A stretch of 64,000 nt of DNA, taken from Macrostomum lignano (Eukaryota). The first letter of the stretch is position 1. Every line of letters begins with the position of its first letter. Positions 1 to 64,000 of the stretch are shown one piece after another. The stretch covers positions 178,127-242,126 of the forward strand of contig NIVC01001751.1 of the NCBI GenBank assembly GCA_002269645.1, in the 5' to 3' direction. The translations under genes were made by a program, and so were the position numbers. The notes under the pieces were generated by a model. The model saw nothing but the letters and a program-made list of their open reading frames with translations. It was not told the origin of the DNA and did not search any database.

Positions 1-950
1 TCGCATTTTAGCCCTAGCTACATGTATATATGCAGCCACTATTGTCTATTATCACTATTAGCCTGTTGCCAGTTTCCAATGCTACATGGTCAACTACAGT
101 AGCCGTCTCTCAAATATTTCTGCTTCTGTTGGCCATGTTAATAAATTTTAAAATCAAACGCCAACAATCATTATGAATTTGGGCCTTCAATAAAACCTAT
201 AAAACTATTGGCCTGTGGGTGCCTGCTTATCTGGTTGTTCTGTTATTCATCTTTCGCATGCCCATTGAAGTGCAAACAGTGGGTTGCCTCCGGTAATCTT
301 GTACCAAGTCGCATCACAAGGAAGACATCATCATCATCATCAGTCCAGGCCCAGCATCCATCAGACCAAAGGCAAGACAGATATGCGGCTGGGAGGCCCA
401 TCCCGAGAGAGAGCTACCCCCCCCCCCGCCATCCCCTCCGCGTGCTGGCACTCGCACGGTATTTTCTCAATTAGCTGTCTAACCATGCACCAGCGCACCG
501 GGCATAAACACACAATCGGGCACGATCCCCCTCCATTGCATTTCCCAGTGAATCTTTCCTAGCAGAAGTATAAGACAAGTTTGGGGATCCATATTGTTCC
601 CTTATATAGTACTGTCTATATAAGCACAGTCCGAAAATAGCAGTCGAAGTTAATCCAGCAAAAAACGGCAATTTAGTAACTGGATACACGGCGGGGCCAT
701 CTGGAACTTGGGTCTGGTTTCACCAGTCAGCTGACACTCTGCAGGGACGATGCTTCATCACTGACCCAGTTACTAGCATTTTTTGTTATTTAATTTTCAT
801 CATTTGTTTATTGATCTTCAAGTGTCTGCAATGACTAACGGAGCAGGATTTCAGACTTTCGCGTTAGCAGCTGGGAAATACATGTAGTTGATAAGGTCTC
901 GCAGCAACTGCTGTGTGGCACTTGCAGATTCTCTGTCAGTAAAAATAACA

Positions 951-1957
951 GGACAGAAACTGTATTCAGTGGCAGATTCTCAATCGGTACAGGAGATAAA
1001 CTGCTGTCAGTGGCAGATTCTCAATCGGTACAGCAGAGAAACTGCTGTCAGTGGCAGATTCTCAATCTGTACAGGAGATAAACTGCTGTAAGTGGCGGAT
1101 TCGCAATCGGTACAAGAGAGAAACTGCTGTCAGTGGCGGATTCGCAATCGGTACAAGAGAGAAACTGCTGTCAGTGGCAGATTCTCAATCGGTTCAGCAG
1201 AGAAACTGCTGTCAGTGGCAGATTCTCAATCGGTACAAGAGAGAAACTGCTGTCAGTGGCGGATTCGCAATCGGTACAAGAGAGAAACTGCTGTCAGTGG
1301 CGGATTCGCAATCGGTACAAGAGAGAAACTGCTGTCAGTGGCGGATTCTCAATCGGTACAAGAGAGAAACTGCTGTCAGTGGCGGATTCGCAATCGGTAC
1401 AAGAGAGAAACTGCTGTCAGTGGCGGATTCTCAATCTGTACAAGAGAGAAACTGCTGTCAGTGGCGGATTCTCAATCTGTACAAGAGAGAAACTGCTGTC
1501 AGTGGCGGATTCTCAATCGGTACAAGAGAGAAACTGCTGTCAGTGGCCGATTCTCAATCTGTACAAGAGAGAAACTGCTGTCAGTGGCAGATTCTCAATC
1601 GGTACAAGAGAGAAACTGCTGTCAGTGGCCGATTCTCAATCGGTACAAGAGAGAAACTGCTGTCAGTGGCGGATTCTCAATCTGTACAAAATGTGCTGTC
1701 AGTGGCCGATTCTCAATCTGTACAAGAGAGAAACTGCTGTCAGTGGCAGATTCTCAATCTGTACAGGAGATAAACTGCTGTCAGTGGCAGATTCTCAATC
1801 GGTACAGGAGATAAACTGCTGTCAGTGGCGGATTCTCAATCGGTACAAGAGAGAAACTGCTGTCAGTGGCGGATTCTCAATCGGTACAAGAGAGAAACTG
1901 CTGTCAGTGGCGGATTCTCAATCGGTACAAGAGAGAAACTGCTGTCAGTGGCAGATC
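951..1957. repeat. 41-bp minisatellite (~24 copies)
   Basis: Unit GAGAAACTGCTGTCAGTGGCGGATTCTCAATCGGTACAAGA read directly; it explains three overlapping 240-281 aa repetitive ORFs. Confidence 0.95.
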
Positions 1958-2389
1958 TGTCTCAGGCATCAGTTGTAAGCTAAATTTAGGAGTGTCACAA
2001 TAGACAGCTCCCCAAACAATGGACGCTGAGTAGCGGAGCACAATTGAAAGTCGGCAAGGAGAGATTGGTCAGACCAAAGCAGGTAATTCTCTCATTCTGT
2101 CAGCTCATCAACCTTTTAGCGCTGGGCTCAGTGAGGCGGTTGGAGCACCAGCTGCACTCAAAGGCAGCAGCTTCTTCCTGAACGACTAAAGTGGGGATCC
2201 ATGAGTCGAGTGGTCTCAAAATCTTTTTTTGAAATTCAATTTTAATTGTTAAAACGGCGGCATTGAGTCTGCAGTAAAAATGATTTATTCTGAATATAAT
2301 ACGATGAACTGTATTTTTACTCAGTCTCACAGATCTCTCTCAAACAAACTCACACTCGTGTAGTCTCACAACTCTCACACCATCTCAGA

Positions 2390-3240
2390 CTGTCGCACGA
2401 CCTCACTCACTGTCTCACCCTCACTCACTGTCTCACACTCACTCACTGTCTCACCCTCACTCTCTGTCTCACTCTCACTCACTGTCTCACTCTCACTCAC
2501 TGTCTCACTCTCACTCACTGTCTCACTCTCACTCACTGTCTCACTCTCAATTACTGTCTCACTCTCACTCTCTGTCTCACTCTCACTCTCTGTCTCACTC
2601 TCACTCTCTGTCTCACTCTCACTCTCTGTCTCACTCTCACTCTCACTCACTGTCTCACTCTCACTCACTGTCTCACTCTCACTCTCTGTCTCACCCTCAC
2701 TCACTGTCTCACTCTCACTCACTGTCTCACTCTCAATTACTGTCTCACTCTCACTCTCTGTCTCACCCTCACTCTCTGTCTCACTCTCACTCTCTGTCTC
2801 ACTCTCAATCACTGTCATACTCTTACTCTCAGTCTCACCTTCACTCACTGTCTCACTCTCACTCCCTGTCTCACTCTCACTCTCTGTCTCACTCTCGCTC
2901 ACTGTCTCACTTTCACTCCCTGTCTCACTCTCACTCACTGTCTCACTCTCACTCACTGTCTCACTCTCTCACACAGTCTCACACTCTCACAGTCTCAGAC
3001 TTTCACACAGTGTCACTCTCACACAGCCTCACACTCACACACAATTTCAGACTGTCACACAATCTCATAATCTCACTCAACATCTCACATTCTCCTTTAC
3101 ACTCTCACACAATCTCACTCACTCCCACTCTAGATCTCACTCTAGATCTCACTCTAGATCTCACTCTAGATCCCACTCTAGATCTCACACCAAATCTCAC
3201 CAGCACTCCCAATCTGAGTCCAACTCAGAATCTCTCACTA
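2390..3240. repeat. 18-bp CT/CA-rich minisatellite decaying into 12-bp units
   Basis: CTCACTCACTGTCTCACT units, then CTCTAGATCTCA units near 3128-3190; source of the SE/TE-rich minus-strand ORF. Confidence 0.9.
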
Positions 3241-3889
3241 AAAGCTTCCCTCGCGCCATCATCGCCGCAGTGATTCGCCCTCAAATTCGAATTTCGATCT
3301 GTCAGTTTTCTCTCGCTTTCAAAACACAGGCGGGGCCGCCATCGACTGCCCCCCGCTGCAGTGCTGCCGCGCCCATCGAAGCGGCAAGCTCAAGCCGGAC
3401 CCCCCCCCAGCTCCCCATGCATGCGGACCTAATGAGCCGGGCCCTTGGCTTACTTCATCTTCAATCGTCCTCAGCTTGCACGCTACGCACTCATCGACCC
3501 CCCATCTGATTTCGCATGTCTCGCCTTCCAGAAGTGCAGAATATCAGTACTCAGTTGCTATCATGCCGGCTATGCGATTCGGAAACTTGAATTTTTTACT
3601 TTCTCGAGGCTTGTCCGAACTGTGACATCATCTGACAAATAATTACGAGCTGATTAAATGTCCTCACGCCCTCGTAACGTCATCACAAAATTGAAAAGAA
3701 ACCCCCCAAGCCAGTTAGAATCTAGCAAAGGCCTTCTCTGTCAAAGGCCTGATTAGTCAAAAGGTCAATAAAGGCTCAAGGCGGGCCCGCTGGCTAAACA
3801 AGATTTCTAGTCAATTAAACAATTAATTATCCTGACTGCAGACCCTCGATTTCGGTGTCCGAGAAGCTAATTATTATAGCCTTTTTTCA

Positions 3890-3910
3890 GAGACAGAGAG
3901 ACAGACAGAC

Positions 3911-4007
<97 letters not shown>

Positions 4008-4157
4008 CTAAGACACTATGACACTAAGACACTAAGACACTAAGACACTAAGACACTAAGACACTAAGACACTAAGACACTAAGACACTAAGACACTAAG
4101 ACACTAAGACACTAAGACACTAAGACACTAAGACACTAAGACACTAAGACACTAAGA
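3890..4157. repeat. Compound microsatellite (GACA)n followed by (GACACTAA)n
   Basis: Seen directly. Confidence 0.95.
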
Positions 4158-5712
4158 CGGTTCGCCATCTGTCACAACAATTTTCCCTCCATGCCCTGCG
4201 AGCAGTTTGCAGCCAATGGCTGAATCGCACAGGACTGGCTGAAGGCAGAATGGCTGAATCGCCGCTGTCGGGGATTCGCTGAAGGCAGTGGAATAAATTC
4301 AAAGCTGACGAGAGTCCACAGCTGAGCAGTCAAGGAAAACTGATTGCAGTCCCAGGCGAGGATTGGGATACGGAAATCGCATAAACTGTCTGACGTGGTG
4401 AGTGGCAACTGTGTTTAAAATTATTGTTAAAGAGTTCTGGTTAGGGTTATGACTGGGTTTGTGACGAAAGTGCGTCGGGACGGTGCCAGTCGCCACCCCG
4501 TAATCAGAGACGGATGTGCGAGTCCGAGTAGCCTCATTCGATCCGGCTCGCTCATGCGTCCAAAGGATGCTAACGAAAGAAACGAGAAGCAAGGAAAATT
4601 GAGAGAAATCAGAAATCAAATCTTCCTTTTAGACTTTTCCGTAACTCAGTTCGTATAGGGAGATGGAAAATAAATAATTAGCCTAGGAAGCGGTCATGGG
4701 ATCTCAAGTATGAAGGTAGTCGGATCTGATCTTATCTGTATTCATTTCGGTCAGTCATTTGCCATGGCTTTACGGCTAAGCAGCTCGTAGACGCGCAGGT
4801 ACAGGTTCCAATTAATGGAAGAGGAGAGAGAGATGCCAGACTTGTTCTTGTAACTGTGGGGCCGAGCTGTCAGCTTTGAGTGACGCTTGGCACGCAACAT
4901 ATGGCTGGGAAGCAGCCGAAATACTTTCTCTCCGGTTTAACAAGAGAGAAATCCCGAGTCTGATGATGGCTGCTGCAAGTTGCCGACCTGCCGAATTGGG
5001 AAGCGTAAGTAGGCGCTGAAATCCTCTTTAAGCGGGCTGGTGGCAGACCCGCAGCAGCGGGCACTTCGTGTTTCACTGAAAACTATCCCAACCGAGTTTT
5101 TCACCCCTTCATTACGGCCCTGCGCCTCCCGCTATTGAGTTTCGTCTTTTGCGTTTCGTTTCCGATTCCAGCAACATGCAGTCCTGGGTGGTCCTGGACT
5201 GCCATAACGTTTCATAACTTGGTCCAACACTTCAGTCTCTCCTCTGCAGCGCAATCCCTCACAGTAAAAAGGTACTCGAGCGCAGGAATACGCTATGAAT
5301 ATGCTAATTAATTGCGGCTAGGAGTGCAAATTGAAGGAAATCCGGGCGGCCATTGAAGCGGAAAGGGCTGCGCTGAGCAAACGGAGTGCCCCACGCCCCG
5401 TCTCTCCAGTCCGCCCTAAGCCACGAAGTTGTTTGCCCCGACAAGCCAAGATGGCGTTGCAAAGCAGAGAGAGAGGAGAGAGCAGATTTCTGCTTCAAGG
5501 ATGCGAGCGTCCGGCGACTTATTAATGGGAGCGGAGCTCTCCGGAATGCATTCAATCTTTCGCAGTCCACTAAACTTGGCTCTCTGCGGCTCTCGCTTTC
5601 ACGTTTGTGCATTCGCAGATTTGGCGAGCCTTCCATCATGGCGGTTGATTGCAGGGTTATGAGGCGAAGGGCTGCTTGAGTAATAGTAGCTGAAAGTCAT
5701 TTTCCCAATGTC

Positions 5713-6115
5713 AGCGTGATTTTTGTTATAATAGTTAGCTGGGCTGATTTGAAACTGCGTGATTTTTGTTATAATAGTTAGCTGGGCTGATTTGAAACTG
5801 CGTGATTTTTGTTATAATAGTTAGCTGGGCTGATTTGAAACTGCGTGATTTTTGTTATAATAGTTAGCTAGGCTGATTTGAAACTGCGTGATTTTTGTTA
5901 TAACAGTTAGCTGGGCTGATTTGAAACTGCGTGATTTTTGTTATAATAGTTAGCTGGGCTGATTTGAAACTGCGTGATTTTTGTTATAACAGTTAGCTGG
6001 GCTGATTTGAAACTGCGTGATTTTTGTTATAATAGTTAGCTGGGCTGATTTGAAACTGCGTGATTTTTGTTATAATAGTTAGCTGGGCTGATTTGAAACG
6101 GCGTGATTTTTGTTT
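5713..6115. repeat. 43-bp minisatellite (~9 copies)
   Basis: Unit GCGTGATTTTTGTTATAATAGTTAGCTGGGCTGATTTGAAACT. Confidence 0.95.
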
Positions 6116-6404
6116 CTAAAAAATCTATTTAATCGGTTATTGACTTTCTTCTTTTTTCCCGGAGTTTTCTCCTTTCAACACAAAAAGGAAGCAAGCTTGG
6201 CAAAATATTGGAGAAAATATTTGAAAAAATGAGGCAGAATTGCAGACTCGGGACACTCCAATTAATGATCATACTTTGAAGATTTTGAGGAAAAGACGCG
6301 CGCATAAGCTTGAAATATGAATTTCTTTAGCTAACTACGTTTCAGTGGGGCTGGCGGTACTGGTATAGCTTCTGGTGAGGGCAATAAGAATGTCAATCAA
6401 TGTT

Positions 6405-6775
6405 GATGGCGCGCTAAAATCAGTGGTGATGAGGCACCAAAAACAGTGCTCATGGCGCCATATCAGTGCTCATGGCGCCAAAATCAAAGCTGATGACGCC
6501 AAAATCAGTGCTGATGGCGCCAAAATCAGTGCTGATGACGCCAAAATCAGTGCTGATGGCGCCAAAATCAGTGCTGATGACGCCAAAATCAGTGCTCAAG
6601 GCGCCAAAATCAGTGCTGATGACGCCAAAATCAGTGCTGATGGCGCCAAAATCAGTGCTGATGGCGCCAAAATCAGTGCTCATGGCGCCAAAATCAAAGC
6701 TGATGACGCCAAAATCAGTGCTGATGACGCCAAAATCAGGGCTGATGGCGCCAAAATCAGTGGTGATGGCGCGCC
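6405..6775. repeat. 21-bp minisatellite
   Basis: Unit ATCAGTGCTGATGGCGCCAAA and variants; gives ADGAKIS-type pseudo-ORFs. Confidence 0.9.
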
Positions 6776-7275
6776 AGAATCTTGCCTACCAAAGTCTCGT
6801 CTGGAACTACAAAATATGGATTTAGTCTTGAGCCCTATAAAATTGAGTGCTATTTTGTAATAAAAGGTGAACTATTAATTTATCTAGGCACCGGACTCCC
6901 GTGACGGATTTTAACATCGGCAGTGAGGCTGCAGTCCTGTCAGCAGGCTTGACTTCAGTTGACAGCAATTACTCAAAATTATGGCCCATAATAAATATTT
7001 ACGAGCAGAATTAAAGTCGGCAGTTTGGTTAATACACCACAGCTCATGGTATCCGAGGCAATTCATATTTCTACTATCACTATATGCAAGCCTCCTGAGA
7101 ATTAGAAATTTCAGCGGCTCGGTGTGGATCTTGGGAAAAACTTTTGACGTAGGTCTGACCCGAAACTTCTCTGGATTAGAAATTTTATAATCCTGGAATG
7201 GGCTGCCAATTGAAATTCTATTTATACTTTATAGTTGTTGCAATAAACTTGATTTAAACACCTTGACTTGACTTG

Positions 7276-7563
7276 AACACCCACAAGTACCCCGCTTCCC
7301 ATTGTTGCAGGGTATCTAACACCCACAAGCACCCCAATTCGCATTGTTGCAGGGTATCTAACACCCACAAGCACCCCAATTCCCATTGTTGCAGGGTATC
7401 TAACACCCACAAGCACCCCAATTCGCATTGTTGCAGGGTATCTAACACCCACAAGCACCCCGCTTCCCACTGTTGCAGGGTATCCAACAACCACAAGCAC
7501 CCCACTTCCCACTGTTGCAGGGTATCCAACAACCACAAGCACCCCGCTTCCCATTGTTGCAGA
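7276..7563. repeat. 39-bp minisatellite (~7 copies) immediately upstream of the GPCR start codon
   Basis: Unit contains CCCATTGTTGCAGGGTATCTAACACCCACAAGCACCCC; the last copy ends 12 nt before ATG 7576. Confidence 0.9.
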
Positions 7564-7575
7564 AAATCCTCAACC

Positions 7576-9716
7576 ATGGGATCAGCGCTGAGCGGGCCCC
7601 TGGCCAACCGCACCCAGCTGATAGCCTGCAGCAACATATCCGGATTGCGAGCCTCAGAGCACCAGGCGCTGGCCAGGTTCCAGGAATTCTACCGGCCTGT
7701 CCATGGCTACGTGTGCGTGCTGCTGTGCGTCTTCGGCGTGGTGGCCAACGTGGCTAACATTGCCGTGCTCACTCGCAAGGTGATGCTGGCCTCCTCCATC
7801 AATGTCATCCTGCTGGCTGTGGCGGCCGCCGATCTGCTCACAATGCTGCTGTACTTTTTTCAGGTGCTTTTTTGACTAAATAATTCATTTTTTATAACTA
7901 TGGTACTTTTTAAGCATGCTGTGCTCTGAGGGTTAGGGCCGGCTAACATTTAAATCCGTTTGATGGATTCGTACATAGCTCGTGTACCCTATGTACAGAC
8001 TTCATCACGTGACTGCTTTACCGCATTTATTATCTCGTCACGTGATGAAGCTTGTGCGTGGGGGGCAAATGTACATTGGGGGAGCAGCTGTGGAATAATG
8101 ACCGGATAACTAACGCGCCACCATTGCTTAGTCTGTTGCATCTTAGTCTGCTTTATCAGTGGCAGGAGGCTGTGTGCACCCTGGCGCACTTTAAGCGACA
8201 TTGCCACACAACCGGCGAGAGGCATTGCTGCCCATTCCGCCGACTCCCCTGAGCAGCACACAAGCGCGCGGATACGTACGCAGTCACACGCGCAGGCACA
8301 CACTCACACAGGAGTGTACAGCGGCCCTAACTTTATTTATCGTTAGGCATGTACACTTCACTGTGCCTTGGGGGTTGGCCATCAATGCCGCTAACTGCAC
8401 GAGCAGAGCCAAGCCGGGATTCCAATTCAGCCCCAAATTCATGTGACTGCACTTGGAATCGAGCCTGGGCCGCTGGCATATCGGAGCGCCACCTCAGACC
8501 ACACATGTGTATCATTGCAGTGTGCTTTTTCTAAATTTAGCAGAATTAAGCTACTGCAAGTAGAAGCATTAGAAATATCCATGGTACCCATTAGTTAGTT
8601 AAGTTAGATTGCAGTGGGTGAGTCGCACGAGCGTACGGCAACTCCTGGGACCAGTTTTTGGCCTGGAGCCAAAAAAGCACTTTAGCATTTTTGAAGTACC
8701 ACGGAGCCACTCTGCCCCGCAACAATGCCCCGTAGATTCTGCACTTCACCCTGCTATCGCCGGGCGAGGGCCTGAGCATGCCGCACACCCTATCGTACCC
8801 GTGGATCGTGTACTCGCTGTTCGCCATCAGCCTGGTGCTGGTGCTGCACACCGTGGCCTGCTGGCTGACGGTGGCGCTGGCCGTGTTCCGCTTCCTCTAC
8901 ATCGCCCTACCGACCCGCGGTGTCCAGCTGGCCAGCTTCCGCAACGCCTACATCAGCATAGCCGCCATCTGCCTGGTGTTCGCGCTGACCACCACGCCCA
9001 ACTACCTGGTGAACGTGGCCAAAGCCTGCCGCTCCAGCCGGGACCAGGTGGTGTACTTCATCGGCCTGCCGGACGTGATGACAGCAAGCCTGGTGGAGTC
9101 GAACTACTGGACCATCGCCGTGCTGTACAAGATCGTGCCCTGCCTGCTGCTCTCGTTGATGACCGTCCTGCTGATTGTCCAGCTGTCCAACGCGGCCCGC
9201 AGGCGCCGAAAGCTGCTCAGCAGTGGCAAGAGTTCCCAGCGGGAGCAGCGGAAGGATAGGCGGGAGCAGCGGACCACCATCATGCTGCTGGCCATTGTGA
9301 TCATCTTCATCATCACCGAGCTGCCGCAGGGCATCATGTCCCTTCTCTGTTTCGTAGTTAAAAATTTCGACACCAACGTCTACAGTCCTCTCGGCGACGT
9401 CCTCGACCTGCTGTCCCTGATCAACAACAGCGTCAACTTCGTGCTGTACACCACCATGTCCAAGCAGTTTCGCGACACCTTCGCTGACGTGTTTCTCACC
9501 TGGTGCCGCCGGCCGGGACCGCCAGCCGCTGCAAAAGGCGGCGAAGCGAAAGACGCAGCCGCTGTGGAGATTGAGGATGACGATGGGGCCCAGCCGCCGG
9601 CGCCGAACGGCCAAGAGGCCGGCAGAGCGAAGCCGGCCGCCGCCTGCTCGACAGGGGAAATCGCCTGCGAGGAGGCGATGCCGCTGCAGTCTCAGAGACG
9701 GAGCCACCTGGTCTGA
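7576..9716 (+). CDS. Class A peptide GPCR, myosuppressin/sex-peptide/FMRFamide-receptor-like (7TM Srw/DmsR type), ~422 aa, 2 exons
   Basis: Exon 1 7576-7863 (MGSALSGPLANRT...GVVANVANIAVLTRK...LAVAAADLLTMLLYFFQ, CAG|GT, phase 0). Exon 2 8736-9716 (TAG|ATT; ILHF...HTVACWLTVALAVFRFLYI...TELPQG...NNSVNFVLYTTMSKQFRDTF). Seven hydrophobic segments, N-terminal NRT/NIS sequons and family-typical TM3, TM6 and TM7 motifs. Confidence 0.92.
7910..8502 (-). mobile_element. tRNA-derived SINE copy in GPCR intron 1
   Basis: 8157-8502 is the reverse complement of 22035-22380 at high similarity; the lower boundary is approximate. Confidence 0.7.
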
Positions 9717-9885
9717 TCGAATTCTCGAACCTGAACCACTCTGGCGTTTTCGTCCTTACATCACGAGCTATGAACCAACCGTTGTTTTCGTGTGTCTCGT
9801 GAACTGAAGCTGTCATAAACGGCAACATTTCCATCATTGTGTTGTGTGCTTAGCTGAGCCTCTGTGCGCGTCGATTCGTTTGAAC

Positions 9886-10348
9886 CAGGGGTCGGCAAAC
9901 TCGGGCTCGCGAGGCCTTCGGGTCCTTTGAAACTTCTCTCCTCTCTCTCTCTCTCTCTCTCGACTCTCTTCTCCCTCCTCGACTCTCTTCTCCCTCCTCG
10001 ACTCTCTTCTCTCTCCTCGACTCTCTTCTCTCTCCTCGACTCTCTTCTCTCTCCTCGACTCTCTTCTCTCTCCTCGACTCTCTTCTCTCTCCTCGACTCT
10101 CTTATCTTTCCTCGACTCTCTTCTCTCTCCTCGACTCTCTTCTCTCTCCTCGACTCTCTTCTCTCTCCTCGACTCTCTTATCTCTCCTCGACTCTCTTCT
10201 CTCTCCTCGACTCTCTTCTCTCTCCTCGACTCTCTTATCTCTCCTCGACTCTCTTCTCTCTCCCCTCCTCTCTCCCTCTCATCTGGCCCGCAGCCAAGAG
10301 CTAGAATCTTTATCTGGCCCTTGAGGTAAAACAGTTTGCCGACCCCAG
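9886..10348 (+). mobile_element. hAT-type MITE with an internal CT-rich 19-mer array
   Basis: Termini CAGGGGTCGGCAAAC ... GTTTGCCGACCCCAG; subterminal CTGGCCCTTGAGGTAAAACAG shared with the copies at 40.2 and 40.6 kb. Confidence 0.8.
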
Positions 10349-10499
10349 GTTCAAACTCTGTGCCCGCTTATCCGCCTCTTGCCTTCCCCGTTAATTCCCT
10401 TAAGTCGCTTCGAGGCAGACAATATAACTTGTTGAGTTTTCGTAGTGCAACAAAAATCACATTAGAAAATTGTCTTTTGGAAAAATCTTGGTTGTAGAG

Positions 10500-10995
10500 A
10501 AGACAGAAGAGAGGAGAGAGAAGAGGAAAGGAGAGGAGAGGAGAGGAGAAGAGAGGAGAGGAGAGGAGAGGAGAAGAGAGAGGAGAGGAGAGGAGAGGAG
10601 AGGAGAGGAGAAGAGAGGAGAGGAGAGGAGAGGAGAGGAGAAGAGAGAGGAGAGGAGAGGAGAGGAGAGGAGAGGAGAGGAGAGGAGAGGAGAGGAGAGG
10701 AGAGGAGGGGAGGAGAGGAGAGGAGAGGAGAGAGAGAGGAGAGGAGAGGAGAGGAGAGGAGAGGAGAGGAGAGGAGAGGAGAGGAGAGGAGAGGAGGGAG
10801 AGGAGAGAGGAGAGGAGAGGAGAGGAGAGGAGAGGAGAGGAGAGGAGAGGAGAGGAGAGGAGAGGAGAGGAGAGGAGAGGAGAGGAGAGGAGAGGAGAGG
10901 AGAGGAGATGAGTGAAGTTTCAAAGGACCCGAAGGCCTGATAGAGAGGCTACGCGGGCCGCATGTGGCCTGCGGGCCGAAGTTTGCTGACCCTTG
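10500..10995 (-). mobile_element. Partial hAT-type MITE (5' end at ~10995) running into a (CTCTC)n/(GAGGA)n array
   Basis: Reverse complement CAAGGGTCAGCAAACTTCGGCCCGCAGGCCACATGCGGCCCG...GGCCTTCGGGTCCTTTGAAACTTC matches the other copies; pentamer array 10500-10908. Confidence 0.75.
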
Positions 10996-11274
10996 ATGTA
11001 AGATGCCGTTCATGTTAAGGCTGATAAAGCTGCATGATATGCTTCATATTTGCAAAACAACTATTAAAAAGTTCTACTTGATCCATCTACCATTTTTGAA
11101 GCTGACGATCTCCCGGCGGTTCGGTGAATTTATGCGTCTGAATTGTTGAGGCTGCAGATACCGGTCCGATAGGAGGCTGGCTGATAAATCTCCTGCCTTC
11201 AGAGCCGACAGACCCACGAAGGCGGAGCGCGCAGCCGTTTCTGGCTTTTGTGCTTCAGGAACGCAGCCTGACCT

Positions 11275-11766
<492 letters not shown>

Positions 11767-12342
11767 TAAATCATACTTGCTTCATTTCAAAACGGCAGTC
11801 CAAAAGGTGAGATTTCCAATCTCGCAGCTAAAGTACATCGCACTGGGTACAGCGGCTGCTCGTGAGACGTAGTCAGAATCGATAAACCGATTTGGTCCCT
11901 CGAATTCATCGCAAAATCCGACGCTCTCACGGCTCACGGTTGAAGCGGCTTCAAAGCCGATAATTTTTTGCCTATCAGACTGGAAAATCGAAGGAAAAAA
12001 GCGTAAGTGGAAAATCATATCTTCGAATAGCTGTTGTCGCAGTTTTTTGTACGCGTCAGATAAACTCTCGTCTGAGCTAAACGCAGCACAAACAGCTTGA
12101 ATGAAAATGCATCTAATTAGAGACCAATTAGGATGGTAATCACATCAGTGCGCAGAGTCTTCTGCTTGCTTGATTTAATTATTTAGCATCTGTCTCAATC
12201 TGTCTCAACTAGCGCAATCATTTAATCATTTAATTTGGCGCGGCCAGCAGTGCCGGCGGCACGCGAACCCCTGACCGCCAGTTGCTTGGACGGTTTGATA
12301 CTAAGCAGATTCGGTTTTTCCCGAATTGCGGATTGATATACT

Positions 12343-12600
12343 GGCACCGGTGCCCTTGTAGCTTCCGGTGATCCTGTCAGCACCTGGTGCCCTTGTAGCT
12401 TCCAGTGATCCTGTCAGCACCTGGTGCCCTTGTAGCTTCCGGTGATCCTGTAAGCACCTACCCTTGAGCTTCCGGTGATCCTGTCAGCACCTGGTGCCCT
12501 TGTAGCTTCCAGTGATCCTGTCAGCACCTGGTGCCCTTGTAGCTTCCGGTGATCCTGTAAGCACCTACCCTTGAGCTTCCGGTGATCCTGTCAGCACCTA
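12343..12600. repeat. 37/33-bp minisatellite with a duplicated 37+37+33 block
   Basis: Units CACCTGGTGCCCTTGTAGCTTCCGGTGATCCTGTCAG and CACCTACCCTTGAGCTTCCGGTGATCCTGTCAG. Confidence 0.85.
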
Positions 12601-13322
12601 CCATCTACGAGCGTATTGATAATTTATGAAACTTTTTGATACTGTCAAGCCTGTCAAACCTTCACAGTCTAAGACTTAGTTAACAAGAAATCTACTCAAA
12701 GCTTGGCAACACTCCGTCGCAGCAGAAGCCACTATAAGCAGAATTTCAACTCTAGACTCGATTTTTTTCTTCTAGACTTCCTTTAGCAACTGCCGGTCTA
12801 TCTGGCGAGTTTAGTGAGGCCAAGCTAAGTTGCTGGCGGCTCTGGTTTCAAACGGATTAGCAAAGCTCCCGCTGGCCGAGTCCCGAATTGGCCAGGTGGG
12901 CCTGAGAGAGCTTAAGCGGCTTACTAGCTGAATGCATAATGCACTGCAAGAGTTCGGGCCCGGGCATTCACAGCCATTCTCTGCCTTCATCAATAGGCAG
13001 TGCTCACTGAAAGCGGCTCAGAAAGTCATTGTTGCTTTGAAACACCGCCCCATCACCCCTATCCAGAATCCCTGCTTCGTAACTGAATTCAGTTCCGGCA
13101 CGCTTGGCTTCTCCTCGCTCACGCGAACATGCGCATAAATCAAAGATTTCCCCTTTCAGGGATTTTTAATCTGACCCTCAACAAGCCAAGTGGAAATTGA
13201 GTTGAAGGCTCATGTCAACTCAAATTACTCGATATTTCAATTATTTACTTGACCAGATTCTGACATCAAAGACGCTTGGAATTGGATGAAGTTGGTATTA
13301 TTTTTAATGCGTCATTACCGCG

Positions 13323-13748
13323 CTGTGACTGGCGGAATGCTTGATGTGACTGGCGGAATGCTTGATGTGACTGTCGGAACACTTGATGTGACTGCCGGAA
13401 CACTTGATGTGACTGCCGGAACACTTGATGTGACTGCCTTAACACTTGATGTGACTGCCTTAACACTTGATGTGACTGCCGGAACACTTGATGTGACTGG
13501 CGGAACACTTGATGTGACTGCCGGGACACTTGATGTGACTGTCGGAACACTTGATGTGACTGCCGGGACACTTGATGTGACTGCCGGAACACTTGATGTG
13601 ACTGCCGGAACACTTGATGTGACTGCCGGAACACTTGATGTGACTGCCGGAACACTTGATGTGACTGCCGGAACACTTGATGTGACTCTTGATGTGACTG
13701 CCGGAACACTTGATGTGACTGGCGGAATGCTTGATGTGACTGCCGGAT
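13323..13748. repeat. 21-bp minisatellite (~20 copies)
   Basis: Unit CTTGATGTGACTGCCGGAACA. Confidence 0.95.
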
Positions 13749-13809
13749 CACTTGTTATTAAGACAAAGTTTAGCAAATTACTTAAATGATTGTTTTTTTG
13801 CACTGATAA

Positions 13810-14072
13810 GATTGGTTGCTATGCTATCAGACTCAAGTCAGCTGTTCCACTTGCTATTAGGCCAGGTGTTTTTTTTACCAATTTCGCTGCTCTGGGGATC
13901 AGAGCGTTTTCTATATTGGACAAACGAAGACACACCTGCACACTATAGAGCTGGGGAACACTTGCTAAAAAACTTCAAGATTATTGAAGCTTCGTGTATC
14001 AGAATGCACAAATCCAACTTGAATGTGCAGCTAGCTGGCAATGGGGTGGAGCGTGAGCTCAAAGTACTGTGA
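13810..14072 (+). mobile_element. Decayed Penelope-like retroelement, GIY-YIG endonuclease C-terminus
   Basis: With frameshifts reads LKSAVPLAIRPGVFFYQFRCSGDQSVFYIGQTKTHLH.YRAGEH...NFKII.EASCIRMHKSNLNVQ...LKVL*, matching the PLE pattern GVVY.F.C...YIGQT.R.L..R..EH ... ES..I....P.LN.Q. Confidence 0.7.
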
Positions 14073-14872
14073 GCAGTGCCGTGTCAATTCTCTCGCTCCC
14101 TCCCGTTCTGTATTTTTATTCGTTTTAAAACTTTACCAGACTGTTTTGACCTGTTTTTGGAGTGTACAGCTTGTTGTTCTTAAATATACTGGTGTGCTAA
14201 GATCACTTGGATTGAATTAGTCTATGATAGACGAAATGCGTTGGCAACAAATAATTTAAGTCTTCTCTTGCTTTTGGCAAATATCGGCTGATGTCCACTT
14301 GAGCTTGATTCATTCCAGTTGCACTTGTGATGCCGACTTCTTTCATTTGCTCCGTTGGCGTCGTAGCCAAATTGTCGCTAACAGCGGTTGCAACCTTCAT
14401 TAGGGTCCAACCAGGCTCATCAGCAGTCTCGAAATTGGTCAGAAACTTAATAAAACCTTCAGTTCACTTGCAAAATAATCCCAGCTGACGAGACTCCATC
14501 TAGGCTATCCACTGGCAGATTCTTCCAGTTGATTGAGGGCAGTTTTTCCCTGAGGGTTTTTTCATGTTTCTCTTTTCAATTTCTTTCCTTCCTTGGACTT
14601 TGATACTGATTTTCTGCCACCAACTCTTCGCTGATCTTTAGTGAATGGTTATCAACTAATCTGCCCCGTAACCAAATATTTATCCAAAATCAGCCAATCT
14701 GCTGGCAGTGGAAATTAGTCTATGGTAAGAAGAAACATCTGCCTTATTTAATACGAGTAGCGTGACTCGAGTATTCTATCACGAGTCAATGAGCCGATGA
14801 GACAATGAGATCTGTAACGAGTGGCTGCTGATTATTATTTAAGTATGAAATCATATATATAATCTACCATTA

Positions 14873-15370
14873 GCTGTGAGTCATTGACTATGATTTATTG
14901 AGTATGGCTCATTGACTATGACTCATTGACTATGACTCATTGATTATGACTCATTGATTATGATTCACCGACTTTGACTCATTGACTATGACTCATTGAC
15001 TATATAACTCATTGACTATGACTCAATGTCTATAACTCATTGACTATGACTCACTGACTATGACTCACTGAGTATGACTCTTTGAATATGACTCATTAAC
15101 TTTGACTCATTGACTATGAGTCACTGACTATAATTCATTGACTATGACTCACTGACCATAACTCATTGATTATGACTCACCGACTTTGACTCATTGACTA
15201 TGACTCATTGACTATAATTCATTGACTATGACTCACTGACTATGACTCACTGAGTATGACTCTTTGAATATGACTCATTAACTTTGACTCATTGACTATG
15301 AGTCACTGACTATGACTCGCTGACTATGACTCACTGATTATGAATCCTTGACTATGACTCATTGACTTTA
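14873..15370. repeat. 14-bp minisatellite
   Basis: Unit ACTCATTGACTATG, degenerate. Confidence 0.9.
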
Positions 15371-15609
15371 CAGGTCAAGTCCGTGTTTCGAGACGTTTAA
15401 TTGGTAGAAAACACTCTAAAATTCTCGTAGAATCAAGTCCGGTACCTCTGGGACAAGCGATAGATGCGATATTCTTCACCGAGTCCTTTCTCTGCCTCTC
15501 CCATCTGCATATCACAGTCCTTAGGACAGACTGGGGCAGGCGGACTCTGCTTACTCAGCAACCCAAGCAACTAAAGCTGCCACACATGGAGAGCCTACAG
15601 ATTATCAGG

Positions 15610-15623
15610 GTCGCTATGGCAAC
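15610..15623. promoter_or_regulatory. RFX X-box upstream of CUB-TM gene 1
   Basis: GTCGCTATGGCAAC fits the X-box consensus GTYNCY-AT-RGNAAC; about 310 bp upstream of ATG 15934. Confidence 0.7.
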
Positions 15624-15933
15624 AGAGAGACTCTTGCAGTCTAGGAAAGGGAGAGAGATGGAAAAAGTAAGGGAAGTGCGGGGTTGGGACTAAAAGCCCA
15701 ATATTCATGCGGTGCATTGGGCCATTGATTTTTTACCTTAGTAAAAAAAGCTGCTTTCATCGACTTTCGAGGCTGCTCTATTGGAGCAGCTGGCGCTAGA
15801 TGGGGCCACCAGAGGCAAATAAAAAGCACGAGGAAGAAACAGAATCACATGGAGGCTGGAGCTGGGATAGGCGGGAGAAACTTATGCAATAAATGCATTG
15901 TCTCAGCCTGCGCGAGCCTGACGGTGCGGAGCG

Positions 15934-18900
15934 ATGGCCTGTGCCAGCAGGATCCTGCGGGCGGCAGTCGCCATCTGCTGCGGTCTTCTGCTCCTGCCTG
16001 GACCAGCGCAAGCGGAATCCTGTGAGTAGCCGCGGCCCTGCACTTTTACACCTGTCCACCTGACTGTCCATATACTAAAAATGGTCTGTCGGTATGTGTG
16101 TGATCGATTTTAGCAAAAACGGCTCAACCGATTTTCTTCGAACTTGCACTGTTCGATCAGAAATTTTCCCGTGACGGTACATGCATCGTGGCTAAGAAAT
16201 TGCTCGATGCTAAAGGCATTAAATATTCGAAAAACATGCTTTTTTGCAAAGGTCAAGCAAACTTTTCGACTTGAAATGCATTGTAAGAATGCTAGAGAAA
16301 AAACTGACTGGTTGAATTCTGATTCTGAAATAGATTGCATCATAACTGAATTGTAACTCCGACTTGAATTGAAATGCAGTGTGGAAGCGTAGCACCAGAC
16401 TTGATTTAAATTGCGTAACCATATTGTTAACTGATACTGACTGACTGAGAAACTGATTATGTCATAACTGCTTCGTGTGATTTACTCTATGCTTGGATTT
16501 AAAAGTGTTGAGTTATATAAGTGCAAAAGTTGATGTTATCAAAACGATGAGAGCTAGCCTAAAGGTGAACAAACTAAACTGCTAAATGCAGCGACGATGG
16601 TTCGAATTTTCATAGAGTATAATTTTTTTAATTAAAGCTTTTCAACGTCAGGAAAACTAAAAGACTTTTTAAAAAGAAGCGTCATGTAAAAATCATAGAA
16701 GCGTCATATAAAAAATCATAGTAGCGTCATATAAAAATCATAGATGCGTCATTTAAAAAATCATAGAAGCGTCATAAAAAAATCATAGATGCGTCATTTA
16801 AAAAATCATAGAAGCGTCATGTAAACAATCATAGAAGCGTCATGTAAACAATCATAGAAGCGTCATGTAAACAATCATAGAAGCGTCATGAAAACAATCA
16901 TAGAAGCGTCATGTAAACAATCATAGAAGCGTCATGTAAACAATCATAGAAGCGTCATGTAAACAATCATAGAAGCGTCATGTAAACAATCATAGAAGCG
17001 TCATGTAAACAATCATAGAAGCGTCATGTAAAATATCATAGAAGCGTCATGTAAACAATCATAGAAGCGTCATGTAAACAATCATAGAAGCGTCATGTAA
17101 ACAATCATAGAAGCGTCATGTAAAAAATCATAGAAATGCCATGTAAAAAATCATAGAAGCGTCATGTAAAAAATCATAGAAGCGTCATGTAAACAATCAT
17201 AGAAGCGTCATGTAAACAATCATAGAAGCGTCATATAAACAATCATAGAAGCGTCATGAAAACAATCATAGAAGCGTCATATAAAAATCATAGAAGCGTC
17301 ATGTAAAAAATCATTGAAGCGTCATGTAAACAATCATAAAGCGTCATGTAAAAAATCATGGAAGCGTCATGTAAAAATCATAGAAGCGTCATGTAAACAA
17401 TCATAGAAGCGTCATGTAAACAATCATAGAAGCGTCATGTAAAAAATCGTAGAAGCGTCATATAAAAATCATAGAAGCGTCATGTAAAAAATCATAGAAG
17501 CGTCATGTAAAAATCATAAAGGCGTCATGTAAAAATCATAGAAGCGTCATATAAAAATCATAGAAGCGTCATATAAAAATCAAAAAACGCCATTTAAAAA
17601 ATCATAGAAGCGTCATTTAAAAACTAATGAAAGTGTCATTTAAAAAAAATAAGAAGCATCATGGTAGAATAAAAGAAGCGTCATGTCAGACATGAAGGGT
17701 GTCATGGAAAAATTAAATGCAGCTATAATGCTGTGCTGGGGAGAAAAACTGAGACGTCAAGGCTCTCAGAAAATAACTGAGATTACGGGGGGGGTTTCTA
17801 AGATGTCAAAGCAAAAGCCAGAAGCTAATTCAAAGTTCATGTACTTTACTCAATTTTTTTATTGCATTCTTTGTTGGCTCGCCACGGGGGGGGGCGCTGA
17901 TAGAAGAAGAGTCATGTAAAAAATAAAAGTAGCACTATGTATACATAAAAGAAGAGTCATGTCGAAGTTAAAAGATTCATTTGGGAATTGCTACGATGTC
18001 AAAGCTTGGTGGAAATCGTTATAGTGCTGTGATTCTTAAAGAAGGAATCACTAAAATGTCAAGGCTTAGGGGAGAAGAATTGCTGAGATTTCAAGGCTTT
18101 AGGTTGGGTTAAAGTTAGGTTTAGGTCAGGTGTGGGTTGAGGGTTATATTTTATCGGGTTTCAAGGTTAGCAGGGGATTTTTCAGATTTCAAGGTTTATG
18201 GGCGCCATCGCTGACATGTTAAGGCTTACGGGGGGAGTAGCTGAGATGTCAAGGCTCACGGGGGTATAAATGAGATTTCAAGGCTAAAGTCAGAAGCTAC
18301 ATGTAGTTTATTTAAAACTTTTTATTACATTATTTGATGCCTCCTCAGGGGAGGGATCGCTGATAAAAAAAGTGTAATGTAAAAAATAAAAGAAGCTTCA
18401 TGTCGAAGTTAAGAGATTCATTTGGGAATCCCTACGATGTCGAGGCTTGCAGGGAATCGCTATAATGCTGTAGTAGTGCTATAATGACTCTTAGAGAGAA
18501 TTATTACTGAAATTTCAATGCTTTAGGGTTAGGTTAGGGTTAGGGTTAGGGTTAGGGTTAGGGTTAGGGTTAGGGTTAGGGTTAGGGTTAGGCTAGGGTT
18601 AGGGTTAGAAGGTTGACAGATATTTTTAGATTTCCAAGGCTTATTGGGGGCATTGCTGAGATGTCAAGGGGGGAGTTGATATGTTAAAGCTTGTGGGGGG
18701 GGGAATTACTGACATGTCAAGGCTTACAAGGTTTGACAGGAGATTTTTTAAGATTTCAAGGATACATGTAGCTTATTAAAAAAACGTGTATTGCATTTCT
18801 TTGGCTCCCCAACGGGAGGCGTAGATTGCTAGTCTTGGAACTACTTTCGTCTGTGCCCTATCCGCAGGCGACTACGTCTCCACTGCAGCTGGACCCTGCG

Positions 18901-21900
18901 ATGCCACTGCCACTCAAGGCAGCTGCGCCGACTACTATCAAGCGTTCGCTGACACGTCCTACCAGTACATCCGGAGCCCTAACTATCCCGGCCCCTATGC
19001 TGAGTGAGTCGGCCTCCCACCTGTGATCTTGCACGGCTTCTCTTCTTCACTTTCTCCTTTCTTTCCTTCCCACCCGTCTCCAATCCTCTTCCCACCCGTA
19101 TCCAATCCTCTTCCCACCCGTATCCAATCCTCTTCCCACCCGTCTCCAATCCTCTTCCCACCCGTCTCCAATCCTCTTCCCACCGCCAATCCTCTTCTCC
19201 TCACCGAATCTCTTTTCCCAGCCGTCACCGAATCTCTTTTTCCAGCCGTCACCAAATCTCTTTCCCAGCCGTCACCAAATCTCTTTTCCCTGCCGTCACC
19301 GAATCTCTTTCCCAGCCGTCACCAAATCTCTTTCCCAGCCGTCACCAAATCTCTTTTCCCTGCCGTCACCGAATCTCTTTCCCAGCCGTCACCAAATCTC
19401 TTTCCCAGCCGTCACCAAATCTCTTTCCCAGCCGTCACCAAATCTCTTTTCCCAGCCGTCACCGAATCTCTTTTTCCCAGCCGTCACCGAATCTCTTTTC
19501 CCAGCCGTCACCGAATCTCTTTTCCCAGCCGTCACCGAATCTCTTTTCCCAGCCGTCACCGAATCTCTTTTTCCTAGCCGTCACCGACCTTCTTCCCATT
19601 CGCCTCCTGCACTCTTTTCACCTGTCTTTAACTCTCTGATTACTCTTAATCTCTTTAATTAGCAAAGCATCCCCCGCGCGACGCCCGCAGCAACCAGGTG
19701 TGCCGCTGGGTCCTGTCCGCCTGCCGCTGCTCCAATCCTCTCCGGCCGGAGGCAAAATTTCGCGTTGAATTCGAAGTGCTTGACTTTGAAATTCAGGACA
19801 GCCCATCCTGCACCCAGGACTTCGTAGAGGTTAAGGACGGTGAGCAATTAAATTGAAACAATTCATAGGCAGCTCTCAATTTGAATAATTAGCTATTCAA
19901 GTGCCCGTCATGAGCATCAAAGCTAATTTAATTGCGCAGGTTTATCTTATTTGTTGGTACTATAATTTAGCTATTAGGTCAATTAGTTTAATTGAAGTGA
20001 GAGCCGGCAACCCAGAATGCAGGCAGTCACAGCTCTATTCAAGGAGCTTCAGTTTAACAGAGGAATCCCCCCTCACAATGTTTTTTTACTGCGCCGGAAA
20101 TAAAGTTGCCAGCCCTTCGGACCGTCCAGATATTCAATGATTCTGCCAGAAAGTCGGATTTTCCCATAAGCGCCAGTGTACGCCAGTGTACGCCAGTGTA
20201 CGCCAGTGTACGCCAGTGTACGCCAGTGTACGCCAGTGTACGCCAGTGTACGCCAGTGTACGCCAGTGTACGCCAGTGTACGCCAGTGTACGCCAGTGTA
20301 CGCCAGTGTACGCCAGTGTACGCCAGTGTACGCCAGTGTACGCCAGTGTACGCCAGTGTACGCCAGTGTACGCCAGTGTACGCCAGTGTACGCCAGTGTA
20401 CGCCAGTGTACGCCAGTGTACGCCAGTGTACGCCAGTGTACGCCAGTGTACGCCAGTGTACGCCAGTGTACGCCAGTGTACGCCAGTGTACGCCAGTGTA
20501 CGCCAGTGTACGCCAGTGTACGCCAGTGTACGCCAGTGTACGCCAGTGTACGCCAGTGTACGCCAGTGTACGCCAGTGTACGCCAGTGTACGCCAGTGTA
20601 CGCCAGTGTACGCCAGTGTACGCCAGTGTACGCCAGTGTACGCCAGTGTACGCCAGTGTACGCCAGTGTACGCCAGTGTACGCCAGTGTACGCCAGTGTA
20701 CGCCAGTGTACGCCAGTGTACGCCAGTGTACGCCAGTGTACGCCAGTGTACGCCAGTGTACGCCAGTGTACGCCAGTGTACGCCAGTGTACGCCAGTGTA
20801 CGCCAGTGTACGCCAGTGTACGCCAGTGTACGCCAGTGTACGCCAGTGTACGCCAGTGTACGCCAGTGTACGCCAGTGTACGCCAGTGTACGCCAGTGTA
20901 CGCCAGTGTACGCCAGTGTACGCCAGTGTACGCCAGTGTACGCCAGTGTACGCCAGTGTACGCCAGTGACCAACGAAGTCAGAGCTGATGCAGACACATG
21001 CGGTCCACGTGCTGATGAAATTTGGGGGCTTTGCAAGGCCGCACCGAGGCGCAGTGCTGATTGGCGCACAGGGGTGTACTGAATACACTAGCGCTTATGG
21101 GAAAAATTCGACTATTTGACAGAATTGTTGAATATCTTGACGGTCCGGAGGGTTGGCGACTTGATTATTGTTTCAGAAGGTGCGCAGCAAAAAGTCAGCC
21201 CGTGGTCTGGAATTTCTTGTGCCTGCGTTGCTCCGTTCCGGTGAAGCAAAAAATTGTGAAGAGAGGGATTCCCCCTTTTGGTAGTTCTACTGCTAATGAC
21301 GTCATTTGATGCACTTATTGCCCTCACAGGAAAGCGCCTATGGGCCCACTCGTTTGGGCAATACTGCGGCAACAGCTGCGTCAAAGGCAACAGCAACAAC
21401 CTCACGCAGAGCACCGGTTTGCACCTGCTGGTCACTTTCCAGACCGATGTGTTCAACGCGAGACAGCCGCAGAAATATCGGGGCTTTCAGGCGCGCTATC
21501 GTTGTGTTGAGCTCGGTAAGCTGCTGCGAAGTCCCGTTTTAGAATTGGTTTGAGCAATCTGTAATCTGCGGAGCTGCTGTGGGTAATATAAACCAGTCTT
21601 TTAGAGCCAAGCCCCAAGGCAGTGGTCAGTGGAATGGGCATGGTGGCTGGCTGCAAACAAATCTGAGCAGTCATGCTTGATTTTCCGTAGTCGGTTTCGA
21701 ACGAATTTGAATAATTTCTGACATTTGTCTTTCTTTTTTGTTGTCCTGTTCGGTTTTTATTACTCTAGCATCGATGTGCAAGTAGTATAAGCAGAAAATG
21801 AACATTCAATTTTCTGACTTTTTGTTTAATTGACAGCAGAATATGATAGCCCTGTTTTGAGTCTCTTTTCTCAAAGGAGAGATCGATCCAGATTCTATTA

Positions 21901-22706
21901 CTGAAAGTTTGGTACCTCTGAAGAATTTGAATTCAGGGCTGAAAACTAAGAAATTTGAGTAATTAATTTGAATCTATCGATGCTCTGGCAACTTGCTGCA
22001 AATGTTTAGCTACAGGGAATAAGGGGTCGTGACTCAGTGGTCTGGCGCGGTGCTCTGATGTGCCAGCGGCCCAGGCTCGATTTCAAGTGCAGTCACATGA
22101 ATTTGGGGCTGAATTGGAATCCCGGCTTGGCTCTGCTCGTGCAATTAACGGTCTTTAGGGCCAAACCCCAAGGCACAGTGAAGTGTACATGCCTAACGAT
22201 AAATAAAGTTAGGGCCGCTGTACACTCCTGTGTGAGTGTGTGCCTGTGCGTATGACTGCGTACGTATCCGCGCGCTTGTGTGCCTGCCCAGGGGAGTCGG
22301 CGGAATGGGCAGCAATGCCTCTCGCCGGTTGTGTGACAATGTCGTCTGAAGTGCGCCAGAGCGCACAGCCCCTGCCTCTGTTTGTATATAGATACAGGGA
22401 ACAGTTTATATCGGCTACTATGGCATCGCAGTGAGCGCGAGCCCCTGTCAGCGGAATCAGAGTGGGAATGTGCTTCCTTGTTGTTGTTGTTGCTGCTGTT
22501 GCTTCTGTTGTTGTTGTTGTTCAGCAAAAACAGCCGATCATGCCGCAATGAATTCCGCAGAGACAACCGTGACGGACGCGCTGGTGCTGGGCCTGGCCAA
22601 CTACCTGCTGATTGCGGCCAGCTGCTGCCTGCTCGCCATCTTCACCGCTGCGGCCTCCGTGCTGGCGGTCCGAGAGCACAACAGAAACCACAGGCTGCTC
22701 AAATAA
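15934..22706 (+). CDS. Single-CUB-domain type I membrane protein, paralog 1 (~234 aa, 5 exons)
   Basis: Exons 15934-16021 (signal MACASRILRAAVAICCGLLLLPGPAQAES), 18868-19003 (CDY...YIRSPNYPGPYAD), 19691-19839 (NQVCRWVL...FEVLDFEIQDSPSCTQDFVEVKDG), 21330-21515 (KRLW...YCGN...LLVTFQTDV...YRGFQARYRC), 22561-22706 (TM LVLGLANYLLIAASCCLLAIFTAAASVLAV, short basic tail). All GT-AG, phases 1/2/1/1, total 705 nt. Confidence 0.9.
16675..17620. repeat. 23-bp minisatellite (~40 copies) inside the Helitron-like element
   Basis: Unit ATCATAGAAGCGTCATGTAAACA and A-tract variants. Confidence 0.95.
18523..18608 (+). repeat. Interstitial telomeric repeat (TTAGGG)n, ~14 units
   Basis: Near-perfect TTAGGG array seen directly. 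Confidence 0.95.
19050..19590. repeat. Two adjacent 22-24 bp pyrimidine-rich minisatellites in CUB1 intron 2
   Basis: CCCACCCGTCTCCAATCCTCTT units, then TTCCCAGCCGTCACCGAATCTCTT units. Confidence 0.9.
20062..21272. mobile_element. Foldback/MITE-like element with long inverted arms in CUB1 intron 3
   Basis: Left arm 20062-20180 is the reverse complement of right arm 21084-21272 (inner ~80 bp roughly 85% identical by eye; the right arm carries an insertion). Confidence 0.65.
20171..20968. repeat. Perfect 10-bp array (CGCCAGTGTA)n, ~80 copies
   Basis: No variant units seen. Confidence 0.98.
22026..22380 (+). mobile_element. tRNA-derived SINE copy in CUB1 intron 4
   Basis: Head GTCGTGACTCAGTGG (A-box-like) ... 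GGCTCGATTTC (B-box-like) with GTGACT/AGTCAC pairing; body shared with the copy in GPCR intron 1. Confidence 0.7.
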
Positions 22707-22911
22707 CCAGCCTAGTAGTTCGAAACTGATGCATACTAATGTTTTTCAATAGCTAAAAAAGAAACATCGTCTGAGAGATATAACAAATAAATTTTTTACA
22801 AATAAATTTCTAAACAGCAATTACAATTAAAGTGCTTAAGAACTGCCTAACATTGAAAAAGTTGACAGTTTTCTATAGTAGCTAGCTCAGTTTCAGTAAC
22901 AGTCAAAGTAG

Positions 22912-23232
22912 GCAGATGGGTAGATAGATATACAGGTAGGTAGATAGATGGATAGGTGGGTAGATAGATATACAGGTAGGTAGATAGATGGATAGGTGGG
23001 TAGATAGATATACAGGTAGGTAGATAGGTGAATAGGAGGGTAGATAGATATACAGGTAGGTAGATAGGTGGATAGGAGGGTAGATAGATATACAGGTAGG
23101 TAGATAGATGGATAGTTGGGTAGATAGATATACAGGTAGGTAGATAGATGGATAGTTGGGTAGATAGATATACAGGTAGGTAGATAGGTGGATAGTTGGG
23201 TAGATAGATATACAGGTAGGTAGATAGGTGGT
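22912..23232. repeat. ~40-bp GATA/GGTA-based minisatellite between the CUB paralogs
   Basis: GGTAGATAGATATACAGGTAGGTAGATAGATGGATAG units. Confidence 0.9.
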
Positions 23233-24688
23233 TAAGTAGTTAGGCAGGCTGGTGGGGAGTAGATCTCTCCGATACGCAGAAGTGTACAGGCGCGAACAAT
23301 TCTGCCTACAAGTGCACAAAAAAAGCACAGTTATTGTCAGTTTCAAAAACTCGAGAATCATTTTAAAAGACTAAGGAGACAAGCTGCATCAGATGCGGTG
23401 CACTATCAGCAGCTGGATCATGAAGGCGGCTTTTTCTGTACTGCCCCCCTTGTCCGCCCATAAATCCCCGGCCAGGCCCCGGCCACCCAGGCCCAGGGGC
23501 AGTGATGCCTTAACAATGCCCCTAACGCCTCGGGGGGAAACCCAATACGCAATCATCGTGTCAAACATCAACAGCTGTCTCTATCAATCTTTCTCTCGCT
23601 TCTGGTGTCCCTAATTCTTGAAAGCCGGGCAGATGTGCGGCCTCGGCCCCCCCTCAGGCAGCTGCCAGACTGCCCGATCCCGCTGCAAGGCTGGATGTAC
23701 TTGCCAAGCCTGCGCACTCAATTAGGGATACCAACTGGCATGACGAGTGCACTTTGGCAAGCGGGAAAAGCATTGAGTTGGCAATTGAAGCACTGATCAC
23801 GTTTAAAATCAATTATTATAATTGCTTCATTTGGGTGGCTCAAAATATATCTGTTGTCCCACTAATTCCTAATCTCATCCTCGCTCTCACACTTAATCTC
23901 ACCCTAATCGCATCCTTTCTCTCGTCTTCACTGTCACTTTAATCTTAAGCGCCCTCTCGTACTGAATCTCACTTGTGATCTCACCTTCTCTCTCACACTC
24001 AATCTCACCCTAATCTCTCTCTCCCTCCCTTTCATACTCAATTTCACTTCTAATCTCACTTTCTCCCACTCTATTTCACCCTAATCTCTTCCTGTTACAC
24101 TTAACCTCACCTCTAATCTCACCTTCCCTCTCACACTCAATCTCACCCCTAATCTCTCCCTCTTATTCTCAAAATCTCACTCGTCAACAGCAGCATCAAA
24201 CTTCAATTTTAGGCATGCCGCTTGAGTCCAACTTTTTGGCAGTATAATTTTAACCTTTACTATCTTGGTGACTCTGTGCAGTTTGCTGTACAGCTAGAGA
24301 CAATCTTCTTCTTTTGAAAGCTTCACATTTAACAACGTACTACTGAGGCTGCTCTAACTGAAGTGTGACATCTAGGAACTACTATGAATCCTTGATGAAG
24401 CATCTTGCGTCTGAAATTGAGTCTACCAGTCAAAATCCCAATGCAACGCAAAGTTTCTTCCCAACTCAATCCCAACTAAATGTCTTCCCAGTGTGTTTTT
24501 TCCCGTCTCTTCTACCCGGAGTGCAGCTGGGCGCTCCATCAAACTATTTCTCTCCTTCAATGAGTGTCCTGAGTTCACTGCCTCCCAGCCCGTCCCCTGC
24601 CTGCGTGGCTGGGAGCAGAGAAAAGAAAAGTGAAAGAGTGGGGGGAGGGGGAGAAGGACATTGCGCATGGGGAAGACAAAGGGGGCTT

Positions 24689-24702
24689 GTTGCCATGGTA
24701 AC
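24689..24702. promoter_or_regulatory. RFX X-box upstream of CUB-TM gene 2
   Basis: GTTGCCATGGTAAC, an essentially perfect X-box, about 180 bp upstream of ATG 24883. Confidence 0.78.
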
Positions 24703-24882
24703 AAAGGGATTTGAGGCTTGCTGAGTTTAGGGGTGGGTCTTTCTGCAAAGCTTAGCTCAACATTTTTGCGAGAGCTAGTTAGATGAAGCAGTTTAACTCA
24801 CGTGAGCAGTTCAGCTTGAGAACCTGACTCTGGAAGCATCAACTCAGAAGGAACCAGGAGCTGCAAACGCCGAAATTTTATC

Positions 24883-26984
24883 ATGAGAATTTGTTGGATT
24901 AATTTCTGCACTTTCTACTGCCTGCTCTGTGTGACCTCCATGACCGAAGCGGAAGAATGTAAGTTCAGCTGTTTTGGGACTTTGCCATTGAACAGAGGCA
25001 TTGTATACTATGAGTAATCAGCACTGACCAGCCCCTGCTCATGTACTCACCTTGCGCCCACAGGTGAATACACCTCTAACGCCAGGGATCCATGCGATGA
25101 AACTGCGAACAGGGGCAGCTGCGCGGACTACTTCCAGTTGTATGCGACCGCGGCTGATCAGATCATTTCCAGCCCCAAATATCCGGGATACTATCCCAAG
25201 TGAGTCTGAGTCTGCATGTACTTTTTGGCGGGGCTACCATGCTATGCAATGCTCTTATTTCTCGAGAAGGCTTAGATAACTTTGTTGCTGCGGTATTCCT
25301 ATTATTAAAATGCTAATATTGATCACTTTAAAACCTCAACCGCTACAGCAACATCGTCTGCCGCTGGGTCCTGTCGGCCTGCAACTGCGGCGACCCTTCC
25401 AATCCGATTCCCAACGTGGACTATCGTGTGGAGTTCGAGGTGCTGGACTATGACTTGCAGGACAGTCCGTCTTGCACCAAGGATTTCTTGGAAATTAAGG
25501 ACGGTGAGCGGTAGAAACACCGGAAGGGTGTGAGAAACCAGGAGTGTGGTTGCCTTGATGCAAGGACAACTGACCTAGGAGTGCTCGCTGAAGGACCAAA
25601 GGAGTGCTTGCTGAAGTACCAAGGAGTGCTTGCTGAAGGACCAAAAGGAGTGCTTGTTGAAGGATCAAGGAGTGCTTGATGAAGGACCAGATGGAGTGCC
25701 TGCTGAAGGACCAGAAGGAGTGCCTGCTGAAGGACCAGAAGGAGTGCTTGTTGAAGGACCAAAAGGAGTGTCCTCTATAGGACCAGAAGGAGGGCCTGCT
25801 GAAGGATCAGAAAAGTGCTTGCCGAAGGACAAAAGGAGTGCTTGTTGAAGGACCAAAAGGAGTGCTTGTTGAAGGACCAAAAGGAGTGTCCTCTATAGGA
25901 CCAGAAGGAGTGCTTGTTGAAGGACCAGAAGGAGTGCCTGCTGAATGACAAAAGGAGTGCTTGTTGGAGGACCAGAAGGAGTGCCTGCTGAAGGACCAGA
26001 AGGAGTGCTTGTTGAAGGACCAGAAGGAGTGCCTGCTGAAGGACCAGAAGGAGTGCTTGTTGAAGGACCAGAAGGAGTTCCCTCCCCTGAAGGACCAAGA
26101 GTGCTCATCGAATGATTATGATAATTATAGGAGCAAAAAATCATTAGTAACATGATAAGTTCAGTATTTTGGGCAGAGGCCTATAAAGCACCGGAATCAG
26201 TAGAAATTTATGTTGTGTTCTTCTCGAGTGCAGTTTCTCGAACCAAATCCGCCCAGGAAAGCGCCTGTGGGACCACCGATATGCTCAGAAGTGCGGCAAT
26301 AAATGCGCTAGCGGAGAAAAGAATAGTACTATCAGCACTAGAAAACACCTGCTAGTCAGCTTCCAGACTGACGTGTTCGACCCTCTGGACCCCACACCGC
26401 ACCGCGGCTTCAGCGCTCGCTTCCGTTGCGTTGCAGTTCGTGAGTTTCTCCCCCTGTGTTTCTCCTCCCATCTGGTCAGGTGTCCTCTCTACAATTCCCT
26501 CCACAACTTCATCAATAACCCTCTTCCACAACCCCCATCCACAACCCCTCAACAAATATCTTCCACAACCCCCATCCACAACCCCCTCAACAAATATCTT
26601 CCACAACCCTCATCCACAACCCTCTCCGCAACCCCTCCGCAACTCCTCCGCAATCCCTTCGCAACCCCTTCGCAACCACTTCGCAACCCCTCCGCAACCC
26701 CTCCGCAACCCCCCTCCACAACCCCCTCAACAACCCCTCCGCAACCCCTCCGCAACCCCCCTCCACAACCCCCTCAACAACCCCCTCCACAACCCCTTCG
26801 CAACCCCTCCGCAACCGCCTCCGACAATGACTCCGCAGCCGTACCGCAGAGCGACAGTCTGGTGCTGGGCCCGGCCAACTACCTACTGATAGCCATCAGC
26901 ATCCTGCTGGCCTTTCTGTTCGGTGGGGCGGCCGTGCTGCTGTTTTTCCGCGAGAAGCGCCGCAATGAGCGGCTTGGCAACTAA
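24883..26984 (+). CDS. Single-CUB-domain type I membrane protein, paralog 2 (~231 aa, 5 exons)
   Basis: Exons 24883-24958 (signal MRICWINFCTFYCLLCVTSMTEAEE), 25064-25199 (IISSPKYPGYYP), 25349-25503 (IVCRWVL...FEVLDYDLQDSPSCTKDFLEIKDG), 26257-26439 (KCGNKC...LLVSFQTDV...HRGFSARFRC), 26839-26984 (TM). Same intron phases as paralog 1; exons 2 and 5 have identical lengths (136, 146 nt); total 696 nt. Confidence 0.9.
25580..26095. repeat. 24-bp minisatellite in CUB2 intron 3
   Basis: Unit GAAGGACCAGAAGGAGTGCCTGCT. Confidence 0.9.
26525..26815. repeat. C-rich ~11-bp degenerate repeat in CUB2 intron 4
   Basis: CAACCCCTCCG/CAACCCCCTCCA units. Confidence 0.85.
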
Positions 26985-28059
26985 CAGCTGTTGTGAGCTT
27001 TGGCAATCAGTAGCGAATCTTGGAAGAGATTGCTGAAAGTGATAATGTCATGTCACTTCACATGTCATGTCACAGGCCATAGTTACAAGATTAATTTCAA
27101 CGTATATGTAGCAAATTGTATGATAACTTTATTATTGTGCTCATTTTCTATTAGTAATTTTTGTTAGCGAATTTCCCTTGAATTTTTTCATTTAAAATTT
27201 CATCACCCTCAATTAGGAGTTTAAAATAGACCTACTGGCCAAGATAAATCGGTCTAAATGATTTATGAGTAGTTAATAGAATCTTTGTCAAGGACATCTG
27301 TTAGTTACTGGACTTGAAAAAGGAAACTAGGGGATAAATTTCTGTTAAGAATGCAAAACCTATCGATTTTAAGAGCTGAAAAATGACAATGTTTCACCTT
27401 CTATTATATATTGAAACAAAGTTTTTTTACGTAATCTACACACCATTTGTTTTGTTAATGAACACTTTAATGTACATAAAATGATGTAATAAATTATTAG
27501 TTTATATCAGGCAGCTTGAATGGATATATTTATTTAGGTCCTAAATTGAAGAAAAAAAAAGCTAATGAATGCCAGAGTACGGGCAGGGCTGTACAGTGGA
27601 ACTCAAGCATGGAATATGGCCGCGACCGCGCGCTCAGCAGCACGGTGTATGAAATGAACTGTAGAGTAGACAGTGGCTGTAACAGTGAAGGCAGTTTTTA
27701 AATAAAATACACAGATAGCCCAATTTTACTATTGAAGTAATAGGGAAAAAAGTGAATTGATCACAAAATAGTATAACAAAACTCAAAGATATAAACGTCA
27801 CGGCATAAAGATAGGAACTGCAAGGCGCTCATTCATAGTGCAATAAATAATACATGTAAATTGTATCGCATTGAAATAGGGTCATTTTTACCTTCACTTT
27901 CTAGCTATGCCAGGCCAAGACCTGCACTGGCCATTTTTATATAATAGTCTTTGTGTTTGATTCAGCAATCGTACTTTTTACTCTTTGTATGAGTATTTCT
28001 ACTCTGTGCAAATCCGTGCTGTAGAAACGGATAAGGGTAAAGAGACCAGCTGAAGAGAG

Positions 28060-30000
28060 TGTAGCCCAAGGAGGGTGTAGACCGAGGAGGGTGTAGACCG
28101 AGGAGGGTGTAGACCGAGGAGGATGTAGACCGAGGAGGGTGTAGACCGAGGAGGATGTAGACCGAGGAGGGTGTAGACTGAGGAGGGTGTAGACCGAGGA
28201 GGGTGTAGTCCAAGAAGGGTGTAGACCAAGAAGGGTGTAGGCCGAGGAGGGTGTAGACCAAGAAGGGTGTAGACCGAGGAGGATGTAGACCGAGGAGGGT
28301 GTAGACCGAGGAGGATGTAGACCGAGGAGGGTGTAGACTGAGGAGGGTGTAGACCGAGGAGGGTGTAGTCCAAGAAGGGTGTAGACCAAGAAGGGTGTAG
28401 CCCAAGGAGGTGTAGACCGAGGAGGGTGTAGACCGAGGAGGATGTAGACCGAGGAGGGTGTAGACTGAGGAGGGTGTAGACCGAGGAGGGTGTAGTCCAA
28501 GAAGGGTGTAGACCAAGAAGGGTGTAGGCCGAGGAGGGTGTAGACCAAGAAGGGTGTAGACCGAGGAGGATGTAGACCGAGGAGGGTGTAGACCGAGGAG
28601 GGTGTAGACCGAGGAGGGTGTAGTCCAAGAAGGGTGTAGACCAAGAAGGGTGTAGGCCGAGGAGGGTGTAGACCAAGAAGGGTGTAGACCGAGGAGGATG
28701 TAGACCGAGGAGGGTGTAGACTGAGGAGGGTGTAGACCGAGGAGAGTGTAGTCCAAGAAGGGTGTAGACCAAGAAGGGTGTAGACCGAGGAGGGTGTAGA
28801 CCGAGGAGGGTGTAGACCGAGGAGGATGTAGACCAAGAAGGGTGTAGGCCGAGGAGGGTGTAGACCAAGAAGGGTGTAGACCGAGGAGGATGTAGACCGA
28901 GGAGGGTGTAGACTGAGGAGGGTGTAGACCGAGGAGAGTGTAGTCCAAGAAGGGTGTAGACCAAGAAGGGTGTAGACCGAGGAGGGTGTAGACCGAGGAG
29001 GGTGTAGACCGAGGAGGATGTAGACCAAGAAGGGTGTAGACCGAGGAGGGTGTAGACCGAGGAGGGTGTAGACCGAGGAGGATGTAGACCAAGAAGGGTG
29101 TAGGCCGAGGAGGGTGTAGACTGAGGAGGGTGTCGACTGAGGAGGGTGTAGACCGAGGAGGGTGTAGTCCAAGAAGGGTGTAGACTAAGAAGGGTGTAGG
29201 CCGAGGAGGGTGTAGACCGAGGAGGTTGAGACCGAGGAGGGTGTAGACCGAGGAGGGTGTAGACTGAGGAGGGTGTAGACCGAGGAGGGTGTAGACCGAG
29301 GAGGGTGTAGACTGAGGAGGGTGTAGACCGAGGAGGGTGTAGTCCAAGAAGGTTGTAGACAAAGAAGGGTGTAGGCCGAGGAGGGTGTAGACCGAGGAGG
29401 GTGTAGACCGAGGAGGGTGTAGACCGAGGAGGGTGTAGTCCAAGAAGGGTGTAGACCAAGAAGGGTGTAGGCCGAGGAGGGTGTAGACCGAGGGGGGTGT
29501 AGACCGAGGAGGGTGTAGACTGAGGAGGGTGTAGACCGAGGAGTTTGTAGTCCAAGAAGGGTGTAGACCAAGAAGGGTGTAGGCCGAGGAGGGTGTAGAC
29601 CGAGGAGGGTGTAGACCGAGGAGGGTGTAGACCGAGGAGGGTGTAGACTGAGGAGAGTGTAGACCGAGGAGGGTGTAGTCCAAGAAGGGTGTAGACCAAG
29701 AAGGGTGTAGGCCGAGGAGGGTGTAGACCGAGGAGGGTGTAGACCGAGGAGGGTGTAGACCGAGGAGGGTGTAGACCGAGGAGGGTGTAGACCGAGGAGG
29801 GTGTAGACCGAGGAGGGTGTAGACTGAGGAGGGTGTAGACTGAGGAGGGTGTAGACCGAGGAGGGTGTAGTCCAAGAAGGGTGTAGACCAAGAATGATGT
29901 AGACCAAGAAGGGTGTAGACCGAGGAGGGTGTAGACCGAAGAGGGTGTAGGCCGAGGAGGGTGTAGGCCGAGGAGGGTGTAGACCGAGGTGGAGGGTATA
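28060..30000. repeat. 16-bp minisatellite (~120 copies) downstream of the tensin stop codon
   Basis: GTAGACCGAGGAGGGT with recurrent GTAGTCCAAGAAGGGT/GTAGACCAAGAAGGGT variants; source of the 400-640 aa minus-strand pseudo-ORFs. Confidence 0.95.
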
Positions 30001-30157
30001 GGCCAGACGGTCGAGTCTTCTCTGAAAAGACGCGCTAGTCACAGCTAACAATCGGAAAATTGACTCAATCAAAATTCGTCCGTAAGGCAGGGGAAGAGGC
30101 GCATTCCGCTGGTTAATCCGTGGAAATTCCGCGGGAAAGCCTTCGCGCTCGGACCCC

Positions 30158-33100
30158 CTACCGGCCAATCAGGTACTTGCAGACGAAGCGAACCACGGCC
30201 TCAGCCGGCTGATGCTCTTCGATCTCGCACAGGATGACCGCCGTGTTCTCTTGGCTGTTCGTGTTCTTCCGGGCTACGAAGCCGAACAGCCTGAATAGGA
30301 GGTCGGTGGTTCGATTACTGCTTATTTGTAACCATTCGTGGATCCTTTAAAAATGAAATCCTCTAGAACAGTAATTTAGTATTTTTAACTTACTTTGGAT
30401 GAGCCAGTCCTCTTGCTCTGGACTCTTCGGATTCAAAGCTGAAATGAGCACGCGGTTGCCATGATAGTTAATCATCCCCAGTGAGTAAGTAGGCTTAAAT
30501 CTACCCCGATGCACTGACCTGCAGCCGCCCGGCACCATGCCGCTGTACAGCACGCAGGCAGTCGGGTAGTGCTTCCGGAAGAACTGCCGCCTAGCGTGGT
30601 CGGTCAGACTGATCCCGTCGCGGGCAACCTTTAGCTGGCAGACGCAGGTGCGCAGCCGCTCTCGATGGCGCAGAAGTGCATCCGCGCCGCGGGACAGGCC
30701 GCCGGATCCGGTGAGAGACTCGATGTCAACCGCGCCGATGTACAGCACGCTGCATGCTGGCAGGCGGTTCGGTGGGTTGGGGTGCGAAATGAGTATAGAA
30801 TGTGGAATGAGTCTAGGATGTGGAATGAGTCTAGGATGTGGAATGAGTCTAGGATGTGGAATGAGTCTAGGATGTGGAATGAGTCTAGGATGTGGAATGA
30901 GTCTAGGATGTGGAATGAGTCTAGAATGTGGAATGAGTCTAGGATGCGGAATGAGTCTAGGATGCGGAATGAGTCTAGGATGTGGAATGAGTCTAGAATG
31001 TGGAATGAGTCTAGGATGCGGAATGAGTCTAGGATGTGGAATGAGTCTAGGATGTGGAATGAGTCTAGAATGTGGAATGAGTCTAGAATGTGGAATGAGC
31101 TTAGGATCTGGAATGAGTCCAGGATCTGGAATGAGTCCAGGATCTGGGATGAGTCCAGGATCTGGGATGAGTCCAGGATCTGGATGAGTCCAGGATCTGG
31201 GATGAGTCCAGGATGTGAAATGAGTTTAGGATCTGGAATGAGTCGGAATCTGAATTTCAAGCTGACTGGGGGATTGAGCAGGACTCATAACTGATTGAAC
31301 CAACCTGCTCCGTGCTCTAGGATGACCCGGGGATCCAGGCTAGTATCCGCCGAGTCAAGCGCATCACTCTGGGCGTCTGTCGGCGGCAGTTCCAGGCGAC
31401 AGGGCAGCGCCAGCGGCATCACCGTGTGCTGGTAGATCAGGGCGGCCAGGGAAGCGAACACGGGCTCGTTGGCGCAGCCGCGGATGCGGACGCCTCGACT
31501 GGTCTGTTCGATGAGGAAGTGCCGCACCAGCTCGTCGGCGGCTGAGTTGGCGTCATCGGCCGGTGGGGCTCCCATAGGCACCTCCGCCACTTTGACAGCG
31601 AGGCCGTAGGCGCCGGCGAAGCTGGTGCTGTCGCGGACCACGAAACGACCCGGTGGCAGCGGCCTCAGGATGGCGATGGCTATCGGCAAAGAGTGGAATG
31701 GAGAAGGATTGGAGTGAGGGTCTGAGCTCAATATATTGCCCTGGAAGCTTAATACATCGCGATGGAGCTTAATGCACTGCGTTTGAAGCTTAATAAATCG
31801 CATTGGAGCTTAATGTACTGCGTTTGAAGCTTAATACATCGCATTGGAGCTTAATGTACTGCGTTTGAAGCTTAATACATCGCGATGGAGCCTAGTTTCG
31901 AGGGACACTAGTGGTGAATTCTACTGTTTCTGTATTCAGTGCAGTTTGCCATGCAAATTTTACGCAGTTGCATGAAAATTCAAGCTGAGAAGCCGTACCT
32001 TCTTCTCGGCTTATGTTGGGCAGGTACCAGTACTGAGATGTGTCGTTGACAAACTTCAACATACCGCCAGGCGATGGCGGATCAAATTCGAAATGGCTGC
32101 CGCCACCGGTGCTGTGCCCTGAGTAGCGCTGGCTCGGACTGTTGCTGCCGGGGCTCGCCAACCAGCCTCCGCCATCGCCACCGCCGCTCTGGAACTGCAT
32201 GCGGTGGGACTGGTGACGACTTGACACTGTCTCTGTGTATCCAACAGTCTGCTGGCGATTCTGTGGAAGTTGGAACTGCTGCGGCTGCTGGAACTGCTGC
32301 TGCTGGTGCTGCTGGAACTGCTGCGGCTGCTGGAACTGCTGCTGCTGGTGCTGCTGGAACTGCTGCGGCTGTTGCCTTTGCTGGCTCGAGGATGAGACAC
32401 GAAGAAAGCTGTTTCTCGGTTCAATGCTGGACGCCTGTAGGGTTGCAGCTGAAATGATAGGGAAAAAAGTATTGGCTCTAAATTGCTATCAGCTCATTTT
32501 CATAAGCCAAGCGAAAATTCGGCACAGACCAGCTAGCTGAACACATTAAAATATTTAGATCAGCGACAATAGTTTAAAAGTTAGGTTTTGTCTTTCAAGC
32601 GGCGCATGTGTTATCAAGTGAGTAAATGCAGTTTTATTAACCCCAAAGCAAGTGCTCTCAAAGCTGTAAATTGTAAGCATTAGCTTTAATTCGTTGTTAG
32701 GCCAGCCGGAACTCGTCATGTTATTTTCCCAGGTGCCCAGCCTGAGCAGCCAAGCCGCGTCACCCACTTTTGCCAGCGGTGGCGTAGACAGCGTTGCTAA
32801 ACACAGCGTCGTCCGCCTCGGATGACGACAGGCTGCAGGCGCCTCGGCCGGACGACCTGTCGCAGCTGCTGTTGCCCGCGCCGGTGATGAGAATGGGGCG
32901 CAGTTCGGTCACCTCCATGTAGGTTTTTCCTTCGCCGTCAAAGTCAGCGTGGACTGTCGAGGACGAGGAGGAGGACGCCGTATCGACAACAACCCGAGGT
33001 GGCTGCAGCAAGCTGCACGAGACCCTGGCGTTGGTGGCGGAGGCTGTGGACACGCGGAAACTTCCGCCTCTGCCGCTGCCGGCCTGGCTGGGGGTTCTTT

Positions 33101-36100
33101 CGCTTCGGCTCAGCGATCGACTGGACTGCCGTTGCTGGCGCTGCTGGTTCTGGTTCTGGTGATACTGTATGTGCTGGTACCGGCTCTGGTGCAGGCCGTT
33201 GGCCGGACGCTGGGTTTCCTGTCCCTGCAGCATCAGCGGCTGCTGAACTGGCTGCGCCACTCCTCCAGGCACTTGCAGGTAGGCGGCGGCTCCGCCAAAG
33301 CCGTTCAACTGTTGCAGGCTTAGCGATGTGGTTGGCATGGCAACCATGAATGCCATCGGCATCACTTGAACAGGAGAGCTTGTAGCTGCGGTGGCTACTG
33401 GAACTTGAGGAGTGCTACCTGAACGAGAGCAAAAATGGCCGGATGTGGTGGTCAAATTTTGGCTACTTTTGGTATAGTTGGGGACCTGAAAATTATTTTT
33501 TTAACTTTTTACACTTTCTTTACCTGTGACACCATTTTCGGCCACAAAAAATCTACAGTTTAATATCTCCGAATCCCTGAATCATTTTTATGCTTTATCT
33601 TCAGCTGTAAGACTTTCAAAGTACTCTTAACCAAACTTTATTCTTTTAATCCTTGTTTCAGATATTCATAATCGAGCTCAATACTCACCTCTGAGCGGCC
33701 CGACTCCGGTTGGGGTCGCTGGCGAAACAGTTGGCGCCGCTGGCCGCTGCGGCTGCTTCGGAGCCTGGAACGGGTCGGCCCGGTCCAGCTGCGGAGTAGA
33801 CAAGTTGAGGGTCCGCAGCCGGTTGTTGCCCAGCTGGTATCCCGAGCTGGCCTGCCTCAGCCGGTGCTGAGCAGTATGGCTAGGCAGGGTCTTGATCCCC
33901 GCCCCGATCGGGCGAAGGCTGGTAGTCTCCGAGTACACGTCCGACAATCCTTCGGACTCTTTACGCGAACTGGTGGCAGCTTCCTTGACCTTGTGGCTGG
34001 AATGCTGGCAGCTGCTGCTGCTGCTGCTAGCGTGGACTTCCTCGCTATGAAGCGAGTGGTCGTGCGAGTGGTCGTGCGAGTGGTTGTGCGAGTGGTTGTG
34101 CGAGTGGTTGTGCGAGTGGTCGTGCGAGTGGTCGTGCGAGTGGTCGTGCGAGTGTTCGTGCGAATGGGAATGCGGCTCTATGGATTGGTTTCGATTCGGC
34201 TCGTGCTTGTGGCCAATAGCAGGCCGTTGAGGAGGCATTAGCTGGTGCTGCTGTGCGTGGCTGTGGCTGTGGTTGTGATTGTGACTGTGGTGCTGCTCGG
34301 TTTGCTGCGGGCGGAGTAAATCCATTTTTGTATTTTATTTCACGTTACGAACAGCTAAAATCTTTTTGATTGGTGGATTGGGAAGTTTGGATCACCATAT
34401 AAAAACTACGAGCTAGACAGAACCTTACCATCGAATAGGAACTGGACGATTCTTGGTGCTGCTGGTGGTGCGAGGCGGAGGCCGATGTCGATTGCCGCTG
34501 CTGCTGCTGCAGCGGCATCTGGCTGCTCTGCGACGGAAAGCGGAAGATGCCACCACCTTGAAGAGAAGGGATGGGAGGCACAATGTCTGATGCCTGTAGG
34601 TCAACTAGCTGGTTTTTGTAAAAATTTGATTCACGGAACAATAGTGCATCCGCCTCTGGAGCCAAAGTCGCTAGCTGTGTTCAATTCCGCGTTAATTAGT
34701 GCAGTTATAAATGGGTTCGCAAAAATGAAAATTCCCCCGGGGCTTGGGCCATTTGCCTAATTCCAATCCCAAAAAACCAATCCCAAGACACAGTGTGTGC
34801 ACTGAAGATGAGAAGCTGCCGTACACCCTGTGCAAGCGTATGCTCGGGGGTCAACGAAATGGACACAACTGCAAGAGAACAAACAAACCAACTAACTAGA
34901 AACCGATGAAGGGCCAGTCATACAGTACGAGCTAACTGACTACACACTTGTGAGTTTTCAGTCTCACCTGGACTGTCTGTGCGTGGAAACTCGTTCGGGC
35001 GTCCGACGTCACGGGGTGGCAAGCCACCCTTTTGGCTTGGAGGCGACTGCAGCTGCGGCTGCCCCGACTTCGGGGGCTGCTGACCGGTCGGTGGGAACAC
35101 CTGAAAGATGCTAACACTCTCTTCAACAGCCATTGATTCCTCGTGCTTCGAAGAGCTCTCCTTCGCGCTGCGATTGTAGCTCTGGCTCTGCTCTGCCGAC
35201 GAGGAGCTCCGCATTGCTGCTGCCACGGCTGAAGACCCAGCCGCCTGTAAAGCTGAAGACTTCGCTGATTGCAGAGCCCCTGACGGCGACGCTGACGAAG
35301 AGTCTGCAGGCAGCTGCGATTTCGAAGGCAGCCGCGTTCGGGGCGGCGGCGTCGGGACTCTGCCGGCAGCAGCTGCCACGATGTCCGTGTTCACGTAGAG
35401 CGGCTCGGACGAGTCTGAGTCTCCGGTGTCGTCGCTGTCGCTGCCGCTGTCGGTGTCGCTAACGCTGCTGTCGTCGTGGCCGCCTCCGTTCCAAGAGTCT
35501 GCTGGCTCGCGATCGTAGCCATCCCTGTGTAGCTTGGGCTCGGGATGGCCTGCGAAAGTTGAGTCGGTGCAAAATGCACAGTGGTGCACCACTGAATCAA
35601 CGCTTTCATTAGTAATGCAAGCTGAGGTCTACAGCCTCGGGTAAGACAGGGAAGGAAAGGTCATAAAGCCTGGGTTAGTGACGATAATAAAGAGGGATAA
35701 ATTGAGAAAAACCATAAAACGTCATTCAAACGTCATAAAAAACAGTTGCTAATCTGAGCTAGGAAGGGAGAGAATCATTATCTAGAGTCGACACTAACCT
35801 CTACGGAAAGTCTTATTATGCTTTTACAATCGTACACACCCGGCGAACGGCCGCCTCCGCCGCCACGGCCGCCCCATCCCGGCGGGCTCATCGGATTATC
35901 TGACGAGCCGCTGCCGTGGCCGCCGTCGCTCCATTTTAGCCGGCCGAGCTCGCGGAGTTGCCTCTGGGCGTCTTCAAGCTGTGCCATCAGCAGGCGCTCC
36001 TTTTCAGTCGCCGGCTGCCGTTGCGGCTGTCGCGGCTGGTGGTTTGCGGCTCGCCGGCCTCCGGCAGCGTTTGGTGCAACCCGATCTTCGGGGACCCAGA

Positions 36101-36185
36101 CGTCCTCCAGCAGCTGGTCGATGTCGCCAGACTGGCTGTAGACTCGGGCGCCGCTGCTGTACCGCGGATACGGCGCTGCTGCCAT
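30158..36185 (-). CDS. TNS: Tensin family protein (C-terminal SH2 + PTB, long low-complexity N-terminus), ~1127 aa
   Basis: Phase-consistent exons 36185-35840, 35549-34968, 34868-34825 (tentative 44 nt), 34593-34429, 34304-33689, 33418-32768, 32232-31999 (acceptor tentative; KFVNDTSQYWYLPNISREE), 31679-31305 (SH2: FVVRDSTSFAGAYGLAVKV...LVRHFLIE...EPVFASLAALIYQH...LPCRL), 30756-30519 (PTB: ACSVLYIGAVDIESLTG...FFRKHYP), 30290-30158 (LFGFVARK). The true 5' end is uncertain. Confidence 0.9.
30795..31250. repeat. 18-bp minisatellite in the tensin SH2-PTB intron
   Basis: Unit GGAATGAGTCTAGGATGT. Confidence 0.95.
31745..31892. repeat. 40-bp repeat (3-4 copies) in a tensin intron
   Basis: GGAGCTTAATGTACTGCGTTTGAAGCTTAATACATCGCAT units. 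Confidence 0.85.
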
Positions 36186-39100
36186 TTCGCTATACTTCAG
36201 CTATAAAAAATTGGAGTCAATCAACTGAGACTGCGATTTGCTGTGCTATGTTTCAATTTTTTCAACGAATTGCTGTAGTTTTCTTCTTCGTACGGCAGGA
36301 ACGATTGGAGGGCAGCGACTATTAGCTCACCAAGGGCTCCAAAGTGGGGCCATTGAGTCCTGTTTTTTAGTTTAGATGCAGCTGGCCCCACAGTCGAGGC
36401 TTTTAGGACTGCAAAGCTGGGGTGAGAGAGTGGGCGCATGTGTGCTCAAAGTAAATCACCATAATCTGAGTCGCCAGTCTGCCCCGGTTGAGAACTCCAA
36501 ACTGTACTTGCCCCCTGCAGCGTTTCTCTTCTTTTGCCGCCCTGTGCTCTGCAGTGTCTGCATCCCTTCTCTCAGGGCTGCGCTCTGTGGGGGGGGGGGA
36601 GGCGGCTACGCTGTACCCTTGCTGTGTATTGAGCAGGGCTGGCTTGGTTTTATGAGAGAGTTTGGGTGGGTAAGAAGAGCAAGAGTAGTGGCGAGAGGCG
36701 AGTATACGCGAACGTACGCGATGTTGGTGTACACTCACTTGGCCAGGAGACGAAAAACTTACACCCTTGCTCTCTTCACCATTGCCAGGACAAACACCTA
36801 CTACTCTCAGCTCAATTTTATAGCCTGAGAAAAACTCAGACTTGAATCTATAAAGGATAGAAGAGCTCAATGCACAACAAAGCTGACTAGCCCCCAAAAA
36901 ACTATTCTGTTGTTATATCAACAGGCTTAAATTGTGCATTTGATGGGGCCAGCAGGGTGGGACCTGCTCATCCAGATTCCAGACTGAGAGCCAAAAATGG
37001 CACCGCAGATTGTTGCAGCTTCTTGCGCGGGCGGACCCCCCATTGTAGGGGGGGGGGGGTAATGTTTTGACTCTGGCTCATTAAAGAGAAAAATGAGCCA
37101 CTCGAGAGCTACTGCATTTTCTGCCCATTGCAAAGTATTCCTCAATTAAGTGTAGCTCTTCCAAAAGAGACATTCTATACCAACGAAAAAGATAGTAATA
37201 AACAGGAATGGAACTAATTTTTTTCCGTCTAGGCGCCAGAATTATGATGAAGCACGCTCGAGTTTGGTAAACAAGCTAAACTGCTTTGAGACGAGGCAGC
37301 GTCGAGTGTAAGGAGAGCCAACGGGTTTTTTGGTGTAGAACCTTAGGCAGGGAAGCCCTGTATCTTTGACTCGTTGAAAAATAAATGAAATGTGTTGCAA
37401 ATCAATTAGTCTTACAAATATGTTATTATGGAAGCTAATAGGGCAGTAGCAAAGTTATTGCTCATCCATGATACGGTTGTTGCTCAGTGGTTAGAGCCGG
37501 CTGATCGGCCGATCGAGAGAACTTCATCAAAGACGGCCTCCAGCTTTTTGCACTAAATTGATCATATATATCTCTCCAAGGATCAAAGATATTAAAGTAG
37601 AACGTCATTCACGACGCCCCAGTACCAATGCATTCATCCTCCTTCTGACACACCCATTCGAGGCTATGCAGGCATCGGTTCTACGTTCGTATGGATATTA
37701 ATATATATCATAAATAAGCACAGTTACAAAAATATCATTATATGGCTCGTACGAGCTATGTTCGAAGCTGCATTCAAAGAGTTCAAAAGTACAAGTGTTA
37801 AATTATTAGCCAATTTCTATTCAAAGTACACAGGGCTCTAGAATATTCAGACGCGCGTGCCCTCCCCTCGACTGGGAATTCGGTGTTCGATCTCCGATTT
37901 CCGAACATTCGGAACCCTGCCGCTCGAGCTTCATCCCCAATTCCCGAGACACGAGATAATGAAATTTGCCAACTTATCAATCGATTGCTATGCACAGCAG
38001 TAGGTATATAGTAATTTTTGGGCTAGTTGTAATGAGAAGAAATGTTACTCAGACTACATGCAACGACGGACTCCATAAGCAGCTAGCTATACTTGTTTTC
38101 TCATACGCCGACTGAGTCTGTCTTGGAACTTGGGAGCGAACTGCAGTCAGATTCCCACGGGGTTGTATAATGTATGTGCGAAACTGCACCCCACGAGTTC
38201 CTGAACCCTGACGAGAGTTGAATAAGTGCTATAATAGCTTTGTACACATGAAAGCTATATTTATTTAGCCTTTGCACACAAGCTACTTTCAGTTCAGTAG
38301 ACAGTTTAACAGAAGCACCATATTGTATTTTAAGACCCGGCCCGTTATAATTGGCTCTTATTACCCCACCCCACTATAGCTTAACACCCCCATCGCGTCC
38401 TCCACACCAAACTTTTACCCCTAGTCCCATGTATTCTTCCTTGCTACTGAACTCGAGAGTTGAACTGTTTTACTAAGCATATTACTCTGTATTCCTAAGT
38501 ACTCAACCATGCATTGAGTGGTTCAACCATGTGTTTACATACGTCACTCGCTGCGTTGGTGGACAGGAAATTGATGGTTAGATGTCTCAAGTTGGCCAAC
38601 TGACACTGTCTTGTCTCTGTTTTTCATTTTACTCTTATGTTCGTCGATATGCTGTGTTTTATCCCTTTGTCGAAATGGAATGTGACTTTGTTTCTTTTGA
38701 ATTTCAAATCTGCGCATGTGCGTCACTCGGGGACAACTTTGGCCACAGACAGTCTGAATCGAAGTTCTTCTGTTTCAATAGAAAGGGACATTGTTTGATT
38801 TGAATTTCCGCAAGGGCTGATATTTCTTAAAGTGTTTGAATTGAAGTTCTGCTTGTTTCTTTTGAACAAGACTTTGTTCAAAATAGGAGGTAAAATGGTG
38901 TAGTAATCTCGAGTTCTAAATATTTAGATAGGCACAGCAACCAATCAAGAGAGGAGCCAAGGGGGTCCCCAGAGCCCACCCCCTGCCAAAGAAACCTTTG
39001 AACGATGTACTTTTGCTGTTGGTGTTGCATAAACTGCAAATCGTCGGCGATACAATGTAGATACCAGCTCGTTTATCATGCCTAGATGTGCCACTATTAC

Positions 39101-40200
39101 GAGTAGTAGTACTCTGCGCTCACAAGCGGTGTTATTTGCGCAAAACATAATACAGGAAAATACAAAAAAGATTGCTAAGGAATGAAAAAAACATCTCTTC
39201 TCACCATGTTCTTAAATTGCTACTGCAGTATCAAGACCAAATTTCGGTTGAAAAAATAATAACCGATAGTAGTAACACATATATATATAACAGCAGATTT
39301 AACGTTTAAAAAAACTGAAATACGAATTTTAGCAATTGAATGCTGTGTATTTTTGGTAGGCGGATACAACAATAGAAGTACACATATCATATCGCTAATG
39401 ACAATTCTGTATAGAAATAAAAATGAGAGTACATTAGTTTAAAAAACAGAGGGCTAAAAACGAACAGACCGCACGCCGGTCATAAATAATGTCTACTCTC
39501 TCTCTCTCTCTCTCTCTGGAGTAAATAAAACAGCCTTCCTGACACAGAAGAACACTCACAGAGCGCCCTGCTCTGAAAAATGAAATATTTTTATCACCAA
39601 TAATAATTAGAATCGTATATTCATAAGGATATACATGTACACACATACATACGGTACAACTAAAATCTAAATGATTTCCATCTCTACACTAATTATACTG
39701 TACAAGCTTAGGGTGCAGAAGTATAGAGAGAAGCAGAAGCATTGGGTGCAGCAGAGTATTGCTAAGGAGAAGCTGAGCAATGGATCTTTTTAAACTCTGC
39801 TTGTTCATCTCACTCTAGAATACTAGCATTAATAAAACCTGCGATTCTAAGTGCAAGAATTAACATTTCTCAATATATTTATCCATATCTATGCATTGGA
39901 ACAGCAGGTAGAACATGGGCTGCACTAAAAAAGCAGAAAAACAATATTCTCCAAGAGGGAAGCAGCGCGGAGACAGAATACAGAAATAAGCAGAGATGCA
40001 AACAACAAACAACAGAAGAGAGGGTAGCAGCTTTGAAATCTGAATCTACAGACAGAATACGATTATCTTACTATAAGTAGTCGCGTACAAAGATATCTAA
40101 AACGGAATACTTCTTTTCCATATCTACAATTTATTTAGCACAGTGCTGCAACGCATTATAGATCACTGCTCAATATCTGCTCAGCAAAGTGGGATTGTAA

Positions 40201-40401
40201 CTGGGGTCGCAAACTCCGGCCCGCTCAGGCCTTGTTCCTTCTCAGCTCTCTTTTTTCTCTTCTCTCCTCCTATCACTTTTCCCCTCTCTACCCTCTCCTC
40301 CCCTCTCACCTATCCTCTCTTTCTCCTCTCTCTTCCCCTTTCATTTCATGCGCTAAATTCTATATCTGGCCTTTAAGGTAAAACAGTTTGTCGACCCCTT
40401 G
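40201..40401 (+). mobile_element. Internally deleted hAT-type MITE copy
   Basis: CTGGGGTCGCAAACTCCGGCCCG ... ATCTGGCCTTTAAGGTAAAACAGTTTGTCGACCCCTTG, CT-rich interior. Confidence 0.7.
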
Positions 40402-40576
40402 ATTACACAATGTATACTTGTTACTAAAAGAGAAAATCCGAACCTTAAAAGTGAGTAATACAAGTCGAAAGCAGTCTAACAGCAGCAAAGCAAAGCAGCT
40501 ACTATCCAAGGACGACTTAAGTAGTAGGATTGGAAACTTTTGGGCGCCGCTGGTTATCGCGAGGAATACACTACGG

Positions 40577-40975
40577 TATGGGTCGGCAACCTCCGGCCCG
40601 CGGGCAACATGCGGCTCGCAGAGCCTCTCTATCCGGCCCTCCGGTCCTCAACTTCACATTGAGCTGCATCCGGCCCACAAGAAATCAAGCAATCCGACCC
40701 ACTCAATGTTTATGTCTCTTCTCAACACTCTTCTCTCTAATCTCCTCTCTTCCTCTCTCCTTTGTTCTCTTCTCTCTCCTCTCGTCTCCTCTTGTCTCCT
40801 CTCTTCTCTCTCCTCTTTTCTCCATTCCTCTCTTCTCCTTTATTTTCTCACCTCTTCTTTCTCTTATCTCACTCTCTCTTCTTTATTTCCTCTCCTCTCT
40901 CCCCTCCTCCCGGGCCGCAGTCAGTCTCTAGTTTCTCTTTCTGGCCCTTGAGGTAAACAGGTTTGCCGACCCCTG
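40577..40975 (+). mobile_element. hAT-type MITE with 8-bp target-site duplication
   Basis: TATGGGTCGGCAACC ... GTTTGCCGACCCCTG flanked by CACTACGG (40569-40576) and CACTGCGG (40976-40983). Confidence 0.82.
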
Positions 40976-41156
40976 CACTGCGGAGACCGGAGCAAGCAAA
41001 TTCAATGCTCATCTTTTATCATTGCCCCAGTGATTTTGTAAAGCTTGACAAAAATAAACCTGCATTTCTCGCGCAAATCCAGCCCCAGAAATGTGTCTAA
41101 GAAACGAAGCTGTCAATCCTTCTACTAAGTCGTTCTTGTTACTAACCAGGGCAAGC

Positions 41157-41291
41157 TCAATAACGGAGGCAGTTTAGAACTTCCAGCTCAGACAAAAAGA
41201 AGCCGCGGATCGAACGACATAAGCGAAGCAGAAATTCAACAGGCAAAAGAGGAGGCTCGATCACATCCTCCTGCAGATCCAGCCCGAGTTG
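41157..41291 (-). CDS. Candidate terminal exon of CDC14 (QLGLDLQEDVIEPPLL...LNCLRY*)
   Basis: Phase-0 AG acceptor and an open frame to TGA, but a weak polypyrimidine tract. Confidence 0.3.
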   Translation of the reverse strand, partial: QLGLDLQEDVIEPPLLPVEFLLRLCRSIRGFFLSELEVLNCLRY

Positions 41292-41724
41292 CTGGCGTTT
41301 TTATACAAAAGATGCGCAGACAATTACGCATATAAATAAGTTAAATAAGGTTAAAGAGTGAGTGCAGGAAATCAACATAATGTGTTACAATTTTCATACT
41401 CTTTTTCTGAAGGATCTGAATAACTATAACAGTTTAGCACTTTGCCGCAGTGCAAAGCAGTAAAGTTTAAATACAGAGTAGTGGCACATCGGGCCGTCCC
41501 CAGTCATTAGATCCATTGGATTTTTCAAGCCGAAAAACTGTTAATAATACAAAATATATCCAGTAAACTTCCCGATTGGCAAAAGTGAAATTTGTCACAA
41601 ACCTATCAAAAGTTCACACGAGCAGAGGAGACGGAACCACAGCTTAGAAGAAGTAATAGGAAGTCTTCAGTGACTGCAATGAATGGGGAGAGTTGAGGAC
41701 AATTGTGTGAGCTCATTATCTCCT

Positions 41725-42762
41725 ACTTCTTACAGACTCCTTGCTCCATACTACTGCTTACAGACTTCTTGCTCCATCCTCATCCTTAAAGACTCCTGGC
41801 TCCATCCTACTCTTTACAGACTCCTGGCTCCATCCTACTCCTTACAGACTCCTGGCTCCATCCTGCTCCTTACAGACTCCTGGCTCCATCCTGCTCCTTA
41901 CAGACTCCTGGCTCCATCCTGCTCCTTACAGACTCCTTGCTCCATACTACTGCTTACAGACTTCTTGCTCCATCCTCATCCTTAAAGACTCCTGGCTCCA
42001 TCCTACTCTTTACAGATTCCTGGCTCCATCCTACTCCTTACAGACTCCTGGCTCCATCCTACTCCTTACAGACTCCTGGCTCCATCCTGCTCCTTACAGA
42101 CTCCTTGCTCCATACTACTGCTTACAGACTTCTTGCTCCATCCTCATCCTTACAGACTCCTGGCTCCATCCTACTCTTTACAGACTCCTGGCTCCATCCT
42201 ACTCCTTACAGACTCCCGGCTTCATCCTACTCCTCGCTCCATCCTACTCCTTACAGACTCCTGGATTCATCCTACTCCTTACAGACTCCTGGCTCCATCC
42301 TACTCCTTACAGACTCCTAGCTCCATCCTACTCCTTACAGACTCCCGGCTTCATCCTACTCCTCGCTCCATCCTACTCCTTACAGACTCCTGGCTTCATA
42401 CTACTCCTTACAGACTCCTGGATTCATCCTACTCCTGGCTCCATCCTACTCCTTACAAACTCCCGGCTTCATCCTACTCCTTACAGACTCCCGGCTTCAT
42501 CCTACTCCTTACAGACTCCCGGCTTCATCCTACTCCTGGCTCCATCCTACTCCTTATAGACTCCTGGATTCATCCTACTCCTTACAGACTCCTGGCTCCA
42601 TCCTACTCCTTATAGACTCCTGGCTCCATCCTACTCCTTATAGACTCCTGGATTCATCCTACTCCTTACAGACTCCTGGCTCCATCCTACTCCTTACAGA
42701 CTCCTGGCTTCATCCTACTCCTGGCTCCATCCTACTCCTTACAGACTCCTGGCTTCATCCTA
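41725..42762. repeat. 28-bp minisatellite
   Basis: Unit CTCCATCCTACTCCTTACAGACTCCTGG; begins within a few nt of the minus-strand donor at 42769. Confidence 0.95.
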
Positions 42763-42769
42763 TCCATAC

Positions 42770-42875
42770 CTTGGCAGACAACTTGCTCACGTCGACCATG
42801 GATTGGTACTTGGAAGTTCGAAACGCAGACAGATTGAAACGGTTCGCAGAGCCCATTGTGCCAGATTCTCTCAAT
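42770..42875 (-). CDS. CDC14: Probable downstream CDC14 exon (RLRESGTMGSANRFNLSAFRTSKYQSMVDVSKLSAK)
   Basis: Strong acceptor CCATTTTGCCGCTTTCAG and donor AAG|GTATGG; phase-2 start matches the donor at 47122; frame open. Confidence 0.6.
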
Positions 42876-44389
42876 CTGAAAGCGGCAAAATGGTAGTACA
42901 GGGAGGGGGGTTATTCTCCTATAGCTCTTAGTCAATGCTGCAGGAGTATAGATATATCCTAGCAATAAAGTTAAGGAACAACATAATTACTTGAATAATG
43001 ACAAAATTACCTGGCCGAAAATAAGGACACGCGCTAAATATAAATCGATTAACAAAAACAAGATTTGTTGTATATAGAAATAAACACGCAAGCAACCCAA
43101 AGAGATCCATGCCAAATAAAAATGCTATTGTGCTTGAATACTAGATAGGATAAGTCCTCTAGAAAGAACGAAAGCACGAGAGCTTAATTTTAACTATCGA
43201 TTATCTGGCTGGCCCTCAACCACCACCCCAATCTTTTCTATCCCTGCTAGCCCCACTTTATTACTGTTGGCTTGCGGTTCTTCACTAGAGGCTTGCGATA
43301 GGCTATCGATTATCGCCACCCTCAACCACCACCCCAATCTTTTCTATCCCTTCTAGCCCCACATTATCAATGCTTTCTTGCCGTCCTTCATCAGCAGTGT
43401 CTTGTGCGTTTGGGTAAGTCTATCGATTTTCCAGTTAGCTCTAGATAAAACTTTGCTATTATATAAGTACAGACTACCGCCTTCTTTAACTTTAATTGAC
43501 CTTGAGGTGCAACATGATTATATGATTATTTAATGCTTGTTCATTGAGAGATTAGTAAATTAGTGAGATCATTCATCTCAGCGAGATTAGTAAACGAAAA
43601 CAAAACATAAAACTAAAATTGACCGAACAAACAAGCAGGCAATTAATATTTGAGTACTACATAGGATACAACAGCCAATTAACAAAATTAGATAGAAATA
43701 AAACATTGAAAAAACGAACGATTCCCCGTTCAAGACAAGCCATAGGAATTTTGAAAGCGACTAAAATGAATTAGCTATCTACCGCTCCAAGAAGAAATTA
43801 AATTTCTAATTAAAGACAGAATACTCGTCCCTGAACCATGCTACTTCTACAAGTAGAATGAGGCAAATCACTTAATAGTAGAGGGTTGCACTTGTTTCTC
43901 CAAATGTATTCAACCAAGCACACGGTAACTACGGCTGCTGGTATTGAGAGTCATATCAGCAAACGCGTTGATTGTTCAAAAACAATCGGCAATAATCATA
44001 GCCTTCAAACTGCGCCATAAACTGAAGGCGATGCAATCCGATGCAGCAGGAAACACACTTACACTTTGAGAGCGCGGGATTTGGGTACTTGGTGAAGCTG
44101 ACGGGTTGCCGCCTATAGCAACCTCGATTTAGTTGTTGGCGACTTGCGCGCTGTTGCAATTCTACAAAACGCGGCACACGAGATTTACATCACGCTTAGG
44201 GCTAATATGGATTACCTCTAGAACCAGCCGATCCCCTCTAACATCCATCTACATGTACGAGTAGACTAAGGCGTTGAAGTTCATCTCGTGCTAATCTCGT
44301 GTGATTTGGAGCCGATTCCCGACAATTTATCAGCGGCAATTTCTTACGGCGATTTGGCTAAGGCGAGAAGCGATTCTCCCGGTGGTTAA

Positions 44390-45570
44390 GAGACGGTTCT
44401 CACAGTGAGTCTAAGGCAACTCTCATGGTGATCTAGAGGTGATTATCATGATGATCTAGAGACGGTTCTCACAGTGAGTCTAAGGCAACTCTCATGGTGA
44501 TCTAGAGGTGGTTCTCATGATGATCTAGAGACGGTTCTCACAGTGAGTCTAAGGCAACTCTCATGGTGATCTAGAGGTGGTTCTCATGATGATCTAGAGA
44601 CGGTTCTCACAGTGAGTCTAAGGCAACTCTCATGGTGATCTAGAGGTGGTTCTCATGATGATCTAGAGACGGTTCTCACAGTGAGTCTAAGGCAACTCTC
44701 ATGGTGATCTAGAGGTGGTTCTCATGATGATCTAGAGACGGTTCTCACAGTGAGTCTAAGGCAACTCTCATGGTGATCTAGAGGTGGTTCTCATGATGAT
44801 CTAGAGACGGTTCTCACAGTGAGTCTAAGGCAACTCTCATGGTGATCTAGAGGTGGTTCTCATGATGATCTAGAGACGGTTCTCACAGTGAGTCTAAGGC
44901 AACTCTCATGGTGATCTAGAGGTGGTTCTCATGATGATCTAGAGACGGTTCTCACAGTGAGTCTAAGGCAACTCTCATGGTGATCTAGAGGTGGTTCTCA
45001 TGATGATCTAGAGACGGTTCTCACAGTGAGTCTAAGGCAACTCTCATGGTGATCTAGAGGTGGTTCTCATGATGATCTAGAGACGGTTCTCACAGTGAGT
45101 CTAAGGCAACTCTCATGGTGATCTAGAGGTGATTATCATGATGATCTAGAGACGATTCTCACAGTGAGTTTAAGGCAACTCTCATGGTGATCCAGAGGTG
45201 ATTCTCATGGTGATCTAGAGACGATTTTAATGGTGATCTAGAGACGATTCTAATGGTGATCTAGAGACGATTCTCATGCTGATCTAGAGACGGCTCTCAT
45301 GGTGAACTAGAGACGATCCTTATGGTGATCTAGAGACGATTCTCAAGGTGATCTAGAGACGATTCTAATGGTGATCTAGAGACGATTCTAATGGTGATCT
45401 AGAGACGATTCTCATGCTGATCTAGAGACGGCTCTCATGGTGAACTAGAGACGATCCTTATGGTGATCTAGAGACGATTCTCAAGGTAATCTAGAGACGA
45501 TTCTAATGGTGATCTAGAGACGATTCTCATGCTGATCTAGAGACGGCTCTCATGGTGAACTAGAGACGAT
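44390..45570. repeat. 69-bp higher-order repeat of ~23-bp monomers, with a monomeric flank
   Basis: GAGACGGTTCTCACAGTGAGTCTA + AGGCAACTCTCATGGTGATCTA + GAGGTGGTTCTCATGATGATCTA, ~11 copies, followed by single diverged monomers. Confidence 0.92.
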
Positions 45571-46624
45571 TCCACGGTGATTTTGAGGCGACTCTCCGGT
45601 AATTTAGAGGCAATTCTCACAATGACTTATAGACGCTTCTCACGGTGATTTAGAGAGGGCTTTTTACTAACTGGGATTTTGGAATTGACTTTAGATCTAT
45701 TATGTCTATTAAGTCTATTATCTATTATTATGTGTAGTATCTATTAAGGGACAAATAGACTTTATTGAACTTATTAATTTACAAGAAAGTTCTAGCGAAA
45801 ATCGAAAATTACGGAATGGAAGAGATTACTAGTCAATTTCGCCACTATTTCCTACTCAAAGAGTCTCAGAAAGAAAACAATTATCTCACTAGTTGAGACA
45901 CATCAAGCATAGTCAGGCAAACACAGTTAAAATTGAAAAGCAAAATTTATAATAAAAAAATCAACGATCTAAAAGTCGTAGACAATAATTATGCTTCAAC
46001 TCATTATAACAGAAGAAATGATAATGAAATAGCACATATAGTCGAATAAAATAAAAATGAAAAGAGGCAACAGAGAGACACAGCATATCCTAAGCGTGTT
46101 TTAAGAAATAGTTGAAGCGCACAGAGAGGTCAGACAGACAGACAGACAGACAGGCAGGTTTGCAAGACTCATCTCTCTTTCTCTCGTGCTTAACAATTAG
46201 GAGACAAAAAGCACAGAGATGGCCATCTATTATTTGCGATTTCAAATTCATTCCGGTCTCACATATGCACTAAATGTAGGTGCAAGGTTGATGCAACGCC
46301 CTATAGCTTTTGTCTGAAGCTCGAGCTCGAGAAGGGGTAAAGCGAGTCTAGCTTTGGCGTAAAACCGGCCGCGAAAAAATGCAGGTTGAAATGACAGAAC
46401 AGAGTTAGAGAGAAGAGATAGGGCCAATAGTTTACACTGGGAAAGGTAGGAGAAACCAGTTCGAGTTTCTCTTTCGTAGCCCAGCTACCATTCATTTTTC
46501 TCTGGCATGGAACTATTTCGCACTTTTACTTTAGTTTAATAAGCTTTTAGTGACTGAAATATTCATTTATTCATTTATTCAGGGCACAAAAACTTGAAGA
46601 AAAAAGGACGCAGAGGCGATAATC

Positions 46625-47062
46625 TCAGGGACACAAAAGCGCCAATCTCCGAGGCAAGGGACGCCAACCTCAGAAACATAGGGGCGCCAATCTCAGAGAC
46701 AGGAGCGCCAACCTCAGAAACATAGGGGCGCCAATCTCAGAGACAGGAGCGCCAACCTCAGAGACACAAGGGCGCCAATCTCAGAGACACAAGGGCGCCA
46801 ATCTCAGAGACAAAAGGGCGCCAATCTCAGAGACACAAGGGCGCCAACCTCAGAGACACAAGGGCGCCAATCTCAGAGACACAAGGGCGCCAACCTCAGA
46901 GACAGGGGCGCCAACCTCAGAGACACAAGGGCGCCAACCTCAGAGACACAAGGGCGCCAACCTCAGAGACAGGGGCGCCAACCTCAGAGACACAAGGGCG
47001 CCAACCTCAGAGACACAAGGGCGCCAACCTCAGAGACAGGGGCGCCAACCTCAGAGACAGGG
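46625..47062. repeat. 21-23 bp minisatellite in a CDC14 intron
   Basis: GGCGCCAACCTCAGAGACACAAG units. Confidence 0.92.
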
Positions 47063-47122
47063 GCTTCAACAATAAAATCGACAAATCAGTAAAACTGACG
47101 GTCCACAGCAGGCTGCACTCAC

Positions 47123-50100
47123 CGCCTATCGTGCCGCAGCACTGTGGCCGACGAATAGGCCGGCGGCCTGGCAGCATACGAGGACGCACCAGCCGTTGAT
47201 GCCGTGCTGGCTGTCGGCACCGAAGTCGACGTGACCAGACGAGCCCCGGGGCCGCCAGTTGACGTTGTAGAGGTAGCGGCCCGAATTTTGGCCCGATGCT
47301 GATAGTCGGCGGACGGTGCGCCAGTTGAGGTCATCGCCACTGTAGACGCTGTAGACGTTCTTGACAGATTGGGCCGGCCGGAGGACGACAGCGCCGACGT
47401 TGATGCCGGGTGCGCCAGCCGGATGCGCCGGTTCCGCTCGGCCTTGGCGTGGTTCAGCCGGTCGCCCTGGGTCTCCTCTTCGTTCTCGTTCACAACAGCC
47501 GGCTGGCTGGACGACGGCTGGTGAAAGCCGGCGCTCATGCTGCGCGTCACCGGGCCCTGCAGCGGGCGGCCCGCGGACAGAGCGGAGGGCGCGGTGCCGC
47601 CGCCGCCGCCGCTGCTGCCGGAATCGCGGTTCTTGCGCGCCCTGAGCAGATCGCCCTGCAGCCAGCACTTTGCCTGCTGCGACTCCAGCCAGTCCTGCTG
47701 CGGGCCAAGCACGGACCCCGGTCGGCAGATGCGGCACCAGGCGATAGACTCGGCGGCTGTCATGCGGTAATGCTTCATCAGGTAACAGGCGATTAGGGTG
47801 CCGGTGCGGCCCAGTCCGGCCTTGCAGTGGACTGCAACGGCGCCCTGCGTCTCCTCTGAGATGCGCAGGAACTCCTGCATGATGTCATCGGTGGGACAGG
47901 AGCCGTCAACAAAGAACAAATCGTAGTGCCGAAAGCCGGCCGCCGTGAACCGTTTGGCATCGTAGAGGCGCATGTTCAGCCGCACTACTGTGGTGACGCC
48001 GTGCTTGCGAAAGTAAGGAAAATACGCCTCCGGCGTGTGCAGCGGATAGCCGTCCCGCAGGCTGCTCTGCTCGTGTGGGCCGCAGAAGGCGATAAATTTG
48101 CCGGGAATGATCCAGTTCAGGTCGCCGTTCTCAACTTGCTGAAATGGGTTAATTGCCGTACATTATTGCACACTGACAGCGGTGACAGACTGGGATAGAG
48201 CACACTGACAGCGGTGACAGACTGGGATAGAGCACACTGACAGCGGTGACAGACTGGGATAGAGCACACTGACAGCGGTGACAGACTGGGATAGAGCACA
48301 CTGACAGCGGTGACAGACTGGGATAGAGCACACTGACAGCGGTGACAGACTGGGATAGAGCACACTGACAGCGGTGACAGACTGGGATAGAGCACACTGA
48401 CAGCGGTGACAGACTGGGATAGAGCACACTGACAGCGGTGACAGACTGGGATAGAGCACACTGACAGCGGTGACAGACTGGGATAGAGCACACTGACAGC
48501 GGTGACAGACTGGGATAGAGCACACTGACAGCGGTGACAGACTGGGATAGAGCACACTGACAGCGGTGACAGACTGGGATAGAGCACACTGACAGCGGTG
48601 ACAGACTGGGATAGAGCACACTGATAGCTGTGACAGACTGGGATAGAGCACACTGATAGCTGTGACAGACTGGGATAGAGCACACTGACAGCGCTGACAG
48701 ACTGGGATAGAGCACACTGATAGCTGTGACAGACTGGGATAGAGCACACTGACAGCGGTGACAGACTGGGATAGAGCACACTGATAGCTGTGACAGACTG
48801 GGATAGAGCACACTGATAGCTGTGACAGACTGGGATAGAGCACACTGACAGCGGTGACAGACTGGGATAGAGCACACTGACAGCGGTGACAGACTGGGAT
48901 AGAGCACACTGACAGCGGTGACAGACTGGGATAGAGCACACTGACAGCGGTGACAGACTGGGATAGAGCACACTGACAGCGGTGACAGACTGGGATAGAG
49001 CACACTGACAGCGGTGACAGACTGGGATAGAGCACACTGACAGCGGTGACAGACTGGGATAGAGCACACTGACAGCGGTGACAGACTGGGATAGAGCACA
49101 CTGACAGCGGTGACAGACTGGGATAGAGCACACTGACAGCGGTGACAGACTGGGATAGAGCACACTGACAGCGGTGACAGACTGGGATAGAGCACACTGA
49201 TAGCTGTGACAGACTGGGATAGAGCACACTGACAGCGGTGACAGACTGGGATAGAGCACACTGACAGCGGTGACAGACTGGGATAGAGCACACTGATAGC
49301 TGTGACAGACTGGGATAGAGCACACTGATAGCTGTGACAGACTGGGATAGAGCACACTGACAGCGGTGACAGACTGGGATAGAGCACACTGACAGCGGTG
49401 ACAGACTGGGATAGAGCACACTGACAGCGGTGACAGACTGGGATAGAGCACACTGACAGCGGTGACAGACTGGGATAGAGCACACTGACAGCGGTGACAG
49501 ACTGGGATAGAGCACACTGACAGCGGTGACAGACTGGGATAGAGCACACTGATAGCTGTGACAGACTGGGATAGAGCACACTGACAGCGGTGACAGACTG
49601 GGATAGAGCACACTGATAGCTGTGACAGACTGGGATAGAGCACACTGATAGCTGTGACAGACTGGGATAGAGCACACTGACAGCGGTGACAGACTGGGAT
49701 AGAGCACACTGACAGCGGTGACAGACTGGGATAGAGCACACTGACAGCGGTGACAGACTGGGATAGAGCACACTGACAGCGGTGACAGACTGGGATAGAG
49801 CACACTGACAGCGGTGACAGACTGGGATAGAGCACACTGACAGCGGTGACAGACTGGGATAGAGCACACTGACAGCGGTGACAGACTGGGATAGAGCACA
49901 CTGACAGCGGTGACAGACTGGGATAGAGCACACTGACAGCGGTGACAGACTGGGATAGAGCACACTGATAGCGGTGACAGACTGGGATAGAGCACACTGA
50001 TAGCTGTGACAGACTGGGATAGAGCACACTGATAGCTGTGACAGACTGGGATAGAGCACACTGATAGCGGTGACAGACTGGGATAGAGCACACTGACAGC

Positions 50101-53100
50101 GGTGACAGACTGGGATAGAGCACACTGATAGCTGTGACAGACTGGGATAGAGCACACTGATAGCTGTGACAGACTGGGATAGAGCACACTGACAGCGGTG
50201 ACAGACTGGGATAGAGCACACTGACAGCGGTGACAGACTGGGATAGAGCACACTGACAGCGGTGACAGACTGGGATAGAGCACACTGACAGCGGTGACAG
50301 ACTGGGATAGAGCACACTGACAGCGGTGACAGACTGGGATAGAGCACACTGACAGCGGTGACAGACTGGGATAGAGCACACTGATAGCGGTGACAGACTG
50401 GGATAGAGCACACTGATAGCTGTGACAGACTGGGATAGAGCACACTGATAGCTGTGACAGACTGGGATCGCCTCAAACGCGACTAACTTACCTCATAGTG
50501 CTCGTATTCTTCAACGTTGAAATTTTCAAAGTTAAAAAAGCCGTGTAGAAGAGCTTTGCTAACCGCGTGCAGGCAGTCCAGCAGGGTCAAATTGTACGTG
50601 CAAATGCCGTAGCTGGCGTCCCGGAACGGCAGATAGTGCAGGCCGGAGCCGCCAACCAGAGGCATGTAGGCCTCTTCCGGTGTTTTCTTCAGGTAGATAA
50701 TCTAAATTAATTGCGATAGGGTTTCGCAGTACTCAGCTGGATAGAAGTGTGGATTATGACTTGGGTTGCATAGCCAGCAGTTGAAATCTGATCACTTCCT
50801 CCAAAAGGCCGAATAAGCAGTGAGAAATTTGATGAAGGACAGAGTGAACTGTATATACTTGTGGCTAGAAATTGGTTTACTTTTAAATTTCGACCCGAAA
50901 CACATTTAAAAACGATCGATAAAAGCCTGTTTTCTATCGGTATTTTTCGTGCCTGTAGAATATTAACAATACACAATATATATAGTATTTTCAACACTAC
51001 AGCACAGACAAGAGAGCACTAGCGAGTTGGAACCGAACACTGGGAAGGGGGTGTGGCAGCTGTTTTCTTTCTGGCCATTCGGGAAGAAAGAAAGAATTGC
51101 AAAAGCAGACTAGAAGAACTAGGAGGCTATGGGAGCAGCAATGAACCACACGAGACCAGAGCAAGTATGAAATTATTGAATGAAAATTCAATATCTCTAA
51201 AGTGTCATTTGCATACCTGTTTGCATTTCTTCCTTCTTTGAGGCGCTATTTTGTCTTTTTTCCCGCTTTTCTGTGCGTCAAGTGCGCCTTTCAAAACTTC
51301 TCTATGAATTTTTAAGCATTACGTATTCCCTTTCGCATACTCTTAATTATATACAAATGTTAAAACAATTATTTACCAGTTAAAACAAATATTAAAAATG
51401 CTAATTGTAATACGGTTATATATGCTTTGATATATTGACATAAAATATGGTTATTTTCTTATTTTTATTTTCTTTCTTATTTTCTTATTCGCGATCATTG
51501 TAAAACTAGTCTACATCTTTTCTTTTTCTTTTCGATTTTTTCGTTCGAACTTCATTCGTACCTTATCTCGTAATCAAAGCAATACCTCGTAATTCGTACT
51601 CATTTTTGTACTCATATATATACTCATCAATACTCATATTCGTATTTATATTATAATTCTCTTATTTAAATACTTTAAAATTGTCGTTTCGTTGTTAGTC
51701 GTCACTTTTCGTCCAAAAATACCGTAAAAAATTCTGGCGCGCTTTCAAATACTTTATCATTTACAATAACGTCGAATCGTCTTTATAAACTTCTAGTTCG
51801 AATTTTTTTCCAAATACATTGCCGTATAATATATCGGCCAAACAGGCTAATTGCCTGAGCCAAATTCTTACTACTACTACTACTACTACATACCTGATAA
51901 GCTCCGACTAAGAAGGCAGCGTTAGCTCTCTTCTTAGGATTGACGCACGTGTAGTGCACTATTCGCTTCTTGGACAGGGAGAACGATTTGAACTTCTTGT
52001 TGAGCCTGCAGCAGTACTTGTACAGCATGGCCAGGTTGAGAGGCCCGAAATCTGCGTAGAAGCTGAAATGCGGGGCGCATCGGCGGGTGCACTAAAATAC
52101 CACTAACCACCTGCAAGTTGCGATGCAAGCTCCTATTGCATGCAGAAGCACAAATATCTGACAATGGCCTACCACCTGTTTACTGATGCCTGAGGAAGTG
52201 AGTACTGGCAGCAATAATACTTGTCGCGACTTTCCTATTCATTTCTTAGTTTACCTTTACTTGTCTCTGTTTACTCTGTTTTCTCTCTCTCTGTCTAGCT
52301 CAATCTTGTTATTCTTCTCTCTCTCCCTTGCTGCCTTCTGATTGGCTCTCCATTCTCACCTCTCTCTTTAGTCGCGCACTCCACCCTCTTTATTATCTTC
52401 AATTCAAACCCCCCTGCAATTTAATGTCATATAAATATACTGGTTTGGGCCCTGCGCCCACTTACTGGCTCCTTATCTTATTCAATTTAACATCTAATTT
52501 AAATGTAGTGTGTTTATTATTTTCTCGACAATACTTAATAACAATAATAATTGATTAAACCTGCCCTAATGGACAGGTGTGCAACCAACAGCTCAGCTGC
52601 AGCTATTGCGGCGCATCTGAAGGCTGCGTACGGCTGTTCAGTCCAAGGACTTAGGGGGTCGCTACACACCCTCAATTACCCCAGCTAATGCTGGCACCCA
52701 TTTTACAGCTGGGTGAACTAAAGCAACACAGAGTAAAGTGTCTTGCTCAATTACACATTGTTCCAGTGGGAGCGGGAATCGAACCCCCGACCTTAAAAGC
52801 TGTGAGTCTGACACTCTAACCACTAGGCTGCAATCCCGAATCTTAAGAGCAATGGCAGTATAACTGAGGAAGTTGGGTAATGGCAATGTACTGACAGCTG
52901 GGGAGTGAGTAGCTGCAATGTACTGATACCTGAGTAAGTGAGTAGCTGCAATGTACTGATCCCTGAGTAAGTGAGTAGCTGCAATGTACTGATACCTGAG
53001 TAAGTGAGTAGCTGCAATGTACTGATACCTGAGTAAGTGAGTAGCTGCAATGTACTGATACCTGAGTAAGTGAGTAGCTGCAATGTACTGATACCTGAGT

Positions 53101-54914
53101 AAGTGAGTAGCTGCAATGTACTGATACCTGAGTAAGTGAGTAGCTGCAATGTACTGATACCTGAGTAAGTGAGTAGTCGCAGTCTACTAATTGTTAATGC
53201 TGACTATATTTACTTACTTGGCATACACCAGCTCATCATCAATGGAGAAGTAATGTGTGCTGTTGGTGCTCTTTGGAGTTGTCTGCAGAGTAGCAAAGTA
53301 AAATCGATCTAAAAATGTAAAATAAGATTAGCAAATCAGTTAGACAATTCAAAATACTTTCAAAATAATAAATTTCTTAAAAGTACTCGCCTATAGACAT
53401 TCAAAAGCTAAGCAAATTTATTAAAATATCTGATCTTTTTGTCTATTTAGAAACAAAAAATTATTGTTGAATAACTCTATTGTTTCTTTAAAGGGGCTAA
53501 GGTTACTAATATTAAACTAAAGATAACAATCATAAGCCAATATATAGTAAAGGATATTTAGATTAGGATTTTTTATTTTAATAAAAGTTTTATTGCTATT
53601 TTCTTGATTATTAAACTATTAGATAGCAATTTGTAATTCACTGGTATAGAAAAATGTGTCCAAAGCAATTTATTTTTAGTTGTCTCTAATTTAAATTCTT
53701 TAAAAGCAAAATATAACTTCTAATATTTTAAACCAAAATGTTATGCTAAAAGACAATTTAATAATAGACAATTTGGTAATGGATAATTAGGTGACACTCA
53801 AACAAAGATAGTTTTTTTTATTTTTAATCATATGTTTTAAAAGGCTTTTGTCAATTTTATATTACCTAACTCTCATAAAACTTGGTCTCAACCAATAAAT
53901 GAATATAATTATGGCTAATTTTAAAGTATTATATTATAAAATATAATGTTCTAGGCATTGTTTATTATTAAAATGACAATTTTATTGTTTAATTTATTAA
54001 TTATATAGAATAGAATAAGGCTAAAGAGTTGCAACAAGCAATATAAAAATATAAGGTACAATTTGAACTTTCATCACAATGCCATAGGGCACTAGGTTTT
54101 TTGTGCAATAAGGATGCCAAATCATATCTTAAAATTAGACCTTGGATATTATTTTGCATTCTAGTTTGCATTTGCATTCAGATAGGGTATATTTTCCTTT
54201 TATATAATTTATTTGTCTAATATATTAATAAATTCTATTATTACCAAATGTTTAATCCTTTAAATACTTGTCATTAGATTTATCACATACTCATATATCT
54301 TATATTACATACTATTAATATATATCTAAATTTATAGCATAAATAACATGATATAGACTTAAGCTTAATACTTAGCCAACTAAGCCATATGGTAATTGGT
54401 TGTTTTACCCCTAAACCATTTTGGCCTTATGTTTTGCCCTTAGACCATTTTGCCCATAGACAATTTTGCCCATAGACCATTTTGCACCTAAGCCAATTTA
54501 GTCACAATAGTTTAGCCAAGGTTGAGGCAAATGCCTAGACTTGCAGAAAGTTGACAGATTTTTTTCTTGAAACTTTTTATGAAATGCTATATGTCTTTAG
54601 ATTATCATTAGCAAATTTATTATTAATTTCAATCACAACTCACAAATTGTATTATAATTATAAAGAAAAATGGCTTTGATTATTATGTAGTTTATTGCAA
54701 GTATGCTCCTAGAAAAATAATAACATTAACAATACTTTTATGATCGAGCAGCAAATTGTACTTGTGTCGCAGCATTTATATCATATTAGACCTAAAGTCA
54801 CAAGTGCAGGTTATAAATGACAATTTGAATTTTACACTTACCTTTTATAATTTCAGCTGCACTGACAACTACTGATGACAAAGATTCGTCATCATTAAAG
54901 ATTCCTTCTTTCAT
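47123..54914 (-). CDS. CDC14: CDC14 dual-specificity protein phosphatase (core exons; 3' end continues downstream)
   Basis: Exons 54914-54842 (MKEGIFNDD...AEIIK), 53308-53218 (DRFYFA...[10 protein letters not shown]), 52062-51894 ([14 protein letters not shown]...[12 protein letters not shown]), 50701-50492 ([10 protein letters not shown]...[10 protein letters not shown]), 48138-47123 ([14 protein letters not shown]...[11 protein letters not shown]...[11 protein letters not shown]). Phases are consistent and the HCxxGxGRT catalytic motif is intact. Confidence 0.96.
48170..50467. repeat. 32-bp minisatellite (~72 copies) filling a CDC14 intron
   Basis: GACAGCGGTGACAGACTGGGATAGAGCACACT with a GATAGCTGT variant; source of three ~770 aa pseudo-ORFs. 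Confidence 0.98.
52535..52837 (-). mobile_element. tRNA-derived SINE with a CORE-like central domain
   Basis: Reverse complement GGGATTGCAGCCTAGTGGTTAGAG (A box) ... GGTTCGATTCCC (B box) ... GAGCAAGACACTT...CAGCTGTAAAATGGG, with an ATT-rich tail. Confidence 0.78.
52890..53175. repeat. 33-bp minisatellite in a CDC14 intron
   Basis: GAGTAGCTGCAATGTACTGATACCTGAGTAAGT units. Confidence 0.93.
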
Positions 54915-55921
54915 CGAAAACTCTCTTGTTGGTCGAACCTGCTTAACCCCCTGTAAAATTTATACAAGAAGTCTTAAAAATCTAAATAAATTTAATTGTC
55001 TTTTAATAAAATCTGCATGAAATCGGCAGTGCAGGTGCAAACTACAAAATGTTAGTAGGAATGAATAAATATAATACAATATATGTTATATATCTAAATA
55101 TATATATCTTCGACTTAAGACTTATTCTCTAGCTCTAGACCATATACATCAATTACAATCTCTTTAATTCTAAATTTGAAACAAATTTAAATTTTGCGAA
55201 AACAGGAACATCGGCGTCCAAAGCGATAATTGAAGTATAACAATTTAACTTTTTCATTAGACTAATCCATATACTAAAAATAGAGCTACTAAAAAAGCCG
55301 ATAGCTTTTTGCTTATTTATATATTCCTTACAGATTGTATTGGTTCTGTGATGAATAGTACGCAAAGCATATGTACGTGTGTGCATTTCTGCTCTTCTAA
55401 CTCCTTGGTTTTTGGATTTGACGAAAAAGAAACCGACTGGATGGTGTTGAAATTCAATTTATTTAATATCTCTTTGTAGTGACAAACCTGAAAAACCAGC
55501 AAATCTCATTCTTCTGTATTCTTCTGTTTCTACATATATAATATTCATATGAAGTTACTTATTGTTGTAGATGCATGTCGATACACATGATATATGTGCA
55601 CATGCGCAGCAAAAGACGAAAGTAAATAGATTTGAGTTTTCTTTGGTCCGTACATGTAATAAAGGATGATTAGTATAACGTATATACTTACTTAAAGTAG
55701 TCCTTCATGCTGTGAAACCGTACCGCGGATATATGTGCATTAAATTCCAAAACATATATACGTGGTCCATGTCGCAAGCTTGCGTAAATCGATGCATTAT
55801 ACGCAGGTAGTCACAGGTAAGCTACGACTCGTCTCAATGTTGTAGTGTCTCTGTCTATTAGAACTCGCAATGCAGCAACACTTCGCGAGAATTTTTTCTA
55901 TGGTACTTACTTTTGCGAAAT

Positions 55922-56165
55922 CGCCCATCATAAACCCGAAATATCACAAACTCGAAATATCATAACTCCGAAAGTTCTAGCAATGTCCAACCCTATTTTG
56001 GCTTTCGGAGTTGTGATTTTTCGGGTTTATGATATTTCGGGTTTATGATGGGCGTTGCTAACACTTTCGGAGTTATGATGATATTTCGGGTTTGTGATTT
56101 TTCAGCGCTAATGAGCAATGCTATTTTGGCTTTCGGAGTTGTGATTTTTCGGGTTTATGATGGCG
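55922..56165. mobile_element. Palindromic MITE with internal subrepeats plus a duplicated right arm
   Basis: CGCCCATCATAAACCCGAAATATC...CTCCGAAAG pairs with CTTTCGGAG...TTCGGGTTTATGATGGGCG (55922-56054); second arm copy 56065-56165. Confidence 0.65.
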
Positions 56166-56289
56166 ACCCCACTCGTCCAACCCCTCCTTTCTTCTCCACT
56201 CAACCCCCTTTAGTTGAATTTACTCGTTACCCGTATAACCGTTTGGGCCCTGCGCCCCACTTACCAACCGTTTCTTCGCTCGCACGGAC

Positions 56290-58180
56290 GTATTCAGCAT
56301 GCCAGTGAAGTATGAGACAGACCAGGCCTATGGGCTAAGGTCTGCGATGCTCCACGCCTGCCCCTATCTTCAGCAGGTAAAGGCTGGTGGGAGGTCTGCA
56401 CCCTCTATTTGCCGCTGGCAGCCGCAGACCCCTTCCCACGTAGTTTCGCAAGCCGACCCAGGGGTACCCGTCCCCGCGAGTGTTCAAGGCAGACCCTAGG
56501 GCTGCCGGACTGACTAGGCTCCGGCGCTGGGAACTCATCTAGTGGCTTTTGCCGAACTAGGGTATGCAGGTTTGGCTCGCCAGTCCGCAGGCCGTGGTAC
56601 TGCTCAACGTACCCTCTAATGCCTAAGGTGTTCGACCGTGCCGAGGGTTGGAAGGCCGGGGAGTAGTCCGGTCGCTAGCAGTCCCCCTCCTGGTGTCGGG
56701 CCAGCCTTGAGGGTTCTTTTGGCCTACTTCCGGTCAGGTGGAGCAGCCGGGTGGGTACCGCTCCCCTTTGAGGGTAGCCTACCAACCTTTATCATGGCCT
56801 TCGAGCCGACTATGGATAATCAAGCTAATTCTAGGGACGGGGACCCTTCTAAACCCCAACCTCAGTCCGACGGACCGGCCGGCCCTGCTGGCAGATCCCA
56901 ACCGACTGATTCAACTGTGGCAAAGGGAGGACCGGCTGGCTCTGCTGGCAGATCCGACCAGAGAGCTACCAAAACAAAAGTACCCAAAGACCTGCCAGCT
57001 CTACTGGTGGATCTAAGGGAACCGCGGGCTCTGAACCTAAAGGACCGGCCAAATCTGGCAGATCCGACGAAGCTCAGCGGGCTCGGCTTGAGCGCAAACG
57101 CGCTAAGCAACGCGCCAAAAGGCAGGCCAAGAAGGGAGCCGCGGGGGCCAAAGTGGCGGCGTCCACCATGGATGCTGAAGCGACTGGCGTCCCAAGGCAA
57201 CCAGACGGGCCGGCCGGTGGAAGCTCCAGTAGTTCGCCAGGGCGCTCCCTGGAGATGCTGCTGCGGCTGCTGAGGCCGAAACTATGGCGCAACAAATAGC
57301 CACTGCCAACAAGGAGGTTCCTTCGGGAGCTACCTTAGCGGCGAAGGCCAAGGCCAAAATCCCGGGAGTGATCATTCAAGGTCGCGACCAGGACTGGACC
57401 ACTGGTCAGCTTCAAAATGTGTGGAGTGCTATTGACTCCTATCTGATTGAGCTGACTGTCGAGGAGGGAATCTCCATTGGCATTGAGCGGATGGTGCTGC
57501 GAAGCACATTCGTTCTTATTGCTCCCAGCAGTGAGGAGGACGCTCAGCAGCTGCTCCAGCGGCTGACGACGGTCTCCTTGGATGCTGACCTCGGCGGAGC
57601 CCTTTTTCTTCGCGAAGGCCAGCGTCCAAAGAGTCCCTACGTGGTTTTTGTCCCCGCAAAGAGCACCGCAGCTGGACCAAACGTTATCCTGGCTGTGTCA
57701 TCGACTCGCGAATCAAAGCGTGGATCAGGACCCAGCACCGCTCGACTTGGGCGAACTACACTACCTGCATGCAATCCAGAGGCACTGTCCCTCAGCCCTC
57801 TCACCAGCTCCGGAAGCTCGTCCTGCGCCTCTCGAGCAGCGACATCCGGGCTGCCACCATGACCCTCTCAGGTCACGGCTGCTTCTGTCAGCATCTGTCC
57901 CGCCTTTACGCGAGCCAGACTCACTTACCTCGGGCCACACACATCTATTACTGAAGCGTGCAAACCCGAAAACTTTAATTAGCTCATGCGCTACATGTAC
58001 CTCTGGGCCCCCGCAGGGCTGAACTCTCCTTTCCAGAGAGCACCATAGCTGCTGGCGACAGTAGGGGACCTCCCTGGGCGGCGCCAACCCTTCGTCCATA
58101 GCGACGCATCGGCCGTTTAGGGATTAGCGGAATGGGCGTTCGTGCCTTCCCGCTGTGTCCCCCCGGGACAGCCCTGCAGC
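56290..58180 (+). mobile_element. Decayed non-LTR retrotransposon 5' region with a frameshifted ORF1 (gag-like)
   Basis: Joining frames gives MAFEPTMDNQ... basic RKRAKQRAKRQAKK ... ATLAAKAKAKIPGVII...; the layout resembles R1/LOA-type ORF1; no RT follows. Family assignment and boundaries are inference. Confidence 0.5.
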
Positions 58181-58773
58181 TACGTCAAGTAAGACCGTTT
58201 CTTCAATTCTAGCTAAATAACACTATAGCTAATTTCTATTATTTTTCTCTCGAATTACGCTGCTTCTACAGAAGATACTAGCTGCGTGCCGAACATTTTT
58301 CCTTTCCAGGCTCAAATTATTCAATGACCTGTACAGATTTCATCAATTGTAAGTAGAAGCACTTACCCTCTCAGATTCAGGCTATCAATCTTTGGCTTAT
58401 TATAGTTCTCAGCTGTGGCCTTGACATCAGGGTGATTACTCAAAGCCTGAAGACAGTCTCTCTGTAGATGCCTAACACTCGGGGAATTGCTGATTTTGTT
58501 ATTATAGTCTGCAGGAACTTGTAGGAAGCAGGATGGACTGTGGTGCTGCAGAAGGCATGAAGATGCGAGTATCTCACTAAAATACGCCAGATTTTCATTT
58601 TTTAAGTTCGAAAGCCTTATTAGCTGCTCAATAAGACAATTTAGCTTTGCAAAAACAGCCTCTTCAGCTGAGGTGTCCGAATCTTTGTAGCTCTTGGCTT
58701 ACAGCCTAGCTGGCATTGGAATGACATGTCTTCAAAAAGGAAGCCGAGTGTCACTCACTGTGGTGAGCGAAGC

Positions 58774-58849
58774 CAAGGACCACTAGAAGTTACCGTTGTG
58801 AGTTACAAAATCGGTCGTGAGTTACAACGGTAACTTCTAGTGGTCCTTT
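58774..58849. mobile_element. 76-bp hairpin mini-element with 25-bp perfect inverted arms and an 8-bp flanking direct repeat
   Basis: AAGGACCACTAGAAGTTACCGTTGT (58775-58799) / ACAACGGTAACTTCTAGTGGTCCTT (58824-58848); AGCGAAGC on both sides. Confidence 0.7.
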
Positions 58850-59610
58850 AGCGAAGCAACAACCAAAGAGGCTTCCTGGAACTGCGTAACATGAAAAATC
58901 GACCTATAAAAAACGACCTATACTCTCGTATACGAGCTAAGCATAATTATCGATAGTATTTTATAATTAACAAAGCAATTTAAGCAATCAAAAGCAGGTG
59001 CATGTATACATGTAGATCTAGAAGCGGGTAAACCATCTCGATGGTTGCTTTGAGATGAGTTGGAATCAGTGACCAAATTCGGCTGGCCTTCTGTTAGCTA
59101 ACCAAACCCCGGGCCAATGTTACACACACCCACGCAAGCCCACATATTCAGCTGAAGTGGCCGGCCCGTCTCCCTTCGAATCAGTTTAGGACTGTATCGA
59201 CTGTTTGCCCACTGCGCCCATCCCCTCATAAGTCAACTGATCGCGTTAGATTGGCCCATGGCCCAGGCCCAAGATGCCATTTTATAATCGGCCCTCCGTG
59301 GCCACGATTCTTCCTCTCCCACTTACCTGCCCGAGCCTCAGTCAAGGTCAGAGCCGTCTAATAATTATTGCCTGTCAGGTTCTTTGGAAATTCAATCAGC
59401 TCTCCGGTTTTAGGTCACCACCGTAAGTTGTATTTTAACCTCTTCTGGGCCAGGGTCCAACTCTTACCTGCTGGTGCACCTTGCAATCTGGGTCAATACG
59501 AACATGCACACCAGTCATTCGAGTCGTTTAGGACTTATGATTGTACGTGTATACAACATCTCACCTGTTTCCACCAACCCACAAAAAATCCAGAAGTGAT
59601 TGCGCAAGTC

Positions 59611-60066
59611 ATGCACCCAGTCTCTGCCGTTGCCTCATCGTCCGCCATCCTGACTGTCAGCTACCTGGCCCTGCTGATCTGCTCCGCTGTCGCTGGCGTC
59701 AACGCTGATTCGACGATCGACGCCACTCGCCGATCCTGGGATGACGGGCCCGGCCTGTCGCTTCGGTCGGCGGACTTCGATATGACTTCCGGCTATCCGG
59801 CCATCGGCAAACGCCTAGCCGCTGTCCGCTTTGCCCACTACTACGTCGACCACGACGTCGACGAGGTTGGCATGAGTCCCGAAGCTGGCACGCCATCAGT
59901 GAGTCGTCGGGAATATCAACAGCTTCGAAGCGCAGTGGTCCAGCTGGCCCAGCGTCTGCTTGATAATCCGCGGCGGCAGCGGCTGATGCGACAGCGACAT
60001 TTGTGGCAACCGACTGAGGCTCGGGTTGTCAACCTGCTGCTGTCGCGAGGCGGTAGGCGCACTTAA
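59611..60066 (+). CDS. Secreted neuropeptide/prohormone-like precursor, 151 aa, single coding exon
   Basis: MHPVSAVASSSAILTVSYLALLICSAVAGVNA signal-like segment, then RR, GKR, RR, RR and GGRR basic sites; GC-rich codon usage. Upstream donor (GT 59423) and acceptor (AG 59593) suggest a 5'UTR intron. Confidence 0.72.
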   Translation: MHPVSAVASSSAILTVSYLALLICSAVAGVNADSTIDATRRSWDDGPGLSLRSADFDMTSGYPAIGKRLAAVRFAHYYVDHDVDEVGMSPEAGTPSVSRREYQQLRSAVVQLAQRLLDNPRRQRLMRQRHLWQPTEARVVNLLLSRGGRRT

Positions 60067-60550
60067 GCCGGCCAACTGGGTCCAGGGGCATCTCGTCTGA
60101 CTGGATGAAGAATTCATTTTATCACATTCACTTTGGGTCCGCTATTTTGCCGTCGGGCTTATTAATAGCTGGAAAGAAATCCTCAGCAAGTTTGCTACTG
60201 GCCATCCAGAGGATCCTAGCAGGTACCCATCACAAATAATGGCGGACAGGTACAAAATACTTTAGATTACGCTAGAAAAAGATCAGGGTACTAAGGGTAG
60301 TTTTGCGAGTTGTTACAAAGCACATTGGGCCGCCGATGACGAGAAGCAGACATCGCCGATTGTGCGTCTTTGTCTTGACAAACCTTCTTTGAAAATATAC
60401 GTTCACAACTACAGCACGAATTACTTCAGTTCCGACTGACGCAGCTGTACTCAACCAAATGTGTTCGACACTTATTTTTACAATTGTTCTTCTGAAAGAT
60501 AATTACAAAACGGAAATACTCCGCGAAACCCACAAACCCAAGGACACGCG

Positions 60551-61720
60551 CGCCGGCTGTCCGGAAATTCGTGAGAATGTGTCAATCGAGCAAGAAAGAA
60601 GCAAGCTGTTGACATGGTGCACAGATAATTTCAATATTAGACTCATACTAGCAATCAGCGCCCCCGTTGGGGAGCCATAATGCAGTACAAGTTTTTTAAT
60701 AAACTACATGTTGCGTCTCTTTGCAATATACCTCAGCAGGCCCTTGTAAGCCTTGACATGTCAGCAATTCCCCCCACAAGCCTCGCATGGGAAAAAACGC
60801 GAGCGTAAAAAAGTGCCCGGAAAATAGCGTGCTTTACCTCATATAGAGCATTTATATACGATGCTCGTATATCCCATAGACAATTGGTTGAAAAATGAAG
60901 CTCACAACTTGACTAACTGCTTGGAATAGCGGGCAATATAAGGCTCACACCATGCTCTATGCGCTCAATAACCAACGCAACGCAGTGATCAAGATTGCAA
61001 ATTTTGACAGGCATTTCTTCAAAATGGAAGACTTCTAGACTTATGCCAATGCTAGATACAGTCCTGGAATCTGCGTTATCAGTTGTCATGACGAGCTACT
61101 CAAAGTTTTTGGAGTTGCGGCACCAGTCAGTCAACGGTTTACAGATGGTACTTAGAGTTCCGTGATGAAGCAGTTCCCCTGGCCTCAGCTCCTCGGAGCT
61201 CTTGTTGAAGAGGATTCAAAGGTTTATATCAGGGACCTCGTTGAATTTTTGGAATTTAGAAGAACAACAGTGCACAAAATTTTGACGGAGAATTTGCACC
61301 TTCAAAAAGTTTCTGCTGTCTGGGTTCCGCACGCTCTCTCCGAGGAGAAAAAGTTCGCAGGCTTTTTTACAACGAGGGCATGGAAAAAACTTTTTTGACA
61401 AGTAAGAGGTGGAAGATGAGACATGGGTGCACCTGAACGACACTGGCACAAAGTAAAAAACAGGTGCTGGCTTAGCCAAGGGGATCATCGACCACATTCA
61501 GCGACCACAAGGAAGTTCGAGAAGCTGCGTTGCAGTGGGCAAGAGGGCCTTGACGAAGATTGCTTGAAAAGAGAGGTTCAGCGACTCGTTGACCATTGCC
61601 AAGCTGTAATCAACACAAGGGGCGGGAGATCATATTACCAACTAGTACTGTTACTGTATTTTCCGACAGTTCTGACTGCTTTTTTAAGATACATTCTCAC
61701 GACTTTCCGGACAGCCGGCG
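60551..61720 (+). mobile_element. Decayed Tc1/mariner (mariner-type) transposon
   Basis: 30-bp TIRs CGCCGGCTGTCCGGAAATTCGTGAGAATGT / ACATTCTCACGACTTTCCGGACAGCCGGCG (1 mismatch) with TA on the right. Disrupted transposase: HDELLKVFGVAAP, TTVHKILTENLHLQKVSAVWVPHAL, LVDHCQAVINTRGG. Confidence 0.88.
60648..60847 (-). mobile_element. Short Helitron-like copy nested in the mariner
   Basis: Reverse complement matches 18690-18832, including GGCTCCCCAACGGGGGCGCTGATTGCTAG|T; the upper boundary is approximate. Confidence 0.6.
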
Positions 61721-62636
61721 TAATAACAAGTTGCCTTGCAGTACTCAGTCTTCTAAGTAGTACTGAGAGCGTTTTAGCTGCAATAGGCCATCAATTTCAA
61801 CTGTCAATGTCCAAGGATCGCTAGACGTCCTGGGTGCGTAAGGACGTAGCATTCGCGTTGCTTACAAATACAATAACGAGAGAGAAAACCTACATTTTAA
61901 AGCACTTAATGGACGATTTTTATGCTATTACCCTTCTGAAATGCTATTACGGCGATCACATGAAGCTAGCGCATACAGTACATGTATGAGTCTGGTCCAA
62001 GGTGGCTTCATCAGTTTAGCGACTAAAAAATCAAGAGAAATGCTACTGGAGACTTGTCAAACGCACTGAAACGCCTGGAGACTGTCTTTTTTCAAGATAG
62101 ATTTTTCATGTCTGCGGTAAAACTCAAATTTTGATGCCATGCATTCGACAAAAGTTCTATAAAGAGCATTCAGTACTTTCACTTTACCAGCTTCCAGACG
62201 ATGTTTTTATAAACTACTCGTAATTCAATTCAACATATTTTAACTGAAATTCAACCTTCAACCTGCAGGTGCAGCGGTAACTTTCATTGGCCCTGTCGCT
62301 GGCGCCGATGCTATTGAAATCATGGTTCACTTTGACACACTGTGTATAAAAAGTACGCAATCTGTGTGCTTGAAAGTGCGACAGGTGATTGTTTTGCAAT
62401 AAATTTTCAATCAGAAAGAGTAAAAGTGAACGGCATTTGCTATCAGCTAGGAACAGACCCACGATCCTGGACGCGACTTGATCAAATCACTGAGCAGCTG
62501 CCAAATAAGAAATGAAATGTGAAATCTCTTATTTCAGCCCCAGGCAGACTTTCGGCTCTGCTCTATTAATCCCGTCAAGATGAGCTGAGCTGGGACTGTT
62601 ACCTGCACTCTTATTCCTATCTTTAGGCTTATTCCT

Positions 62637-64000
62637 GTCTCATAGCTTAGTAATGATGAGAATTAGCTGTCTCATAGCTTAGTAATGATGAGGCTTAGCT
62701 GTCTCATAGCTTAGTAATGATGAGAATTAGCTGTCTCATAGCTTAGTCATGATGAGAATTAGCTGTCTCATAGCTTAGTAATGATGAGACGTAGCTGTCT
62801 CATAGCTTAGTAATGATGAGGCTTAGCTGTCTCATAGCTTAGTAATGATGAGGCTTAGCTGTCTCATAGCTTAGTAATGATGATAATGATGAGCTTAGCT
62901 GTCTCATAGCTTAGTAATGATGAGGCTTAGCTGTCTCATAGCTTAGTAATGATGAGGCTTGCTGTCTCATAGCTTAGTAATGATGAGGCTTAGCTGTCTC
63001 ATAGCTTAGTAATGATGAGGCTTAGCTGTCTCATAGCTTAGTAATGAGATAATGATGAGGCTGAGCTGTCTCATAGCTTATAATGATGATAATGATGAGG
63101 CTTAGCTGTCTCATAGCTTAGTAATGATGAGGCTTAGCTGTCTCATAGCTTAGTAATGATGAGGCTTAGCTGTCTCATAGCTTAGTAATGATGAGAATTA
63201 GCTGTCTCATAGCTTAGTAATGATGAGACGTAGCTGTCTCATAGCTTAGTAATGATGAGGCTTAGCTGTCTCATAGCTTAGTAATGATGAGAATTAGCTG
63301 TCTCATAGCTTAGTAATGATGAGGCTTAGCTGTCTCATAGCTTAGTAATGATGAGGCTTAGCTGTCTCATAGCTTAGTAATGATGAGAATTAGCTGTCTC
63401 ATAGCTAGTAATGATGATGGTGTAGCTTCATATGTTAGTAATATGACTGTCTATGATATAGTTGATATGTAATGATGTATTATATAGTTGATGAGGCTTG
63501 CTGTCTCATAGCTTAGTAATGATGAGAATTAGCTGTCTCATAGCTTAGTAATGATGAGGCTTACTGTCTCATAGCTTAGTAATGATGAGAATTAGCTGTC
63601 TCATAGCTTAGTAATGATGAGAATTAGCTGTCTCATAGCTTAGTAATGATGAGAATTAGCTGTCTCATAGCTTAGTAATGATGAGAATTAGCTGTCTCAT
63701 AGCTTAGTAATGATGAGGCTTGCTGTCTCATAGCTTAGTAATGATGAGAATTAGCTGTCTCATAGCTTAGTAATGATGAGGCTTAGCTGTCTCATAGCTT
63801 AGTATGATGAGAATTAGCTGTCTCATAGCAATTAGTAATGATGAGCTTATCTGTCTCATAGCTTAGTAATGATAGATTAGCTGTCTCATAGCTTAGTAAT
63901 GATGAGAATTAGCTGTCTCATAGCTTAGTAATGATGAGAATTAGCTGTCTCATAGCTTAGTAATGATGAGAATTAGCTGTCTCATAGCAATTAGTAAGTG
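62637..64000. repeat. 32-bp minisatellite running off the window end
   Basis: TTAGCTGTCTCATAGCTTAGTAATGATGAG(AA/GC) units. Confidence 0.97.

What the first reader, a model, noticed from the sequence alone, without database searches (positions are those of the whole stretch)
15610..26984. Tandem pair of small CUB-TM genes, each with its own RFX X-box: candidate cilia-associated surface protein family
Seen: two paralogs with identical exon phases (signal peptide, one CUB domain, TM, ~12 aa basic tail), each with a 14-bp X-box 180-310 bp before the ATG (GTCGCTATGGCAAC; GTTGCCATGGTAAC), although the promoters are otherwise dissimilar. Established: RFX/DAF-19 X-boxes at this distance mark ciliary genes. 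Inference: the motif was kept after duplication because both proteins act in ciliated epidermal or sensory cells, for example as auxiliary subunits or co-receptors (NETO/SOL-1/LEV-10-like roles), or in adhesion or chemosensation. I do not recognise this architecture as a named family.
Basis: partly seen in the sequence, partly recalled or inferred. Interest (0 to 1): 0.8.

Follow-up and report, generated by a model that had tools for sequence, protein, structure and literature searches.

The report
Two flatworm CUB membrane genes with RFX sites
Two neighbouring genes of the flatworm Macrostomum lignano encode small surface proteins with one CUB domain. Each has kept a strong binding site for the cilia-linked regulator RFX in an otherwise unrelated promoter, so they are good but untested candidates for proteins of ciliated cells.

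Summary
The window is Macrostomum lignano DNA. Two tandem five-exon genes (15934-22706 and 24883-26984, + strand) have GT-AG introns in identical phases. They encode 234-aa and 231-aa proteins with a signal-peptide-like N-terminus, one CUB domain (Pfam E 9e-17 and 4e-12), one TM helix and an 11-aa basic tail. They are 53-56% identical, with dN/dS about 0.3 and saturated dS. Only exons still align.

The two 14-bp palindromes are the two best matches in the 64 kb to a matrix built from 29 validated C. elegans X-boxes (22.2 and 18.7 bits). About 0.03 sites that strong are expected per window. The chance of one in each 350-bp upstream stretch is about 3e-8. Functional RFX sites are therefore likely.

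Expression in ciliated cells, a ciliary location and an accessory-subunit role remain inference. No expression data, TSS map or orthologous promoter could be reached. Published screens show that X-boxes predict RFX control well only when they are conserved.

No ortholog was found outside M. lignano. Gene 1 is already in UniProt as a truncated model without the TM exon. Gene 2 was in none of the protein collections searched.

Verdict: real, ordinary in kind, and a sound testable candidate.

The parts
15557..15571 (+). Two extra RFX-type half-sites (AGCAAC at 15557-15562 and 15566-15571) about 40-50 bp upstream of X-box 1
   Evidence: Half-site scan with GTTRCY. About 1.2 half-sites are expected per 600 bp, so this is suggestive only.
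15610..15623 (.). X-box 1, GTCGCTATGGCAAC, ending 311 bp before the gene 1 ATG
   Evidence: Matches GTHNYYATRRNAAC. PWM score 18.7 bits, second best in the window and above the training median of 18.4.
15934..16021 (+). Gene 1 exon 1: ATG and signal peptide (MACASRILRAAVAICCGLLLLPGPAQA|E), end phase 1
   Evidence: Identical to UniProt A0A1I8IF63. In-frame stop 15 nt upstream.
18868..19003 (+). Gene 1 exon 2: N-terminal Cys loop and start of the CUB domain, end phase 2
19691..19839 (+). Gene 1 exon 3: CUB core, end phase 1
   Evidence: 73% DNA identity to gene 2 exon 3.
21330..21515 (+). Gene 1 exon 4: C-terminal half of CUB with the conserved NLT sequon, end phase 1
22561..22706 (+). Gene 1 exon 5: linker, TM helix, basic tail and stop. 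This exon is missing from the UniProt model.
   Evidence: Cross-match to gene 2 exon 5 by tblastn at about 2-3e-8. 75% DNA identity over 84 nt. Hydropathy peak. P0001 instead reads through the exon 4 donor.
22786..22791 (+). First AATAAA after the gene 1 stop
24689..24702 (.). X-box 2, GTTGCCATGGTAAC, a near-perfect palindrome ending 181 bp before the gene 2 ATG
   Evidence: PWM score 22.2 bits, best in the window and at the top of the training range. One mismatch from the validated bbs-7 and xbx-1 X-boxes.
24883..24958 (+). Gene 2 exon 1: ATG and signal-peptide-like segment (MRICWINFCTFYCLLCVTSMTEA|EE), end phase 1
25064..25199 (+). Gene 2 exon 2, end phase 2
25349..25503 (+). Gene 2 exon 3: CUB core, end phase 1
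26257..26439 (+). Gene 2 exon 4: C-terminal half of CUB with the NST sequon, end phase 1
26839..26984 (+). Gene 2 exon 5: linker, TM helix, basic tail and stop

Best explanation
Two old tandem duplicates in Macrostomum lignano each encode a type I membrane glycoprotein of about 230 aa. The parts are a cleaved signal peptide, a short Cys loop, one CUB domain with three extra predicted disulfides, a short linker, one TM helix with a conserved LVLGxANYLLIA start, and an 11-aa basic tail with no signalling domain.

Each gene is most likely switched on directly by an RFX dimer bound to the palindromic X-box in its own promoter. Both would then be expressed in RFX-positive cells, which in a flatworm are chiefly ciliated cells: multiciliated epidermis, ciliated sensory neurons and protonephridia. 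At the surface the CUB domain would bind a partner. The tail is minimal and the outer TM segment is conserved, so the partner is more likely a channel or receptor in the same membrane (an accessory-subunit or co-receptor role) than a ligand that signals through this protein alone.

Shown: gene structures, domain content, purifying selection, and non-random retention of the motif. Inferred: RFX binding, expression in ciliated cells, membrane topology, and the partner.
For: Genes and domains. Purifying selection with saturated synonymous sites: dN/dS 0.28-0.31, dS 1.25-1.4. Promoters and introns do not align.

The two X-boxes are the top two PWM scores in 64 kb. About 0.03 sites at or above 18.7 bits are expected per window, and the joint chance for both 350-bp upstream stretches is about 3e-8. 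The sequences lie within 1-2 mismatches of validated DAF-19 sites, and the distances from the ATG fall near the validated range of -60 to -285.

The RFX half-site GTTRCY is conserved from fungi to animals, and the motif is enriched in ciliome promoters. Conserved X-boxes predict expression in ciliated cells, or RFX dependence, in 64-96% of tested genes.

There is precedent for CUB-domain TM proteins as channel or receptor auxiliary subunits: NETO, SOL-1/2 and LEV-10, and the lineage-restricted CUB-type Nav-beta of pulmonate snails.
Against: No expression, TSS, chromatin or RFX-dependence data for either gene could be reached. No study of X-boxes in flatworms was found.

Gene 1 has six upstream ATGs between the X-box and the start codon. 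Its TSS or trans-splice site is therefore probably close to the ATG, which puts the X-box roughly 270 bp or more upstream, at the far edge of the typical range.

No forkhead/FoxJ1-type motif accompanies either X-box. RFX factors also control non-ciliary programmes. In S. rosetta most promoters that carry the motif are not conserved ciliome genes (44 of 239).

No ortholog was found that would allow a cross-species test. The canonical Ca2+-site Glu of ligand-binding CUB domains aligns with Gln110 in both proteins.
Confidence: 0.45

Rival explanations
1. The X-boxes are genuine RFX sites, but the genes belong to a non-ciliary RFX programme, for example neuronal, secretory or gland, or germline. 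The proteins are then ordinary lineage-specific surface CUB proteins with roles such as adhesion, matrix binding or ligand capture, unrelated to cilia.
For: The motif statistics are the same as for the best explanation. RFX motifs also occur in many non-ciliome promoters. Several conserved-X-box genes are not RFX- or cilia-dependent: 9 of 25 in Drosophila. Neither protein contains any ciliary motif or domain.
Against: In invertebrates studied so far, conserved strong X-boxes near the ATG mostly mark genes of ciliated cells. M. lignano is densely ciliated, so ciliated cells form a large share of likely RFX-positive cells (my inference).
Confidence: 0.27
2. The palindromes are bound by another factor that recognises TGGCA-type or similar half-sites, for example an NFI-like protein, and RFX is not involved.
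For: Both sites contain TGGCAAC, which includes the NFI half-site TGGCA (read from the sequence; the NFI consensus is from my own knowledge).
Against: The whole 14-bp arrangement, two inverted GTTRCY half-sites with an AT spacer, fits the RFX dimer site and scores at or above the median of validated X-boxes. An NFI dimer site needs a 5-bp spacer between TTGGC and GCCAA, which is absent here.
Confidence: 0.1
3. The motifs are chance matches picked out after the fact, and they do not regulate the genes.
For: A third strong match at 33331 lies inside a coding ORF, which shows that non-promoter matches occur.
Against: The joint probability is about 3e-8 for the PWM threshold and about 2-4e-6 for the strict consensus. 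Even a 1000-fold multiple-testing penalty leaves it under 1e-2. The two sites rank first and second in the whole window.
Confidence: 0.06

Closest known systems
RFX/DAF-19 direct target genes (X-box genes of C. elegans and Drosophila)
   Same: A 14-bp inverted repeat of GTTRCY half-sites with an AT spacer lies within a few hundred bp upstream of the ATG. The sequences are 1-2 mismatches from validated sites such as bbs-7, xbx-1 and osm-5. The motif is kept while the surrounding promoter diverges, as reported for Drosophila.
   Different: RFX dependence and expression in ciliated cells are not shown. The product is not a conserved ciliome component. Conservation is between paralogs, not orthologs. 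Site 1 lies further from the ATG (-311) than most validated sites.
NETO1/2, SOL-2, LEV-10, SOL-1 (CUB-domain auxiliary subunits of ionotropic receptors)
   Same: Type I membrane proteins whose ectodomain is built from CUB domains and which work by binding a channel or receptor in cis.
   Different: Those proteins have 2-5 CUB domains, and mostly an LDLa module, as well as longer cytoplasmic tails. The proteins here have one CUB, no LDLa and an 11-aa tail. In the PDB search NETO2 is only a mid-ranking CUB hit at 8.7e-8. No orthology.
CUB-domain Nav-beta subunits of pulmonate snails (Fux et al., cited in PMC6259924)
   Same: A small, lineage-restricted family of CUB proteins in a lophotrochozoan, with no homologs outside a narrow clade, reported as channel accessory subunits.
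   Different: Those proteins are described as Ca2+-binding and neuronal. No link to RFX or cilia has been reported.
Neuropilins and cubilin (best solved-structure CUB matches)
   Same: The CUB domain aligns over its full length with cubilin CUB7 and with neuropilin-2 a1/a2 (E 1e-22 and 1e-13).
   Different: Those are multi-domain proteins. The resemblance is at the domain level only. The Glu of the Ca2+ and ligand site aligns with Gln110 here.

Membership tests
CUB domain (Pfam PF00431) | Profile match above the curated gathering score | tested here: met
   61.9 and 46.9 bits against a cut-off of 21.4, covering profile positions 5-110.
CUB domain (Pfam PF00431) | Four canonical cysteines (C1-C2, C3-C4) | tested here: met
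   Gene 1 has C49, C79, C115 and C137; gene 2 has C45, C75, C113 and C135. They sit at the canonical positions in the alignments to cubilin and neuropilin. The disulfides themselves are not tested. Six further conserved Cys are present.
Ca2+-binding CUB (cbCUB; Tyr-Glu-Asp-Asp signature, Gaboriaud 2011 as cited in PMC6259924) | Conserved Glu and two Asp that coordinate Ca2+ and bind a basic ligand residue | tested here: inconclusive
   D118 and D164 (gene 1 numbering) and Y69 are present. The position that aligns with the Glu is Gln110 in both paralogs, with acidic residues at 108 and 111 nearby. The AlphaFold model was too poor to decide (pLDDT 37). The numbering of the signature residues is from my own knowledge.
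NETO / SOL-2 / LEV-10 auxiliary subunits | Two or more CUB domains plus an LDLa module ahead of the TM helix | tested here: not met
   One CUB domain only and no LDLa hit even at E<=1.
NETO / SOL-2 / LEV-10 auxiliary subunits | Physical and functional association with an ionotropic receptor | not testable with these tools
   Needs co-immunoprecipitation or electrophysiology.
RFX direct targets (X-box genes) | X-box that matches the validated consensus within about 1 kb upstream of the ATG | tested here: met
   18.7 and 22.2 bits, at -311 and -181.
RFX direct targets (X-box genes) | Motif conserved in related promoters while the flanks diverge | tested here: met
   Met for the two paralogs: dS about 1.3 and promoters that do not align. 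Orthologs in other species could not be reached.
RFX direct targets (X-box genes) | Expression depends on RFX or on the X-box | not testable with these tools
   Needs RNAi with qPCR, or a mutated reporter.
Ciliome / ciliated-cell genes | Enriched expression in ciliated cells or localisation to cilia | not testable with these tools
   No M. lignano expression data were reachable. The multiome paper PMC11398382 has no mention of RFX or cilia in its text and no held supplements.
Snail CUB-type Nav-beta subunits | Sequence homology to Lymnaea Nav-beta 1-4 | not tested
I know of them only from PMC6259924.

The most novel reading that the evidence does not exclude
These are founding members of a Macrostomum- or flatworm-specific family of RFX-driven ciliary membrane proteins. 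In this reading a minimal single-CUB, single-TM protein serves as an accessory subunit of a ciliary channel or receptor. That would be a ciliary counterpart of NETO/SOL or of the snail CUB Nav-beta, a role not so far described for CUB proteins.
Probability: 0.12. Interest if true: 0.6.

Novelty: new member of a known kind. Interest (0 to 1): 0.35.

Why it matters
If the inference holds, the pair gives M. lignano, a transgenic flatworm model, two compact promoters specific for ciliated cells. Each would have a single identifiable RFX site. It would also add a lineage-specific membrane component of ciliated cells whose partner could be sought.

The pair is also a clean natural case of a transcription-factor site surviving after every other promoter base has been randomised, which is useful for calibrating X-box searches in Spiralia.

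On the practical side, the work corrects one public gene model (A0A1I8IF63 lacks its TM exon) and adds a paralog that was in none of the protein collections searched.

None of this overturns current understanding.

Tried and rejected
1. Ortholog search. The word-indexed searches with gene 1, gene 2 and their profile found only the M. lignano entry plus weak multi-CUB hits. The exhaustive phmmer run was swamped by cubilin-like giants, so single-CUB relatives scoring below 87 bits stayed invisible.

2. Other genomic or transcript copies. P0001 and the ORF at 26373-26984 are not on record. Neither spliced protein is in the collection.

3. Structure. The single-sequence AlphaFold model of P0001 had pLDDT 37 and was unusable. 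I did not run a fold search.

4. Literature. I found nothing on RFX or X-boxes in Macrostomum or flatworms, and nothing on CUB genes in Macrostomum. The M. lignano multiome and toolkit papers mention neither RFX nor these genes.

5. Shared co-motifs. There is no forkhead, TATA or collinear shared block in the two promoters. The shared 12-13-mers are not collinear and are of borderline E-value.

6. Rejected readings. One long multi-CUB gene is ruled out, because gene 1 ends with a TM helix and a stop and gene 2 starts with its own signal peptide. A GPI anchor is unlikely, because a charged 11-aa tail follows the hydrophobic segment. A pseudogene is ruled out, because both ORFs are intact and dN/dS is about 0.3.

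7. Rfam and tRNA scans of the window found nothing.
Full report
**Origin and context**

The gene 1 protein is 100% identical over residues 1-186 to UniProt A0A1I8IF63, a 'CUB domain-containing protein' of the free-living flatworm Macrostomum lignano. The window is rich in minisatellites and carries an interstitial TTAGGG array.

Neighbouring genes were identified by Pfam on their ORFs:
- an Srw-type GPCR upstream (about 7.7-9.7 kb, + strand);
- a tensin-like SH2/PTB gene (about 30.3-36.2 kb, - strand);
- a CDC14-like dual-specificity phosphatase exon (47.1-48.0 kb, - strand).

**Checking the observation**

I rebuilt both genes from the sequence. Each has five exons, consensus GT-AG introns and exon-end phases 1,2,1,1. 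Each ATG is the first in frame after an upstream stop.

The products are 234 and 231 aa, with 126 identical positions in 237 aligned columns. Pfam finds one CUB domain in each (8.8e-17 and 3.8e-12) and nothing else credible at E<=1. PDB sequence searches align the domain over its full length with cubilin, neuropilin, MASP and C1r/C1s CUB domains.

Both proteins have:
- a hydrophobic N-terminus with an AQA|E or TEA|E cleavage-type site;
- ten conserved ectodomain cysteines, four canonical and six extra;
- one conserved N-glycosylation sequon;
- a hydropathy peak at about residues 190-223;
- an 11-aa tail of net charge +3 with the shared pattern RE-x-x-RN-x-RL.

The public model for gene 1 reads through the exon 4 donor and ends in intron 4, so it lacks the TM exon. 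Exon 5 is supported by reciprocal tblastn matches between the paralogs at about 2-3e-8, by 75% DNA identity over the TM-coding segment, and by matching phase. Gene 2 is in none of the protein collections searched.

**Age of the duplication and selection**

Nei-Gojobori estimates give dN about 0.38-0.40 and dS about 1.25-1.4, which is saturated. dN/dS is 0.28-0.31. At the DNA level only parts of exons 3, 4 and 5 align. Introns and upstream regions do not. Both copies are therefore old and intact, and both are under purifying selection.

**The X-boxes**

GTCGCTATGGCAAC (15610-15623) and GTTGCCATGGTAAC (24689-24702) end 311 and 181 bp before the respective ATGs. They are the only matches in 64 kb to the C. 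elegans consensus GTHNYYATRRNAAC, where shuffles give 0.24.

I built a weight matrix from the 29 validated 14-bp X-boxes listed in PMC3245922 and scanned both strands.
- The two sites rank first and second in the window, at 22.2 and 18.7 bits. The training set has median 18.4 and maximum 22.1.
- An exact background calculation gives 0.03 sites of 18.7 bits or more per 64 kb.
- The chance of one such site in each of two 350-bp upstream stretches is about 3e-8.

Neutral sequence around the sites has been randomised since the duplication. Selection, or repeated gain under selection, is the reasonable explanation. I therefore regard functional RFX-type sites as likely.

**What that does and does not imply**

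The RFX half-site GTTRCY is conserved from fungi to animals, and RFX motifs are enriched near the TSS of ciliary genes (10.1101/2022.11.11.515474). Predictive value depends strongly on conservation.
- Single-genome X-box searches have high false-positive rates. [quoted passage not shown]
- X-boxes conserved in three nematodes marked genes of ciliated neurons in 24 of 25 cases.
- In Drosophila, 16 of 25 tested genes with a conserved, restricted-consensus X-box were dRFX targets.

Retention in two diverged paralogous promoters is an analogous filter.

Several points argue for caution:
- RFX proteins also run non-ciliary programmes.
- No forkhead motif accompanies either site.
- Gene 1 has six upstream ATGs between its X-box and the start codon. 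Its TSS or trans-splice acceptor is therefore probably close to the ATG, with the X-box roughly 270 bp or more upstream. About 39% of M. lignano genes are trans-spliced (PMC5730564).
- I found no work on X-boxes or RFX targets in flatworms.
- I found no expression data for these genes.

**Protein function**

The architecture is minimal: one CUB domain on a short stalk, one TM helix, and a tail too short to signal. The most conserved stretch outside the CUB core is the outer end of the TM segment, LVLGxANYLLIA, which contains a polar Asn. From general knowledge, that pattern is typical of helix-helix association.

Known CUB-TM proteins act as auxiliary subunits or co-receptors: NETO, SOL-1/2, LEV-10 and neuropilin. 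Pulmonate snails have a lineage-restricted family of CUB-domain Nav-beta subunits. By analogy, a role as an accessory subunit or co-receptor is the best guess, but it remains a guess.

Membership of the NETO/SOL/LEV-10 family fails on architecture: a single CUB and no LDLa. The Ca2+ and ligand site typical of binding-competent CUB domains is only partly present. D118, D164 and Y69 are there, but Gln110 stands where the Glu is expected. The AlphaFold model was too poor to settle this.

**Distribution**

No ortholog was detected outside M. lignano. The profile search returned only weak multi-CUB hits from a sea anemone, a mussel, a liver fluke and two unnamed assemblies. The exhaustive search lists only the 150 best-scoring proteins, all multi-CUB giants, so single-CUB relatives scoring below about 87 bits would not be seen. 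The family looks lineage-restricted, but the search was not exhaustive for eukaryotes.

**Verdict**

The reading 'RFX-regulated' is likely. I would put it at about 0.8, summing the best explanation, the non-ciliary RFX rival and part of the remainder. The reading 'acts in ciliated cells' is plausible, at about 0.45. The specific molecular role is open.

In kind, this is a new member of known classes: CUB-domain type I membrane proteins and X-box genes. Interest is moderate. It is a well-defined hypothesis in an organism where a reporter with 2 kb or less of promoter can test it directly.

Noticed in passing
window 33331-33344: A third strong X-box-like palindrome, GTTGGCATGGCAAC (16.9 bits; 0.13 such sites expected per 64 kb). 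It lies inside the ORF at 32760-33455 (- strand, reading ...VAMPT...) of the tensin-like gene and not near an obvious gene start. It could be chance, an internal promoter or an enhancer.
   Followed up: partly
window 26440-26838 (gene 2 intron 4): This 399-nt intron is a C-rich 11-bp minisatellite and is open in frame with exons 4 and 5 (ORF 26373-26984). If retained, it would insert a 133-aa Pro/Thr/Ser-rich, mucin-like stalk between the CUB domain and the TM helix. The equivalent gene 1 intron has a stop after 12 codons. A second frame is open too, so this may simply reflect the T-poor repeat.
   Followed up: partly
window 15934-21551 versus UniProt A0A1I8IF63: The public gene 1 model (198 aa) reads through the exon 4 donor and ends ...VELGKLLRSPVLELV, so it misses the TM exon at 22561-22706. 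Gene 2 has no entry in the protein collections searched.
   Followed up: yes
window 20099-21166 (gene 1 intron 3): A foldback or TIR-like element. Its inverted arms lie at 20099-20180 and 21084-21166 (82-95% complementary) and flank a perfect (CGCCAGTGTA)x80 array at 20171-20968.
   Followed up: partly
window 18523-18608 (gene 1 intron 1): An interstitial telomere-type array, (TTAGGG)x14.7, lies within a region of repeated units of about 400-500 bp that contain 'gatgtcaaggctt' motifs (about 17700-18760).
   Followed up: no
window 15557-15571: Two extra RFX-type half-sites (AGCAAC) lie 40-50 bp upstream of X-box 1. About 1.2 half-sites are expected per 600 bp, so this is not significant on its own.
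   Followed up: partly
window ~7700-9716 (+): The upstream neighbour is a rhodopsin-family GPCR of the Srw (peptide or chemoreceptor-like) type (Pfam 3.5e-30). Its first coding part sits in the ORF at 7273-7875, after a His/Cys-rich repeat.
   Followed up: partly
window 30347-36185 (-) and 47119-47985 (-): A tensin-like gene (SH2 at 31285-31803, PTB at 30347-30748) and an exon of a CDC14-like dual-specificity phosphatase. Long minisatellites that are open in several frames lie at 27937-29891 and 48117-50476.
   Followed up: partly
window 24801-24806: A palindromic E-box, CACGTG, lies 84 bp (site start) before the gene 2 ATG. Gene 1 has no counterpart.
   Followed up: no
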